Under the pieces are notes generated by a model, which made no database searches, had not been told where the DNA came from, and saw nothing but the letters and a program-made list of their open reading frames with translations. Shown one piece after another: positions 1 to 64,000 of a DNA stretch of 64,000 nt (position 1 is its first letter; each line of letters starts with the position of its first letter). This DNA comes from Planctomycetota bacterium (GTDB lineage Bacteria > Planctomycetota > B15-G4 > SIAN01): NCBI GenBank assembly GCA_031409275.1, contig JANNXA010000027.1, forward strand, positions 96,001 through 160,000, written 5' to 3'. A program made the position numbers and the translations under genes.

Positions 1-172
1 CGGGCGCGATCGTGCATCGACATCCGGAGCTCCTGGTGGGGCTCCTCATCGGCCGCGGTGAGGGGGGAAGTCGAGCGCGAGCGGCGCGGGCGGTTTCCCG
101 AGGTTGCATCGCGCGGCGTCGTTCCCTTTCCTTGCGCCCCGGTGGTGGAACCAGGCTCTCGAGGTCGCACGA

Positions 173-1783
173 GTGAAGCAGCCGGTCGGTCGATCGCACG
201 CCGCGGCCTGGGGAGGCGGGGCACTCGTCGTGGCGGGCCTCGGCGCGCTCGCCCTCGCGGCGACCGCGCCCTATGCGCGGCCGCGCGTTGCCCCGCGCGA
301 TGAGGTCGTCCTCACCTGCAGCGACACGACCGTCGCGGCCCGCCTGCTGCAGGCGCCGCCGATGGCGGGACGCGCTCGCGCCGAAGGGATCGACCTGCAG
401 CTCCTCACCGTGCCGATGGCGGTTTCGATCGAGCTCTTCCTCGCGGCCGAGCCCGACCTCGTTCCGCGCGCCATCCGCTTCGAGCCGCTCGTCGAAGTCG
501 AGCCCGCGCCGCGTTCGCGCCACCTGACGCGTGGCCGCTTCGCGCTCGACGGCGAGGCGAGCGCTCCACTCGTGCTGCCGCCCGCTGCAGCGATCGAGCT
601 GGCGCTGGAGGGACTAGCGCCGGGAACGGCCTATCGCTGGCGCTGCACGGTGACCGAAGCGGCCGTCGGCGAGCGCCAGGGCGCCGCCCAGCGCAGCGCC
701 GAGGCGAGCGGTCGCTTCGTCACCGTGCGTCCGCGCGGCGTCCCGTTCCGCTTCGCGCTCTTCTCCGACACGCACGTCTTCCCCGCGACGCTCGAACCGG
801 AACTGCCGCTCGAAGTGGCGCAGGATCAGGGCTTCCTCGATGTCGTGATGGACAGCCTCTTCTGGTACCGAACCGCGCGCGAGCGCGTCGCGGCCGAGTA
901 CGCCGCGGTCTTCGCGCGGCTGGGGGCCGATCGTCCCGACTTCGCGATCAGCCTCGGGGACGTCTTCGACCTCCACGGCCGCGGTTTCAACTGGGCCTTC
1001 GATCGGCAGGAGGTCGCCGACGCGGCCCACCTCGAGGCGCGCCGCGCGCTCTCGCTGCTGAACGGTGCCGGCACGATCTTCCAGGTGCTGGGCAACTGGG
1101 AGGGCGAATCGGGGTGCCACCCGGCAGCGCAGCGAGCGTTCGCGCGTTGCGCGCGGCAGCGTCACAGCGTCAATCCGCGGCCCGACACTTCGCGTTTCGG
1201 CGGCAGCTCCGACGAGGACTACTTCGCGTTCGAGTGGGGCGATCTCTTCGGCGTCGCGCTGAACGTGCGCGGCTACACGCCGACGGTTCACCACCTCGAT
1301 CCGGCGGAGCCCGGCGTCGGCAAGCCGGAGGACTTCACGCTCGGGGTCGCGCAGAAGAGCTACCTCGAGACGGCGCTCGCGCAGTCGGACCATCCCTACC
1401 GCGCCCTCTTCCTCCATCACGTGGTCGGCGGCAACGGCGGCAATCCCGCCGATTCCGCCTACGGCCGCGGCGGCGGGCGCGCGGCACGGATCGGCGAGCA
1501 GGCGTGGGTCCACGAACTGTGCCAGCGCTACGGAGTGCAGGTGATCTTCTACGGCCACGACCACGTCTTCACCGACCTCGAGGTCGATGGCATCCACTAC
1601 ACGCTGCCAGGCACCACGAGCGCGCCATGGCGTTTCACCGCCGCCGAGACCGGCTACGACCGCTCCTGGCCCGACAGCGGCTACGCGCGCGTGGACGTCG
1701 CGCCGTCGCGGATGCAGGTCGAGTTCGTGAACCTCGACGGCGCGGTGCTCTACTCCTACGCCGTGGCGCCGCGCGGCAAGTGA
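173..1783 (+). CDS. Exported calcineurin-like metallophosphoesterase (purple acid phosphatase-like) with FN3-like N-terminal region
   Basis: Motifs FSDTH, LGDVFD, LGNWE, LHH, FYGHDH; hydrophobic N-terminus. GTG start at 173 chosen; ORF is open from 104. Confidence 0.8.
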   Translation: MKQPVGRSHAAAWGGGALVVAGLGALALAATAPYARPRVAPRDEVVLTCSDTTVAARLLQAPPMAGRARAEGIDLQLLTVPMAVSIELFLAAEPDLVPRAIRFEPLVEVEPAPRSRHLTRGRFALDGEASAPLVLPPAAAIELALEGLAPGTAYRWRCTVTEAAVGERQGAAQRSAEASGRFVTVRPRGVPFRFALFSDTHVFPATLEPELPLEVAQDQGFLDVVMDSLFWYRTARERVAAEYAAVFARLGADRPDFAISLGDVFDLHGRGFNWAFDRQEVADAAHLEARRALSLLNGAGTIFQVLGNWEGESGCHPAAQRAFARCARQRHSVNPRPDTSRFGGSSDEDYFAFEWGDLFGVALNVRGYTPTVHHLDPAEPGVGKPEDFTLGVAQKSYLETALAQSDHPYRALFLHHVVGGNGGNPADSAYGRGGGRAARIGEQAWVHELCQRYGVQVIFYGHDHVFTDLEVDGIHYTLPGTTSAPWRFTAAETGYDRSWPDSGYARVDVAPSRMQVEFVNLDGAVLYSYAVAPRGK

Positions 1784-1796
1784 GGCCGCGCCCGCG

Positions 1797-2726
1797 TCAT
1801 CGGCTCGGCGGCCCGCTCGTCGTCGCCGGCACCGGATGCGGGAAGTGGATCGCCGCGAGCAGCGCCTGCAGCACGTCGTCGCGCGCCGCACCGACGCGAT
1901 CCTTGGTGGCGAGCTCGAGGGTGATGGTCGGCACGTCGCGATCGCGGCCGAGGTAGCTGCCAAGCGAACCGGGCGTCGGGTAGCCGATGGTGGGCGTCGT
2001 CGGCAGGCCGCAAGCTCGGCTCATGCTCTCCGCGAGCGCTTCGGCCGGGCCATCGAAGTTGACGCAAGCGGCCGCGGCATGAGTCGCGACGACGCGCACC
2101 GGTGCGTAGATCTGCAGCAGCGTCAGCACGAAGCGCGTCTCCGGCTCGGAGCCGGGCTGGAAGCCGGGACCATGGTCCCCGCCTTCAGCGCTCCAGTTCT
2201 GCGCCGGGAAGTTGCGATTGAGGTCGACGTCGCGCGCGTTCCGACGCGTTCCGGCGGCATTGCCGTCGGGATTCACTTCTGGCGCGATCACCACCTTGCA
2301 CTCGCCGAGGTCGGCGGGATGGTCGCAGCACCACTCGATCAGGTCGTAGGCGACTTCGGTCGAGGAGGTCTCGTCGCCATGCATCCCGCCGAGGATGAGG
2401 ACCGTCTCGGTCCCGCTGCCGAAGACCCAGTAGCGCAGTTCGCGTCCGGCGATCGACCGTCCCGGATGGACGATCGGCTCGCTGGTGATCGCGTGGCCGA
2501 ACGTGGATCGAAAACGGATCGGGGCCGCGACGACCGGACGCGGACGTGAGACGTAGGGCGCAGGCGACGGCCCCTGTTCGGCGATCGTCTGCGCGAGGCG
2601 CGTGCCCGGCTGGCGATCGGGCGGTGGGCCACCGACGGGAACGTCGGGCGCCACGCAGCCGGAACCGGCCACAGCGGCGATCATCGCGGCGACTGCTGCG
2701 CCCGCGCGGTGCATCGATCGAATCAT
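1797..2726 (-). CDS. mpaA: M14 zinc carboxypeptidase, murein peptide amidase A-like lipoprotein
   Basis: GGMHGDE, PEVNPDG, RRNARDVDLNRNFP, SEPET, GYPTPGSLGSY, TITLEL; lipobox-like AGSGC. Confidence 0.75.
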   Translation of the reverse strand: MIRSMHRAGAAVAAMIAAVAGSGCVAPDVPVGGPPPDRQPGTRLAQTIAEQGPSPAPYVSRPRPVVAAPIRFRSTFGHAITSEPIVHPGRSIAGRELRYWVFGSGTETVLILGGMHGDETSSTEVAYDLIEWCCDHPADLGECKVVIAPEVNPDGNAAGTRRNARDVDLNRNFPAQNWSAEGGDHGPGFQPGSEPETRFVLTLLQIYAPVRVVATHAAAACVNFDGPAEALAESMSRACGLPTTPTIGYPTPGSLGSYLGRDRDVPTITLELATKDRVGAARDDVLQALLAAIHFPHPVPATTSGPPSR

Positions 2727-2761
2727 CGAACATTCCCCTTCCGCCGCCTCGGCGTGACGCG

Positions 2762-4162
2762 TCAGCGCTCGAAGCGCAGGCGCTCGATCAACCAGGTCAG
2801 GTCCTCGGCCGCAGTCTGCTGCGCGAGCGGCGAGCCCGCGATGGTGAGGCGCCAGGTGTCGCCGCGGTGGAGCACGAAGAGCTCGCGCAGTCCGAGCGTC
2901 CGGCTCGCGTCGTCCGGATCAGGCCACGCCAACTCGTACTCCCAGGCGTGTTCGCCGTCGACCTCGTGGTCGCTGCGTTCGAACGCGCGCACCCGTTCCG
3001 CGCGCGGATGGAGGTCCTGCTGTTCGTCGGCGCGCGCGCGGCCGAGCGTCGCGCCGCCGCCGCCCGAGCTGTAAACCAGCCGCGGGTCGCGTCCGAACCA
3101 GTACTTGAGCTTCTGGTCGTAGCGGTAGATCTCGATCGCCAGCGGCGGATCGGCGCAGCGCAGCGTGAAGACGAGGCCGTCGGTGCGACGAAACGGCGCC
3201 GCTTCGCCGCTGAATCCCGGTTGCAACGGCAAGGTCACGGTGGCGCTGCCGTCGGCGGCCGACAACTTCGCGGCCGCCACCAGCGTCGCGAGCGGCTCGC
3301 GCGTCAGGAGGGCCGCGCGTCGCAGTCCGACCCGCTGCAGCAGCGTGAGGAGCGGCGCCGGCCATTCCGCGGCGTCCGGCGGCTTGCTGCCGAGCGACTC
3401 GCGCAGCAGTTCGAGCGCGCGGCCGGGATCGTCCGCTTCGAGCAGGCGGGGGGCCTGCTCGACGGCGAGGCGCTGTCCTTCGCTGAGCGGCGCCCGGCCG
3501 GTGGCGCGGACCGCCGTCTCGGCGACCGGCTCGCGCTCGATCGTCAACTCCTCGAAGCGTGGCTGCGACTGGAGCGACAGCAGGGCGAAGCCGTCGAACG
3601 GGCCGGCCGATCCGCTGCGCACCACGGTGAACGACTCGTCGTCGCCGACGCGGACCTTCAGGCGATCGAGCTCCCATTCGACCTGCAGCGCGAGCGCGCG
3701 GCCCGGCTTCGATTCGAAGGAGCGTTGCGCGAGCGGCGCGCCGTCGGCTTCGATCGCGACCTGGCCGGCACCGCGATCGAGCACGACTTGCGTCTCCTGC
3801 GCGCCGGCGCGCAGGAGCAGCGCGACGCGACCGACGCCCAGCAGGCGCGCGGTCACTCTTCCGCGGGGAGTCAGCGCGCGCCGCCAGCGCAGCTCTTCGC
3901 GTGCCCCTTTGCTGGTGCACCAGAGGCTGCCGGCCGAAAGGCTCCAGCTGCCGGACAACGGCTCGAAGTCGGCCAGATCGCGCTCGGCATCGAAGCGGTA
4001 GAGCAGCGATTCGAACGCCGGCCGCTGCGGAGCGGCCGGAGCCGGAGCCGGATCGGCCTCCTGCGCGCGAGCGTCGGCTGCGGCGAGGCCGGCGGCTGCG
4101 ACGCCGGCGAGCCACGCGGCAGTACGCAGCATCCGGTGCTTCAAGGTGGGCAGGCGCGACAT
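2762..4162 (-). CDS. Hypothetical exported protein
   Basis: 466-aa ORF with signal peptide ending ARA-QE; GC3-biased codons; no family recognised. Confidence 0.7.
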   Translation of the reverse strand: MSRLPTLKHRMLRTAAWLAGVAAAGLAAADARAQEADPAPAPAAPQRPAFESLLYRFDAERDLADFEPLSGSWSLSAGSLWCTSKGAREELRWRRALTPRGRVTARLLGVGRVALLLRAGAQETQVVLDRGAGQVAIEADGAPLAQRSFESKPGRALALQVEWELDRLKVRVGDDESFTVVRSGSAGPFDGFALLSLQSQPRFEELTIEREPVAETAVRATGRAPLSEGQRLAVEQAPRLLEADDPGRALELLRESLGSKPPDAAEWPAPLLTLLQRVGLRRAALLTREPLATLVAAAKLSAADGSATVTLPLQPGFSGEAAPFRRTDGLVFTLRCADPPLAIEIYRYDQKLKYWFGRDPRLVYSSGGGGATLGRARADEQQDLHPRAERVRAFERSDHEVDGEHAWEYELAWPDPDDASRTLGLRELFVLHRGDTWRLTIAGSPLAQQTAAEDLTWLIERLRFER

Positions 4163-4212
4163 CGCAGGCTCCGCGTACGATCGGCGAGGTGGCGATCATA
4201 CGGAGAGGAACG

Positions 4213-4866
4213 ATGCTCGACTCCTTGCTCGAAGCGCGGCAGCTCCTCATCAAGCAGGTGAAGGAGTGGTCGGAGATCCTGCTCGGTTACGAAGCGCGCA
4301 ACCGCTACGAGGTCCGCGACGAGGGCGGGCGCGTGGTGGCGATGGTGGCGGAAGAGGGCAGCGGCATCGGTCGCTGGCTCGGTCGCCAGTTCTTGGGCAA
4401 GTGCCGGCGCGCGACGTTGCACGTCCTCGATGCCGGCGGGAAGGAACTGGCTCGGATCGAGAAGCCGTTCCGGTGGTACTTCCACTCGGTCGAGCTGTTC
4501 GAGTCGGGTCGGCCTGCGGGCACGATCGTGCGCCGTTTCAGCTTCTTTCGCGACCACTTCTCCCTGCTCGCATCGGACGGCCGGGAACTGCTCTCGATCG
4601 AGCGCGGCTTCCTCGATCACTTCCGCTTCCGCGGCACCTTCCGCGTGACGATGGGCGGGCTCGAGGTGGCGCTCATCCGCAAGGAGTGGCGCGGTCTCCT
4701 CGCGGAGTGGTTCACCGACGCGGACCTCTTCGGCGTCGAGTTCACGGCGGCGGATCTCGACGCGGCCGTGAAGAAGCTCTTGTTCGCCGCGACGTTCCTG
4801 ATCGACTTCACCTGCTTCGAGAACAACCAGAAGCGCAGTGGGTTGACCTTCTTCGGCGGCGACTGA
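4213..4866 (+). CDS. Phospholipid scramblase / LURP-one-like protein
   Basis: SD GGAGAGG before ATG 4213; KQxKEWxEILLGYEARNRYEV, IxKEWRGLxxEWFTDADxFGVEF, LLFAATFLIDF. Confidence 0.75.
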   Translation: MLDSLLEARQLLIKQVKEWSEILLGYEARNRYEVRDEGGRVVAMVAEEGSGIGRWLGRQFLGKCRRATLHVLDAGGKELARIEKPFRWYFHSVELFESGRPAGTIVRRFSFFRDHFSLLASDGRELLSIERGFLDHFRFRGTFRVTMGGLEVALIRKEWRGLLAEWFTDADLFGVEFTAADLDAAVKKLLFAATFLIDFTCFENNQKRSGLTFFGGD

Positions 4867-4876
4867 GAGGGATTCC

Positions 4877-5464
4877 GTGAGCGAACGATTTCGACTGACC
4901 AAGATCTACACGCGCACCGGCGACGGCGGCGAGACCGGACTCGTCACCGGCGAGCGCGTCTCCAAGGCGCATCTGCGGATCGCCTCCTACGGCGATGTCG
5001 ACGAGCTCAACTCCGCGCTCGGCCTCGCGCGTGCCACCAATCGCGCGCGCCCCGCCGGCGCGCCAGCGCGCGACACGCTCGATCGCTGGCTGAAGGACGT
5101 GCAGAACGAGCTCTTCCTGGTGGGCTCCGACCTTGCGTGCGTGCTTGCCTCGCGGCCGCCGCAGATGAAGGTGGTGACCGACGCCGAGTCGACGCGGCTG
5201 GAAGAGCGGATCGACGAGATGAACGCGACGCTTGGCCCGCTCACCGAGTTCATCCTGCCCGGCGGCGGTCGTCTCGGCGCCGAGCTCCACCTCGCGCGCA
5301 CCATCTGCCGGCGCGCCGAGCGGGTCGCCGTCGCGCTCGCCGCGACCGAGCCGGTCGACGCCGCGACCATTCGCTACCTCAATCGGCTGAGCGATTTCTT
5401 GTTCGTCGCGGCCCGCTACGCCGCCCGGCAGTGCGGCGAGCCGGAGGAACTCTGGCAGCGCTGA
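4877..5464 (+). CDS. pduO: PduO-type ATP:cob(I)alamin adenosyltransferase
   Basis: KIYTRTGDGGET, YGDVDELNS, FILPGG, LHLARTICRRAER, YLNRLSDFLF. Confidence 0.93.
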   Translation: MSERFRLTKIYTRTGDGGETGLVTGERVSKAHLRIASYGDVDELNSALGLARATNRARPAGAPARDTLDRWLKDVQNELFLVGSDLACVLASRPPQMKVVTDAESTRLEERIDEMNATLGPLTEFILPGGGRLGAELHLARTICRRAERVAVALAATEPVDAATIRYLNRLSDFLFVAARYAARQCGEPEELWQR

Positions 5465-5541
5465 CCACCGCGCTGACCGGCGGCGGGCCGACCGCTCGAC
5501 ACTCACGGTCGGGAATCTCGGCGATCGTTCGGGGGATCACG

Positions 5542-6141
5542 ATGTCATGGAACTGGAAGCACTCGTGGCGGATCGCCGTCGGCGTGCTGATCGGCTGGCT
5601 GGTGGTCCGCGAATTCGGAGTGCTCGATTTCCAGCTCGCCGACGTGGACCTGCAGTGGGTCAGCAGTGCGAACACGAAACGGCGCGATGAGCCGGGGATC
5701 CGCAATCGGATCGATCGCGCCGAACCGATGCGCGGCATGGATCCAGTGTTCGGCCTCGCATCGCACGGTTCACCCGACGATCGCGACTTCGCGCGCCGAT
5801 TGCAGGCCTCGATCGAGTCGCAGCTGCGCTCGCGCTTTGCCGACGATCCGCGCCTCGGTGACGCGTCGATCGAGGTCGAGGTCGTCCTTGCGGCGCAGAG
5901 CGGCGTGGCGTGGCTGCCGCTCTGGAAGGAACTCTCGGCGGAAGTCGCCATCGAGATCGCGGTGGCACCCGTCTCGCCGCCCGGACCGGTCGTGGACTTC
6001 ATCTCGCAGGCGCGCTTCCGCGTGACGACCCGCGGCAGTTGCACGGCGCGAAGAGCGCGCGAGAACCGCGTGGAGCGGATTGCGACGTCGCTCGGCGAGC
6101 TGGCGGCGACGTCGATTCGGAAACAGCTCGAGTCGCGCTGA
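5542..6141 (+). CDS. Hypothetical membrane-anchored protein
   Basis: ATG 5542 after GGGGGA; N-terminal TM (IAVGVLIGWLVV). Confidence 0.55.
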   Translation: MSWNWKHSWRIAVGVLIGWLVVREFGVLDFQLADVDLQWVSSANTKRRDEPGIRNRIDRAEPMRGMDPVFGLASHGSPDDRDFARRLQASIESQLRSRFADDPRLGDASIEVEVVLAAQSGVAWLPLWKELSAEVAIEIAVAPVSPPGPVVDFISQARFRVTTRGSCTARRARENRVERIATSLGELAATSIRKQLESR

Positions 6142-6366
6142 CCCGACCCGGTCCGGCGCGCGGCTTGCACTGCGTGGAAGCGCCGTGACTGCGGCGCGTG
6201 CGCGGCATTGCAGCTCTGCGGCGCCGGAAGCGGTCGCAGTCGCCACGGACGCGGTTCGTTGCGATCGATGACGCTCGAGCGCGAGCGAGTCGCGCGTGCA
6301 TGAACTGCGTTGAACCGAGTTGCCAGAAGTGCATTCACGCTTCGCATCGCGAAGTACGGAGTCGCT

Positions 6367-7653
6367 GTGACCGTTCGGGCGACAGAGCCTCTGGCGACGC
6401 CGGCGACGAAAACGCCGCGTGCGGAGATCGTCGATCCGATTCCGTTGGCGCGCGAGCTTCCTCCACACGAGCGCCGCCATCTCCCCGTGCTCGACGGGCT
6501 GCGCGCGATCGCCGTGCTCCTCGTGCTGTGGGACCACGCGCCCGGCGCGATCGTCCCGAACTGGATGACCGCGCTGGCGAAGTGGCGCAATCCCGGCAAC
6601 TTCGGCGTCGACCTCTTCTTTGCGCTGAGCGGATTCCTCATCACGCGCATCCTCCTGGCGGAGCGTGCGGACGGCGTTCCGGTGCGCTACTTCCTGCTGC
6701 GGCGTGCCTTCCGAATCTTCCCGGTCTACTACCTGCTCCTGCTGGTGATGGCGATCGCGCGGCCGCATCCCGAGATCGGTTGGTGCGCGGTCTACCTCTC
6801 GAATTTCCACTCGGTCGTCCGCGACGCGCATTCGAGCTGGCTGCAGCACACGTGGTCGCTTTGCGTCGAGGAGCACTTCTACGCCGTCTGGCCGCTGCTG
6901 GTGGGCTTGCTGCCGCGTCGCGCGAGCCATTTCGTGGTCGCGGCGATCGTCGTGCCCGGGGCCGTGCTCGCGGGCGTCTTCTTCGTGGCGTTGCCGGCGA
7001 TCGAGCCGATCTGGCGCGCGATCGAGGCGCAGATCGCCGCGGGCACCATCGACCGATTCGACCGCCTTGGACTGGTGCTATTCGGGACGCCCTGTCGCGT
7101 GCTCTCGCTCGCGCTTGGGTCGCTGCTTGCCTACCACGAGTCGGCGCTCTGCCGGCGCTGGCAACGAAGCGTGGCGATCGCGGCGATCGGGCTCGCATCG
7201 GCGACCGCCCTGTCGATCGGGACGCCCGCGCTCTGCGCGGCGATCGGTCGGCACTTCCGGTTGCCGTTCCCCGCCACCGACGCCCGGCTCCTGATCGGTG
7301 TCGTCTCCACTTCGATCGCCACCAGTTCGACGCTGCTGCTGGTGCTCGCCGTGTCGAGCGGGCGCAGCAAGGCGGCGGCGCTCGTGACGGCGCTCCTCGC
7401 CGCCGCGCCGCTGCAGGCGATCGGCCGCATCAGCTACGGCCTCTACCTCCTGCACCTGCCGCTCTTTCGCGCCTTCGATGTCCATCGCCACGCCCGCGAG
7501 GGGGCGACGTGGTCGGTGTGGGGCGTGATCGCCGGCCTGTTCGCGCTGGCGACGCTCTCCTACGTCACCGTGGAACGACCGATCCTGCGCTTCGCGATGC
7601 GCTTCCGACGGGCGCCGTCGCGCGCGCCTCTCACCGGCCGCACGATCGACTGA
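6367..7653 (+). CDS. Acyltransferase family 3 (OafA/OatA-like membrane O-acyltransferase)
   Basis: LDGLRAIAVLLV, GVDLFFALSGFLIT, RRAFRIFPVY, HTWSLCVEEHFY, GRISYGLYLLH, SYVTVERP; start approximate. Confidence 0.9.
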   Translation: MTVRATEPLATPATKTPRAEIVDPIPLARELPPHERRHLPVLDGLRAIAVLLVLWDHAPGAIVPNWMTALAKWRNPGNFGVDLFFALSGFLITRILLAERADGVPVRYFLLRRAFRIFPVYYLLLLVMAIARPHPEIGWCAVYLSNFHSVVRDAHSSWLQHTWSLCVEEHFYAVWPLLVGLLPRRASHFVVAAIVVPGAVLAGVFFVALPAIEPIWRAIEAQIAAGTIDRFDRLGLVLFGTPCRVLSLALGSLLAYHESALCRRWQRSVAIAAIGLASATALSIGTPALCAAIGRHFRLPFPATDARLLIGVVSTSIATSSTLLLVLAVSSGRSKAAALVTALLAAAPLQAIGRISYGLYLLHLPLFRAFDVHRHAREGATWSVWGVIAGLFALATLSYVTVERPILRFAMRFRRAPSRAPLTGRTID

Positions 7654-7692
7654 TTCGGATCACGCGCGAGCCGTCGCTCGCTTGCGGGTCGC

Positions 7693-8730
<1,038 letters not shown>

Positions 8731-8797
8731 GTGCGTTGCGTCCGTGGCGCGGGGGAGGTGGTTTTGGAGTCGAAGCGCGGGCGGAGCGGGCGCTCGG

Positions 8798-10666
8798 TCA
8801 GCGGCGCTGCTCCTGGGCGAGGATGCCGTCGCTGATCGAGCGGGCATCGACCGGGAAGCCGGTGTAGTGACGCACGTGGCGGATCTTGTCGACCGATCCC
8901 GGCGTCGTGACGACGCCGCGGATCATCAGCTCCATCTGGCCGTCGCGGTTCTGCTCGACGACGTAGACACGGTCATGCGTCTTGAGGAACGCATCGATGG
9001 CATCGGTCGCGAGCGGCGTCGCGCGCAGGCGCAGGTAGTCCGTCTTGACTCCCGCCGCGGTCAGCTGATCGCGCGCCTCGCGCATCGCGTTGTTGGTCGA
9101 GCCGTAGGCGATGATCCCGATCTTCGCGCCCGGCACCGTGTCGAGCACCGGCTGCGGCAGCTTGGCGCGCGAACCTTCGATCTTCTTCTTGATGCGGTCG
9201 AGGTTGCGCTTGAAGACCTCGGGGTCCTCGGAGTAGCGCGCCTGTTCGTCGTGGCCCGAGCCGCGCGTGAAGTAGGCCGCATCGGGATGCGGGTTGCCGG
9301 CCAGCGTGCGCCACGGGATGCCGTCGCCGTCGACGTCGAGGTAGCGGCCCCACTTCTCGCCCTTCGCCTTCAGCTCGTCGAGCTGCGCAGGCGAGAGGAC
9401 CTTGCCGCGCTTGAACGGCTCATTCGTGAACTGCGGCGGCTCCGACATCCAGAAGTTCATGCCGAGGTCGAGGTCGAGCAGCACGAAGACCGGCGTCTGG
9501 AACTGCTCGGCGTAGTCGAAGGAGATGCGCGCGAACTCGTAGCACTCCTCGGGCGAGCAGGGATGCAGCACGAGGTGCTCGGTGTCGCCGTGCGAGCAGA
9601 ACGCCGCCGCGGTCACGTCCCCTTGCGCGGTGCGGGTCGGCAGGCCGGTCGAGGGGCCGACGCGCTGCACGTCGAAGATGACGCCGGGAATCTCGGCGTA
9701 GTAGCCGAAGCCGACGAACTCCGACATGAGGCTGATGCCCGGTCCGGCCGTGGTCGTCATCGAACGGGCGCCCGCCCAGCCGGCGCCCAGCACCAGCCCG
9801 ATCGAGGCGAGCTCGTCTTCGCACTGCACGTCCGCGAAGCGGATGGTGCCGGTGGTGCCGTCGACCCGGTGCTTCTTCGCCAGCGCGATCAGCGCCTCGG
9901 CGAGCGAGCTGCTCGGCGTGATCGGGTACCAGCCCATCACCGTCGCGCCGCCCATCAGGCAGCCGAGCGCGGCAATCGTGTTGCCCTCGATCAGGATCTT
10001 GTTGCCGTTCGCGTTCATCGTCTCGACGCGATAGGGATCCTGTTTGCTCAGGTTCGCCTTCGCGTAATCGATGCCTGCGCGCAGGCACTGGACGTTGATG
10101 TCGATCGCCTTCTGCTTGCTCTTGAAGTTGTCGGCGATGACCTTCAGCACCACGGTCTCGTCGAGGCCAAGCAGTTGCGTGGCGGCGCCGACGTACACCA
10201 TGTTGACCAGCATCTTGCGCAGCTTCGCGTCGGCCGCGAGGTTCTTGATGCAGTCGTTCATCGGGATCGGATAGGCGACGAGGTCACCGCGCGCCGTGAC
10301 CGGAGCGTCGGCGAGTTCGTTGCTGTTCCACATGACGACGGCGAGGGGACGCAGCGCGGCGACATCCTTCTCCCACGTCGCTGCGTTCATCCCGATCAGC
10401 CAGTCGAGCTCCTTCTTGCGCGCCGTGTAGCCGTCCTTGTTCACTCGAATCGTGAACCAGGTCGGCAACCCCTGGATGTTGGAGGGGAAGAGGTTCTTGG
10501 CGCTGATCGGGATGCCCATCCGGAACAGCGATTTGGCCAGGATGTTGTTGGCCGACTGGCTGCCGGTGCCGTTGACGGTGGCGACCTCGATCGAGAGGTC
10601 GTTCACGACCACTCGGGCGGGGGTTTGGGGCTTCGTGGGGGTGAGCGTTTCCGGGGGAGGATTCAT
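8798..10666 (-). CDS. korA: 2-oxoacid:ferredoxin oxidoreductase alpha subunit (gamma-alpha fusion)
   Basis: VNGTGSQSAN, FPSNIQGLPTW, WYPITPSS, QCEDELAS, QRVGPSTGLPTRT. Confidence 0.93.
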   Translation of the reverse strand: MNPPPETLTPTKPQTPARVVVNDLSIEVATVNGTGSQSANNILAKSLFRMGIPISAKNLFPSNIQGLPTWFTIRVNKDGYTARKKELDWLIGMNAATWEKDVAALRPLAVVMWNSNELADAPVTARGDLVAYPIPMNDCIKNLAADAKLRKMLVNMVYVGAATQLLGLDETVVLKVIADNFKSKQKAIDINVQCLRAGIDYAKANLSKQDPYRVETMNANGNKILIEGNTIAALGCLMGGATVMGWYPITPSSSLAEALIALAKKHRVDGTTGTIRFADVQCEDELASIGLVLGAGWAGARSMTTTAGPGISLMSEFVGFGYYAEIPGVIFDVQRVGPSTGLPTRTAQGDVTAAAFCSHGDTEHLVLHPCSPEECYEFARISFDYAEQFQTPVFVLLDLDLGMNFWMSEPPQFTNEPFKRGKVLSPAQLDELKAKGEKWGRYLDVDGDGIPWRTLAGNPHPDAAYFTRGSGHDEQARYSEDPEVFKRNLDRIKKKIEGSRAKLPQPVLDTVPGAKIGIIAYGSTNNAMREARDQLTAAGVKTDYLRLRATPLATDAIDAFLKTHDRVYVVEQNRDGQMELMIRGVVTTPGSVDKIRHVRHYTGFPVDARSISDGILAQEQRR

Positions 10667-10929
10667 GGCCGGCGTCTCTTCGGCTCCGATGCGGCGCGGG
10701 CGCCGCGGTATGCGGCCCCGAAAGGGCGAGGGAAGCTAAAGGATGCGGCACCGACGTGCCAGCGTGCCCCCTGGGCGACGGGCGGCGAGGCGTGGCGCCT
10801 GGGGCCAGCCGCCTCGCCGTCATTCTTCGATCATTCGGCGCCGCGGGCAGTACGACCCGCATCCGGCGTCGTAGGAGGGTTTGCGGCGCGCGGTGCCAGT
10901 CGAGACGCGCCGGGAGGGGGAACTCGCCG

Positions 10930-12453
10930 ATGGTTCTTCATCGATCGTGGGGATCGGGCCGGCGCCTGGCGCGCGGCTCTCGTTTGCTGGCCATGGCGGT
11001 CGGGTGCGCCGTGCTCGCCTGGGCGGCGCCGTGCGCATCGGCGCGCGCTGCGAGCGCATGGCTTGCCGATGCCGACTACACGGAAGCAGCGACTCGCTTT
11101 CGGGCGACCCACTCGCTGGAGGCGCTGCCGGCCGACGCCACGGCGCTGACGCAGGCGCTCGACCGCATGTTCGTCGCGCTCGACGTCGGTGCCTTCGAGC
11201 TGCGCTATCCGGCCGCACAGCTGGCCGACCCCAAACGCGGCGACGAGTTCCGTGAACTTGCGCTGGCGCTGCTCGACCTGCAGATCGAATGGCGCGGCTG
11301 GCTCGATCCGACGCATGCCGACGCGCCGCCGCCGGCCGCCGCCGCCGCCGTCCGCAGCTGGATCAAGGGGTGGCGCGGGGACGCGCTCAAGAAGGCGATG
11401 GCGGCGCGCGGAGCGGAGGCTCCATTCGCGGTCGCCGCTGGCGCCAACGCGGCGCAGCAAGCGGCGCTGAAGAGCTGCGCGGAGAGTTTCCGCAGCGGCA
11501 GCGCGCTCGACGTCGCGTTGATTGGCACCTCGACGCGCCTGGTGCTGGCACCGTCGCGCGACGACTTCATCGGCCTCGTCGCCTTCATCGGGACGCTGCA
11601 GGCGGATTGGAAGCCGCTGGCCTGGAGCGCGAACCTCGCTCAGCGCAGCGCCTTCCAGCTGAACGAATTGCTGGTGCTGGCGCTGGTTCATCCCGCTCCG
11701 GATGGAAATCCGGCCGGCATCGGGATGAACGTTCGTGAGCCGACCGGTCTCCTGCAGCACGTGACGCAGTACGCCGCCGATCGTCTCGTGAAGCAGACGT
11801 TCGGAGCCGCGCTCGATCCCGGTCTGCAATCGGGGCTCTCGGTGAATCTCGTGATCGCGCGCTTCGGCGAGAACAACGCTCGGCTCTTCAACGCGGGCGA
11901 AGGCAAGACGATCCCGGCGCGCGAGCGCTTCGTGCCGGGCGGCCGCAGCGAAGGGGGCAAGCTCTCCGCTCGCAGCGCCGACTGCCGCTGGCGTCTCGAA
12001 AAGGGGCGCGATTGGTTCCTGAAGCAGCTGAAGCTGGGACAGGCGGAGGGGGGCAAGCTGGCGATCGAATTCGGCGAGGGAGCGCCTTCGCCGCTCGCCC
12101 ACTTCGTGCTCGACGCGAACGACAAACCGAGCATGCACGACATCGCGACCGCGCCGCTGCTCGGCGCCTACGCGGCGGCGCAGGAGGTGCCGGCGAACTT
12201 CTCTTCCGACTATCAGGAGTGCCTGCGCGCCTACCGGTCGTGCTTCTTGAATTGGCTGGCCAAGGAAGCCAAGCCGCTCTCGGGCTCGAAGCGCGGTCTC
12301 GCGCTGCTGCTGCGCGCGCGCCTCGCTAGGCCGACCGAGTCGCTCGACGCGCTGGTGACCGAACTCTATGGCGTCGCGCTGACGGCGCCCGAACCGGCGA
12401 GCAAGGCACTGGAATGGCAGTTCCTCGCCTGGTTGAACCGGGTGCGCGCCTGA
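10930..12453 (+). CDS. Hypothetical exported protein
   Basis: SD GGAGG before ATG 10930; signal peptide-like N-terminus; coding-like GC3 bias. Confidence 0.7.
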   Translation: MVLHRSWGSGRRLARGSRLLAMAVGCAVLAWAAPCASARAASAWLADADYTEAATRFRATHSLEALPADATALTQALDRMFVALDVGAFELRYPAAQLADPKRGDEFRELALALLDLQIEWRGWLDPTHADAPPPAAAAAVRSWIKGWRGDALKKAMAARGAEAPFAVAAGANAAQQAALKSCAESFRSGSALDVALIGTSTRLVLAPSRDDFIGLVAFIGTLQADWKPLAWSANLAQRSAFQLNELLVLALVHPAPDGNPAGIGMNVREPTGLLQHVTQYAADRLVKQTFGAALDPGLQSGLSVNLVIARFGENNARLFNAGEGKTIPARERFVPGGRSEGGKLSARSADCRWRLEKGRDWFLKQLKLGQAEGGKLAIEFGEGAPSPLAHFVLDANDKPSMHDIATAPLLGAYAAAQEVPANFSSDYQECLRAYRSCFLNWLAKEAKPLSGSKRGLALLLRARLARPTESLDALVTELYGVALTAPEPASKALEWQFLAWLNRVRA

Positions 12454-12554
12454 CAGCGACCGTTGCCTGATCGCGGAGGTTGCGCTGCTCGCGGCGCATC
12501 CCGTTGGCAGCGGATGAGCCGCGCGCGCCGCGCGCCGACGTATAAATCGGCGCC

Positions 12555-13019
12555 ATGATTCGACGCGGATTCCTGACGACCGTCGCCGTGCTGCTTGGCA
12601 CCGCCATCACGGGTGGTCTCGGGCTGCTCGCCTCCCTCTTCGCGCGCGCGACCTCGCGCTGGCCGCTGCGCCACGCCCGCAAGTGGACGGCGCTGTGCAA
12701 GGTCGCCGACCTCGGCGCCGATGCGCCGCTCGAGACGAGCTTCACCTTCGAGCGCTTCGAAGGCTGGTATCGCGAGAAGGTCGCGCGTCAGGTCTACGTG
12801 ACGCGCGATGAGACGGGGGCACCGGTCGTCTTCTCGCGCACCTGCACCCACCTCGGCTGTCCGGTGAAGTGGAAGGCGCAGAGCAAGACGTTTCGCTGCG
12901 CCTGTCACGGCGGTGTCTTCGACGCGCAGGGGGCGGTGCTCGATGGCCCGCCGCCGCGCCCGCTCGTTCGGTTGCCGTGCCGCATCGCCGGCGAGCTGAT
13001 CGAAGTGGAGGAGGCGTGA
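12555..13019 (+). CDS. Rieske 2Fe-2S subunit of a cytochrome bc complex
   Basis: Tat motif IRRGFL; CTHLGC and CACHGG; GPPPRPL. Confidence 0.93.
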
Positions 13020-14500
13020 GCACGCCGGACGGGACGGCTCCGCGCGGCGGCCTGCGCGCGATGCTCGGCGAGTGGGTCTTCTCGAAGCAGGTCCCGGCGG
13101 GCATCGGTTTCCTGCGAGCCCTCGGCACCGCGCTGGCCGTGGTCCTGCTGACGCAAGCGGTCACCGGGATGTTGCTGGCGCTGTGCTACGTGCCGTCGCC
13201 CGACCACGCGTACGACTCGATTCGCTACATCGACGAAGAGGTGCGCGCGACGCTGCTCGGCCACGAGCTCGCGGTCGGCAAGTTCCTGCGCGGGCTCCAC
13301 CATTGGGGAGCGAGCGCCGTGATCGTGCTGGCGGCGATGCACCTGCTGCGCGTCTTCTTCACCGGCGCCTACAAGCGGCCGCGGGCGCTCCTGTGGGTGC
13401 TCGGCGTCGCGATCCTCGGCGTACTGCTGGGATTCGGGTTCACCGGCTACCTGCTGCCGTGGGACATGAAGGCGTTCTTCGCCACCGACGTCGGCCTCAA
13501 CATCGTGGCGCAGCTGCCGAAGATCGGCCCCGACCTGGCCGACCTGCTGCGCGGCGGGCCGGAGCTCGGCGCCCCGACCCTCACGCGCATGTTCGCGGCG
13601 CATGTCCTCTTCCTGCCGGCGCTGCTGCTGCCGTTGGCCGGCCTGCATCTGCTGCTCGTCCATCAGCTCGGCATCACGCCACCCGGCGCGCGGGTTGGCG
13701 AGCCGGAGGTGAAGAGCGCGCCCTTCTTCCCCGACCATGTCGTGCGCGAGCTCCTGGTGGCGACGCTCGCTCTCGGCGTGATCGCGCTCCTGGCCCGGCA
13801 GCTCGGTCCGCCGCTCGAAGGGCCGGCCAATCGTGACGCCCACGGCTACGAGCCGCGGCCCGAGTGGTACTTCCTCGCGCTGTTCCAGCTGCTCAAGCTG
13901 TTCGAGGGTGGCTCGATCCTGATCCCGACCGTGATCCTGCCGGGCGGCCTCGCGACGGTGCTGCTGCTGCTGCCTTGGATCGATCGCAATCGCGAGCGCG
14001 CGCCGTCGAAGCGCCCGTTCGCGATCGCGTGCGGATTGCTCGTGGTTGGCAGCGTGGCGGGTCTCACCGTCTGGGGGCTGCAGACGCCGGCTGGCGAGGA
14101 GTCGAAGCCGCCGCCCTACGTGCACGTCGGCGACTTGAGCTACACGCCGCCTTCCAGCCCGCCGTTCTCGCCGCCGCGCGACGCCGCCAGCGCCGCGGCG
14201 GCGGGGACGACAGGTGTCGCTGCGGCCTCTCCGATCGCGGCGAAGGGCGAAGCGCTCGTGGCGCAGTACGAGTGCACGGCGTGCCATCTGCTGCACGGCG
14301 TCGGCGACACCAGCGGTGCTGGAGCGCCCGAGTTCATCGGCATCCCCGGCGCGCACGATGCGGCGTGGTACGCCAACTTCCTGATCGATCCCAAGCAGGT
14401 CCGCCCCGAGATCGACATGCCGAGCGCCGCCGACCTCGAACTCACCGACGCCGATCGACTGGCGCTCGCCGATTGGCTCGCCAGCGTCACTGCACGCTGA
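13016..14500 (+). CDS. Cytochrome b (N- and C-terminal parts) fused to a C-terminal monoheme cytochrome c
   Basis: GTG overlaps the Rieske stop; [34 protein letters not shown] with distal MP. Confidence 0.9.
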
Positions 14501-14993
14501 ACTCGCGCACGAAGCGGACGACGCTGCCGCGGGCGAGATCGACTTCGCCGGCGACGAGTTCGATCACTCGGAAGTCCTGGGCCACCACGCGCCAGCGGCT
14601 GCGCAGTCCCAGCGGCTCGGCGGGCACGAAGCCGCAGTGGCCGTAGAAGCCGCCCGGTCCGATCACCACGACGAGGCCCGCTCCGTGAGCGCGGCACGCC
14701 GCGAGCCCGGCCGCGACGAGCGACTGGCCGATGCCGCGCCCCTGCCGTGCCGGCGCCACCGCCATCAGGCCGAGGGCGAGCGGCGGCCGGCGGCAGCGCG
14801 CGCCGACGAGGTCGACGGGCGTGAAGATCGCATGCGCGACGACGACCTCGTCTTCGAGTGCGACGTGCTCTAGCACGTCACCGCGCGCGCGCAGCAAATC
14901 CACCTGCGTGGCGTCCGAGCGCCGCCCGAAGGCGGCGGCGACGACGGTCGCGATGGTTGCGTGGTCGGCGGGAACCGCAGGGCGCAGTGTCAT
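14487..14993 (-). CDS. GNAT family N-acetyltransferase (YhbS-like)
   Basis: LMAVAPARQGRGIG, VVVIG..GFYGHCGF. Confidence 0.85.
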   Translation of the reverse strand: MTLRPAVPADHATIATVVAAAFGRRSDATQVDLLRARGDVLEHVALEDEVVVAHAIFTPVDLVGARCRRPPLALGLMAVAPARQGRGIGQSLVAAGLAACRAHGAGLVVVIGPGGFYGHCGFVPAEPLGLRSRWRVVAQDFRVIELVAGEVDLARGSVVRFVREFSVQ

Positions 14994-15548
14994 TCAGCGG
15001 GCCGCGAAGGCGCGGGCGTAACGTTCGTCCATCACGGCGCAGTGGTGGCGCAGGTGGCCGGCCATGACCCACGCCAGCGCGCGCACGCTGATCGCCCTGC
15101 CGTTGGCCTGACCGCGCGCCTCGAACGCGGCGCCATCGAGTCGCTGCAGCAGGCAGAGGTTCGCCTCGCGCAGCAGCGTGAACTCGCGGACGTGGTCGGC
15201 GAGTGTCACCGCGGCGGACGGCGCGCGCTCGACGTAGGCGTTCTCATCGAACCCCGGCAGCGGCGTCGAGTCGTGGCGGCTGAAGCAGAAGGCACGAAAG
15301 CCGAAGACGCGCTCCGCATCGACGAGGTGGCCGAACAGCTGGCGCAACGTCCATTTGCCAGGAGCGTAGGCGTACGCCTCGTTCGCGACCGCGACGCGGC
15401 CGATCCTGGCCGCAAGCTCTGCGGGCTGCGCGGCAAGGACCTTCGCGATCTCCGTCTCGGGCACTCGCTCGACGTAGCCGGCATAGAACGGCGCGTACTC
15501 GTCCGCGTTGGGGCGACCCGGACTCACGGCAAACACGACGGCCGACAT
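14994..15548 (-). CDS. DinB family protein
   Basis: RP..DEYAPFYAGYV, YAPGKWT, GHLVDAERVF, LPGFDEN, AGHLRHH. Confidence 0.85.
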   Translation of the reverse strand: MSAVVFAVSPGRPNADEYAPFYAGYVERVPETEIAKVLAAQPAELAARIGRVAVANEAYAYAPGKWTLRQLFGHLVDAERVFGFRAFCFSRHDSTPLPGFDENAYVERAPSAAVTLADHVREFTLLREANLCLLQRLDGAAFEARGQANGRAISVRALAWVMAGHLRHHCAVMDERYARAFAAR

Positions 15549-15609
15549 GCTCGATCTCCTGCGCGCCGTGCAGTGGCGGCGCGCCGCGGACGATAGCGCG
15601 CGCGGTCGC

Positions 15610-18600
15610 TCACTCCTCGATGAAGGAGAGTTCGAGCGATTCCGGGAAACGCACGCGATAGCCCCATTCGAGCGTCGCGACGCCGTTGCGCGGCAGCGCC
15701 AGCTCCCAAGTCAGGATCCCCGCCTCGTCGCGGCGGCGCTTCGCTTCGGCACCATTCGACGGCGCCGGCTTGGGAGGCTCGAGCGTGACCTCGATCCGTT
15801 CGTCGCGGGCGCGCGGCAGCGCCTCTTCGACCGTCACCTGGATGCGGCCATCGCTGCGATTCGCGGGGGCGCCGTGGTCGCGCAGTTCGAGCCGCCAAGC
15901 GCGGCGTCGGGTGCCCGCGGACGAGAAGGTGGAGCTCGCGAAGTCATCGGCGGTCGCGACCCGCTCGACAGCGATCCACGGATCGGCGCCGAGGTGGAGT
16001 TCGACCTCGGCCTGCTTTGGAGCGAGCGCGAGAGTTCCGCGGCCGAGGTAGTCGCGGCCGAGGTGAACGGCGGTCGGGCCAGGCAGCAGCGTCCAAACGC
16101 TCGTGTTCGTCGCCTTGCCGGTGAGCCAGACCGTGGCATCGATCGCGGGGACGCAGCGCCGCTCGATGGTGAGCGGCAACGCCGCGCGGCCGATCAGCAG
16201 GAGCTGACCGTCTCGATTCGGAGCGACGTGCTGGCGGCCCGGCAGCTCGAAGCGCTCCGAGATGCCCTGGTCGGCGACCTTTGCGACCGGGGCCGCACGG
16301 CCGGGCTTGAAGCCCGCCATGCCCGACACGTCGAACGCGTCATCGTACGCCGCTTCGGCAGAGGCGGTCGGAGGTGCCGCGTCGGCCGCGCCCAGGAAGT
16401 GGCGCTCCTCTCGGCGCAGCGAGAGTCGCTCGACCTGCGGGTCGGGGCCGGCGGCGCCACGTTGCGGAGCCGCGGTCGAGAGCGCGAGCGCGACATCGTT
16501 CCACGCTTCCGGCGTCGCTTGCCAGACGCGCGCGCGGTAGGTGAGGTCGACGTGATCGAGCTCCTTGGCGGCGCGCACGTCGTACTCGGGACTCCATCCC
16601 GCTTCGGCGACGAGGTAGCTCAAAGTGCAAGCAAGCGGCCCTTCCTGACGCGCGAAGGCGTCGATCAGCACGTCGCGCACGCGAGTGGCGGCGGCGCCAT
16701 CGCCGGCGAGGTCACGCGCCGCAGCGGCCACTTCTCGATTCTTCGCAGCGATGGCGCGCGCGTTGGACCGGCGCGCCTCCTGCTGCGCAGCAAGTTCCGA
16801 TTCGAGGAAGGCCGCTTCCTTGCTCCACGCCTCGAAGTTCGGGCGCGCGCCGTCGCTGTTCGCGGTGGGCAGCTGCGGGATCATCCGTTGGCGCAGGTGC
16901 TGACCCAACTCTTCGAGCGTGACGCGCTCGTCGTTCAGAACCGCGAGCTCGCGTTCGAGTCCCTGATGGCGCGCACGCAGCGCCGCGAGCTGCGCGTCGG
17001 GCAGGGTCGCTTGCTGGCGCTCGCGCAGCTCGAGGCTCACGATCTCGCCGCCTTCGAGGCGGAGCCGGATCGAAGTCGGATCGGCGCTGATCGGGAGGTC
17101 GCGCAGCACGAAGGTGCCGGCGCCGGGAAGCGTCGCGTGCCGCTCGACGAGCGCGCCCGCGCCGTACACGGTGACCCGCTCGATCCGGCTGTCGATCACC
17201 TGCTGCGCCGTCGCAACGGTCGGGCTCGCGGCGAGCGCGGCCAACAGCAGCGCGGTCGCCGGAAGCGCCTGGTGGCGGCGGTGGCGGCGCGCGCGGTAGG
17301 CGGCGAGGCCTGCGATCAACGCGACGACGGCGCCCGCCAGCGAGCGCCGCAACCACGGCGGGTCGTTGCCGCCGAACGATCCGACGCCGCCGGCGCCGCG
17401 CAGCAACTCGGCGTCATCGGGCCAGGTCACGGTCTGTTTCCACTCGACGGTCCCGACGGCGCCTCGCGCGAGCGAAACCTCCCAAGTGAGGATCCCCTTC
17501 TCGCTGCGGTCGCGATCGAAGCGCGGGCTGCGGGCGAGCGGCGGCACGACGTCGTCGAGCTCGACGTCGATGCGGTCGTCCTGCGCCAGGGGCAGCGTCT
17601 CGCGCACTTGCACCACGACCCGTCCGTCGGCACTCGACGCGAGGCCGGCCTGGTTCTCGATGCGGACGCGCCAACGGTCGATCTTCCGGCTCTTCGAGCC
17701 GAAGAGACCGGCGCTCCCTTGCTGATCCTCGACGTGGTGGCGGGTGACGACGAAGCCGGGATCGCGGCCGAGGTGAAGCGTGAACTCCTGGCCCGGACGC
17801 ACCAGCTCGAGCGCCGCCGGACCGACGAAGTCGTCGCCGAAGAAGACGGCAGCCGGGCCGGGCAGCAGCACGAACGGGCTGTCGTTCTTCGTGCGTGCCC
17901 GAATCCAGACGTCGAGATCCCGTGCCGGCGTGCAGACGCGCTCGCCCTCGACGGCGAGGGTCGCCTGCGTCACCAGGACCGTGGTCGCGCTCGCCCGCGA
18001 CTCGATCGTCTCCTTGCGCGGCAGTTGGTAGCGCAGCGAGAGCCCTTCCTGCTCCGGTTGCGCGCTCCACTGCTCGTCGTTGTCCGCATCGTGCTTCGCC
18101 TTGTCGTGGAACTCCATTTTTGCGTATCCGGCCGTCGCGAATCCGGATCTGCCCACGTCTCGCGGGCGCGCCAGGTCGATCCAGGTCGCCCGTGCGATCG
18201 GGCCGACGACGCCGCGGCGCGGCTCGGCGGTCGACAGGAACAGCGCGACGTCGCGCCAATCCTCGCCCGTCTGCTGCGTCACCTCGGCCCGATAGGTGAG
18301 CGCGACCTTGGCCAGCGTCGCGTCGGCGCGCAGGTCGTATCGCGGCATCCAGTGGGCGTTGCCGACCTCGTAGTCGAGCTCGAGGGAGAGCGCGCCGTCG
18401 TCGAGTGCGACGACGCTGAAGGAGAGGTCGAAGCGATTCGTCGGTCCGCCCGACCGAAGCGTGGCACGTTCGTCACGCGCGGCCGACAACGCCGCTTCGG
18501 CGGCCTGCCGCGCCTCGGTCGCCGCGCGCTCGCCGCTGCGCGCGCTGCGGAGTTGCTCGCCGAGATAGCGGTAGTTGGGGTTCCAGGCGTCCGCCTCGGG

Positions 18601-19044
18601 GCGGCCGCGAGCCATCTCCTGCGCATGCGCCGTCGCCTCCTGCGCGAGCAGCGCCTCGACTCGCTCGCGCAACGCCACTCGCAGCGCGAGCGCGTCGGCG
18701 GCGCGGTCCAGCTGCTCGGCCAGCGATTCGATCCGCTGTTCGATCGCGGCGATCCGTTCGGGCGCGACCACGTCGGGGGCGGCGGCACGGACCGTGAGGT
18801 CGTTGGCTTCCGCGCCGACGAGGCGCAACTGCACGCTGTCGGGAACCAGCGTCGGCGGCAGTCCCGGGATCACGTAGCGACCATCGCCGCTTGGAAGCGC
18901 GGCACGCCGCTTCACCAGCGCGCTGTCGCGATGGACCGAGACTTCGGTGATGGTCGTGGCGAGCGGAGTTTCGCGGTCGACGCGAGCGCCGACGGACGTC
19001 AACGCCAACGGCAGCACGAAGAGCGGGAACGAGGCGAGCATCAC
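15610..19044 (-). CDS. Tandem DUF4140/DUF4139 protein (two complete units)
   Basis: Duplicated motifs ITEVSVH/IERVTVY, W.P.YD.RA, LTYRA.V.Q.T.E.W.DVAL.LSTA.P, LLPGP.AV, LHLG.DP, GILTWE. Confidence 0.85.
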   Translation of the reverse strand: MMLASFPLFVLPLALTSVGARVDRETPLATTITEVSVHRDSALVKRRAALPSGDGRYVIPGLPPTLVPDSVQLRLVGAEANDLTVRAAAPDVVAPERIAAIEQRIESLAEQLDRAADALALRVALRERVEALLAQEATAHAQEMARGRPEADAWNPNYRYLGEQLRSARSGERAATEARQAAEAALSAARDERATLRSGGPTNRFDLSFSVVALDDGALSLELDYEVGNAHWMPRYDLRADATLAKVALTYRAEVTQQTGEDWRDVALFLSTAEPRRGVVGPIARATWIDLARPRDVGRSGFATAGYAKMEFHDKAKHDADNDEQWSAQPEQEGLSLRYQLPRKETIESRASATTVLVTQATLAVEGERVCTPARDLDVWIRARTKNDSPFVLLPGPAAVFFGDDFVGPAALELVRPGQEFTLHLGRDPGFVVTRHHVEDQQGSAGLFGSKSRKIDRWRVRIENQAGLASSADGRVVVQVRETLPLAQDDRIDVELDDVVPPLARSPRFDRDRSEKGILTWEVSLARGAVGTVEWKQTVTWPDDAELLRGAGGVGSFGGNDPPWLRRSLAGAVVALIAGLAAYRARRHRRHQALPATALLLAALAASPTVATAQQVIDSRIERVTVYGAGALVERHATLPGAGTFVLRDLPISADPTSIRLRLEGGEIVSLELRERQQATLPDAQLAALRARHQGLERELAVLNDERVTLEELGQHLRQRMIPQLPTANSDGARPNFEAWSKEAAFLESELAAQQEARRSNARAIAAKNREVAAAARDLAGDGAAATRVRDVLIDAFARQEGPLACTLSYLVAEAGWSPEYDVRAAKELDHVDLTYRARVWQATPEAWNDVALALSTAAPQRGAAGPDPQVERLSLRREERHFLGAADAAPPTASAEAAYDDAFDVSGMAGFKPGRAAPVAKVADQGISERFELPGRQHVAPNRDGQLLLIGRAALPLTIERRCVPAIDATVWLTGKATNTSVWTLLPGPTAVHLGRDYLGRGTLALAPKQAEVELHLGADPWIAVERVATADDFASSTFSSAGTRRRAWRLELRDHGAPANRSDGRIQVTVEEALPRARDERIEVTLEPPKPAPSNGAEAKRRRDEAGILTWELALPRNGVATLEWGYRVRFPESLELSFIEE

Positions 19045-19628
19045 GGATCCTCCGTCGGCAGGGGCGGTGTGGTGGCCGGCGCGCTCGGCGCCGGGCCAGC
19101 GTCGGTCGAGAGGGTCGGACCGCGAGCGGGCTCGGCAGTTCCCGATGGCGCGGGTACCGGCGGTGTTCGCCGCTCGCGCGCGACGGCTCGGGTGAGCAGG
19201 CGGTCGAGCGTCGCGGCAAAGGCCTGCAGATCGCGCGTCCCGTAGGGGCGCGGACCGCCGGTGGAGACGCCGGCCCCGCGCAGGAAATCCATGAAGTTGC
19301 GCACCGAGAGGCGGCTTTGGGCGTCGTCTTCGGTGTACTCGCTTCCGCGCGGATCGATCACGGCGACCTGCTTCGCCACGAGCTGAGCCGCGAGCGCGAT
19401 GTCCGCGGTGATCACGACGTCGCCCGCGATCGCTTCCTGGACGATCCGGCGATCCGCGGCGTCGGCGCTCCCATCGACGACGATGACCCGCGCATTCGGA
19501 TAGGCGGCGGGAATCGGCGGCGATTGGTTCGCGACGAGGATCGTCTCGATCGCGAGGCGCTTGCCGGCGCGAAAGATGATGTCCTTCATCTCGCGCGGCG
19601 CGGCGTCGGCATCGATCCAGAGTCTCAT
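19041..19628 (-). CDS. yaiI: YaiI/YqxD (UPF0178) family protein
   Basis: WIDADAAP, DAAD..IV, GDVVITADIALA, PRG..Y. Confidence 0.9.
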   Translation of the reverse strand: MRLWIDADAAPREMKDIIFRAGKRLAIETILVANQSPPIPAAYPNARVIVVDGSADAADRRIVQEAIAGDVVITADIALAAQLVAKQVAVIDPRGSEYTEDDAQSRLSVRNFMDFLRGAGVSTGGPRPYGTRDLQAFAATLDRLLTRAVARERRTPPVPAPSGTAEPARGPTLSTDAGPAPSAPATTPPLPTEDP

Positions 19629-19726
19629 CGAGGCGACACTACCGATCGAAGACCGCGGCGTCGGATCTCGTCGCGCGTGCTCCGCGAGGAGAGGCGATCC
19701 CGTCGACTCGTGCGGGAGATCTCGCA

Positions 19727-20812
19727 TCAGCCGGGTGGGGCGAGGGGCGGCCGCTGGAGGCTGCCCGAAGTGGGGGCGCCGTAGAGACGGTCGATGGGGC
19801 TGCGGACACCGGCGGGGCCGCGGTTCAGGACGTGGGTGTAGATCATGGTGGTCGAGACATCCTCGTGGCCGAGCAGTTGCTGCACCGTGCGAATGTCGTA
19901 GCCATCCTCGAGCAGATGGGTCGCGAAGGAATGGCGAAAGGTGTGGCAAGTGGCGTGCTTCACGATGCCGGCGCGCGCGACGGCCAGGTGAACGGAGCGT
20001 TGCAGCACCGTCTCATGCAAGTGGTGGCGGCGCAGGGTTTGAGTGTCGGCGCAGTAGTGGAGCCGGGCGGCCGGAAAGACCCACTGCCATGGCCAGCTCG
20101 CGGCCGCCTGGGTGTACTTGCGCGCGAGATCCGCCGGCAGTTCGACTTCGCCAGCGCCGTGCGCAAGATCGCGTTGATGGAGCCGTCGGGTCAGGCGGAG
20201 GTGGTCGCGCAGCGGCTCGATCAGCACGTGGGGCAACGGCGCTGCACGGTCCTTGCCGCCCTTACCGCGACGCACGAGGAGCTGTCGCGCCGAGAAGTCG
20301 ACGTCCTTCACTCGTAGCTGCAGCGCTTCCATCAGGCGCAGTCCCGCTCCGTACAGCAGATGAGCCGCCAACGCCGGCGCGCCCGTCAACTGCGAGAGCA
20401 CCGCGTGCACCTCCTCGCGCGTCATCACCACGGGCAGGCGCTTGGGCGCCTTCGCGCGCACCAGCGGCTCGAGGCTCTCGAGTTCGCGCTGCAGCACGTC
20501 ACGAAAGAGGACCAAGAGAGCCGCGAGCGCCTGATTCTGGGTCGAGGCCGATACCTGATGGGTGGTGGCGAGGTCGGAGAGGAAGTCGCGGATCTGCGGA
20601 GCGCCCATCGCGTCCGGATGCTGCATGCCGTGGAAGCGGACGAAACGGACGACCCACTGGACGTAGGCCTGCTCGGTACGAGGGCTCAGGTGGCGCGCGC
20701 GAATCACCGAACGCACGCGCTCGATCAGGCGCGGTGTCGCCGGGTCTGCGGCCGGCGTTGCCTTGCGCGGTCGATCGTCGGAGGCGGGTGTGCCGAACGG
20801 CCAGCGGACCAT
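19727..20812 (-). CDS. intI: Integron integrase (tyrosine recombinase)
   Basis: RHLSPRTEQAY, SASTQNQAL, LYGAGLRLME, GKGGKDR, IntI-specific insert ELPADLARKY..A...WPWQWVFP, RRHH, HTFRHSFATHLL, LLGH.DVSTTMIYTH. Confidence 0.93.
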   Translation of the reverse strand: MVRWPFGTPASDDRPRKATPAADPATPRLIERVRSVIRARHLSPRTEQAYVQWVVRFVRFHGMQHPDAMGAPQIRDFLSDLATTHQVSASTQNQALAALLVLFRDVLQRELESLEPLVRAKAPKRLPVVMTREEVHAVLSQLTGAPALAAHLLYGAGLRLMEALQLRVKDVDFSARQLLVRRGKGGKDRAAPLPHVLIEPLRDHLRLTRRLHQRDLAHGAGEVELPADLARKYTQAAASWPWQWVFPAARLHYCADTQTLRRHHLHETVLQRSVHLAVARAGIVKHATCHTFRHSFATHLLEDGYDIRTVQQLLGHEDVSTTMIYTHVLNRGPAGVRSPIDRLYGAPTSGSLQRPPLAPPG

Positions 20813-20936
20813 GGAGCGCTCGCTCGCGGCGGCGCCGAACATCGACGCGGCACCCGATTGCACGCGCCTGACGTCGACCTTCGTCGCGATGCGAGGACGA
20901 TGCGACGGCGCCGCGGTGACGAATGCGAAGCGCGCT

Positions 20937-21635
20937 TCAGCTCGAACTCGCGAGCTCCTGCGTGGCTCGGGTGAGCCGTTGCGCCGGCACTTCGTGCGTC
21001 AGAGCGGCAAGGGCGGCGGCCAGTTGCGAGCGGGTCGCACCCAGGCGGCGCGCGCCCCGAAGATGGCTCTTGAGCTGCGCGGGGCAATCGAGCGCCGCGA
21101 GCGCGGCGACGGCCAGCAGTTCGCGCTCGCGCCCCTCGAGGCCGGCGCGCGTCAGCACGCGACCGTAGGCGTCCTCGAGCACCCAGTTCGAGTAATCGGC
21201 GGCGACGGCGTCGAGCCGCACGATCACCGCATCGCTCGCCGCGCCGTAGATCTTCCGGAAGAGCGCTCGGCCACGCGCTCGATCCGCCACCCGCGTTCGT
21301 GAAGCGACGCGAGCAGGGGCCTTCGGCGGGATCGAGCGCCGCGAGCTTGCGATCTCGGCGAGCGCCGTCTCGAGCTGGCGCAATCCCTGGATGGCACGCG
21401 GGAAACCGCAGAAGAGGTGCGCCATCCGGGCGACTTCGAGGAGCCGCACGCGCGACTCTCCCGTCGCGAGCGCCGCCGAGTAGTGGCGACGGGTCGCCGG
21501 CTCGCGACCGTCGACGGTCGCCACGAAGGCGCGGATCGCGTGGGCGAAACCGGCGCCGAGCGGTGCGGTGCTCGCGGCGCGACGGCGCGCTGCGGTCGAT
21601 CGGTCAGGTCGTTGGGGTTGCGAACGCTTTGCCAC
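20937..21635 (-). CDS. Carboxymuconolactone decarboxylase / AhpD-like protein
   Basis: LFCGFPRAI, AYGRVLTRAGL..RERELL, QLKSHLRGA; start approximate. Confidence 0.75.
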   Translation of the reverse strand: MAKRSQPQRPDRSTAARRRAASTAPLGAGFAHAIRAFVATVDGREPATRRHYSAALATGESRVRLLEVARMAHLFCGFPRAIQGLRQLETALAEIASSRRSIPPKAPARVASRTRVADRARGRALFRKIYGAASDAVIVRLDAVAADYSNWVLEDAYGRVLTRAGLEGRERELLAVAALAALDCPAQLKSHLRGARRLGATRSQLAAALAALTHEVPAQRLTRATQELASSS

Positions 21636-21924
21636 TCTGCCTCGCTCCTCGCCACGGTCGCCGCGCATCTTTCGCCGTCCGCCGGCGCTCCACAAGTGGC
21701 ATTGCGCGCGGTCTGGCGGGACCGTCACCGCGCCTGCTGGGTGACGTCCAACGATCGTTGCACGGGCGCCGCGCCGCTCGTCGTGCGAGCCGTCGCCCGT
21801 GTCACAGGTCGGGGGGATCTCGACGGTGGGTTGCGGATGGCGGCGCAGACGGCAAGCTCGCGGCGCTGCGGCACGCTCGCACCCTGCATGGTGCGAGCCG
21901 CTCGTCGCCCTGGGAGAGTTCGGC

Positions 21925-23808
21925 ATGGGCTTTGGATTCATCGACCCGCGATCACGTGCGCTGCTCGTTGCGCTGCTCGTTCCGCTCGCCGCCGCAGCGG
22001 CGCAGCCGCTTCCGCAGGAGGGGACACCGCCGAAGCAGGACGCGCCGCCGGCCGCGGCGCCAAAGCCCCAGGCGCGCACCAATCGAGCTGCCGTCGCCAA
22101 CCTGCCGATCGCCGACGTCACGAACTACCGTGGCGGCCTCACCGCTGCGGTCACTTCAGCGAGCGCCCACTTCGACGTCGATCTGCGCGGCGTCGACCTC
22201 ACCGCCGATCCGCTCCTGATCGTGAATGGGTCGCCGATTTCACAGGCCGACCTCTCGCGCCAGATCGCGTTTTCGTTCGGTGCCAACGAGATCGAACAGT
22301 TCCTCACCGGCGTGATGCTGCGGCGGGTGAAGGCGGAGCTCGCTGCGGCCGGCCATCCGGTGCCGCCGAGCACCATCACCGAAGACGAGATCAAGAAGAA
22401 GTTCGAGGAGGACAAGAAGGTCATCCCGCAGATGCGTGGCATGACGCCGGAGCAGTACGAGAAGGCGATCCTCGAGGGGATCGGCTGGCCGCGCTACGTC
22501 GAGTTCCAGCGCCAGCAGATGGAGTTCGAGCGCTTCTTCCTGCCCGATCCGCCGGAGGAATGGGCGAAGCACCAGCGCGAGCTCACCAAGGAGCTCGACG
22601 ACGCGGAGACCAAGAAGGAAGAGGAGCGCAAGGCGAAGGAGGCCGCGGAGGCGGCCGCTTCAGGCGGCGCGAAAGAGGCCGGGAAAGATGACGGGAAAGA
22701 GGCCGCGAAGCCCAATCCGCAGATGCCCCCCGCGCCACCTGCCGACCTTTCCTTCATCCCCGCCAAGACGTGGGAGCTCCTCGACGAGCGCACCGCGGCG
22801 ACGCTCAAGCTGAACTACGCGCGCGGCAACAGCCTGCATCCGCTGATGCGCGGCGGGCTGATCGGCAGCTTCCGCAAGAAGCTCCTGGCGACGGTCGAGG
22901 TGCGCGCCGGTCGTCCCGACGAGCCCGACGTTGCCATCGTCTGCGGCGACGAGAAGTTCGCGATGAAGGAGCTGCTCGCATTGGTTGGCGGGCGCCTCGA
23001 GGACGATGCGCGGCGGATCGCGTTGCGCGAGCTCCTGAACCTGCGCGCGGTCGATGCACGCCTCGCCAAAGAGGGTGTCCTCCTGCCCGAAGCCGAAGGC
23101 GACGCGCGGATGCGCGAGTGGCGCAAGAAGTACGACGGCTCGCTGATCCAGGCCGAGCAGATCGTCGCGGCGTACGGCTACAACAGCGTGTGGCACTTCC
23201 GCGAGGTGTTCCGCCGCAAGCAGTCGTATCGGCAGCTCGTCGAAGTCGGACTCACCGAAGAGAAGGTGAAGAACCACTACGACAACGCCGGTCGCGTCTT
23301 CTTCGAGGGCGGCACCGTGATCGGGCAGCTGCTCTTCATTCCGGGCCCCGACAAGGAGGCGTCGCGGGCGCAGATCGACGCGCTGCTCGCCGAGGTCGGC
23401 GCGGGAACGCGCAGCTTCGCGGCCGTCGCGCGCGAAGCGGGCAAGTACCCGGACGGCGCCGAGATCCACTCGGGCGCGCTGTCGCCGTTGGTTCGCAACA
23501 AGCTGCGTTCGGCGCTGAACGAGGCGGAGTACACCAACTTCCTCACGGGCTACTCCTTCGCGGACGAGGCGTTCTACGCGGCCAAGGAGGGCTCGATCAT
23601 CGGTCCGATCTGGCGCGACCTCGTGCCCGAGAAGACGGGTTGGTACGCCTTCCACATCGACCGCTTCTTCACGACCGGCTCGCGACCGGCGCTGCTCGAC
23701 CCGAAGGTGCGTGATCGGGCGATCGACGACCTCGTCGACGTCACCTTCCCGCGCTACGTGAACGAGGCGCTCTCGCGCAGCTCGATCGAGCTCCCGCCGA
23801 AGAAGTGA
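21925..23808 (+). CDS. Exported SurA/PpiC-like (parvulin-type) chaperone
   Basis: Signal peptide; IVNGSPIS, ITEDEIKKKF, LTEEKVKNHY, SFAAVARE, GSIIGPI...GW. Confidence 0.6.
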   Translation: MGFGFIDPRSRALLVALLVPLAAAAAQPLPQEGTPPKQDAPPAAAPKPQARTNRAAVANLPIADVTNYRGGLTAAVTSASAHFDVDLRGVDLTADPLLIVNGSPISQADLSRQIAFSFGANEIEQFLTGVMLRRVKAELAAAGHPVPPSTITEDEIKKKFEEDKKVIPQMRGMTPEQYEKAILEGIGWPRYVEFQRQQMEFERFFLPDPPEEWAKHQRELTKELDDAETKKEEERKAKEAAEAAASGGAKEAGKDDGKEAAKPNPQMPPAPPADLSFIPAKTWELLDERTAATLKLNYARGNSLHPLMRGGLIGSFRKKLLATVEVRAGRPDEPDVAIVCGDEKFAMKELLALVGGRLEDDARRIALRELLNLRAVDARLAKEGVLLPEAEGDARMREWRKKYDGSLIQAEQIVAAYGYNSVWHFREVFRRKQSYRQLVEVGLTEEKVKNHYDNAGRVFFEGGTVIGQLLFIPGPDKEASRAQIDALLAEVGAGTRSFAAVAREAGKYPDGAEIHSGALSPLVRNKLRSALNEAEYTNFLTGYSFADEAFYAAKEGSIIGPIWRDLVPEKTGWYAFHIDRFFTTGSRPALLDPKVRDRAIDDLVDVTFPRYVNEALSRSSIELPPKK

Positions 23809-24602
23809 GCGGCGCGGCCGATGCCGTCGGAGGCTGTCGTTCCCGCCCTCCGGCGGAATCGCGTCGACGCGTGCGTCTGCTGATGGGAGGGGCCGCGGCC
23901 CCGGCCTTCAACCTCGCGCTCGATGAGGCGCTGCTGCACGGTGAAGGTGCCGTCGTGCGCCTGTACGAATGGGAGCCGCCCGGACTGTCGCTCGGCTACT
24001 TCCAGAAGTTCGCCGAACTCGATCTCGCACCGATCGAGCGCCGCGGTTTCGTCGTCGTTCGCCGGCCGACCGGCGGCGGCGCGATCGCGCACATCGACGA
24101 GCTGACGTTCTGCATCGCGGACGACGTCGGCGGCGGCTTCTTCGATGCGGACGTGCGCGCGGGTTACCGGCGCATCCATCGCGCCTTCGCCGCCGCGCTG
24201 CTGCAGCTCGGCGCCAGCACCAAGGAGCGCGGTGAGGCGCCGCTCGTCAGCGACGAGCCGAGCGCGGAGTGGCTCTGCTTCTACAAATCGAGCAGCGTCG
24301 ACCTCGAGGCGCGCGGCCGCAAGCTGCTCGGTTCGGCGCAGCGGCGAGTCGGCCGGAGAGTCATGCATCACGGCTCGTTGCCGTTGCGCCCCAATCCGGT
24401 GACCCCCGGCGCGGCGAACGTGGCCGGAGAACTCGGGCGCGCCGTGGCGGCGGGGGAGGTCGCTGCCGCGCTCGTCGATGCGTTCGAAGCGGAGTTCGAT
24501 TGCCAACTCGTGGCCGACTCGCCGACGCGGGACGAGCTCGATCGCGCCGCGCTCCTCGTGGCCGAGAAGTACGGTCAGGCGATCTGGACGAGAGCCCGCT
24601 GA
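23805..24602 (+). CDS. Lipoate-protein ligase A / LipM-like octanoyltransferase
   Basis: NLALDEALL, RLYEWEPPGLSLGYFQ, VRRPTGGGAI.H, RKLLGSAQRR, HGSL. Confidence 0.88.
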   Translation: MSGAADAVGGCRSRPPAESRRRVRLLMGGAAAPAFNLALDEALLHGEGAVVRLYEWEPPGLSLGYFQKFAELDLAPIERRGFVVVRRPTGGGAIAHIDELTFCIADDVGGGFFDADVRAGYRRIHRAFAAALLQLGASTKERGEAPLVSDEPSAEWLCFYKSSSVDLEARGRKLLGSAQRRVGRRVMHHGSLPLRPNPVTPGAANVAGELGRAVAAGEVAAALVDAFEAEFDCQLVADSPTRDELDRAALLVAEKYGQAIWTRAR

Positions 24603-24669
24603 CGGACGCGGCCGCAGCGGCGCCGCTCGTGCCGCCGCTATCGTTCGCCGCGCCACTCGACCGGGTGGC

Positions 24670-25812
24670 GTGGTCCTGCGGGGAGACATCGCGATATCGA
24701 TCGATCGGGCAGCACTCGCACGCGGGCTGGGGCAGAGCCTCTGGTACGACAACATCTCGCGAGCGCTGCTGCGCGACGGCACCATCGAGCGGCTCGTGGC
24801 GGGCGGCGTGATCACGGGCATCACCACCAATCCGGCGATCTTCCAGAAGGCGCTCGAAGGGGGCGGCGATTACGACCGCGAGATCGCCGTGCTCGCCGCG
24901 CAGGGGCTTGCCGCGGAGGCGATCTACGACCGCCTCACGATCGCCGACGTGCAGTCTGCCGCCGATCTGCTGAAGCCCGTATGGGAGCGCTCGCAGGGCA
25001 AGGACGGCTACGTCTCGCTCGAAGTGCTCCCGCGCTTCGCCGCCGACGCCGCGGCGACCGTCGCCGAGGGCAAACGGCTGTTCAAGGAGTGCTCGCGCCA
25101 GAACGTGATGATCAAGGTGCCGGGCACCGCCGCGGGCGTCGAGGCGTTCCGATTGCTGACCGAGGCGGGCGTCCACGTGAACGTGACGCTGCTCTTCTCG
25201 CTCGAGCAGTACGAGGCGATCGCGCAGGCCTGGATCGCCGCGCTGCGCCACCGCATGAAGAAGGGCTTCGCGATCCACACGCTCGCCTCGGTGGCGAGCT
25301 TCTTCGTGAGCCGCGTCGACAACGCCATCGATCCGCAGCTCGATCAGAAGGCCGCCGCCGATCCGGGCGCGCGCGCCGAGCTGCTCGCCCTGCGCGGCAA
25401 GGCGGCAGTGGCCAATTGCAAGGCGGCCTACGCCCGCTTCCGCGAGCTGTTCGGCAAGGAGTTCGACGACTGCCGCGCGAAGGGCGGACGCGTGCAGCGC
25501 ATGCTGTGGGCGTCGACCAGCACGAAGAACCCCGCTTACGACGACCTGCTCTACGTCGAGAACCTCTTCGGCCCCGACACCGTCAACACGCTGCCGCCGG
25601 CGACGCTCGACGCGTTCCTGCACCATGGCGCGGCGCGCTCCGCCACCGTGCTCGAGAAGCAGGGCGACGCGCTCGAGACGCTGAAGGCGCTCGCCCATCA
25701 CGACGTCGACCTCGACGCCGTCTGCCGCAAGCTTCAGGACGACGGCGTCGCCGCCTTCGCGAAGAGCTTCGACACGCTGATCGCGGCCATCGAGAAGAAG
25801 CGCAAGGCCTGA
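24670..25812 (+). CDS. tal: Transaldolase
   Basis: GQSLWYDNISR, GITTNPAIF, GYVSLEV.P, NVMIKVP, VNVTLLFS, SVASFFVSRVD, LWASTSTKNP; start is GTG 24670 or ATA 24694. Confidence 0.93.
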   Translation: MVLRGDIAISIDRAALARGLGQSLWYDNISRALLRDGTIERLVAGGVITGITTNPAIFQKALEGGGDYDREIAVLAAQGLAAEAIYDRLTIADVQSAADLLKPVWERSQGKDGYVSLEVLPRFAADAAATVAEGKRLFKECSRQNVMIKVPGTAAGVEAFRLLTEAGVHVNVTLLFSLEQYEAIAQAWIAALRHRMKKGFAIHTLASVASFFVSRVDNAIDPQLDQKAAADPGARAELLALRGKAAVANCKAAYARFRELFGKEFDDCRAKGGRVQRMLWASTSTKNPAYDDLLYVENLFGPDTVNTLPPATLDAFLHHGAARSATVLEKQGDALETLKALAHHDVDLDAVCRKLQDDGVAAFAKSFDTLIAAIEKKRKA

Positions 25813-25830
25813 ACGGGCCGCGCGGGCCGC

Positions 25831-28749
<2,919 letters not shown>

Positions 28750-28777
28750 GGCGATCCGCAGCAGCGCGTGGCCCGGC

Positions 28778-29161
28778 TCAGTGCTCGTCGGCGCACTTCT
28801 TCTCGTAGGCGGCCGCGTCGAGCAGGCTGTTCCACTCGGCGTCGCTGGCGACCTTGAACTTGAGCATCCAGCCCTTGTTCCACGGATCGGCGGTGAGGCT
28901 CGCGATGTCATCGACGAGCGCCTGGTTCACCGCGCTCACCTCGCCGCCGATCGGCGCGAAGAGCTCGGAGACGGCCTTGACCGACTCGATCTCGCCGAAG
29001 CGGTCACCCTTCTTCAGCTTGGCGCCGACCGCGGGAAGCGACAGGAAGGTGAGGTCGGAGAGGTGCTCGACCGCGAACGCGGTGATGCCGACGGTCACGA
29101 CGTTGCCGTCTTTCTTGGCCCATTCGTGCGATTCGAGGTAGCGGCGATCGCTGGGAACCAT
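28778..29161 (-). CDS. gcvH: Glycine cleavage system H protein
   Basis: SHEW, VGIT.FA, lipoyl motif [16 protein letters not shown]. Confidence 0.95.
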
Positions 29162-29273
29162 GGGTGCCTGTCGACTCCAGGTTGGAGGCAGGCGCGCAGC
29201 AGCGGAGATCGCGGCGGCGAGCCGACCCGGCGGAAAAGGGCCGGGATGATAACGGCTCCTGCCAACCTCAGCG

Positions 29274-29603
29274 TCACGCCTCGCGGGTGAGCTCGCGTGC
29301 CAGAGCGTCCCAATCGATCGCGCGGAGCGCGTGGCGCTCGATCGGCGGCAGCGCGGCGAAGTGGTCGCACTCGGCCGGGTCGCGGAAGTCGCCATAGGGG
29401 AGGTGGCTGCTGCGGACCATGCGCTCGCTCTCCCCGAGGTTCGGAGCGAGCAGCGCCGCGATGGAGCCCGGGGCGACCAGGAAGATGTCGCGGGGAACCG
29501 GCGGGACGACGGCCGGGCGGGACGCGGCAGGACGACGGCGCCAGAGCGCTCGCCAGAGCCGAACGAGTCGGATGCACCAGTGACTGAAAGGGCTCGCCGT
29601 CAT
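29274..29603 (-). CDS. Hypothetical protein
   Basis: 109-aa ORF from ATG 29603 filling the gap between gcvH and the DUF4388 operon. Confidence 0.45.
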   Translation of the reverse strand: MTASPFSHWCIRLVRLWRALWRRRPAASRPAVVPPVPRDIFLVAPGSIAALLAPNLGESERMVRSSHLPYGDFRDPAECDHFAALPPIERHALRAIDWDALARELTREA

Positions 29604-29805
29604 CGTGGGGCGCGACCGTACCACCGGCTCCCCAGCGCCACAAGCACCCGGTGAAGCTCGCGCCGGCGAGAAAGGATTGCCGACCGTCGCCACCTGCGAC
29701 TTCGGGAGCGGCGTCGATCCAAGTTGCAAGCCCGCCCGCGCCGATGACGGGGCGATGGAATCGTGCCGGCGTTGTGCCGGCAGCGTCTTCTCGTGCGCGA
29801 GCTCC

Positions 29806-32520
29806 ATGGCACTCACCGGCGACCTCGGATCGATCGACCTCGTCAACGTCTTCCAGATGCTCTTGCTGAGCCAGAAGACGGGAACGCTGGTGATCCGTTC
29901 GCGCGGGAGCCGCAGCGAGGTCTATCTCGACTCCGACAGCGTCCTCGTGCCGTTCGATCGCGACGCCTACCCGACGCGGGTCGTCAAGGCGCTCGAGCGC
30001 GCGGGCAAGCTCACCGCCGAGCAGGTGGCGCGCGCGCAGGCGAGCCTCGGAGTGGTCCAGCGCGACCTCTTCACCATCCTGCTGCAGATGCGGGCCGTCA
30101 CCTCCGAGGACTTCTCGGCCGCGTGGCGCGCCGAGATGGAAGAGGAGATCTACGAGCTGTTCGTCGATCGCGCGGCGACCTTCGAGTTCCGCGAGGGCGA
30201 AGCGCCGAGCCTGCCCGGCAAGGTGGTCGACGAACGCTACCGCCTCTCCGGAAGCGGACTGCTGATGGAGGCCGCCCGTCGAATCGACGAGTGGGGGTTC
30301 ATCCGGGAACGCGTCGCGACCGACCGCTGCATCTTCGAGGTCAGCAATGGCGCGCAGGCGCTGCCGGAGTCGGAGCGCGACAGCGACATGATGGCGGTGG
30401 TGCGCGAGCTCGACGGCACGCGCCCGGTGACCGCCGTCGTTGCCCGAACCGGCGTCAAGCGCTTCACCGTCTGCAAGAAGCTGGCGCTGCTGGTCGAGCT
30501 GCACGCCGCCTACGAAGTCGGGCGCGATGCGCTGGTCGAACGCGCGCGCCGTTGCCTGCGCGAGCAGCGCGGTGAAGAAGGGTTGGCGCTGCTCGAGCGG
30601 GCGCTCGAACTCGGCTCCGACGATCCGCAGGCGCACGAGATGGCCGCGCTCGCCCATCAGTCGCTCGGTCGGATCGGCGAAGCGTGTCGACACCTCGCGC
30701 TGGTGGCCGAAGCGCTGGAACGGGCGGGCCAGCGGCGTCAGGCGGCGGAAGTGCACCTGCGCGTCCGTGACCTGCTGCCGACCGAGGTTCGCAGCCGCGA
30801 GCGGCTCGTGCACCATTGGCTCGACGATCCCGAGTTCTTCAAGGGCACGCGCTACCGCGCCGAGGACGAGGCGGTGGAGCTCGCGGCGATCCTGCGAGAA
30901 CTCGGCCGTGCCGAACAGGCGCGCGCTCTGCTCCTCGAGCTGGCGACACCCTTCGCGAAGGACTCGCGCCTGACCGGCAAGCTCGCCGACCTCGCCGTCG
31001 AGAGCGGCGAGCCGAAGCTCGCCGTCCAGCTTCTGGTCGATGGCAGCGACGCGCTGATGAAGGCGAAGCAGCCGGCGGCCGCGGCGCGCCTGCTGCGACG
31101 CGTGCGCATGATCGAGCCGAACCACGAAGGGCTCGACTCGCGACTCGCCTCGTGCGAGCGGCATGCCGCGCTCGCGCCGCTGCGCGGTGGCCGGTTGCTG
31201 CGCATCGGCTTCGGGCTCGTGATGCTGATCGGTGGCGCCGCGGGTGTCCTGCTCTACAACCGCGAGGCGCTCGCTTCCTTCGCGCAGCTGCCGATCGAGG
31301 AGCGGGCGGTCGCCGGCGACTTCGACGGGGCCTTGCAGGAACTCGAGCGTTTCCGCGAGGACTATCGAGGCGCCCTCACCGGATGGCTGATCGACGAACG
31401 CGTCGAGGTGCTGCGCTCGCGGCGCAACAGCGCGTCGACGGCGGCCGTCGAGCGCAAGGCGCTGCTCGCCACCGAGCAGGTTCGGCGCCAGAAGGTGGCC
31501 GAACGCAGCTACGGCGAGGCGCTCGACCATCTGCGACTCGGTGATCGCGTCGCGGCGCTCGCGGCTTTCGACCGGTCGGCCGAGCATGCGACCGATCCTC
31601 GATTCATCGCCGAACGCGCACCGGCGGGCAAGGCGCGCGAGCTGCGCGCGTTGCTCGATTCGGAGCAGCAGGAGCAGATCGCCTACGCGCAGGCGCACGA
31701 GCAGCAGTCGTGGGAGCGCATGCGCGAACTCGGGATGCGGCTGTTGGCGCGCCGTGATCCGCGCAGCGAGGAGGCGCCGATCCTGCTGCCGCTGCGCCTC
31801 GTCGTCGATCCGCCCGAAGCGCAGATCACGCTGACGCCGCCGCCGCTCGATGGCCAGGTCGCCAGGAGCCCGGCGCTGCTGCTGCTGCCGGCCGGAAGCG
31901 AGACGAAGGTCGTCGTGCGCTGTGCGGGACGCTGCGAGGTCGAGCTTTCGATCGCGCCGGAGCGAGGGTTCGAGCAGATCGTGCGCCTCGACTATCTGCC
32001 GGATCCTGCGTTCGAACTGCCGCATCGCGCCGCTTTCCCGGCGCTCGTCGTCGGCGATCTCGTCGTCGTCGCCTGCGAGGACGGGCGCGTGATCGCCGTC
32101 GATTCGCGCACGTTCGAGGAGCGCTGGCACCAGCAGCTTCCCGAGCTCGATGACGCCGCGGGTCCGCCGACCCTGGACGACGTGGGCATCCGCATCCCGA
32201 CCCGCAAAGGGGCGGTGGTCTGGCTCGATGCCACGGCGGGCGCGCGCGTGCAGTTTCAATCCACCGGGGGGACGGCCCAGGCCGCCGCGGGCAGCAACCA
32301 GGTGCGGCTGGCGGGCGGCATGAGCCTGGGCGCCGATGACACGCGTGTCACGTTGCGTGACAAGGCAGGCGTCTCGTTGGCGGTCTGGCGAACGCCTGGC
32401 CCGTCCGACTGGGGAGTCGCCGTCCCGGGGGGCGCGCTCTTCTGCTGCGGCGATCGCCTGGTGCGAATCGTTCCCGATCGGGTGCTCGCCTCCAAGTCGG
32501 CCGGGGAGAACGGTCGATGA
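29806..32520 (+). CDS. DUF4388 (PatA_N-like)-TPR-transmembrane protein with extracytoplasmic PEGA-like and PQQ-like repeats
   Basis: MALTGDLGSIDLVNVFQML...KTGTL, LLMEAARRIDEW; TPR-like helices; TM near 31195-31257; LVVVACEDGRVIAVD...ERW. Confidence 0.8.
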   Translation: MALTGDLGSIDLVNVFQMLLLSQKTGTLVIRSRGSRSEVYLDSDSVLVPFDRDAYPTRVVKALERAGKLTAEQVARAQASLGVVQRDLFTILLQMRAVTSEDFSAAWRAEMEEEIYELFVDRAATFEFREGEAPSLPGKVVDERYRLSGSGLLMEAARRIDEWGFIRERVATDRCIFEVSNGAQALPESERDSDMMAVVRELDGTRPVTAVVARTGVKRFTVCKKLALLVELHAAYEVGRDALVERARRCLREQRGEEGLALLERALELGSDDPQAHEMAALAHQSLGRIGEACRHLALVAEALERAGQRRQAAEVHLRVRDLLPTEVRSRERLVHHWLDDPEFFKGTRYRAEDEAVELAAILRELGRAEQARALLLELATPFAKDSRLTGKLADLAVESGEPKLAVQLLVDGSDALMKAKQPAAAARLLRRVRMIEPNHEGLDSRLASCERHAALAPLRGGRLLRIGFGLVMLIGGAAGVLLYNREALASFAQLPIEERAVAGDFDGALQELERFREDYRGALTGWLIDERVEVLRSRRNSASTAAVERKALLATEQVRRQKVAERSYGEALDHLRLGDRVAALAAFDRSAEHATDPRFIAERAPAGKARELRALLDSEQQEQIAYAQAHEQQSWERMRELGMRLLARRDPRSEEAPILLPLRLVVDPPEAQITLTPPPLDGQVARSPALLLLPAGSETKVVVRCAGRCEVELSIAPERGFEQIVRLDYLPDPAFELPHRAAFPALVVGDLVVVACEDGRVIAVDSRTFEERWHQQLPELDDAAGPPTLDDVGIRIPTRKGAVVWLDATAGARVQFQSTGGTAQAAAGSNQVRLAGGMSLGADDTRVTLRDKAGVSLAVWRTPGPSDWGVAVPGGALFCCGDRLVRIVPDRVLASKSAGENGR

Positions 32521-32589
32521 CTGGTCCGATGGACGTCCCGCCCAGCGGAACGTCGCTTCCGCATTCCTGATTCTGGAGCGCATGGCGTC

Positions 32590-33753
32590 GTGGGATTCCT
32601 GGCACGATCGCGTGATCGACTGCTGCTGTCGCGCCGGCTGGCGCGCTGGCGCGACGCGCCATCGCCGGCCGCATTGACCGAAGCGGTGCATACGCTGCTG
32701 CGCCTTGGCGAAGTCGAACGCGCCTGGACGCTCGCTCGCCAGGGCTACGCGAAGTTCAAGGACGACGACCTCGTTCGCGAGCTCTATCGAATCGTCGGTC
32801 GCGCCCACGCCGAGCACGGTCTCGTCGCCGCGCAGGACGAGGTGAAGAGCCGTCCGACCGCTGCGGCATTCGTCCGCCTCGCGCGCTTCGCGGTGCTGCT
32901 GCGCGACGTCGAAGGCGCATTCGTCGCGCTCGAGGAGTGCTTGCGCCGATTCCCCGCTTCCGCAGCGGCGCATGCCGCGCTCGGCGAGTTGCACGAGCAG
33001 CGCTGGCTGCGCGATCTCGCCGCGGCCGATGGCTGCGTCGTCCTCACGCATCTGCGCAAGGCGTGGCGGCTCGACGGCGCCGAGCCCACGCGTCCGCTGC
33101 GTCTCGCCGCGTTCCTGGCGCGCGTCGGCGCGGTGCGAGCGGCGCTGAACGTCGCCAACGAAGTACTGCACCTCCACGAGGAGCACGCCGATGCGATCGC
33201 CTTGCGCGACAGCCTCGCGCGTGTCGTCGCAGCGGGCGTGCAGGCGGGAACGATCGCCGCGGAAGGCGAGGAGGATGTCGAATCGCTCCTGCGCCAGATC
33301 GAGGAGAGCGGTCGCGTCGTCGGCGATCCGGGCGATGCGACGCGGGTGGCTCGCGAGAGCGAGCGCCTGCGCGCGTTCCTGCCGGCGTTGCGCGAGCGAA
33401 CCGGTTGCGAGAAGGCGTTGGTGGTCGAGCCCAAGGGCCACGCGCAGGACGAGCGCGGCGCGCTCGGCGCTTCGCCGCTCGTCAATCTTGCGGCCAACCT
33501 CTCCCGTTCAGGGCAGTTCACCGTGCGGCGGCTCGATCTCGGGCCGCTCCAGTCGGTGACGATGGTGACGACGGGCGGCTCGCTGCTGCTCCAGCGCGCG
33601 CAACGATGCCTGGTCGGCGTGCTGCTCGATCAACCCGACGCCGTCGAGCGCGGCAAGGCCGGCCTCGAGGATCTGGTGGCGGGTCGACTTCGCGCCACTC
33701 CGCTGGTCGCGTCGCGCCCGGTCGCCGCGCGCGTCGCCAAGGACCCCACATGA
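32590..33753 (+). CDS. TPR-like protein with C-terminal roadblock/LC7-like domain
   Basis: Helical repeats (ALEECLRRFP.SAAAHAALGEL); C-terminal GCEKALVV..KG...RRLDLGPLQSVTM.T.GGSLLL. Confidence 0.65.
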   Translation: MGFLARSRDRLLLSRRLARWRDAPSPAALTEAVHTLLRLGEVERAWTLARQGYAKFKDDDLVRELYRIVGRAHAEHGLVAAQDEVKSRPTAAAFVRLARFAVLLRDVEGAFVALEECLRRFPASAAAHAALGELHEQRWLRDLAAADGCVVLTHLRKAWRLDGAEPTRPLRLAAFLARVGAVRAALNVANEVLHLHEEHADAIALRDSLARVVAAGVQAGTIAAEGEEDVESLLRQIEESGRVVGDPGDATRVARESERLRAFLPALRERTGCEKALVVEPKGHAQDERGALGASPLVNLAANLSRSGQFTVRRLDLGPLQSVTMVTTGGSLLLQRAQRCLVGVLLDQPDAVERGKAGLEDLVAGRLRATPLVASRPVAARVAKDPT

Positions 33754-34106
33754 AAGAGATCCTTCAGCGGCTGGAAGGGGTGCCAGGCGTGGTCGGCGCG
33801 CTGGTGATGACGCTCGACGGCGTCGTCATCGCGTCCGTGCCGCAGGGGGTCGACCTCGATCGGACCGCCGCGTTCCTGTCGGCGGTCCTGCTCAGTGTCG
33901 AGAAGAGCGCCGAACAGCTCGGACTGGTGCCGCTGCAGCGACTCACGCTGGCGGCGACGCGCGGCCGACTGCTGCTCGTCCCGGTCGGCGAGCTGGCGCT
34001 CGCCGTCGTCGCCGACGGCACCACCGACCTCGGGCCGGCGCTGAACGAGGTGGCGGGGCTCACGAGGCGCCTGCTCCGGCAAAGCAAGATCAACGTGGCG
34101 GATTAG
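33750..34106 (+). CDS. Roadblock/LC7 domain protein
   Basis: ATGA overlap with the upstream gene; ILQRL..VPGVVGALVMTLDGVVIAS...LGL.PLQRLTL.ATRGRLLL. Confidence 0.88.
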   Translation: MKEILQRLEGVPGVVGALVMTLDGVVIASVPQGVDLDRTAAFLSAVLLSVEKSAEQLGLVPLQRLTLAATRGRLLLVPVGELALAVVADGTTDLGPALNEVAGLTRRLLRQSKINVAD

Positions 34107-34164
34107 CGATCGGCGCGCAGCGGTCGATGACGACGAACGATTCACCGAGGAAGGTGCAAACGCG

Positions 34165-35280
34165 ATGGTGCAGATCAACTTCGCCCGCAAAGAGATCAAC
34201 TGCAAGATCGTCTATTACGGGCCTGGCCTGTCGGGAAAGACGACGAGCCTCGAGGTCGTGCATCAACGCACGCCGCAAGGCCACAAAGGGGAGCTGACGT
34301 CGATCTCCACCGATGGCGATCGGACGCTCTTCTTCGACTTCATGCCGCTCGACCTCGGGACGATCGCCGGGATGAAGGTGAAGTTCCACCTCTACACCGT
34401 GCCCGGACAGGTCTACTACAACTCCACGCGCAAGCTCGTGCTGCTCGGCGCCGACGGAATCATCTTCGTCGCCGACTCGACGCCGGGCCGCATGGAGGAC
34501 AACCAGCAGTCGATGGACAACCTCGCCGAGAACCTCACCGAGATGGGGCGCGAGGTGAACCGGCTGCCGCTGGTGATCCAATGGAACAAGCGGGACCTGC
34601 CCAATCCGGTGCCGCTCGCCGAGCTCGAGGCGAAGCTCAACCCGAACAAGGTGCCGACCTTCGAGACGTCGGCGAAGACGGGTGATGGCGTGTTCCAGGC
34701 CCTGAAGTCGATCTCCGCGCTGGTCCTGGAGGACATCAACTCGAGCGACCGCAAGCAGGCGGGCGGCATCCAGAACAACGCGAAGCGCGCCGGGGCACCG
34801 GCCGTCCAGAGCAAGGCGACGGCGAGCGAGCCGGCCGGCGCTTCGAGCGGCTCGATGCCCGATCGCGATGCCGGCAAGGTGTTGCGCCCGGTTCCGACTC
34901 CGGCGCGCACGGCCGCAGCGGCCGCCGCGACGAGCGGTGCGACCGCGACCGCGACGGCCCAGGGTGGCGCCTCGGCGAAGGCGGTCGCCGCGACCAAGCC
35001 GGCCGCGGCGCCGGCGGCTGGGCCGGCACCACGCACGGCGGAACCTGTCGCTGCGACGGAGCCGCGAGCGGCGTCGCGCGCACCGATGACGGAGTCGAAG
35101 GCGGCGCTGAAGAACGAGATGCAGCAGATGGCGCAGAAGCGGGCCGAGAAGCCCGCGGCGTCAGGGGCCGCGACGCACGCGTCTTCGGGCAACTCGAAGA
35201 TGTTCGCCTTCATGGCGCTCGGGATCCTGGCCGGCGCCGTCGCCGCTGTGGTCGCCGCCAAGTTGCTGCTCGGGTTCTGA
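34165..35280 (+). CDS. mglA: MglA-family small GTPase with Ala/Pro-rich linker and C-terminal TM helix
   Basis: INFARKEINCKIVYYGPGLSGKTT, DRTLFFDF, LYTVPGQVYY, NKRDLP, TSA. Confidence 0.93.
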   Translation: MVQINFARKEINCKIVYYGPGLSGKTTSLEVVHQRTPQGHKGELTSISTDGDRTLFFDFMPLDLGTIAGMKVKFHLYTVPGQVYYNSTRKLVLLGADGIIFVADSTPGRMEDNQQSMDNLAENLTEMGREVNRLPLVIQWNKRDLPNPVPLAELEAKLNPNKVPTFETSAKTGDGVFQALKSISALVLEDINSSDRKQAGGIQNNAKRAGAPAVQSKATASEPAGASSGSMPDRDAGKVLRPVPTPARTAAAAAATSGATATATAQGGASAKAVAATKPAAAPAAGPAPRTAEPVAATEPRAASRAPMTESKAALKNEMQQMAQKRAEKPAASGAATHASSGNSKMFAFMALGILAGAVAAVVAAKLLLGF

Positions 35281-35338
35281 ACGGTTCCGCGATCCGACTT
35301 GTCGCGTCCGTCGCTCGGACGCATGCACGGAGCATGAA

Positions 35339-35866
35339 ATGTCGAAGGACCAGCAGTTGCGCGACGATCGCTTGGTCTTCTATCGGAACGACCTCGGCCG
35401 CATCGACCGCGTGCTCGAGGAGTTCCTGCGTCTCGCCGGCGCGTCGACCGTGCTGCTGATCGACAAAGAGGGGCACATGATCACGCAAGCCGGCAAGGTG
35501 CCGAGCTTCAACATGGACACGATCAGTGCGCTGGTCGCCGGCTCTTTCAGCGCGACGCGAGAGATGGCTCGCCTGCTCGGCGAGAAGGAGTTCTCGGCGC
35601 TCTATCACCAGGGCGAACGCGACAACATCCAGCTGTCGCTGGTGGGCGATCGGACCATCCTCACGGTGCTCTTCGACGACTCGACCACGCTCGGCATGGT
35701 GCGCCTCTACGTCACCGAAGCGGTGCGCAAGCTCGAGGACCTCTTCGTCGAGATCTGCCGAGGTCGCAGCGACCCCAACGCCCAGGGGCGCGCCGACATG
35801 GACGATCTCGCGAACATCAAGAACTCGGCGAAGGACACGCTCGACGCGCTCTTCGACGGCAACTGA
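35339..35866 (+). CDS. mglB: MglB roadblock protein (GAP for MglA)
   Basis: LLIDKEG..I...G, ISALVAGSFSAT..MARLLGEKEF..LYHQGERDNI, FDD.TTLGMVRL, C-terminal LDALF helix. Confidence 0.92.
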   Translation: MSKDQQLRDDRLVFYRNDLGRIDRVLEEFLRLAGASTVLLIDKEGHMITQAGKVPSFNMDTISALVAGSFSATREMARLLGEKEFSALYHQGERDNIQLSLVGDRTILTVLFDDSTTLGMVRLYVTEAVRKLEDLFVEICRGRSDPNAQGRADMDDLANIKNSAKDTLDALFDGN

Positions 35867-35900
35867 CCGGTCGCGTCAGGCTCCGCGCGCGGCGGTGTCA

Positions 35901-37412
35901 CTACCGCTTCAGTCGCGCGAGGTTGTTGGTCGCGTCCGTCTTCGCGGATTGCGCCATCTCGCGCGTGACCTGCGACGTGAGCGGGTCGGCGATCAGCGCG
36001 TCGGCGGCGGCGATCGCGCGCTCGTACAGCGAGCCGGCCAGAGCGAGGTCCTTCTTCAGGTAGTCCTGCAGGATCAGCGCCGCGTCGTTCAGGAAGCGCG
36101 GCTGCTCCGGGGCGAGCTCGATCAGGTGGGAGTAGGCCTCCCATGACGGCTCGTACTGGCCGGTCTCCCGGCACAGGAAGGCGTAGTTGTTGCAGACGTT
36201 CTGGTCCTCAGGCGCCAACAGCCAGGCGATCCCGAACAGGTCGCGCGCCGAGTCGGCCGCCTTCTTCTTCACTTCCTGATCGGCGAGGAACTGCAGCGCC
36301 GCGGCGACGGTCGCTTGGGTGCCGAGGTGGAGCAGCAGCGCGCGGCCGCCCTCGCGATCGGCGGCGAACGCGGTCTTCCACTCGCGCGCGGCGTCGTCGA
36401 ACTTCTGCGTGCGGAACGCCGCCTCGGCCATCCCGAGCGCGCACGGCAGCACCAGCGATTCGTCGAGCGCGCGCGCCTTCTTGAACAGCGTCGCCGCCGG
36501 CTCCCACTCGCGCGCGAAGAGGCGCGCCTGGCCGACACAGAAGAGCGCGTAACCAGGACGCGGGTCGTTTCCGCTGACGCGCTTCTCGGCGGCCGTGAGC
36601 GCGGCTTCGAGCGTCGCGCGCGCGGCCTGCGCGAGATCGGGCACCTTGAGGTAGGCCAGGACGAGATCGAGCGTCGGCCGATCGAACGGTTCGATCTCGA
36701 AGGCGCCCTTCCACGCCGCGAGCGCTTCCGTCCAGTGCTCGAACGCGTGATGGAGGTCGCCGAGCCGCAGCCGCAGCTCGGCCGATTTCGGGTCGTCGCG
36801 GATCAGCGTTTCGAGCGCGTTCTTGGCCTCTTCGTAGTCGGCGTCGGCGCCCGCCTCGACCTGCTGGCGTGCGACGTGATAGGCGATCTGGCCACTCAGC
36901 GTGCGCTGCCCGGCCCGATCGAGCCCGCGCTGTTCCGCCTGCGCCTTCGCGGCGCGCGCTCCCTCGAAGTCGCGCAGTTCGAGCAGCGCCTCGGCGGCGA
37001 CGACCCATGGCTGCGGATCGGTCGGCGCCAGCGCGGCGGCACGCTCCGCCTGGTTCTGCGCGTCGAGCAGGAAGTAGCGCGTCTCCTCTTCTTCGCCGCG
37101 CCCGATCGCGACGCGCGAGCGCGCACGGCGCAAGAAGGTGCGCGCGAGGCCGAGGCGCAGATCGGCGTCGTTGGCGCCGCGGGCGATCGCGTCGAGGAGC
37201 GCGCTGCAGGCGGCGTCGTCGTTCCCGAGCGCGAGTTCAGCGAGGCCGAGCCCTCCCTGCGCGCGAACGTCGCCCGGCGCCCGTTTCATCTGGTTCTTGA
37301 ACGCCGTCCGCGCGAACGCGGGCTTGCCTTGCTTCAGGTAGTCGAAGCCATCGCCGCGCGCACCGACCTGAGGCGTGGTCAGCAGGGCGATCAGCAGCAC
37401 CGCTGCGGTCAT
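35901..37412 (-). CDS. Exported TPR protein
   Basis: Signal peptide; multiple TPR-like repeats; ATGA overlap with the upstream gene. Confidence 0.8.
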   Translation of the reverse strand: MTAAVLLIALLTTPQVGARGDGFDYLKQGKPAFARTAFKNQMKRAPGDVRAQGGLGLAELALGNDDAACSALLDAIARGANDADLRLGLARTFLRRARSRVAIGRGEEEETRYFLLDAQNQAERAAALAPTDPQPWVVAAEALLELRDFEGARAAKAQAEQRGLDRAGQRTLSGQIAYHVARQQVEAGADADYEEAKNALETLIRDDPKSAELRLRLGDLHHAFEHWTEALAAWKGAFEIEPFDRPTLDLVLAYLKVPDLAQAARATLEAALTAAEKRVSGNDPRPGYALFCVGQARLFAREWEPAATLFKKARALDESLVLPCALGMAEAAFRTQKFDDAAREWKTAFAADREGGRALLLHLGTQATVAAALQFLADQEVKKKAADSARDLFGIAWLLAPEDQNVCNNYAFLCRETGQYEPSWEAYSHLIELAPEQPRFLNDAALILQDYLKKDLALAGSLYERAIAAADALIADPLTSQVTREMAQSAKTDATNNLARLKR

Positions 37413-39127
37413 TCCGCGTCGCCGCCTTCGCCCTCGCTGTCGGCGTCCGCCTCCTCCTCGGAGCTTCCCGCCTCGGCATCGGCGGCGGCCTTCTCCTTCG
37501 CCGCCTTCTCTTCAGCGGCCTTGTCCTGCTCCGCTTGCCACTCGTCCGGGAGCAGCGTCTTCTTCCAGTGGGAGACTTCGCTGCGCTTCGGGAGTTTCTG
37601 CTCGAGTTCGCGCAGGCGCGCGATCGCGAGCTCCTTGCGGCCATCCTGCGAGTACATGTTGATCAGGTTGCCGTAGGCGTCACCGAGGGTGAGTTGGTCA
37701 TCGGCGCGCTCGCTCGTGGTGCGCCCTTCGGCGTGCAGGCCGCGGTCCGCAAGCTCGATGGCGCGGACGAGCCACTCCTCGGCGCGGTCCATGTCGCGCC
37801 CGAGGTGGTACATCAGGATCAGCGCGCCATCGTTCAGGTAGCGCGGGTTCTCCGGTTCGAGCGCGAGGGCTCGGCGATAGGCCTGGAAGCTCTCCTCGTA
37901 CTTCTTGCACTCGCGCGCGAAGAAGCCCCAGTTGTTCCAGTTGTCCGCCTTCTCCGGTTCGACCATCGCGCGCTTGCTGGCGAAGGCGCGGATCTCCTCC
38001 CACTGCTCCGGCTTCATCGCTTCGCCGCCGAACTTCTTCCACATCGCATCCTGCAGAACCTGCAGGCAGTCGTGGGCGTCGGCGTGGGTGGAGTCGAGGT
38101 CGAGCGCGCTGAAGATCGCCGCCTCGGCATCGCCGAATTTCTCGGCCAGCGTCAGCGCGCGACCGCGAAACGCACGCAGCGTGGGGAGGTACGCCTGGAC
38201 CGCCTGCGCGAGCGCCGGGTCGCTCTTGGCGGCGGCGCGGAAGTCGGTCTCCGCATGGAGGTAGTCCTCGGCGGCGGCAACGAAGTCCTTGGTCTTGTTG
38301 AAGGCGACGTGGCCCTTGAGCTCGTGCACTCGCGAGCGATACCAGCGGCTGATCGCCGGCTCGTCGACGAGGCCCGTCAGGAAGTCGCTCGCCTCGTCGA
38401 AGAGCAGCGTCTGCGCGATCACCTTCAGGTGCGCCTCGTGGAGCGCGGTGTCGGCGGGGTGCATCTGAAGCGCCTTGCGGTACGCGCGCGCGGCGAGGCG
38501 AGGCTCATCCTTCGCAGCGTGGATCTCCGCCTGGCGCCGGAAGACGTCGACTTGCGCATCCGCGAGACCGCTCGCCCGTTCGAGCGCCGCCTCGGCGTCG
38601 GCGAGTCGCGCCTTCGCGCCGCCTTCATCCTCGTTCTCGAGCGCGAACTCCCGCGCCATCAGGAGCGCATCGGAGAGGTCGAGCAGCAGTTCCGGCGTCG
38701 GTGCGCCGAGCTTCTCGGCGTGATAGAGCGTGTCGATCGCTTCGCTGAACTTCCCGGCGACCACCAGCACGTGGCCGAGGGTCGCCCAGGCGCCGCTGCC
38801 GTGCGGGTCGAGTTCCACCGCGTTGCGGGCCGCCTCCTCTGCGCGCTCGATCGTCGTTTGTGCGCGTTCGCTTCCATCTTCCTCGCCCGACCGCGCCTGC
38901 TGTTGCGCGGTGAGGCAGCGCGCGCGCGCGAGCAGGATCCAGCCACGCGCCTCCTTCGGCTGCTCCTTCAGCGCCTCTTCGAAGAGCGCCGTCGCTTCGT
39001 CGACGCGGCCGGAATGCAGCGCTTCGCGGCCTTTTGCGAGCGCGCGCTCGACGTCGGCGGCCGGAGCCGGGGAGGCCAGTCCGGACAGCAGCAGGGCGCT
39101 GAAAGGGGCGAGGAAAGTGAGGCGCAC
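37409..39127 (-). CDS. Exported TPR protein with acidic tail
   Basis: SD AGGAG, GTG start, signal peptide; repeated A.ELDP/ALDLD/ALALEP TPR turns. Confidence 0.82.
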   Translation of the reverse strand: MRLTFLAPFSALLLSGLASPAPAADVERALAKGREALHSGRVDEATALFEEALKEQPKEARGWILLARARCLTAQQQARSGEEDGSERAQTTIERAEEAARNAVELDPHGSGAWATLGHVLVVAGKFSEAIDTLYHAEKLGAPTPELLLDLSDALLMAREFALENEDEGGAKARLADAEAALERASGLADAQVDVFRRQAEIHAAKDEPRLAARAYRKALQMHPADTALHEAHLKVIAQTLLFDEASDFLTGLVDEPAISRWYRSRVHELKGHVAFNKTKDFVAAAEDYLHAETDFRAAAKSDPALAQAVQAYLPTLRAFRGRALTLAEKFGDAEAAIFSALDLDSTHADAHDCLQVLQDAMWKKFGGEAMKPEQWEEIRAFASKRAMVEPEKADNWNNWGFFARECKKYEESFQAYRRALALEPENPRYLNDGALILMYHLGRDMDRAEEWLVRAIELADRGLHAEGRTTSERADDQLTLGDAYGNLINMYSQDGRKELAIARLRELEQKLPKRSEVSHWKKTLLPDEWQAEQDKAAEEKAAKEKAAADAEAGSSEEEADADSEGEGGDAE

Positions 39128-39314
39128 ACGAGGCTCCTATCAAGCGGTCGAGCGGGTCGAGGTGCTACGGGCGCGTAACGGATGCGGTGTCGTGCCAGGC
39201 GGCGCGCCGGAGGCGATCGCTCGCCGCTCGAATCGTCGCAAACGCAACGCCGCATCGTTGCGGGCAGGGGGACGTGGACTCTAGCCTGCCACACCATCCG
39301 ACGGGGAGAGATGG

Positions 39315-40424
39315 TTGGACGGTGCGGCGAAGGGCGACGCTTCGGCGGCGGCGGCGGGGGCGGCCCTGGTCGCGGCCGGTCCACGCCTCGACCTTGCGGC
39401 GGCACTGGTGCTCTGGCGAGCGGCGGCGAAGCAGGCGGAGATCACCGCGATCGACCTGGCCGCCGTCTCGAGCTTCACGGGCGGCGGGGCCGCGACGTTG
39501 GTGGCACTGGCGCGCGACCGCGGCCTGCGTTTCCTGCACGCGCCCGCCGACCTCAAGCGCTACCTCGCCGAGCTGCCGATCGCCGACTTCCTCGCGGCCG
39601 ACGCGCTCGCGGAGGAGGAGGTCGAGGAAGAGGAACTGCTCGAAACCGCGGGTGGAGGGCTGCTCGAATTCGTCGCGGCGGCCCGTTGGTTCCTGGCGCT
39701 CGCGCTCGAGTTCTTCTACTGGGTCTTCGTGGCGCCATGGCGCGGAGTGCGGCTGCGACTTGGCAAGGCGGTGACGGAGCTGAACCGGATCGGCGTCGAG
39801 GCGATCCCGATCGTGGCGCTGATCGCGGCGCTCATGGGCGTGATCCTCGCACTGAACGCGGCCGGCCAGCTGCGCGCCTACGGGGCGGAGAAGTACACCG
39901 CGAACCTGGTCGGCATCGCGTTGACGCGCGAACTCGGCCCGGTCATCACGGCGATCCTCGTCGCCGGTCGGTCGGGCTCGGCCATTGCGGCCGAGATCGC
40001 GACCATGCAGGTCAGCGAGGAGATCGATGCGCTGCGCGTGATGGGCATCAATCCGCGTGCGTTCCTCCTGGTACCGAAGCTCCTCGCCACGACGATCGCC
40101 CTGCCGGTGCTGGTCATCCTCGCCTCGCTGGTCGGCATCGCCGGCGGCTTCGTCATCGCCGTCTTCGGGCTCGGGTTGCCGTTTTCGGTCTATTGGGAGC
40201 AGTCGGTGGCCGCGCTGCACATGCGCGACCTGCTGCTCGGGATGCTGAAGGCGGTGGTCTTCGGCGCGCTGATCGGGCTCACGGGCTGCACGCTCGGGAT
40301 GCGGGTCAAGGGTGGTGCGACGGGCGTCGGCCGCGTCACGACCAGCGCGGTGGTCGTCTCCTACGTCCTGGTGATCGTCGCCAACGCCTTCTTCACGCTG
40401 CTCTTCTTCCTGGCGGGCTGGTGA
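39315..40424 (+). CDS. mlaE: MlaE-family ABC permease with N-terminal STAS-like domain
   Basis: RELGPVITAILVAGRSGSAIAAEIATMQVSEEIDALRVMGINP; GATGVGR.TT.AVV. Confidence 0.92.
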   Translation: MDGAAKGDASAAAAGAALVAAGPRLDLAAALVLWRAAAKQAEITAIDLAAVSSFTGGGAATLVALARDRGLRFLHAPADLKRYLAELPIADFLAADALAEEEVEEEELLETAGGGLLEFVAAARWFLALALEFFYWVFVAPWRGVRLRLGKAVTELNRIGVEAIPIVALIAALMGVILALNAAGQLRAYGAEKYTANLVGIALTRELGPVITAILVAGRSGSAIAAEIATMQVSEEIDALRVMGINPRAFLLVPKLLATTIALPVLVILASLVGIAGGFVIAVFGLGLPFSVYWEQSVAALHMRDLLLGMLKAVVFGALIGLTGCTLGMRVKGGATGVGRVTTSAVVVSYVLVIVANAFFTLLFFLAGW

Positions 40425-41215
40425 TGGACGACGCGACGATCATCACCGCGCAGGCGCTCTCGTTCGGCTTCGGTGAGCGCACGCTCCTGCACGACATCAC
40501 GTTCAACGTGCGACGTGGCGAGATCCTCACGATCATGGGGCCGAGCGGTTGCGGCAAGACGACGCTCCTGCGGCTGCTGGTGGGGCTGGAGAAGCCGCGC
40601 TCCGGCGAGCTGCACGTGTTGGGCGAGACGATCTCCTCGCTCGACGAGGATCGCGCCGACCGCTTCCGGCGCCGCATCGGCATGTGCTTCCAGTTCGGCG
40701 CGCTGCTCAACTCGCTGACCATCGCGGACAACCTGGCGCTGCCGTTGCGCGAAGGACGCGGCGTGCCGGAACCGGTCGTCTCGATGATCGTGCGCTCGCG
40801 CCTCGCGCAGGTCGGGCTCCTTGGCAACGAGTCGAAGCTGCCGAGCGAACTTTCGGGTGGCATGAAGAAGCGTGCCGGTCTCGCGCGCGCTTTGATGCTC
40901 GATCCGGAACTGCTCTTCTTCGATGAGCCGACCTCAGGGCTCGACCCGGTGACGGCGGCGAGTCTCGATCGGACCATCCTCGACGTGCGCCGGCGCACCG
41001 GCACGACCATGGTGGTGGTGACCCACGACCTGGCGTCGGCCTTCGCGATCTCCGATCGCCTCCTCGTGCTGCTCGACGGCACGCTGCGGGCGCAGGGGAG
41101 CGTGGCCGAGATCCGAGAGTGCCGCGATCCCGACGTCGCGGCGTTCGTCGGGCGGCAGGCGGCGGCGGTCACTACCGGCGGCGGCGATCCATTCGTCGCG
41201 CGCCACTTCGATTGA
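40424..41215 (+). CDS. mlaF: MlaF-family ABC ATPase
   Basis: GPSGCGKT, FQFGAL, PSELSGGMKKRAGLARAL, FFDEPTSGLDP, VTHD. Confidence 0.93.
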   Translation: MDDATIITAQALSFGFGERTLLHDITFNVRRGEILTIMGPSGCGKTTLLRLLVGLEKPRSGELHVLGETISSLDEDRADRFRRRIGMCFQFGALLNSLTIADNLALPLREGRGVPEPVVSMIVRSRLAQVGLLGNESKLPSELSGGMKKRAGLARALMLDPELLFFDEPTSGLDPVTAASLDRTILDVRRRTGTTMVVVTHDLASAFAISDRLLVLLDGTLRAQGSVAEIRECRDPDVAAFVGRQAAAVTTGGGDPFVARHFD

Positions 41216-41227
41216 TCGGGAGGCGCG

Positions 41228-42259
41228 ATGGCGAGCCGCAAAGAGAAGGTGAACGCTGGGTTGTTCGTGCTGATCGGCGTGCTGTTGCTGGCGGCGACGC
41301 TCGGGATCGTCGCGGGCCTGACGCTCGAGCGCGCGGGCGACTCCTACCTGATCAAGATCCCGAAGTCGGTCGGCGCGCTGCGCGAGGGCTCGGCGGTGAA
41401 GTACCTCGGCGTGATGGTCGGGCGGGTGAAGGAGGTCGATTTCCCTTCGGATGACCTCGAGTCGGTGCGAGTCCTCGTCGAGATCACGCGTCCTTCGACG
41501 CCGATGCGCGAGAGCACCTTCGCGACGCTCTCCAGCAACTTCCTCACCGGGGAGACGTCGATCGAGCTGCAGGGCGGCGCCAACGACGACAAGCGCCTGA
41601 TGCCCGGCTCGATCCTGGCGTGGCGACCGACGACGTTGATGCGCCTCGAGGATTCGCTGCCGAGCGTGCTCGACGAGCTGAAGCGTGCGGTGGCCAACTT
41701 GAACGAGCTGCTCGGGCCGAAGAACCAGGAGCGCGTCGCGCAACTCGTCGACGACACGGGGGCGCTGGCCCGCGAGGCGCGCGCGTCGCTCGAACCGTTG
41801 GTGAACGAGGCGCACGCGATCCGCGTGGCGCTGGCTACTGCGAGCGAGCGGATCGCCGATTCGACGGCAGGGCTGCGCACCGAAGTGACGGCGAGCGTGC
41901 GCAGCGGCGTGGCCGACCTGAAGGATGCGGCGAAGTCGATCGACGCGGTGGCGAAGCGGCTCGAGGCGATCGTCGCGTCGCTCGGTCCGGCGGCGGAAGA
42001 GGTGCCGGAGACGATGACGGCGTTGCGCGAGACGTCGCAGCGGATGGCGGCGCTGGTCGCGGCCGTCGATGGGTTGGTGGCGGACAATCGTGAGGGGACG
42101 CGCGCCGCCGTCACTGCAATCGCGCAAGCGGCCGCGGCGCTCGCGTCGTTGCTCGAGCAGCTCGACGAGAATCCCTCGGAGCTGATCTTCTCCGACCCGC
42201 CAGACGAACACGTGCGCGGCGCGGGCGGCGGCGGCAAGCCAGGGCAGGGAGCGAAGTGA
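41228..42259 (+). CDS. mlaD: MlaD/MCE-family protein with long helical tail
   Basis: N-terminal TM; SVGALREGSAVKYLGV.VGRV; C-terminal L.ENPSELIF. Confidence 0.88.
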   Translation: MASRKEKVNAGLFVLIGVLLLAATLGIVAGLTLERAGDSYLIKIPKSVGALREGSAVKYLGVMVGRVKEVDFPSDDLESVRVLVEITRPSTPMRESTFATLSSNFLTGETSIELQGGANDDKRLMPGSILAWRPTTLMRLEDSLPSVLDELKRAVANLNELLGPKNQERVAQLVDDTGALAREARASLEPLVNEAHAIRVALATASERIADSTAGLRTEVTASVRSGVADLKDAAKSIDAVAKRLEAIVASLGPAAEEVPETMTALRETSQRMAALVAAVDGLVADNREGTRAAVTAIAQAAAALASLLEQLDENPSELIFSDPPDEHVRGAGGGGKPGQGAK

Positions 42260-42891
42260 TGAAACGGATCGGTTCGTTCACGCGGGCACGGGCGCTGGCG
42301 CTGGTCGCGTGCCTGACGGGTTGCCGCAACTCCGCGCCGCCGGTCGAGGAGTTCATGCTCGCGCCGCTGCCGATGGCGTCGCCGCGGATGGCGCCCGCTT
42401 CCGCCGAGGCGTTGCGATTGCCGCTCTTGCGCGTGCGGCCGCTGGTGGCGCGCGGTTTCCTCGATCGGCGCGAACTGGCGTGGCGAGAAGGGGAGGTGCG
42501 CGCCGGTCCCTATCACTATCGACGCTGGAGCGAGCCCCCCGCGGAGGCGGTGACGCGGGCGCTGATCGACGCGCTGCGTGCACGCGGGTGCTTCGAACAG
42601 GTCGATGGCAGTGCGCTCGGTGGCGAGCCCTTTGTCCTCAGCGGTGAACTGATCGGATTGCACGAGTCGAGCGATGCCGACGGGAGCCATCCGCGCGGCG
42701 TCGCGGCGCTCGAGTTGCGTCTCGAAGGGACGACGAAGGACGGCGTGCGCCCGATCTTCACGGCGACGCGGCAGGTGGCCGCCGCGGACGGCTCGATGGA
42801 GGCGCTAGTCGTCGCGATCAGCGCCGCGCTCGCCGAGGTCTTGGCCGAACTCGTGCCTCAGATCGAGGCGGCCGTGCAGGCGCGCGCGTAG
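42256..42891 (+). CDS. PqiC-like ABC transport auxiliary lipoprotein
   Basis: Lipobox LTGC; YHYRRWSEPP; position after the MCE gene. Confidence 0.8.
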   Translation: MMKRIGSFTRARALALVACLTGCRNSAPPVEEFMLAPLPMASPRMAPASAEALRLPLLRVRPLVARGFLDRRELAWREGEVRAGPYHYRRWSEPPAEAVTRALIDALRARGCFEQVDGSALGGEPFVLSGELIGLHESSDADGSHPRGVAALELRLEGTTKDGVRPIFTATRQVAAADGSMEALVVAISAALAEVLAELVPQIEAAVQARA

Positions 42892-43670
42892 CCGCCCGGC
42901 ACGCCACAGTCGAACAGTTCGCCGTCGCGCAGCACGACGCCGCCGAGTCGCCCTTCGGTCGCGAGCGCCATCAGGATCGGCGTGTCATCGAGCTCGCCGG
43001 CGGTCACGGTGGCGCGCAGCGCGGCGATGCGCGCGAACAGGTCGCTCGACCAGAGCACCAACGGGAAGCCCTTGAGGAAGGTCGGGCCGGCCGGCGGCGG
43101 CGCCGCGCCCTTCGCGAAGACGCGTTCGATGGAGATCGGGGCAGCGGGTCGGTCGCTGCGCGGAGCTCGCCACTCGATGAAGCCGGCGGCGCCGACGAGC
43201 CGCGGGTCGAACCGCGCGGTCGCATGCTCGACCAACGCCGCGAGCGTTCGCGTGGGCTCCGTCGCGTGGCCGGCGAGCAGCTGCTCCGTCGCGGATCGTC
43301 TGCCGAGCCAGAGGTTGTCAGGGAGCCAGCACAAGAGCGGCGCATTCGCTGCGAACGGCTCGGCCAGCGCGAGCGCGTCGGCGAGGCCGCGTGGCTCCGG
43401 CTGGACGGCGTATTCGAGTCTGATGCCAGCGCAGCTCGAGCCGAGCGTCGCCGCGATCTCCGGCTTCCCGGGACTCACGATCAGCAGCGCCTCTTCGATT
43501 CCGCCGGCGGCGAGGTCGGCCAGCGCATGCGCGAGCAGCGATCGCCCGCCGACGGGCAGTAGCTCCTTCGGGCGGGCGCCAGCGATGGTCCGCATGCGAG
43601 TCCCGCGGCCTGCGGCGGGGATCACCGCCCGCCGGATCGGTACCGCCGAATCGCGGGAAGCTTCCTCCAC
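42858..43670 (-). CDS. Sugar-phosphate nucleotidyltransferase (GalU/RmlA-like)
   Basis: AVIPAAGRGTRM, PKELLPVGGR, VSPGK, VQPEPRGLADAL, FDCG; start 43670 or 43691. Confidence 0.85.
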   Translation of the reverse strand: MEEASRDSAVPIRRAVIPAAGRGTRMRTIAGARPKELLPVGGRSLLAHALADLAAGGIEEALLIVSPGKPEIAATLGSSCAGIRLEYAVQPEPRGLADALALAEPFAANAPLLCWLPDNLWLGRRSATEQLLAGHATEPTRTLAALVEHATARFDPRLVGAAGFIEWRAPRSDRPAAPISIERVFAKGAAPPPAGPTFLKGFPLVLWSSDLFARIAALRATVTAGELDDTPILMALATEGRLGGVVLRDGELFDCGVPGGYARACTAASI

Positions 43671-43787
43671 GCCGTCCCTCCAAGAAGCCACGTTGCATCG
43701 CCGGGCTGTTCGCTGGCGTTGCCGCGCGTGCGTGATGCCGATACGATCGGCGCGCTCAACTTCAAGCAGGATAAGGACTTTCGTTCG

Positions 43788-46700
43788 ATGGCCCAGCGCT
43801 TGAAACGGCCTTGGAACCTGCTGCTCGTCGCGGCGGTCGCCGGCGCCCTGATGCTTCCAGCCTGCTGGAACTCCGACGGGTTGGGCCCGCTCTTCGGCGC
43901 GCCCGATGGCGGCGGCGACGGCGGCTTCGACCCCGGCGTCGGCGGCGGGCTGCAGCTGCGCGATCTTTTCGTCAATGCGCGCCTGCTGCGCGACGCGCCG
44001 ACGGTCGTGCGATCGGCGCCTGCCGACAAGGCGACCGGCGTTTCGCTGAAGACCGCCGTCGTCGTCGAGTTCTCGGAGAGCATGACCGAGAACACGGTTC
44101 GAACCGGCCTCAGCCTGTTCCAGTCGGGCTCATCGACGGCGACCGCGGTCACGACGACGCTGTTCCAGGGCGATTCGGTCGCCGTGATGGTGCCGCAAAG
44201 CGACCTCTTGCCGAATACCGACTACGAGATCGTGGTCGCCGGACCAGTGTCCGACCTCCAGGGTGACGCGATCGAACGCGGCGGCGGCGCCGCCGACTCC
44301 CGGTTCCGTTTCAAGACGATCCAGGCCAACGGCGACCCGGACTTCGAGGTGATCTACTCCTCGCCGCAGCCGCAGGCCGGCGAGGTGCCGCGCGGGTCCG
44401 AGGCTCTGCTCGTCTTCTCCGAACCGGTCAACGTCACGTCGACGGGCGGCGGGCTGAACGGCACCAACAACCTGATCACGCGTCGAGACGGCTCGACGCT
44501 CGTGCTCGGGATCGACTACACCCTCACCACGTTCCCGACCGCCAATCCGCGCGGCGCTCTGGTGACCTACACCCAGCGAGCTCCGGCCGGGTCGGAGGTC
44601 GAGGTCATCGTCGACAAGGATGTGCAGAGCGCGGATGGCCAGGAGTCGCTGAAGGGCGGCGATGGCTTCAACCTGAAGTTCACGACGCAGGACACGGCGG
44701 TTCCGTCGATCGTGACGTTCCCGCAGTCGCCGATCGTCCCGGGCGCCGACGGAGCGATCAGCTCGGTCACGTTGAACAGCTTCGAGGCGCAGCTCGAGCT
44801 GACGGCCGACGGCCAGCTTCCCGACAAGGCGACGATCGTCTACTTCGACGCCGACGCCCAGAACGGGCTGCTTTTCTCGAAGTCGGCCTCGGCGCCGACC
44901 CTGTTCGTCAATGACCTGCAGCCGCAGGCCACGCCGGCGCTCCAGGACGGCGAAGTGATCGTCGGCGTCTACGTCGAACGCCGCGGTTTCCGGTCTGAAG
45001 TGACGGTCCTCTCGACGCTCGAGAAGGACACGGTCGGCCCGCGTCTCGTCGAAATGGGCGACCCGAACCTCAATCCGTCGACGTTGATCACGCAGGTCAA
45101 CGATCCGGTGCTGCATGGCCGGATGACCGAAGCGTGCGCCGGATTCCAGGTCGACTTCGACGGCGCCGGCGCCCCCGACTTCAACTCCATCGAGTTCATC
45201 AGCGGGCAGTCGACGATCCGCCAGGACCTCTTCGTCAGCAGCGCCAGCGAGGACGCCGCGTTGCCCGCTCAGCTCGAGCCGAAAGTCGCGTTCAGCGTCA
45301 TCACCTCGGACATCTTCGGGAACGCATCGATCAACGCCGACGTGGTCGCACACCAGACCGTCGGAATGGTCGGCGCGAGCCTCGCGTCGCCCGACACGGT
45401 GAACGCGTTGCACGTGGCCGCGTTCTCCGGCGACCTGTTCCAGCCGTTCACGCTGGGGGCGGTCCTGATCGACGCCTTTCCGCCGAGTGCGAGCGGTGCC
45501 GGCCAGATCGCGCGCGGCCTGTCGAGCGGCAACGGAGTGGCGCGCTTCAGCCAGGCGGAGATCGCGGCGATCCCGACCGCGCAGATCACGGTCACGATCC
45601 TCGCGAAGCGCAACAACGGCTCGACCAACGTGTTGTTCGGCCCGATCACCTTCGGCGGCGTCGACAAGCCGACCAACGCCGCGCCGCGCGCCATCATCGC
45701 GTTGCTGACGCCTGAGCCCGTGATCAAGCTCACCAACGACGTGCAGTGCGACGTGCTCGGCGAGAGCCAGAACTCGCCGTTCGAGACCGGCAGCGCATTC
45801 GTCGACGACCTCGTTGCGTCGACGCTCGAGCAGGAGAAGCAGGTGTCGCTGATCGCGTCGCCGGGGTTGACCGACAACCTCTTCGACCTGCCGCTGCAGC
45901 GCCTGCACTGCTTCAGCGCTGTCGAGCGCGTCTCGGCCGGCAGCGCCAGCTTGTTCCGGTTCTCGAGTTCCGAGCCGTTCCTCGCCAGCGACGACAGCGG
46001 ACAGGTCGGTTTCTCGAAGTCGCGCGCCGTCGATTACACCGGCCAGGCGACCACCTACTCCGACACGTCCCATCCGCAGCTCGTCCATCAATTGACGTTC
46101 GTCGATGCCGACGTCAGCACCGGCGGCAGCGTCGGCCTGCGGGGCACCGAAGGCGCGTCCGACCAGCTGCGCGAGATGCGACTGCTCTGCCGCGTGCCGG
46201 GCTTCCTCAGCAACGTCTCGGTCGGCGCCACCAGCCAGTTCGTCACGAGCGGCGGGCAGCGCACCGGGGCGGTCCTGCTGCCGTTGCCGTTCCTGAACAA
46301 CGACTCGACGGGCACGACCGGCATCGCCGATTCGCCCCTCGAACTCCTGCTGCAGCCCGACCTGATCGATGACGCATCGAGCGTCGACCCGACTCGGCTG
46401 CGACGCAACCTGCGGCTCGAGCTGGTGATCGGCGAGAAGCAGAGCCTGCTCGGCAGCGGGGCGAGCACGCGCGAGCGCTTCCTGATCGATCCGGTTGCCG
46501 CGACCGCCGACAACGCCGCTCCGCAGGCGATCCCGGTGTTGACGCTCACCGACAACAACCACGCTCCTGAGCTGCAGTGGACCGAGACGACCTCCGGCGA
46601 GGGGATGCACTGCCTGTCGCTGATCAGCCTGTTGAACGTGCAGACCTGGCGCGTCTACGTGCCGGCGGTCGCCGGAGCGACGGTGACGATGCGCATGCCG

Positions 46701-46928
46701 CAGTTGCCGCTCGTGCTTCCCGACAACGTCGGCACCACCGACTTCACGCTGCCGTCGACGTTCCGCTGCTTCGTCGAGTCGTACGACTTCGATCCGAACG
46801 GAGCGTTCGCGCCCGGTTCGACCGAGCAGTACCACTTCGACGCGCAGCGCTGGTGGCAGAGCGACCTCGAGCGGGAGTTCCTGCGCGCGTCGCGCTCCGA
46901 CCCGCAGCGAACGATCACGACGCAGTGA
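43788..46928 (+). CDS. Large lipoprotein with N-terminal bacterial Ig-like (Big_5/SbsA-like) domains
   Basis: SD AAGGA; lipobox LPAC; PTVVRSAPADKATGV...VVEFSESM, L.PNTDY.I.V...V.DL.G; second repeat LVFSEPV. Confidence 0.75.
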   Translation: MAQRLKRPWNLLLVAAVAGALMLPACWNSDGLGPLFGAPDGGGDGGFDPGVGGGLQLRDLFVNARLLRDAPTVVRSAPADKATGVSLKTAVVVEFSESMTENTVRTGLSLFQSGSSTATAVTTTLFQGDSVAVMVPQSDLLPNTDYEIVVAGPVSDLQGDAIERGGGAADSRFRFKTIQANGDPDFEVIYSSPQPQAGEVPRGSEALLVFSEPVNVTSTGGGLNGTNNLITRRDGSTLVLGIDYTLTTFPTANPRGALVTYTQRAPAGSEVEVIVDKDVQSADGQESLKGGDGFNLKFTTQDTAVPSIVTFPQSPIVPGADGAISSVTLNSFEAQLELTADGQLPDKATIVYFDADAQNGLLFSKSASAPTLFVNDLQPQATPALQDGEVIVGVYVERRGFRSEVTVLSTLEKDTVGPRLVEMGDPNLNPSTLITQVNDPVLHGRMTEACAGFQVDFDGAGAPDFNSIEFISGQSTIRQDLFVSSASEDAALPAQLEPKVAFSVITSDIFGNASINADVVAHQTVGMVGASLASPDTVNALHVAAFSGDLFQPFTLGAVLIDAFPPSASGAGQIARGLSSGNGVARFSQAEIAAIPTAQITVTILAKRNNGSTNVLFGPITFGGVDKPTNAAPRAIIALLTPEPVIKLTNDVQCDVLGESQNSPFETGSAFVDDLVASTLEQEKQVSLIASPGLTDNLFDLPLQRLHCFSAVERVSAGSASLFRFSSSEPFLASDDSGQVGFSKSRAVDYTGQATTYSDTSHPQLVHQLTFVDADVSTGGSVGLRGTEGASDQLREMRLLCRVPGFLSNVSVGATSQFVTSGGQRTGAVLLPLPFLNNDSTGTTGIADSPLELLLQPDLIDDASSVDPTRLRRNLRLELVIGEKQSLLGSGASTRERFLIDPVAATADNAAPQAIPVLTLTDNNHAPELQWTETTSGEGMHCLSLISLLNVQTWRVYVPAVAGATVTMRMPQLPLVLPDNVGTTDFTLPSTFRCFVESYDFDPNGAFAPGSTEQYHFDAQRWWQSDLEREFLRASRSDPQRTITTQ

Positions 46929-47656
46929 GCGGCGCGCACGATCCGAAGCCCGCGGGGGCGTCGGCCCCGCGCGCCATCGCCCTCCTTTCGGGCGGGCTCG
47001 ACTCGACCGTTGCGCTGGCGCTCGCGCAGGAGCGCGGACCGATCGCGCTGGCGCTGACCTTCGACTACGGGCAGCGCGCGGCCGCCCGCGAAGTCGAGCG
47101 ATCGGCGCGCCTTGCCCGCTTCTTCGGGGTTCCCCATCAGGTCGTGCCGCTGCCTTTTTTCGCGGCGCTGCCAGGTGGCGGGGCGCTGCTCGATCGGGGC
47201 CAGGAGCTGCCGCGTCCGAACCTCGAGGCGCTCGATCGTGGCGGCGCGGCGGTCGTCGCGAGCGCCGCTTGCGTCTGGGTGCCGAATCGCAACGGGGTCT
47301 TCGTCGAGGTGGCGGCGGCCTTCGCGGAGGCGCTCGGCGCCGATCGCGTCGTGGTCGGGTTCAATCGCGAAGAGGCGGCGACCTTCCCCGACAACTCGCT
47401 CGACTACCTGCGCGCGCTCGACGGCGCGCTGGCGTACTCCACCCGCGGGCATGTGCGCGTCGAGGCGCCCACCGGAGCGCTCGACAAGGTGGCGATCGTG
47501 GCGGCCGCCGCCTCACGGCGCCTCCCGCTCGACCTGATGTGGCCCTGCTACGAGGGGGGGGCTGCCCCCTGCGCCACCTGCGAGTCCTGCCAGCGCTTCC
47601 TGCGGGCTTGCAGCCGCGCCGGGGTGGCGTCTCCCTTCGGGGCGAGCGCCAGTTGA
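46925..47656 (+). CDS. queC: 7-cyano-7-deazaguanine synthase
   Basis: GTGA overlap; LLSGGLDS, FDYGQR, WVPNRN, FPD, zinc motif CY...C..C.SC. Confidence 0.9.
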   Translation: MSGAHDPKPAGASAPRAIALLSGGLDSTVALALAQERGPIALALTFDYGQRAAAREVERSARLARFFGVPHQVVPLPFFAALPGGGALLDRGQELPRPNLEALDRGGAAVVASAACVWVPNRNGVFVEVAAAFAEALGADRVVVGFNREEAATFPDNSLDYLRALDGALAYSTRGHVRVEAPTGALDKVAIVAAAASRRLPLDLMWPCYEGGAAPCATCESCQRFLRACSRAGVASPFGASAS

Positions 47657-47701
47657 CCGAGCCTCCGCCGGTCGAGATCGGGCGTCGAGGGAACAGGAGG
47701 G

Positions 47702-47730
47702 TTTACTGGCCGCGCCAGCGCTGCTAGCTT
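47702..47730 (+). promoter_or_regulatory. Sigma70-type promoter of rpsO-pnp
   Basis: TTTACT, 17-nt spacer, TAGCTT, with extended -10 TG. Confidence 0.6.
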
Positions 47731-47845
47731 CCCCGCCCTTCAGAAATGAAAAGCACCGGGTCGTGGTGCGAGGCCGCCGAGGATACGGCGCGACGCAGCG
47801 ACCCCCTCCGCAAGGTACGGGCGCACGCGCGCTCGGAAGACGTGA

Positions 47846-48118
47846 ATGAGCACTCCCGCTGAACTGAAGACGAAGCTGATCCAGGACTACCGCCAGTCGG
47901 AGGGCGACACCGGTTCGCCCGAGGTCCAGATCGCGCTGCTCAGTGATCGAATCAAGGGCCTGACTGAGCACTTCAAGACCCACAAGAAGGACTACGCGTC
48001 CCGGCGCGGTCTCTTGATGATGGTCGGCCGTCGTAGCACGCTGCTCAAGTTCCTGAAGAACAAGAGCCGGCAGCGCTTCGAACAGGTGGTCAAGCGTCTC
48101 GGCCTGCGCGCGAGCTGA
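47846..48118 (+). CDS. rpsO: 30S ribosomal protein S15
   Basis: [36 protein letters not shown]. Confidence 0.98.
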
Positions 48119-48317
48119 AACGCGCGTGGAACACCGCGCCAGCCGCTGGTCGAGACTTCGATCTCGTCCAGCGCGGCGCGGCCGCGCTGTTTCGATGACT
48201 CGTCGCGTATCCGCTCTCTCCGTCTCCGCCCCGAGGGGAATCTCGGGCAGGCGCTGCCTCGTCGCAGCGCTCGCGTCGCATCTCTTGCGCTCGCAAACAG
48301 AAGGAATGCAGTAACCC

Positions 48318-50885
48318 ATGGCTTCAACCCCCGATCCGCGCTCCGCCGCCGAAACGCAGCACGGCCAGGCCTATCTCGACACCGCGATCACCGTCGAGCG
48401 GCAGCTTGGGCGCGAAACGCTGCGCCTCTCGACCGGACTTCTGGCCCGCCAGGCCGACGGATCGGTGATGGTGAGCTACCGCGATTCGCACGTGCTCGTG
48501 GCCGTCTCCTCCGCCAAGCCGTGGCGCGAGCAGGACTTCTTCCCGCTCACCGTCGACTACCGCGAGCGCACCTCGGCCGCGGGCAAGTTCCCGGGCGGCT
48601 TCATCAAGCGTGAAACGCGTCCGACGCAGAAGGAAGTCCTCACTTCGCGCCTGATGGATCGTCCGATCCGCCCGCTCTTCGCGGACGGCTACAAGGACGA
48701 AGTCGAGATCATGGCCACCGTGATCTCCGCCGACCCGGACTTCGATCCGGACGTGCTCGGCGTCATCGGCGCGATGGCGTGCCTCCACATCTCGAAGATC
48801 CCGTACCTCGGCCCCGGCGGCGCGGTGCGCGTCGCGCTGAAGAACGGTCAGCCGATCCTGATGCCGACCGACGCCGAGCGCAAAGAGGGCGAGCTCGACC
48901 TCGTCGTCGCCGGCCATCGCAGCGCGGTCTCGATGGTCGAAGCCGGCGCCAAGGGCATCAGCGAAGAAGCGATGCACGGCGCCATCGAGTTCGGCTGGAA
49001 GGCGATCCAGACCATCTGCGACGCGCTCGACGAGCTGCGCCAGAAGGCGGGCAAGCCGAAGCTCACGGTCGTCGCTCCGGTCCGCGACGAGGCGACCTAC
49101 GCGAAGATGAAGTCCGAGGCGTGGAACGATCTGCGCACCGCGATCCTGACGCCTGGGAAGCACGCGCAGAAGGTCGCGATCAAGGAGTTCGGCAGCAAGC
49201 TCGTCGAGCGTCACGCCGCCGGACTCGCCGCGGGCACGCCCGAGCGTGACAAGCGCGAGAAGGAGCTGAAGAGCCTCTACGGCGACCTCGTCTCCGAGCG
49301 CACTCGCGAGCTGATCCTCGCCGAGGATCTGCGCGCCGACGGTCGCGACCTGCGCACCGTTCGCCCGATCCGCATCGCGCTCGGCGTCCTGCCGCGCGTC
49401 CACGGCACGGCGATCTTCACGCGCGGCGAAACGCAGTCGCTCACCCAAGTCACGCTCGGCACCCAGGACGACGAGCAGCGCGTCGACGGCCTGCGCGAGC
49501 CGATCCGCAAGCGCTTCTATCTCGACTACAACTTCCCGCCGTTCAGCGTCAACGAGGTCAAGCCGATCCGCGGCCCGGGCCGGCGCGAAATCGGCCACGG
49601 CATGCTCGCCGAGCGTGCGCTGGCGGCGGTGGTCCCGTCGGACGAGGTCTTCCCCTACACCATCCGTGTCATCTCCGACATCCTCGAGAGCAACGGCAGT
49701 TCGTCGATGGCGACGGTTTGCGCCGGATCGCTGGCAATGATGGATGCCGGCGTGCCGTTGACCGCTCCGGTGGCCGGCATCGCGATGGGGCTCGTGACCG
49801 ACGGCAAGCGCACCAAGATCCTCTCCGACATCCTCGGCGGCGAAGATCACGACGGCGACATGGACTTCAAGGTGGCGGGCACGACGGCCGGCATCACCGC
49901 CATGCAGATGGACGTCAAGATCAAGGGGCTCGACCTCGCGATCATGAAGCAGGCGCTCGCGCAGGCGCGCGAGGGCCGTCTGCACATCCTGAGCGTCATG
50001 GGCTCGGTGATCTCCGCCGGGCGTGCGACGGTTTCTCAGCACGCGCCGCGCGTCCTGCGCCGCGTGATCCCGATCGAGAAGATCGGCGCGCTCATCGGGC
50101 CGGGCGGCAAGAACATCCGGATGATCCAGGAGCGCACTGGCACCGACGTCGAGGTCGACGACACCGGCAAGGTCATCATCTCGGGCAAGAGCCTCGAGGC
50201 GATCGAAGAGGCCGGTCGCTTCGTCGATGCCTTCACCAAGGAGGTCAACCTCGGCGATCAGTTCGAGGCGACCGTCATCGAGATCAAGGAGTTCGGCGCC
50301 TTCGTCGAGCTCGTGCCAGGCCAGGAGGCGCTGCTGCACGTGTCGGAGATGGCCGACACCTTCGTCAACAATCCGCACGACGTCGTTCAGATCGGCATGA
50401 AGCTCAAGGTCAAGGTGATCTTCGTCGACCCGAGCGGCAAGGTGAAGGTCAGCGCGCGAACCAACCCCGGCACTCCGGGTGGTGGTGGTCGGCGCGACGA
50501 CGGCCCGCGTCCGCCGCGCCGAGATGACGGCGGCGGCCGTGGCGGCCCGCCGCGCGGCGGCGGGGGCTACGGCGGTGGTGGTGGCGGTGGTGGATACGGC
50601 GGGGGCGGTGGCGGTGGCCCGCCGCGCGGCGACGGAGGCGGGTTCGGCGGCGGTGGTGGTGGTCACGGCGGCGGTGGTGGTCACGGCGGCGGTGGCAATC
50701 GCCCCGACGACCGCGGACCCGCGCCGCAAATGGCGCCCGAGCAGCCGCAGCAGCCGCAGCAGCCCCAGCCCGCGTTCGACGATTTCGATCCGATGAGCGG
50801 GCCCGGCGACGGCAACGACGCAGGGCAAGGAGACGGTGGTGGCGGCGGAGACGGCGGTGGCCGTCGGCGCCGGCGCCGGCGCTGA
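48318..50885 (+). CDS. pnp: Polyribonucleotide nucleotidyltransferase with a Gly/Arg-rich C-terminal extension
   Basis: LARQADG, DFFPLTVDYRE, RREIGHG.LAERAL, ESNGSSSMA, GDMDFKVAGT, KH and S1 domains. Confidence 0.98.
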   Translation: MASTPDPRSAAETQHGQAYLDTAITVERQLGRETLRLSTGLLARQADGSVMVSYRDSHVLVAVSSAKPWREQDFFPLTVDYRERTSAAGKFPGGFIKRETRPTQKEVLTSRLMDRPIRPLFADGYKDEVEIMATVISADPDFDPDVLGVIGAMACLHISKIPYLGPGGAVRVALKNGQPILMPTDAERKEGELDLVVAGHRSAVSMVEAGAKGISEEAMHGAIEFGWKAIQTICDALDELRQKAGKPKLTVVAPVRDEATYAKMKSEAWNDLRTAILTPGKHAQKVAIKEFGSKLVERHAAGLAAGTPERDKREKELKSLYGDLVSERTRELILAEDLRADGRDLRTVRPIRIALGVLPRVHGTAIFTRGETQSLTQVTLGTQDDEQRVDGLREPIRKRFYLDYNFPPFSVNEVKPIRGPGRREIGHGMLAERALAAVVPSDEVFPYTIRVISDILESNGSSSMATVCAGSLAMMDAGVPLTAPVAGIAMGLVTDGKRTKILSDILGGEDHDGDMDFKVAGTTAGITAMQMDVKIKGLDLAIMKQALAQAREGRLHILSVMGSVISAGRATVSQHAPRVLRRVIPIEKIGALIGPGGKNIRMIQERTGTDVEVDDTGKVIISGKSLEAIEEAGRFVDAFTKEVNLGDQFEATVIEIKEFGAFVELVPGQEALLHVSEMADTFVNNPHDVVQIGMKLKVKVIFVDPSGKVKVSARTNPGTPGGGGRRDDGPRPPRRDDGGGRGGPPRGGGGYGGGGGGGGYGGGGGGGPPRGDGGGFGGGGGGHGGGGGHGGGGNRPDDRGPAPQMAPEQPQQPQQPQPAFDDFDPMSGPGDGNDAGQGDGGGGGDGGGRRRRRRR

Positions 50886-50967
50886 TTGTGCCGCAGGGGG
50901 CGGAAAGCGGCCGTTCAGTGCGTTGACCGTATTCGACCCGAGGCGAGCTGGCATCCGCGCCGGCCCA

Positions 50968-51147
50968 GTCAGGAGACGTTCGTAGCAGCAAGCGAACGAT
51001 GAGAGACGCCGGCGTCGTGTTCAGGGCGCCGGTCGACCGCGTGAGGGACGTGCCGCTTGGTTACCGCGGTCCCGCGGACACGAAGCCACGACGGTCCAAG
51101 TTCAAGCGAGCAACGGCAGAGATGCCGGCACCCATGGGACCTGCGAC
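50968..51147 (+). ncRNA. Structured RNA candidate (6S-like RNA or cold-shock gene leader)
   Basis: Nested stems 51015-22/51076-83 and 51035-41/51065-71; GTTCG, GAACGAT, GTTCAAG and CGGCA words in 6S-like order. Confidence 0.3.
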
Positions 51148-51167
51148 AGTGCCAGGAGTTCGAGTCC

Positions 51168-51380
51168 ATGCCGCAAGGGAAGATCAAGTGGTTCGACAAC
51201 AAGAAGGGGTACGGCTTCATCTCCATCGAGGGGATGGAAGACATCTTCGTCCACTATTCGCAGATCGACGGCGAGGGGTTCAAGACGCTTCGCGACGGTG
51301 AGTCGGTCGAATGCGACGTGGTCCAGGGCACCAAGGGGCTCTACGCCGAGAAGGTCAAGCGGCTCGAGCCGGTGACCTGA
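51168..51380 (+). CDS. cspA: Cold-shock protein
   Basis: SD AGGAG; GKIKWFDNKKGYGFI, DIFVHYSQI. Confidence 0.95.
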   Translation: MPQGKIKWFDNKKGYGFISIEGMEDIFVHYSQIDGEGFKTLRDGESVECDVVQGTKGLYAEKVKRLEPVT

Positions 51381-51406
51381 ACTCGCGCCCGCGTCGAGCG
51401 GGCAAT

Positions 51407-51562
51407 CGTCGATCTTCGCGGCCCGGCTGGACTCAGGTTCAGCCGGGCCGCTCTCGTTGCGCTCGAAGCGCGGTGCGCCGTTGCAAAGTCGCTTCGAGCC
51501 CCGAAAGAGACGAGCCCCAAGCTCCGCTCGCGCGGGGCATGGGGCTCGTCGGAAGATCGGCG
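51407..51562. repeat. Multi-hairpin palindromic intergenic element
   Basis: Closing stem 51407-17/51552-62 encloses hairpins at 51418-51451, 51461-51499 and 51509-51550. Confidence 0.65.
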
Positions 51563-51583
51563 TTTGCGCCAGAGAGGTCCGGC

Positions 51584-54500
51584 TCAGAACTCGGCGCGCA
51601 CCTGGATGCTCTCGACCGCCGGCAGCCGCGTGTGGATCGACAACTGGCTGTTGTCGGCCGTCGTGTCGAACGTGATGCGCCAACGCAGGAACTGTCGGCC
51701 GTTGGCGATCGCGACGTTCGACGACCATGCGGTCAGGCTGGCAGGGTCGACTTCTTTCGAGCCGTCGACGATCGAGTCCGCGCCTTGGAACTCCACCTTG
51801 ATGGTGGCGTTCAGCGGAATGAAGTCGGCGCGCGGCTCCTCGCCCTTCAGGTAGGTCTTGCTGCCTGGATCGATCTGGCCGAGGTACCCGCAGACGATGT
51901 CCGTCGTCGAGGGCGAGAGGACGTTGCCCGCCGAGTCGGTCGCGACGAAGCCGCTTCCGTTCAGTCCGCTGAAGGAGAAGACCGGGTTGGTATTGGAGGG
52001 CGCGCGCTTGATGACGCGGCCGAAGTCGGCCCAGGTCGAGATCGCGACGCTGATCGGCGTGAACTCGACCGGGGCGAGCGTGTTGGTCGGGTCGATCCAG
52101 GAACTCGGCGGGCGGATGCTGCCGTTGGTGTCCGTGGTGCCTGGGAACGTCACCGTGGCGATGTTGCCCGACGGCACCTGCAACTGGATCAGTCCGTTGC
52201 CGCCATCGCCGCCGTCGCCAGCGGTGCCACTGCCCGAGTTCCCGCAGTCGAGGTAGTCGTTGTCCGGCGAAGCGTCATCGCCGAAGCCGCGACGCACGTC
52301 GATCACGGCGTTCTGCTTGACCGTGACGCTGGTGGACGACTGGAGGATCACCATGCCGCCGGCTCCGCCGCCGCCACCGCCGCCACAGTACGAGCAGGCG
52401 ATGCCCTCGCCGCCTCCGCCGTTGCCGCCCACGGCGTCGATGAGTGCCGTCGCTTCCAGCGTGATCGCCCCGAGCGCTTGCAGCAGGAAGGCGCCGCCAC
52501 CGCCGCCGCCACCGCCGCCGCGCGAGTCGCCGACGGACGCGGCGCGGGTGTTGTTGTTGACGAATCCGTCGAAGGGACCGCAGCAGTTGTCGTTGGTCGT
52601 GTCGGAGTCGAGTTCGCACCATTTACCGCAGTAGTAGGCGTCGGCCAACGTGCCGCCACCGCCGCCGCCCTGGCCACCGATCAGTCGCTTCAACTGGCCG
52701 AGCTTGCCGAAATAGTCGTTGGTCGTGGTGCCGTCGTCAGCGAATGGATGAGCGCCCGGCGTTCCGGCAAGGCACGTGGTGTCCGTGCGGATGATCCACT
52801 TGCCCGTGCCGTCCGGCAGCACGTTGGCGATGCCGTTCATCACGTTGCCGCTGGTGTCCTTGGGGGTCAGCCCCTCGCGGAAGTGCGAGCCGCCGCCGCC
52901 GCCGGCGATCTTGCAGTTCGAGTTCCCGCTTCGGAACTCGTCGCACGTTCCCCATTCGTGGTCGGTCGCGTATTTGCCAGAGACCGGCACATCGAGGATG
53001 CCGCTCTGGGCGCCCGTGCCGCCAATCCGCTTCATGACCCCGTCCACCGGGTCGATCCCGAAACCGGTCTCTGCCCACTGCGGCGTCACCAGCGTCAGGT
53101 AGTTGATGGTGTCCGCGGGGAAGAACGCGACTGGGTGGGCATCCCCGCCGCGCCCGCCGCCCGCGACGGAGGCGCCGCCCGGGATCGAGGTGATTGCGGA
53201 GTCGTAGGCGAACTCGCTCGAGCCGTTGTCCCCTCGAACGACGATGTCGCCCGCGATGCGCACCGATCCGGTGGCCGTGATGACCAGCGGATTGCTGCCG
53301 GCCGGCTGCAGGCTGACCCCGTCAGGAATGTCGATGTCGGTGAAGTTGAAGACGCCGCCGATGACCACGGTGTTGGGCTTCGCGTCGGGAGTCGAGCCGT
53401 CGAGCAACGGGAACGTCTGCGACGTGGTGTCGAGGATGACCACGTTGGTTTGCCCGCTGGCCGGTTGAGCCGGCAGGAAGCGCCCGAGTGCGCCGTCACC
53501 ATCGAATTCGAGCGCGGCCTGCAGGATGGAAGAGTGGTTCACGTTCCAGTCGGCGGGCAGGTTGCCGGCGCCGATCTGGTCGATGTCGCCCTCTTCGCGC
53601 GAGTTGTCGTCGAAGTCCTCGACGAACGCGTCCGCGATGGTCCCCGATGGAGCGGTCGCGACAGTGAAGGTCGTGGCCACGACCGGGCCGCCGGCCGGCG
53701 TGCCCGACTGCGCGAGTCCTTGCAACTCGGCGTCGTACTGAAGCGCCAGCATGTGACCGAACGGCAAGATGCCCGAAGGCGTGATCTCGACCAACGCACG
53801 ATCCGTCTCATTCTCCAGCAGCCGGAGGTCGATTCCGAGCGGCAGGCCGTTGTCGTCGAGATCAACCAGCTGGAAAACGGTGTCGTTCAGGTTGGTAGTC
53901 GCAGGGTTGAGCGGGCCATCGAACGACAGCTGGAAGCGCTGCGGCGCCGGGAACAGCTGGTCGGGATCACTGAAAAGGTTGGGTGAGATCCCGGAAGAAC
54001 CGTCGACCGGATCGACGTCGACGAGCTGCGGAGTGGTCGCCGCGACGCCGCGGAAAGCGTCGGCGGTTGGCGTCGGCAGCGTTCGAAAGCGGATGAAGAT
54101 GCCGCCACTATCGAGGGCGTCGGGGAAACTTGCGCGCAGAGTCGGCGCGACGCTTCGAACGAAGGAAAACGAGGCCGGTCCCAATCGGATCGTGTAGCCC
54201 TGGTTGAAGAGCAACCCGGCGCCGCCGTTGTCGAGCTGGCCGTTGACCGTCGTCCCGACCGGCCGCACCGGCAGAGAGGGAGTGAACGTGACGACCGAAC
54301 CGGCGACTTCGAACGTGCCGGATACCGGCAAGTTGGAGGCATCGAGGATCGGAATCACCGTCGCGTTGATGCGGTTGGGGTCGGGGTTTCCGCTGAACGT
54401 GAACTCGACCGACTGCACCAACGACGCGGTCTGCGGCGGAGACGTCTCCGGCTCGGAGTTGACGTCGTTGGGATCGGGGAAACGGACGGCGAGGAGCGTG

Positions 54501-54649
54501 GCCGACGACTCGTAGGAGCTAGCACCGGTCGTGCTCTTGCCACCGGAGCCGCAGCCAAACAGCAAGGCGGTCAGTAGCGCGGTTCCAGCGACGCGGACGA
54601 ACTGGCACCGACCGTCGGCCGGTGCCAAATGGGCGTACGGAATCAACAT
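51584..54649 (-). CDS. Large lipoprotein with Ig-like domains and a glycine-rich C-terminal region
   Basis: SD AGGAG before ATG 54649; lipobox [48 protein letters not shown] tracts. Confidence 0.8.
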
Positions 54650-54899
54650 CCCCGAGATCTCCTGTTCTGCGACCGCGGCCTTCTCCGAGTTCCACGTAGC
54701 TGGAACTTCCGGATATGGCAACGACCTCGCCTCGGACCGCCCCTCTGCGAGAAGTGGCCCTGGCAAGCGTGGTGGTTTCTTCTGCGGCGACGCTTTAACT
54801 ATCGCTCGTTCGCCTCGGCCGCAACGCTCGGGTTGCAACGATCGCGTGGCGGTGGAGCGCGGAGACCCGGGGCACAGCGGCCCGACGTCACGAGACTTC

Positions 54900-57800
54900 A
54901 TGCGCGTCGTCGTCTTTCAATTCCTCGCGTCGTTGGCGTGCGCTCCGCCTGCCCTCGCGGCGGAGACGCCGGCGGCGCTTCCGTGCCCGGCGGCGCGAAA
55001 CGCCATCACTGTCGACGGCGACCTCAAGGAGTGGGGACTCGTCGAGGGCGATTGGCACGTCCTGACCGGGCGAGGTTCGGAACTAGCCCAGAAAGACCTG
55101 AGCGCGACCGCCGTCCTTCGTTACGACGCGGACGCCCTCTATCTCGCGCTCCGATTGCAGGACGAGAAGCGCATCGTCGACACCCCCAATTTCTGGGACG
55201 CCGACGGAATCGACCTCTACTTCGAGGGTGGCGAGTCCGATTCGCAGTCGCCCGGCGGCACCAGCCGCACGCGGCTGGTCTTGCTCCCTTTCAACGCCGG
55301 GCGCCGATTTGGCGTCATCACGTGGCGTGGAAAGCAGGTCCTCGGCGCCGGCGGCCTGACCGGGGTCGAAGTTGCGGCTCACGAACTGGCGGTCGGAAGT
55401 GGAGCTTTCGTCGTCGAGGCGCGGGTCCCGTGGCGACCGCTGCGACTTGACCCCAACGGTACGACCCCGATCGGCTTCGACCTGGCTTTGCGCGACCGCG
55501 ACAGCGGCGACCGCGCGGAGGGCGACGCGCCGCTCGCGCGCGCGACGCTGTCGCTCAGCGGGCAGATCGACCGCACGCGTCTCGACGAACCGCTCCCACT
55601 TCTGGAGCTGAGCGGCGAGCCCCCTTCGAGGCGCTCGAGCGGTCGCTTCACGTCGAGCGGCATCGGACTCGCCGTGGCGCTCGCGATCCTGGTGGTGTCC
55701 TGGGGAGTCGGCAAGTCGGCCAAGCGAGCCCAGCGCGTCCTTCAGATCCGCATTCCCCGTTGGCGGGTGGTGGGCCCGGTCGTCTTCGGCATCGGCGCGC
55801 TCCTTCTGGTGTTTGGCGTCGATGCCGCTGATCTGTTGGCGACATGGCGAGCGGAGGCGCGCCTACGCGAGCGTGGCGAACAGGTCGCCGCAGCGTTCGC
55901 CGAGCTCGAACTCACGGAGGTGGCGGCGCGGTTGCGCGGCGCCGACGAGACGACGCTGCGGGAGCTGCTCGAAGGGCGGGAGCTGGCGATCCCCGAATCG
56001 AATCGCTTCGAGCAGATCGCGCTGCTCGGCGAAGACGAGCGCGGGCCAGGCGACTACCGCTCGCTCGATCCCATCGCGGGCGTGCCGTTCTCCGAGTACG
56101 GCGTTCGCCTTGGCGGCACCCGTGGCGCTCCCGACAGCGCCGACCTGCTGGACGTGGTGCTCGACGTGCCGATGGCGGTTCGTCGCGTCCATCTGGCGAT
56201 GGCGGCGCTGTTGCCGGAGAGCGCGCGCAAGGCCGGAGGCCAGATCGTCGACGCGGTCGAGTTGCAGCTGCGCTCCGCGCAACGGTCGCGCGAGACGGCG
56301 CAGATCCAGCGTTTCACCATCGATGACGCGCGCAGCGAGCCGATCGGCCATCAGGAGCGGGCGTGGGGCCGGGCGCGGCTGCGCGCCGGGCCGCGCGAGG
56401 AACCGTGGCTCGCCGCCGAACTCGCCGGACAGGAACTTCGCCACGTCGACCATTTCGTCGTCGAAGTCGTGCCGCCGGCAGCGGCCGGTGAAGGTGATCC
56501 GCTGTTGGCCCGCTTGACGCTGTTGCCGACGCGCGCGGCGGCAGGAGCGACGCTGTGGGTTTCCGGCATCACGCTCGAACTCGCTGGAGCGACGCCGCGC
56601 TACGTTCCGCTGCTCCTTGGCAGCAACGATCGCAATGGCTTCCCGATGCCGATGCGCGCGGGGCGGCCGGCGCCGCGCGAGCTGCGGCTGCTCCCGAAAG
56701 GCGGCGCTGAGGCGACCCGATCGCTGCTCTATGGCCGGACCGGCCAGCCACCGCTCGAACTCAAGCGGCTGCGTCTCTACTACCGCGCCGAAGGGCCCGT
56801 CCTGCGGGCGTTCTCCGACGCGGCGACCCTTCGCGTGCGAGCGTGGGTGCTGGTCAGCGTCGAAGGCGAAGCGGAGCCGCGGCGATTCCCGTTGCGGGCC
56901 GGACTCGAGATCGACGACGCGCAGCTCTACGAACCGCAGCATCCCGCCTCGATGACGAGCTTCCTGGCGGCGACGTTCGAGACGCGCCAAGGGTTGCTGC
57001 ATTACGACGGGTTCGAGCTGCCGCTCGCTCCGTCCGATCCCGCGGCGTCCTTGCGCGTGACCAAGGTCGAGATCGAGCAACCGCCCGAGACGCGCGGTGC
57101 GCTCGTCGTGGCCGGAATGAGCGCGTTGGTGCGAGACGAACCGCCGCCTCCGCCTCGCCTCGCGGCACTCGTGCTGGCGGGCGGCAAGCTCGCGTTCGCG
57201 CCGAAGATCCGTGCGGCGCTCGCCGACGAGACGCTGCCGCTCTCCTTCGCGGTGGCCCGCGGAGGAGTCGTGCGCCAGGTGGGCGGCGCGCTTCCTCTCG
57301 GGGATGCGCAACGACTGCTTGGCACCGGGCTCGTCGGCAGCGATGCGGCGATCAGCGGCCTCGTCGTGCGTCGCGAACAACGGATCGGCCGTTCGCTGCT
57401 GACCCTGCCGTTGACCTGCACCATCGGCGGGATCCGCTACGAAGTGCTGCTGTCGGTTGAACGGCCGGCGCTGACCGAACTGCGCACGGCACGCGCCGCT
57501 GCGGCGTGGATCCTCGGCCTGCTGGCGTTGCCGTTCCTGCTCCTGCTGCTGGTCGACGCGTTGGCGCGAATCGCCCGCGTCCGTACCCGCCTCTCGTTCC
57601 TGTTCTTGCTGACCTCCTTGGCGCCGCTGATCGTCCTCTTCGCCGTGCTGGCGAACCTCCTCGCCGCCGAGCAGCGCCGTTCCGAGGAGCGTCGATCCGG
57701 CGAACTGATCGGGCAGCTGCGCGAGAGGTTGACCCGGCTGTGCGCACTGGCTGACGACCACGCGCAGCGCACGTTGCGTGACCTCGAGTCGAGCGAGATC

Positions 57801-60764
57801 CTCACCGCTCGGGTGAGCGACGATGAAGTGCGGCGCCGACTGCGGCAGATGGCGCAGGCTTTCCCGGACCCCGATGTGACGGTGGCGATCGTGGTCGAGG
57901 CGCCGAGCGAGGCGGGCGCGGCGCGGCGCATCCACTCGGGCGAGATCGTCGCGGCCGATCCTCGATTTGACGCCTCCCACGAAGGACTCGCGTTGTCCTG
58001 GGGCGAAGTGGTCTTCTCTGGCTCGGCGGACAACCACCGACGCGGCTTGAAGGTGCGTGTGGCGGGGCGCGTGGACGTCGCCGCGTTGGCGACCGTCCGC
58101 GGCAGCGCCGAGCAGGGCGAAGTGGTCGCGCTGCTCTCGCCGCACGTGCGGCGCGAAGGAGTCGACATCGAAGGCGGCGAACCGATCGCGGCGACGGGAG
58201 TGTTGCCGCTCGATGGCGGCGCGAAGCGGGCGGCCGCCCGCGATCTCGATGCCGGTCGCGGCGCCTTCTTTGCACCGCTGCCGGCAGGCGGGACTTGCGG
58301 CTACGACTTGCTGCGTGGCTCGTCCGGCGATCCGGTAGCGATCATCGCGGCGGCGCTCGATGCGCGACCCGTACGTGTTCGCATCGGCGCTCTTGACGTC
58401 GACCTTTCATGGTTCGTGCTAGCGCTTGGTGCAGTGATTCTCGCGGCGTCGCACTTCCTCGGGTCGGTGGTCACCGAGGGGATCACCCGGCCGCTCGCGC
58501 GAGTGCTGCGTGGCGCGCTCGAACGCATCGAGGGGTCAGGCATCGCGCGTCGCACCACTGGCGTGCCCGGCGACGATGCCGAGGACGAAGTCGCTTCGCT
58601 CGAGACGTCGTTCCAGCGTCTGTGGGACGAGCTGGCGCGACGCGGCAGCCAGCAGGCACTCCTGGTCGAGCTGATCGGGGCGATGGCGCAGCCAGGCGAG
58701 CTCTCGGATCGCTCGTTGCGCGCGCTGCGTTTCGTTCGACAGCTTCTCGGCGGCGAGTCGCTCGGCTGCTGGCTGCACGATCCGGCGGACGATCGCCTCG
58801 TGCTGGTGGCCGAACTCTCCGAGGGCGCGCCACTCGGCTGGCCGCAGCGTCTCGAATTGGACGAAGCGCGCGAATGGCTGCGCGAGCGCAAGGCGTTGTC
58901 GATCGCGGCGGATCAGCAATCGCCCGCGATTGCGGCGACGCTCGGCGGTGGAGCGGTGCGATTGCTCGTCCTGCCGCTCGAACTGGGGGCGCGGGCGATC
59001 GGGCTGATCGCCGTCCGACATGGCGAGAGCGCTGACCCGCTCGCCGGCCACGATCCGGCGCTGGTCAGCGGCGTACTCGGGCAAGTGGCGGCCGGCATCG
59101 AGCGCGCACGGCTCGAGACGCGCTCGATCGAAGACGCCGAAACGGGGCTCTTCGTCCACTCCCATTTCGTCGCGCGACTGAACGAGGAGATCGACCGTGC
59201 CGCGCACAGCGATCGGCCGCTCGCAGTGCTTCTGTTGCGGCTCGATCCGGAAAACGGAGCGACGTCACTGCGGCGCGAGGAGCTGCGGCGTCACGCGATC
59301 GCATGCGCGCGCGAGCTTCGCCGCGCCTGTCGCGAGCGCGAGATCGTCGGCCGCGCCGCGCCGCTCGAGTTCGAAGTGGTCGCGCCATACGGTGGCCGCA
59401 CGCGTGCCGAGGAGCTCGCCGCCGATCTCCGCCAGCGCCTCGCGGATCCGCAGGCGCTCGGCGCGGAGCTGGCGGGACGGCTGCGAGTGGCGATCGCCGA
59501 GTTTCCCGGCGATGCGCGCAGCGTCGATTTTCTCTACGGGCTGCTCCATCGCCGTCTCGATGCGACTGCAGCAACCGACGTCGCCCCGCCCGCCGCAGAG
59601 ACGCTCGAGCGCTTCCGTCAGCGCTTTCCCGAGTTTGGTTTCGGTTCTCCGCGCATGGAGCCGGTGCTGCGCCAGCTCGAGAAGGTCGCGGCGAGTGATG
59701 CCAGCGTGCTCTTGCTGGGAGAGACCGGCACCGGCAAGGAGGTCGCGGCGCAGCTGTTGCACCGACTCGGCCCACGCGCGTCGGGTCCATTCGTCGCGGT
59801 TCATTGCGCCGCGTTGCCGGAGAATCTCCTCGAGTCGGAGCTCTTTGGCCACGAGAAGGGCGCTTTCACGGGCGCGGATCAGCGGCGGCTCGGTCGCTTC
59901 GAGCTGGCGCGCGGCGGAACGCTCTTCCTGGATGAAGTCGGAGAGATCCCGCTCACGGTTCAGGTCAAACTCCTGCGAGTCCTGCAGGAGCGAAAGGTGC
60001 AGCGACTCGGCGGCAGTGAGGAGATTGCGGTCGACGTTCGGCTGGTGACGGCGACGCATCAGTCGCTCGAACGCGGCGTGGCCCAAGGCACCTTCCGCGA
60101 GGATCTTTTCTATCGGTTGAAGGTGGTGACGCTCGAACTGCCGCCTCTGCGCGAGCGTCTCGACGAGATCCCGCAGCTCGTCGACCGCTTCCTGCAGATG
60201 CGCCGCCAGGCCGATCCAACTTGTCGAGTTCGGGGCATCGAGCCAGCAGCGCTCGACGTCCTCGCGCGCCACCAATGGCCAGGCAACGTCCGCGAGCTAC
60301 GCAACGTGATCGAGCGCGCCGTCGTGCTCGGCGACGGCGAGTGGGTTCGTCGCGACGACCTTGAAGTCGCGCAGCCGCCGCAGCCGCCGCAGCAGCTGCG
60401 GGCAGTGGAGTCAGGAGCAGCAGTGCCGGCGGCCTCCGCGACTCCCGCCGCGACTCCCGCCGCGGCTCCCGCCGCGGCTCCCGCCGCGGCCCCGCGTCCG
60501 GCCGTGGCGGCGCCGGCGGAGGCTCCGCGTGCCGACCGGACGGCGGCCGCTCCTCGTCCCTCGTTGACCCCTCGTCAGGTGCGCATCCTCGCGATTGCTC
60601 GAGAACACGGCGGAATCGTCACGTCGCGCCAGTATGGGGAGCTTGAGGGGCTGTCTCAGCGCACAGCTCTTCGTGATCTCAGTGACCTCGTCGCACTCGG
60701 CGTCCTGGCTCGAATCGGTACACGTCGCGGCGCGAGCTACCAACTCTTCGAGTCGACGGAATAG
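54900..60764 (+). CDS. Giant membrane-integral sigma54-dependent enhancer-binding protein
   Basis: Signal peptide; CBM9-like [10 protein letters not shown]; five TM segments; HAMP; GAF; degenerate [53 protein letters not shown]-terminal winged helix. Confidence 0.9.
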
Positions 60765-60989
60765 GTCTTATTCCGATCTTTGATGCGGCGTCCGCCGGCC
60801 GGAATGGCCCTGTTTGTCTGTTAATGGCGGAATGTCTGAATCGATCTTCGGCGAGTCGAGCGTCTCTCGAGGGGCCTGTATTAGATAAATTGTACTTTCC
60901 ATAAGATGCTTATTCGTAGTGGATTAAGTTCGATCATCGCCCTCGAAGATGGCACCTCGAACTGTCCGATAGGCCTCAAGATTCGGACA

Positions 60990-61004
60990 TGGCACGGAGG
61001 TTGT
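60990..61004 (+). promoter_or_regulatory. Sigma54 (-24/-12) promoter candidate
   Basis: TGGCACGGAGGTTGT: consensus -24 box, GG-N10-GT spacing; -12 is GT rather than GC. Confidence 0.55.
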
Positions 61005-61082
61005 TCGTGTTCTGTCGGAATCAGACCCGGGGTGCGGTTGTACTCGGGGTCTCCTCCTGTGCTCGACTCCGAGGAGAACGCC

Positions 61083-61508
61083 GTGTCCAAGGCTCCAAAC
61101 CCGCGCACGATGTTCGTGATCGTCGCCCTGGTGGTCTGCCTCGTCGGGACGGACTCGGCGCTGGCTCACGCGACGAAGCCGCTGCCGAAAGTCTCGATCA
61201 GCGGAAAGGTTCTGATCGGCGACGCGAAGTCGTTCCATTCCGTGGCGATCGTCGACCGTCGCCAGGTCTTCGAAGCGATCCCAGCGATTCGGACCCTGCG
61301 CGCCGAGAAGACGCCGCGCGACAGCGCCCGCTATCACTTCCTCGTCTACGAAGCCAATCGGGAGTTCCAGCGCGCCATCACGGCGGCCGCGTCTCGCCGT
61401 GGGATTGACCTCGTCGTCGAGGCGGGCGGCGTTCAGGCGGCCGGGATCGAAGTTGCCAACCTCAACGAAGACGCGATCGCCTTTTTCAAACCGACGGTGA
61501 AGCGGTGA
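61083..61508 (+). CDS. Exported small protein resembling a shortened Skp/OmpH
   Basis: SD GAGGAG, GTG start, signal peptide ALA; VAIVD..VFEAIP ... AI.AAA...GIDLVV ... NLNEDAI. Confidence 0.55.
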   Translation: MSKAPNPRTMFVIVALVVCLVGTDSALAHATKPLPKVSISGKVLIGDAKSFHSVAIVDRRQVFEAIPAIRTLRAEKTPRDSARYHFLVYEANREFQRAITAAASRRGIDLVVEAGGVQAAGIEVANLNEDAIAFFKPTVKR

Positions 61509-62911
61509 TGGCGCTTCGTACTCGCCGGACGATCCTCAGCACGATCCCGGTGCTGCTCGTGACGTCGGGCTGCGTTTCGGAGCCGAGCCACCCGCGCCCG
61601 CGGTCGTTCCATCTCGTCGAGGGTGCTGGGACCGATCGCGTGTCACGGACGCGCGGCGCCGAGTTCGCCCGCGGTCCGCGTGCCTTCACGGCGCCCGCCG
61701 AGTCCAAAGAGGCTGGCGCCGTCGACGCCGATCGCTCCCAGGACGCGTTGCAGGCGGAGGTCCTGCCCACCGAGGATCAGCCGGCGTCGAGCCCGTTCCA
61801 CCGCTTCGAGTGGAACCTGATCCGCAATCCTGACGGGACATTGACCAAGCTCTACTACTTCCGCGCGCAGCCCAACGGCCCGGGCGCCAAGAGCTACGTC
61901 GAACTGCTGTCGCGCTTCATTCCGGGATTCTCCGGCCTCTCGCCCGATCAGGACTACTGGATCAAGGAGAAGTTCCTGATCGATCCGCGCAAGGAGAGCC
62001 ACGAAAACTGGCAGAACGCCGGCGGATCGGGACTCGTGCTCGGCAACGGTTCGGTCGCCGATCTTTTCATGGTGACCGGCAGCGAGGACATGCTCCAGCA
62101 GATCGACGAGTTCCTCGCCAGCCTGATGGCCGACGTGCCGCAGATCGAGATCGAGACGACGATCGTCGAGATCTCGCTCGACGACGAGCTCGCGACCGGC
62201 TCGAAGCTTTCGTTCACGCGCGGGACCCCGACCGATCCGTCGGGAACGCTGATCCAGGACGTCACGGTCAAGCTGGCCGAGAATCTGGTGAACGGCACCT
62301 TCGGGACGTTTCACGCGATCCACGACGAGGTCGTGGTCAACGGCCTGCTCGAACTGCTGCAGTCGACCACCGATTCTGAGGTGCTCTCGGCGCCGAAGCT
62401 CGCCGTGCTGAACGGCCACCGCGCGATCATCGACACCGGTTCTGAGACGCCATTCTTCACGCCCACCTTCAGCGCGAACGGCGTCTCTTCGATCGTCACT
62501 CAGTTCAAGCCGACCGGCATTTCGGTCGTGGTGACGCCCTTCATCCTCACCGCGGGGATGGTGCAGCTCGAGATCTCGGTGGAGGTCTCGGCGGTCACCG
62601 GCTTCGTCACCGCCGCGATCAGTTCGACGGCTTCGGTCGAGAACCCGCTCATCTCTCGGCGCAACGCGCACACCGTGGTGAACGTGCCGTCGGGCAAGAC
62701 CGTGATGATCGGCGGGCTCGTCACGACCGACGACATCGAGTCAGTCGAGAAGGTGCCGTGGCTCGGCGACATCCCGCTGCTCGGCTACCTCTTCAAGCAC
62801 AAGAAGACGACCTACCGAAAGGCTCAAGTGCTCTTCTTCGTCAAGCCGCGAATCATGCAGACGAAGCTGCGCGAAGCGGAGATCTACGACCCGGCGGAGG
62901 AGCTGCGCTGA
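61508..62911 (+). CDS. Secretin (GspD/PilQ/RcpA family) with lipoprotein signal
   Basis: Lipobox TSGC; PQIEIE.TIVEI, VLSAPKL.VLNG..A.I..G, G.TVMIGGL, KVPWLGDIPLLGYLFK, LFFVKPRI. Confidence 0.9.
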   Translation: MALRTRRTILSTIPVLLVTSGCVSEPSHPRPRSFHLVEGAGTDRVSRTRGAEFARGPRAFTAPAESKEAGAVDADRSQDALQAEVLPTEDQPASSPFHRFEWNLIRNPDGTLTKLYYFRAQPNGPGAKSYVELLSRFIPGFSGLSPDQDYWIKEKFLIDPRKESHENWQNAGGSGLVLGNGSVADLFMVTGSEDMLQQIDEFLASLMADVPQIEIETTIVEISLDDELATGSKLSFTRGTPTDPSGTLIQDVTVKLAENLVNGTFGTFHAIHDEVVVNGLLELLQSTTDSEVLSAPKLAVLNGHRAIIDTGSETPFFTPTFSANGVSSIVTQFKPTGISVVVTPFILTAGMVQLEISVEVSAVTGFVTAAISSTASVENPLISRRNAHTVVNVPSGKTVMIGGLVTTDDIESVEKVPWLGDIPLLGYLFKHKKTTYRKAQVLFFVKPRIMQTKLREAEIYDPAEELR

Positions 62912-62977
62912 GCGCAGGCGCCAGGGCCTTTTCGTTACGACACTCACCCGCGGCCAACTTTTTCGGCCGACCGACGA

Positions 62978-63021
62978 CCTGCCGGGATCCCGCGAAACGA
63001 ACAGTTCGGGATCCCGGCGGG
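62978..63021. terminator. Hairpin between convergent genes, possible terminator
   Basis: GCCGGGATCCCG (62981-92) / CGGGATCCCGGC (63007-18); no U-tract. Confidence 0.45.
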
Positions 63022-63074
63022 CCGTCACTTTCGCGCGATCGGTCCGCGCGCGCTGCGCAGCCGGTCGCCTGCCG

Positions 63075-63815
63075 TCACTCGACCGTGATGGAGCCCGTCT
63101 TGATGAAGAGGTCCTCGGTCGGCGGTGCCGGATCGCGCATCTTGCCGCACGCCTCGATCTTGCTCAGCGCGTCCTGACCGTCGGTCATCTCGCCGTAGAC
63201 CGTGTACTGGCCATCGAGCGCCGGCGTCGGGCCAAACGTGAGGAAGAACTGGCTTCCATCCGTGGTCGGGTCCTGGGTGCGCGCGGTGCTCAGCGTTCCC
63301 GCTTTGCTGTGCTTCACTTCGGGCTTGATCTCGATGCGCATCTGGTAGCCGGGGTTGCCGGTGCCGGTGCCGAGTGGGCAGCCGCCCTGCGCCATGAAGC
63401 CCTTGATCACGCGGTGGAACTTGAGGCCGTCGTAGAAGCCGAGCGTGTTGAGGTAGATGCAGCTCGACACGTGCATCGGGGCGACATCGGGCATCAGCTT
63501 GATCTTGATGGTGCCCTTGTTCGTCTCCATGACCCAGAAGTAGCTCTTCTTCGGGTCGAACGTGAGCTGCGGGGGCTTCGGCAGCTTCGACTTCCAACCG
63601 TTCTTGGTCGTGTCGATCTTCTGATCGGCGATGAACTTCTTCACGGTCTCGATTGCGTCACCAGCGGCCACGGCCTTCTCCTCAGGCGCCGCGGCAGGTG
63701 CCCCTTGGGTGGCCGGCGCCGCGACCCCCGAGGAGGCCGAGGCGGACGCGGGACCGCAGCCGCCGAACAAGCCGCTGATCAGGGACAGGGACGAAAGAAG
63801 CGCCATCGTGCGCAT
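63075..63815 (-). CDS. Cyclophilin-type peptidyl-prolyl isomerase, lipoprotein
   Basis: ETNKGTIKI.L.PDVAP.H, GFYDGLKFHRVIKGFMAQGGCP.GTG.G, GSQFF, LDGQYTVYG; lipobox FGGC. Confidence 0.93.
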   Translation of the reverse strand: MRTMALLSSLSLISGLFGGCGPASASASSGVAAPATQGAPAAAPEEKAVAAGDAIETVKKFIADQKIDTTKNGWKSKLPKPPQLTFDPKKSYFWVMETNKGTIKIKLMPDVAPMHVSSCIYLNTLGFYDGLKFHRVIKGFMAQGGCPLGTGTGNPGYQMRIEIKPEVKHSKAGTLSTARTQDPTTDGSQFFLTFGPTPALDGQYTVYGEMTDGQDALSKIEACGKMRDPAPPTEDLFIKTGSITVE

Positions 63816-64000
63816 CGTGTCGATCCTCGCTTGCGTTTCGGGGTGGGGGCGTTCGCCGACCGCAAATGCGGTGCACGCCCTGACGAGCGCTTCGGCAGGC
63901 GAAGAGATTGGCGGCGGCACGCCTCGGCCGCAAGTGGCGCCCGGCGGAAGCTCACTGCTGCTCGAGGTCGGCGCGTCCGCACTCCATGCCGCTTTCATCC

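Follow-up and report, generated by a model that had tools for sequence, protein, structure and literature searches.

The window analysed here, a stretch of 64,000 nucleotides from a member of the Planctomycetota, carries five co-oriented ORFs (g1 to g5) on its plus strand at positions 29806-35866 (Table 1). The intergenic spacing is 69, -4, 58 and 58 nt in order, the negative value being a 4 nt overlap of g2 and g3, and both the ORFs and their short gaps were found as an earlier note on this DNA had described them. GC3 of the five ORFs lies at 0.83-0.90; an artefact of open frames in GC-rich DNA was ruled out by domain matches and synteny. The grouping of the genes is not a matter of chance, because their order is kept across the phylum. 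From gene spacing alone, co-transcription of g1 to g5 would be expected, and a promoter and terminator scan of the block detected no sigma-70-like site and one terminator-like site, with 3.2 expected.

Table 1. Genes and predicted features of the block (window positions unless given as residues)
Feature	Position	Strand	Description
g1	29806-32520	+	904 aa; PATAN(DUF4388)-TPR-TM-PEGA-propeller, predicted single-pass membrane protein
PATAN (DUF4388) of g1	29815..30294	+	aa 4-163; PF14332 E 1e-18
Predicted TM helix of g1	31198..31254	+	aa 465-483; Kyte-Doolittle (19-aa) 2.01
PEGA-like domain and partial beta-propeller of g1	31783..32469	+	predicted extracytoplasmic; orthologue Pfam, model
g2	32590-33753	+	387 aa, GTG start; TPR and divergent C-terminal Roadblock
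Roadblock domain of g2	~aa 257-369 of g2	+	HHalign, orthologues, AlphaFold model
g3	33750-34106	+	118 aa; stand-alone Roadblock/LC7
g4	34165-35280	+	371 aa; group 1 MglA, Ala/Pro-rich linker, C-terminal predicted TM
G-domain of g4	aa 1-190	+	Arf/Ras Pfam matches
Predicted tail-anchor TM of g4	35200..35256	+	aa 346-364; Kyte-Doolittle (19-aa) 2.42
g5	35339-35866	+	175 aa; MglB including C-terminal helix

Domain composition of the five proteins

The DUF4388 of g1 is the PATAN domain (PF14332), an identity missed by the earlier note, whose suggested HMM check with PF14332 and PF03259 returned DUF4388 on g1 and Robl_LC7 on g3 and g5. Based on Pfam, a PDB profile search, an AlphaFold model, hydropathy and the positive-inside bias of 52 orthologues, g1 is predicted to consist of a PATAN domain with an MshEN-like helical insert, a winged-helix-like region, TPRs, a TM helix, an outer helical region, a PEGA-like domain and a shortened PQQ/BamB-type propeller. 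The AlphaFold model (pLDDT 87.5, pTM 0.50) is of low confidence in the TM zone, with pLDDT <50 at residues 456-479. A TM-like segment was found in 46 of the 52 orthologues, with a mean of 5.0 K/R before it versus 1.7 after it, and the N-terminus of g1 is predicted to be cytoplasmic.

The helical insertion of the PATAN domain is visible in both the model and the alignment, and the g1 family profile matches residues 300-358 of Thermus PilF (6f8l, E 4e-20). A c-di-GMP motif (NF053729) scored above cut-off in 17 of 54 g1-family N-termini; the window copy gave no match to it, and the second g1 copy of the host, on contig C14, probably keeps the motif in its PATAN insert. Within the winged-helix-like region after PATAN, which is also seen in the model, an HTH_9 match was obtained in two of 20 g1 orthologues. 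On the predicted outer side, PEGA was matched in 9/20 and PQQ_2 in 20/20 scanned orthologues, with the window copy giving a weak PQQ_2 match (E 2.7e-4) in a region that is all-strand in the model. Foldseek with the whole models of g1 and g2 returned generic TPR and propeller matches, and an ESM Atlas features search with residues 480-904 of g1 gave scores <0.8, to be taken as a lead only. No kinase or DUF742 match was obtained in the five proteins or in 20 g1 orthologues.

Three Roadblock domains had been claimed for the block, and all three were recovered, with those of g3 (PF03259, E 4.7e-14) and g5 (E 4e-14) found by Pfam. No Pfam match was obtained for the C-terminal Roadblock domain in the window copy of g2; HHalign of this C-terminus against the g3 family gave a probability of 98.1% (E 1e-13), the g2 orthologues carried TPR_14 in 66/66 and Robl_LC7 in 15/66 cases, and the helix and strand order of the AlphaFold model (pLDDT 93.8) fits a Roadblock domain. 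The g3 family profile matched the Roadblock structure 7yh1 at E 1.6e-18, MglB at E ~1e-5 and MglC (7ct3) at E 0.031; g3 was rejected as an MglB orthologue, as solved Roadblock proteins match it far better than MglB does. The MglB proposed as the fifth gene was confirmed by the g5 family profile, which aligns full-length to M. xanthus MglB (6izw/6h5b, E 6e-41; residues 4-158 of 6izw_B), with g5 itself matching the MglB model NF052242 at E 5.5e-25, below the cut-off of the model. By this alignment g5 is a true MglB with the C-terminal helix, adjoining mglA, and from motifs and coupling it is predicted to be the GAP of g4.

Among 83 aligned sequences, residues G21, K25, T26, R53, T54, TVPGQ 78-82, N141, K142 and D144 of g4 were invariant. 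The motifs used to define group 1 MglA (PMC4316618), namely a P-loop GxxxxGK[TS], an Arg finger beside the G2 Thr, TVPGQ and NKxD, are all present in g4, which departs from the single-domain soluble form of 150-240 aa with its 371 aa, linker and predicted TM. Judged by these motifs, the G-domain of g4 belongs to group 1 MglA, with its architecture being a variant. When MglAs were sampled without regard to phylum, a TM tail was predicted in 7/7 complete Planctomycetota sequences versus 0/66 others. Across 38 families it was present in 37 of the 38 MglA tails that were complete, and in g5-anchored loci in all 61 MglAs, with linkers of 82-238 aa. The membrane-tethered MglA that the earlier note had proposed for a non-myxobacterial host is therefore upheld, as a prediction, by a conserved hydrophobic tail.

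The planctomycete MglAs form a separate clade (support 100/98). Nested within the TM-tail clade are those of the Candidatus Uabimicrobium group, where an amphipathic helix replaces the TM in 6/6 tails (a hydrophobic moment this high in no more than 7 of 1000 shuffles); it seems from these tails that membrane affinity is kept while the type of anchor changes. By the same measure, three Zixibacteria-type tails and a Fibrobacterota tail gave no support for an amphipathic helix (moments as high arose in 371-836 of 1000 shuffles); these tails may resemble the membrane-targeting tail of MinD. A degenerate switch-II pattern, intended to pick out the clade alone, matched many phyla and was reused as a control set.

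Distribution of the module and its association with type IVa pili

This MglA was detected in 221 of 401 Planctomycetota genomes, approximately half of those sampled, and g3 in 205, of which 204 were MglA-positive; within the order of the host, DUF4388 tracks MglA. The order g2-g3-g4 was intact in 39 of 40 loci from 38 families, with g1 absent from the fetched stretch in nine of these loci and lacking an N-terminal match in two more. The synteny comparison suggested in the earlier note thus points to a conserved, co-inherited module. The same note had raised the control of budding, which is unsupported because the budding Planctomycetia mostly lack the module (MglA in 1/47 genomes titled Planctomycetia and in 0/7 named cultured strains).

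The host carries a pilT-pilB-pilC set on contig C49. When the orthologue class of this PilC was delimited (at least 62% identity, with the next class at 44% or less), it was found in 20/22 DUF4388-positive versus 0/19 DUF4388-negative genomes of the host's order, counts in which kin are not independent and the order-level match rests on approximately two losses. MreB (39/41), some PilT (40/41) and PilB-like ATPases (41/41) were kept regardless of the module, so the pattern is not one of general gene loss. Simple presence of PilT, PilB or MreB did not separate carriers from non-carriers; orthologue-level PilC alone did. Contrasts within two families (f5 and f60) also have the module following the pilus set, with one genome of f5 carrying both module and PilC and four carrying neither.

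Across the 401 genomes of the phylum, 209 carried both MglA and PilC, 12 MglA only (four of them in family f84), 32 PilC only and 148 neither, which places the PilC orthologue in 209/221 MglA-positive versus 32/180 MglA-negative genomes. Three or more PilT copies were present in 200/221 MglA-positive versus 59/180 MglA-negative genomes. All 18 genomes of the phylum without PilT at E<=1e-120 were also without MglA, and PilM was above cut-off in 2/2 module-positive versus 0/3 module-negative genomes tested. Where a single host protein serves as query under one E-value threshold, the PilC counts will in part reflect distance.

In a Zixibacteria-type branch, all three long loci that were retrieved place PATAN, TPR-Roadblock, Roadblock, long mglA and mglB directly before pilB, pilT and pilC, and the best host matches to these pil genes are the C49 set. 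The Zixibacteria MglA was not supported as sister of the planctomycete clade, and this pilus linkage is therefore an analogy by layout. A PATAN partner in Nitrospinota ends in a T2SSG pilin-like domain. Taken from these gene patterns, the best-supported output of the module is likely to be type IVa pili.

Relation to described systems

With MglA/MglB/MglC and SgmX of M. xanthus, the planctomycete module shares the G-motifs and intrinsic Arg, a full-length MglB with its C-terminal helix, extra Roadblock and TPR partners and a likely pilus output. Pilus formation has been reported to be driven by MglA-SgmX (PMC11580455) and MglC to bridge MglB to a polar landmark (PMC10329633). The planctomycete module differs in the linker, TM tail and separate clade of its MglA, in the order roadblock-mglA-mglB and in having its partners in one block, and g3 bears only the distant likeness to MglC given above. 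The accessible part of PMC7519303 holds nothing on the genes adjoining sgmX.

The neighbourhoods described by Wuichet and Sogaard-Andersen (2014, PMC4316618) likewise place PATAN and more than one Roadblock beside group 1 MglA, as in the MglB>MglB>MglA>PATAN order tabulated for Chloroflexi/Chloroflexus in their Table S2, and a long MglA before mglB, as in Fibrobacter with an MglA of 313 aa. GTPases >240 aa were excluded from that analysis, the searchable supplement holds no Planctomycetes entry, and no anchor or trans-membrane PATAN-propeller protein is described in the accessible parts of the paper. The earlier note, which knew of no description of this arrangement, is borne out in part: PATAN and extra Roadblock proteins beside MglA are published, whereas a membrane-anchored MglA and the planctomycete block were not found in the literature searched.

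The actinobacterial conservon (CvnA-D, MfpA-E), a described receptor-linked system, is also an operon with a membrane protein, a Roadblock protein and an MglA-family GTPase. However, its MglA is of group 2 (GTPGQ, no Arg finger) whereas g4 has TVPGQ and R53, its histidine-kinase-like sensor CvnA and its CvnC (DUF742) have no match in the planctomycete block, and the latter has three Roadblock domains. In Ragulator-Rag, by analogy only, stacked Roadblock dimers hold a small GTPase at the membrane, a comparison also drawn for MglC/MglB (PMC10329633); the planctomycete GTPase differs in carrying the anchor and no Roadblock domain of its own, and the g3 profile matched LAMTOR2 at E ~1e-4. The PATAN domain is shared with the cyanobacterial PatA-type PATAN-receiver regulators, of which PixE binds PilB1 (10.1101/2021.06.11.447907), but g1 has no receiver and its PATAN is fused to TPR, TM and propeller and coupled to a GTPase module.

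Bacterial MglA proteins characterised in the literature consulted are short, single-domain GTPases. Eukaryotic Ras-family switches work from membranes, and the tail-anchored MglA of approximately half of the sampled Planctomycetota, together with the swap of anchor in Uabimicrobium, suggests independent bacterial membrane-bound small-GTPase signalling.

Proposed role of the block and alternative readings

The reading that is narrowly favoured is that the conserved planctomycete MglA/MglB block is a membrane-bound landmark which determines the site and timing of activity of one type IVa pilus motor. Following established MglA biology, g4 would cycle between GTP and GDP with its intrinsic Arg53 finger and the g5 dimer would serve as GAP. 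The Roadblock of g2 may pair with g3 as an MglC-like adaptor positioning MglB, with the TPRs of g2 and g1 possibly being SgmX-like effector or scaffold surfaces. Like cyanobacterial PATAN domains, the PATAN of g1 could couple to PilB, the ATPase of pilus extension, and the outer PEGA/propeller part of g1 could fix the complex in the envelope. A likely cytoplasmic input is the c-di-GMP motif in the PATAN insert, found in roughly one in three family members and probably in the C14 copy. Tethered through a long flexible linker, the G-domain would be able to reach near-membrane partners, instead of shuttling from pole to pole in the cytoplasm. It should also be noted that the movement of Saltatorellus, reported to be unlike typical twitching (10.1101/817700), counts against the pilus reading, as do the lack of pilus genes adjoining the planctomycete block and the 32 and 12 genomes that carry PilC or MglA alone. 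For direction choice in crawling or engulfing cells, the block offers a small set of genes open to testing, together with a candidate pilus motor; papers on crawling, shape-shifting or prey-engulfing planctomycetes, searched by term, contained no mention of Mgl in their accessible text.

A receptor-coupled G-protein system, in which a ligand or a surface or prey cue, bound by the outer PEGA/propeller part of g1, switches g4 from outside, is considered doubtful. Here the PATAN/winged-helix part would be an exchange factor or relieve the Roadblock GAP, and pili may still be the output. Such a receptor would agree with the single-pass topology, the cytoplasmic signalling domain and the outer propeller in all 20 orthologues scanned, as well as with g1 having no enzyme domain of its own. 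The winged-helix-like region after PATAN would fit as well, the fourth protein of the conservon being a likely GEF (PMC13621833), and receptors with a TM and a propeller or TPRs are reported as common in Planctomycetota (PMC11032199). However, the propeller has no column conserved at 90% or more, the only extracytoplasmic columns at that level being P662, P669, G708 and L728, all in the PEGA-like part, and it is approximately 150 aa shorter in the genus and lineage of the host. Related modules also have a different outer part or none (a pilin-like one in Nitrospinota, a PATAN protein without TM in Zixibacteria), and g1 itself is incompletely kept across the 40 loci. A phylum-wide version, with g1 sensing periplasmic contact with a surface or prey and acting through stacked Roadblock dimers on a tail-anchored GTPase that aims the type IVa pilus motor, can only be put forward tentatively. 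If true, crawling and engulfment in Uabimicrobium-like planctomycetes would be steered by this system, and bacteria would have a counterpart of the eukaryotic GTPases that are anchored to membranes on a Ragulator-like scaffold.

It is unlikely that the block marks a membrane site for a process other than piliation, such as a change of shape, crawling driven by a different motor, prey engulfment or division, with the pilus correlation reflecting shared ancestry. One carrier of the block is Candidatus Uabimicrobium amorphum, a crawling bacterium that engulfs its prey and whose cells pull apart at division (10.64898/2026.10.26.761892); its genome has 11 MglA-like domains. In Myxococcus, MglA is a driver of gliding as well, acting through GltJ, a membrane protein, and through MreB (PMC11135422), and the pilus genes are not neighbours of the planctomycete block (one PilB match in 140 loci and none in 80 g5-anchored loci). 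Against this, the 221 carriers among the 401 genomes reach far outside the lineage in which engulfment is known, genomes that lost the module still have MreB, the budding Planctomycetia mostly lack the module and the contrasts within f5 and f60 follow the pilus set. As regards the Agl-Glt gliding link, GltJ (NF033761) was not above cut-off in 5/5 planctomycete carriers, a long query with which weak matches can be missed.

Lastly, it is very improbable that a BamB-like propeller ties the switch to assembly of the outer membrane (for instance by positioning the PilQ secretin or BAM) and thus to envelope biogenesis in place of a motor: the g1 family profile does match BamB structures (E ~1e-46 to 1e-50) and Foldseek of the g1 model also lists BamB, but with TM-scores of ~0.1, designed symmetric propellers score higher in the profile search and other PQQ-type propellers equally high, and g1 is predicted to be an inner-membrane protein, not a lipoprotein, with a propeller that is partial in the host.

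Conservation of the five-gene block

The block is real and conserved. The five co-oriented ORFs that an earlier note had read from the DNA were borne out on the + strand. They are spaced by 69, −4, 58 and 58 nt and have GC3 values of 0.83–0.90, in a window whose GC content is flat throughout. In Pfam, g1 (904 aa) matched DUF4388 at residues 4–163, TPR and, weakly, PQQ_2; both g3 and g5 matched Robl_LC7, and g4 matched Arf/Ras. The g5 protein matched the MglB model under the model cut-off, and its family profile aligns along its full length with M. xanthus MglB (E 6e-41). No Pfam Roadblock match was obtained for the window copy of g2; Robl_LC7 was found in 15 of 66 g2 orthologues, the g2 and g3 family profiles aligned with a probability of 98.1%, and the g2 structure model (pLDDT 93.8) contains the Roadblock order of elements. 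Within the host genome g2, g3 and g5 are single-copy; a paralogue of g1 lies on contig C14, and contig C55 has an ORF weakly related to g4.

Locations of the block, its neighbours and related loci
Feature	Sequence	Position	Strand	Observation
ORFs upstream of block	window	25831–29162	−	resemble glycine-cleavage P and H proteins, judged from translations
g1–g5	window	29806–35866	+	PATAN(DUF4388)-TPR-TM-PEGA-propeller protein, TPR-Roadblock, Roadblock, MglA with TM tail, MglB
ORFs downstream of block	window	35901–39127	−	two convergent TPR genes
g1 paralogue (L441)	C14	about 25180–28703		full-length, 1173 aa, longer propeller, outside block
g4 relative	C55	237223–238761	−	512 aa ORF, weak MglA-like domain (E about 1e-8 to 1e-12), no adjoining Roadblock match
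Pilus locus (L440)	C49	137400–155300		pilM, then pilN/O/Q-like ORFs (assigned by eye from the translated sequence), extra pilT, pilT-pilB-pilC set
MglA-SurA-like fusion	L018 (Nitrospinota)	8001–9218
MglA-SurA-like fusion	L018 (Nitrospinota)	11683–12957
g1 orthologue	L119 (genome of host's order)	5408–8692		interrupted by a stop, giving two ORFs; gene decay or assembly error

The closest titled relatives of the host are Planctomycetota. Matches to the g4 G-domain were found in 221 of the 401 genomes of the phylum (E≤1e-20) and matches to the g3 profile in 205, of which 204 were MglA-positive. Synteny was examined in 40 loci from 38 family codes, a sample which leans to clear orthologues because it was picked among the 150 best-scoring places. 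The earlier note had made its proposal depend on conserved gene order, and this held, with g2-g3-g4 contiguous in 39 of the 40 loci. All five genes follow the window order in 23 (in two of these another g1 lies downstream, and in two g1 lacks the N-terminal match), while g1 lies after g5 in four and is absent from the fetched stretch in nine. Among 80 loci anchored on g5, which partly overlap the former set and in some loci are the same DNA, the complete order was present in 48 of the 50 having at least 6 kb upstream. Candidatus Uabimicrobium amorphum also carries all five genes in order.

In a survey of 67 genomes titled Planctomycetota, picked with a 16S primer, this MglA was found in 1/47 Planctomycetia, 0/3 Brocadiia, 0/1 Phycisphaerae and 6/16 unclassified genomes (five strong matches, one weak); such titles are submitters' labels and several carriers bear the titles Brocadiaceae, Phycisphaerales or Planctomycetia, so the class limits are approximate. 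MglA was detected in none of seven named cultured Planctomycetia strains.

The MglA tail and the membrane partner

Residues G21, K25, T26, R53 and T54 and the motifs TVPGQ and NKxD are invariant among 83 aligned g4 sequences, the same set being the group 1 MglA signature (PMC4316618). The distinctive part of g4 is its tail. A hydrophobic 19-mer is present in 37 of the 38 complete tails of the 40-locus set (KD≥1.9; two tails were lost to contig ends) and in all 61 MglAs of the g5-anchored set (KD≥1.8). The 63 TM-bearing sequences have an Ala- and Pro-rich linker of 82–238 aa, and in 59 of them at most 14 residues follow the predicted TM helix. In a control set of 120 MglA loci from many phyla, found by a switch-II pattern (73 complete, 47 incomplete), such a helix was predicted in 7/7 complete MglAs of Planctomycetota against 0/66 of others. 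In the Uabimicrobium group six tails have, in place of the helix, a terminal segment that is strongly amphipathic (moment 0.73–0.90, equalled in at most 7 of 1000 shuffles), and the Nitrospinota MglAs carry a SurA-like N-terminal domain at their C-terminal end (2/2 scanned). A tree of 69 chosen G-domains placed Planctomycetota and Nitrospinota on one starred branch (100/98), with the amphipathic-tail group nested within it and the short mglB-mglA type on a separate branch (99/95).

DUF4388 is the PATAN domain (10.1101/2021.06.11.447907). Twenty g1 orthologues share PATAN, TPR and a PQQ_2 propeller (20/20), with PEGA in nine, and a TM segment was found in 46 of 52, its positive-inside bias predicting a cytoplasmic PATAN. 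In the g1 model (pLDDT 87.5, pTM 0.50), which is unreliable at the TM segment, PATAN is followed by a winged-helix-like unit. The insert within PATAN is similar to the MshEN unit found in Thermus PilF (E 4e-20), and a c-di-GMP motif model was over cut-off in 17 of 54 g1 N-termini; the window g1 was not over this cut-off. Judged by eye, the C14 paralogue carries what we take to be an intact copy. In two sampled genomes (L146, L160) both g1 paralogues flank the block.

It had been suggested in the earlier note that an outside ligand switches the tethered GTPase. Conservation of g1 peaks in PATAN, no propeller column reaches 90%, and the protein measures about 900 aa in the window's lineage against about 1050 elsewhere, a sequence pattern that fits better with a scaffold than with a receptor for one conserved ligand. 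Lineage-specific sensing through g1 may occur, and ligand-driven coupling to g4 is considered unlikely.

Association with a type IVa pilus motor

MreB, PilT-family and PilB-family genes are almost universal in the host's order, and the host genome itself has seven PilT-like, five PilB-like and three PilC-like genes, including a pilT-pilB-pilC set near pilM on contig C49. DUF4388 occurs in 22 of the order's 41 genomes, matching the MglA set except for two fragmented assemblies. Orthologues of the C49 PilC (≥62% identity) were found in 20 of these 22 and in none of the remaining 19, where the best match reached at most 44% identity; the two positive genomes without it are assemblies 70% and 86% complete. 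Family f5 has the module and the C49-type PilC together in one genome and neither in four. Across the phylum (PilC E≤1e-95) 209 genomes have both, 12 MglA only, 32 PilC only and 148 neither, so MglA is nearly always accompanied by the C49-type PilC but not vice versa; related genomes are not independent, which counts against the link. PilM was over cut-off in both carriers tested and in 0/3 non-carriers. Three long loci of a Zixibacteria-type branch (titled Zixiibacteriota in two cases and Ignavibacteriales in the third) read comEC, PATAN, TPR-Roadblock, TM-Roadblock, Roadblock, long mglA, mglB, pilB, pilT, pilC and kinase, and the host's best matches to these pil genes are the C49 genes. Against the pilus link, the Zixibacteria MglA had no supported sister relation to planctomycete MglA in the G-domain tree.

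From the observed content, order, motifs, tail and co-occurrence of the module, a mechanism can be proposed. A g5 dimer would act as the GAP of g4, as follows from established biology. MglA-GTP recruits TPR effectors, stimulating pili (PMC11580455), a second Roadblock dimer can bridge MglB to a landmark (PMC10329633) and PATAN binds PilB (10.1101/2021.06.11.447907). The C-terminal Roadblock of g2 with g3 may form a heterodimeric adaptor, g1 could be both envelope-spanning landmark and PilB coupler, and c-di-GMP might enter through motif-bearing g1 copies. We favour this mechanism as a whole, adaptor, landmark and pilus output together, with modest confidence. A switch output other than pili seems a little less probable even than the ligand-driven coupling. 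A pilus gene was matched near the planctomycete block in only 1 of 140 loci and in 0 of the 80 g5-anchored loci, which counts against the pilus link. GltJ, a membrane protein of Myxococcus MglA-driven gliding (PMC11135422), was not over cut-off in five carriers tested. That the module serves envelope assembly is very improbable.

Relation to described systems

PATAN proteins near group 1 MglA, and systems with two MglB, are already in PMC4316618, as are the Chloroflexus order MglB>MglB>MglA>PATAN and a 313 aa MglA preceding mglB in Fibrobacter. That analysis left out GTPases >240 aa, and its searchable supplement has no planctomycete entries. In the conservons, a system combining sensor, Roadblock and GTPase has already been described (PMC13621833; PMC13343842). 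No account of a membrane-anchored MglA or of the planctomycete block was found in the full-text literature searched, in which few subscription papers are covered. Term searches of four Uabimicrobium/Saltatorellus papers gave no mention of Mgl (10.64898/2026.10.26.761892; 10.1101/817700; PMC11032199; PMC11481906); preprint supplements lie outside this coverage, so orthogroup tables there may list block genes. As far as these searches reach, the block in its present form is undescribed; its parts and its type of neighbourhood are both known, which makes it a new version of the MglA/MglB system. What makes the block worth testing is its tail anchor, its spread across the phylum, its occurrence in a phagocytic bacterium and its association with a single pilus motor.

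Other MglA arrangements were also seen. Gemmatimonadota loci have Roadblock-Roadblock-mglB-mglA with a short, soluble MglA, and in one (L310) the module lies between two PATAN proteins, the same parts list with no anchor. Acidobacteriota and other control loci (e.g. L189, L198, L208, L258) hold orphan MglAs with tails of 100–400 aa, many with a strand-like C-terminal segment, and no Roadblock match within 1.5 kb. About 2 kb downstream of the Nitrospinota fusions, behind a multi-TM TPR gene, lies a PATAN-TM protein with a terminal T2SSG pilin-like domain. The genome of Candidatus Uabimicrobium amorphum contains 11 MglA-like domains (L171–L181, L312–L317), among them two fusions with pentapeptide repeats and an ion-channel-like TM segment and one with STAS and WD40.
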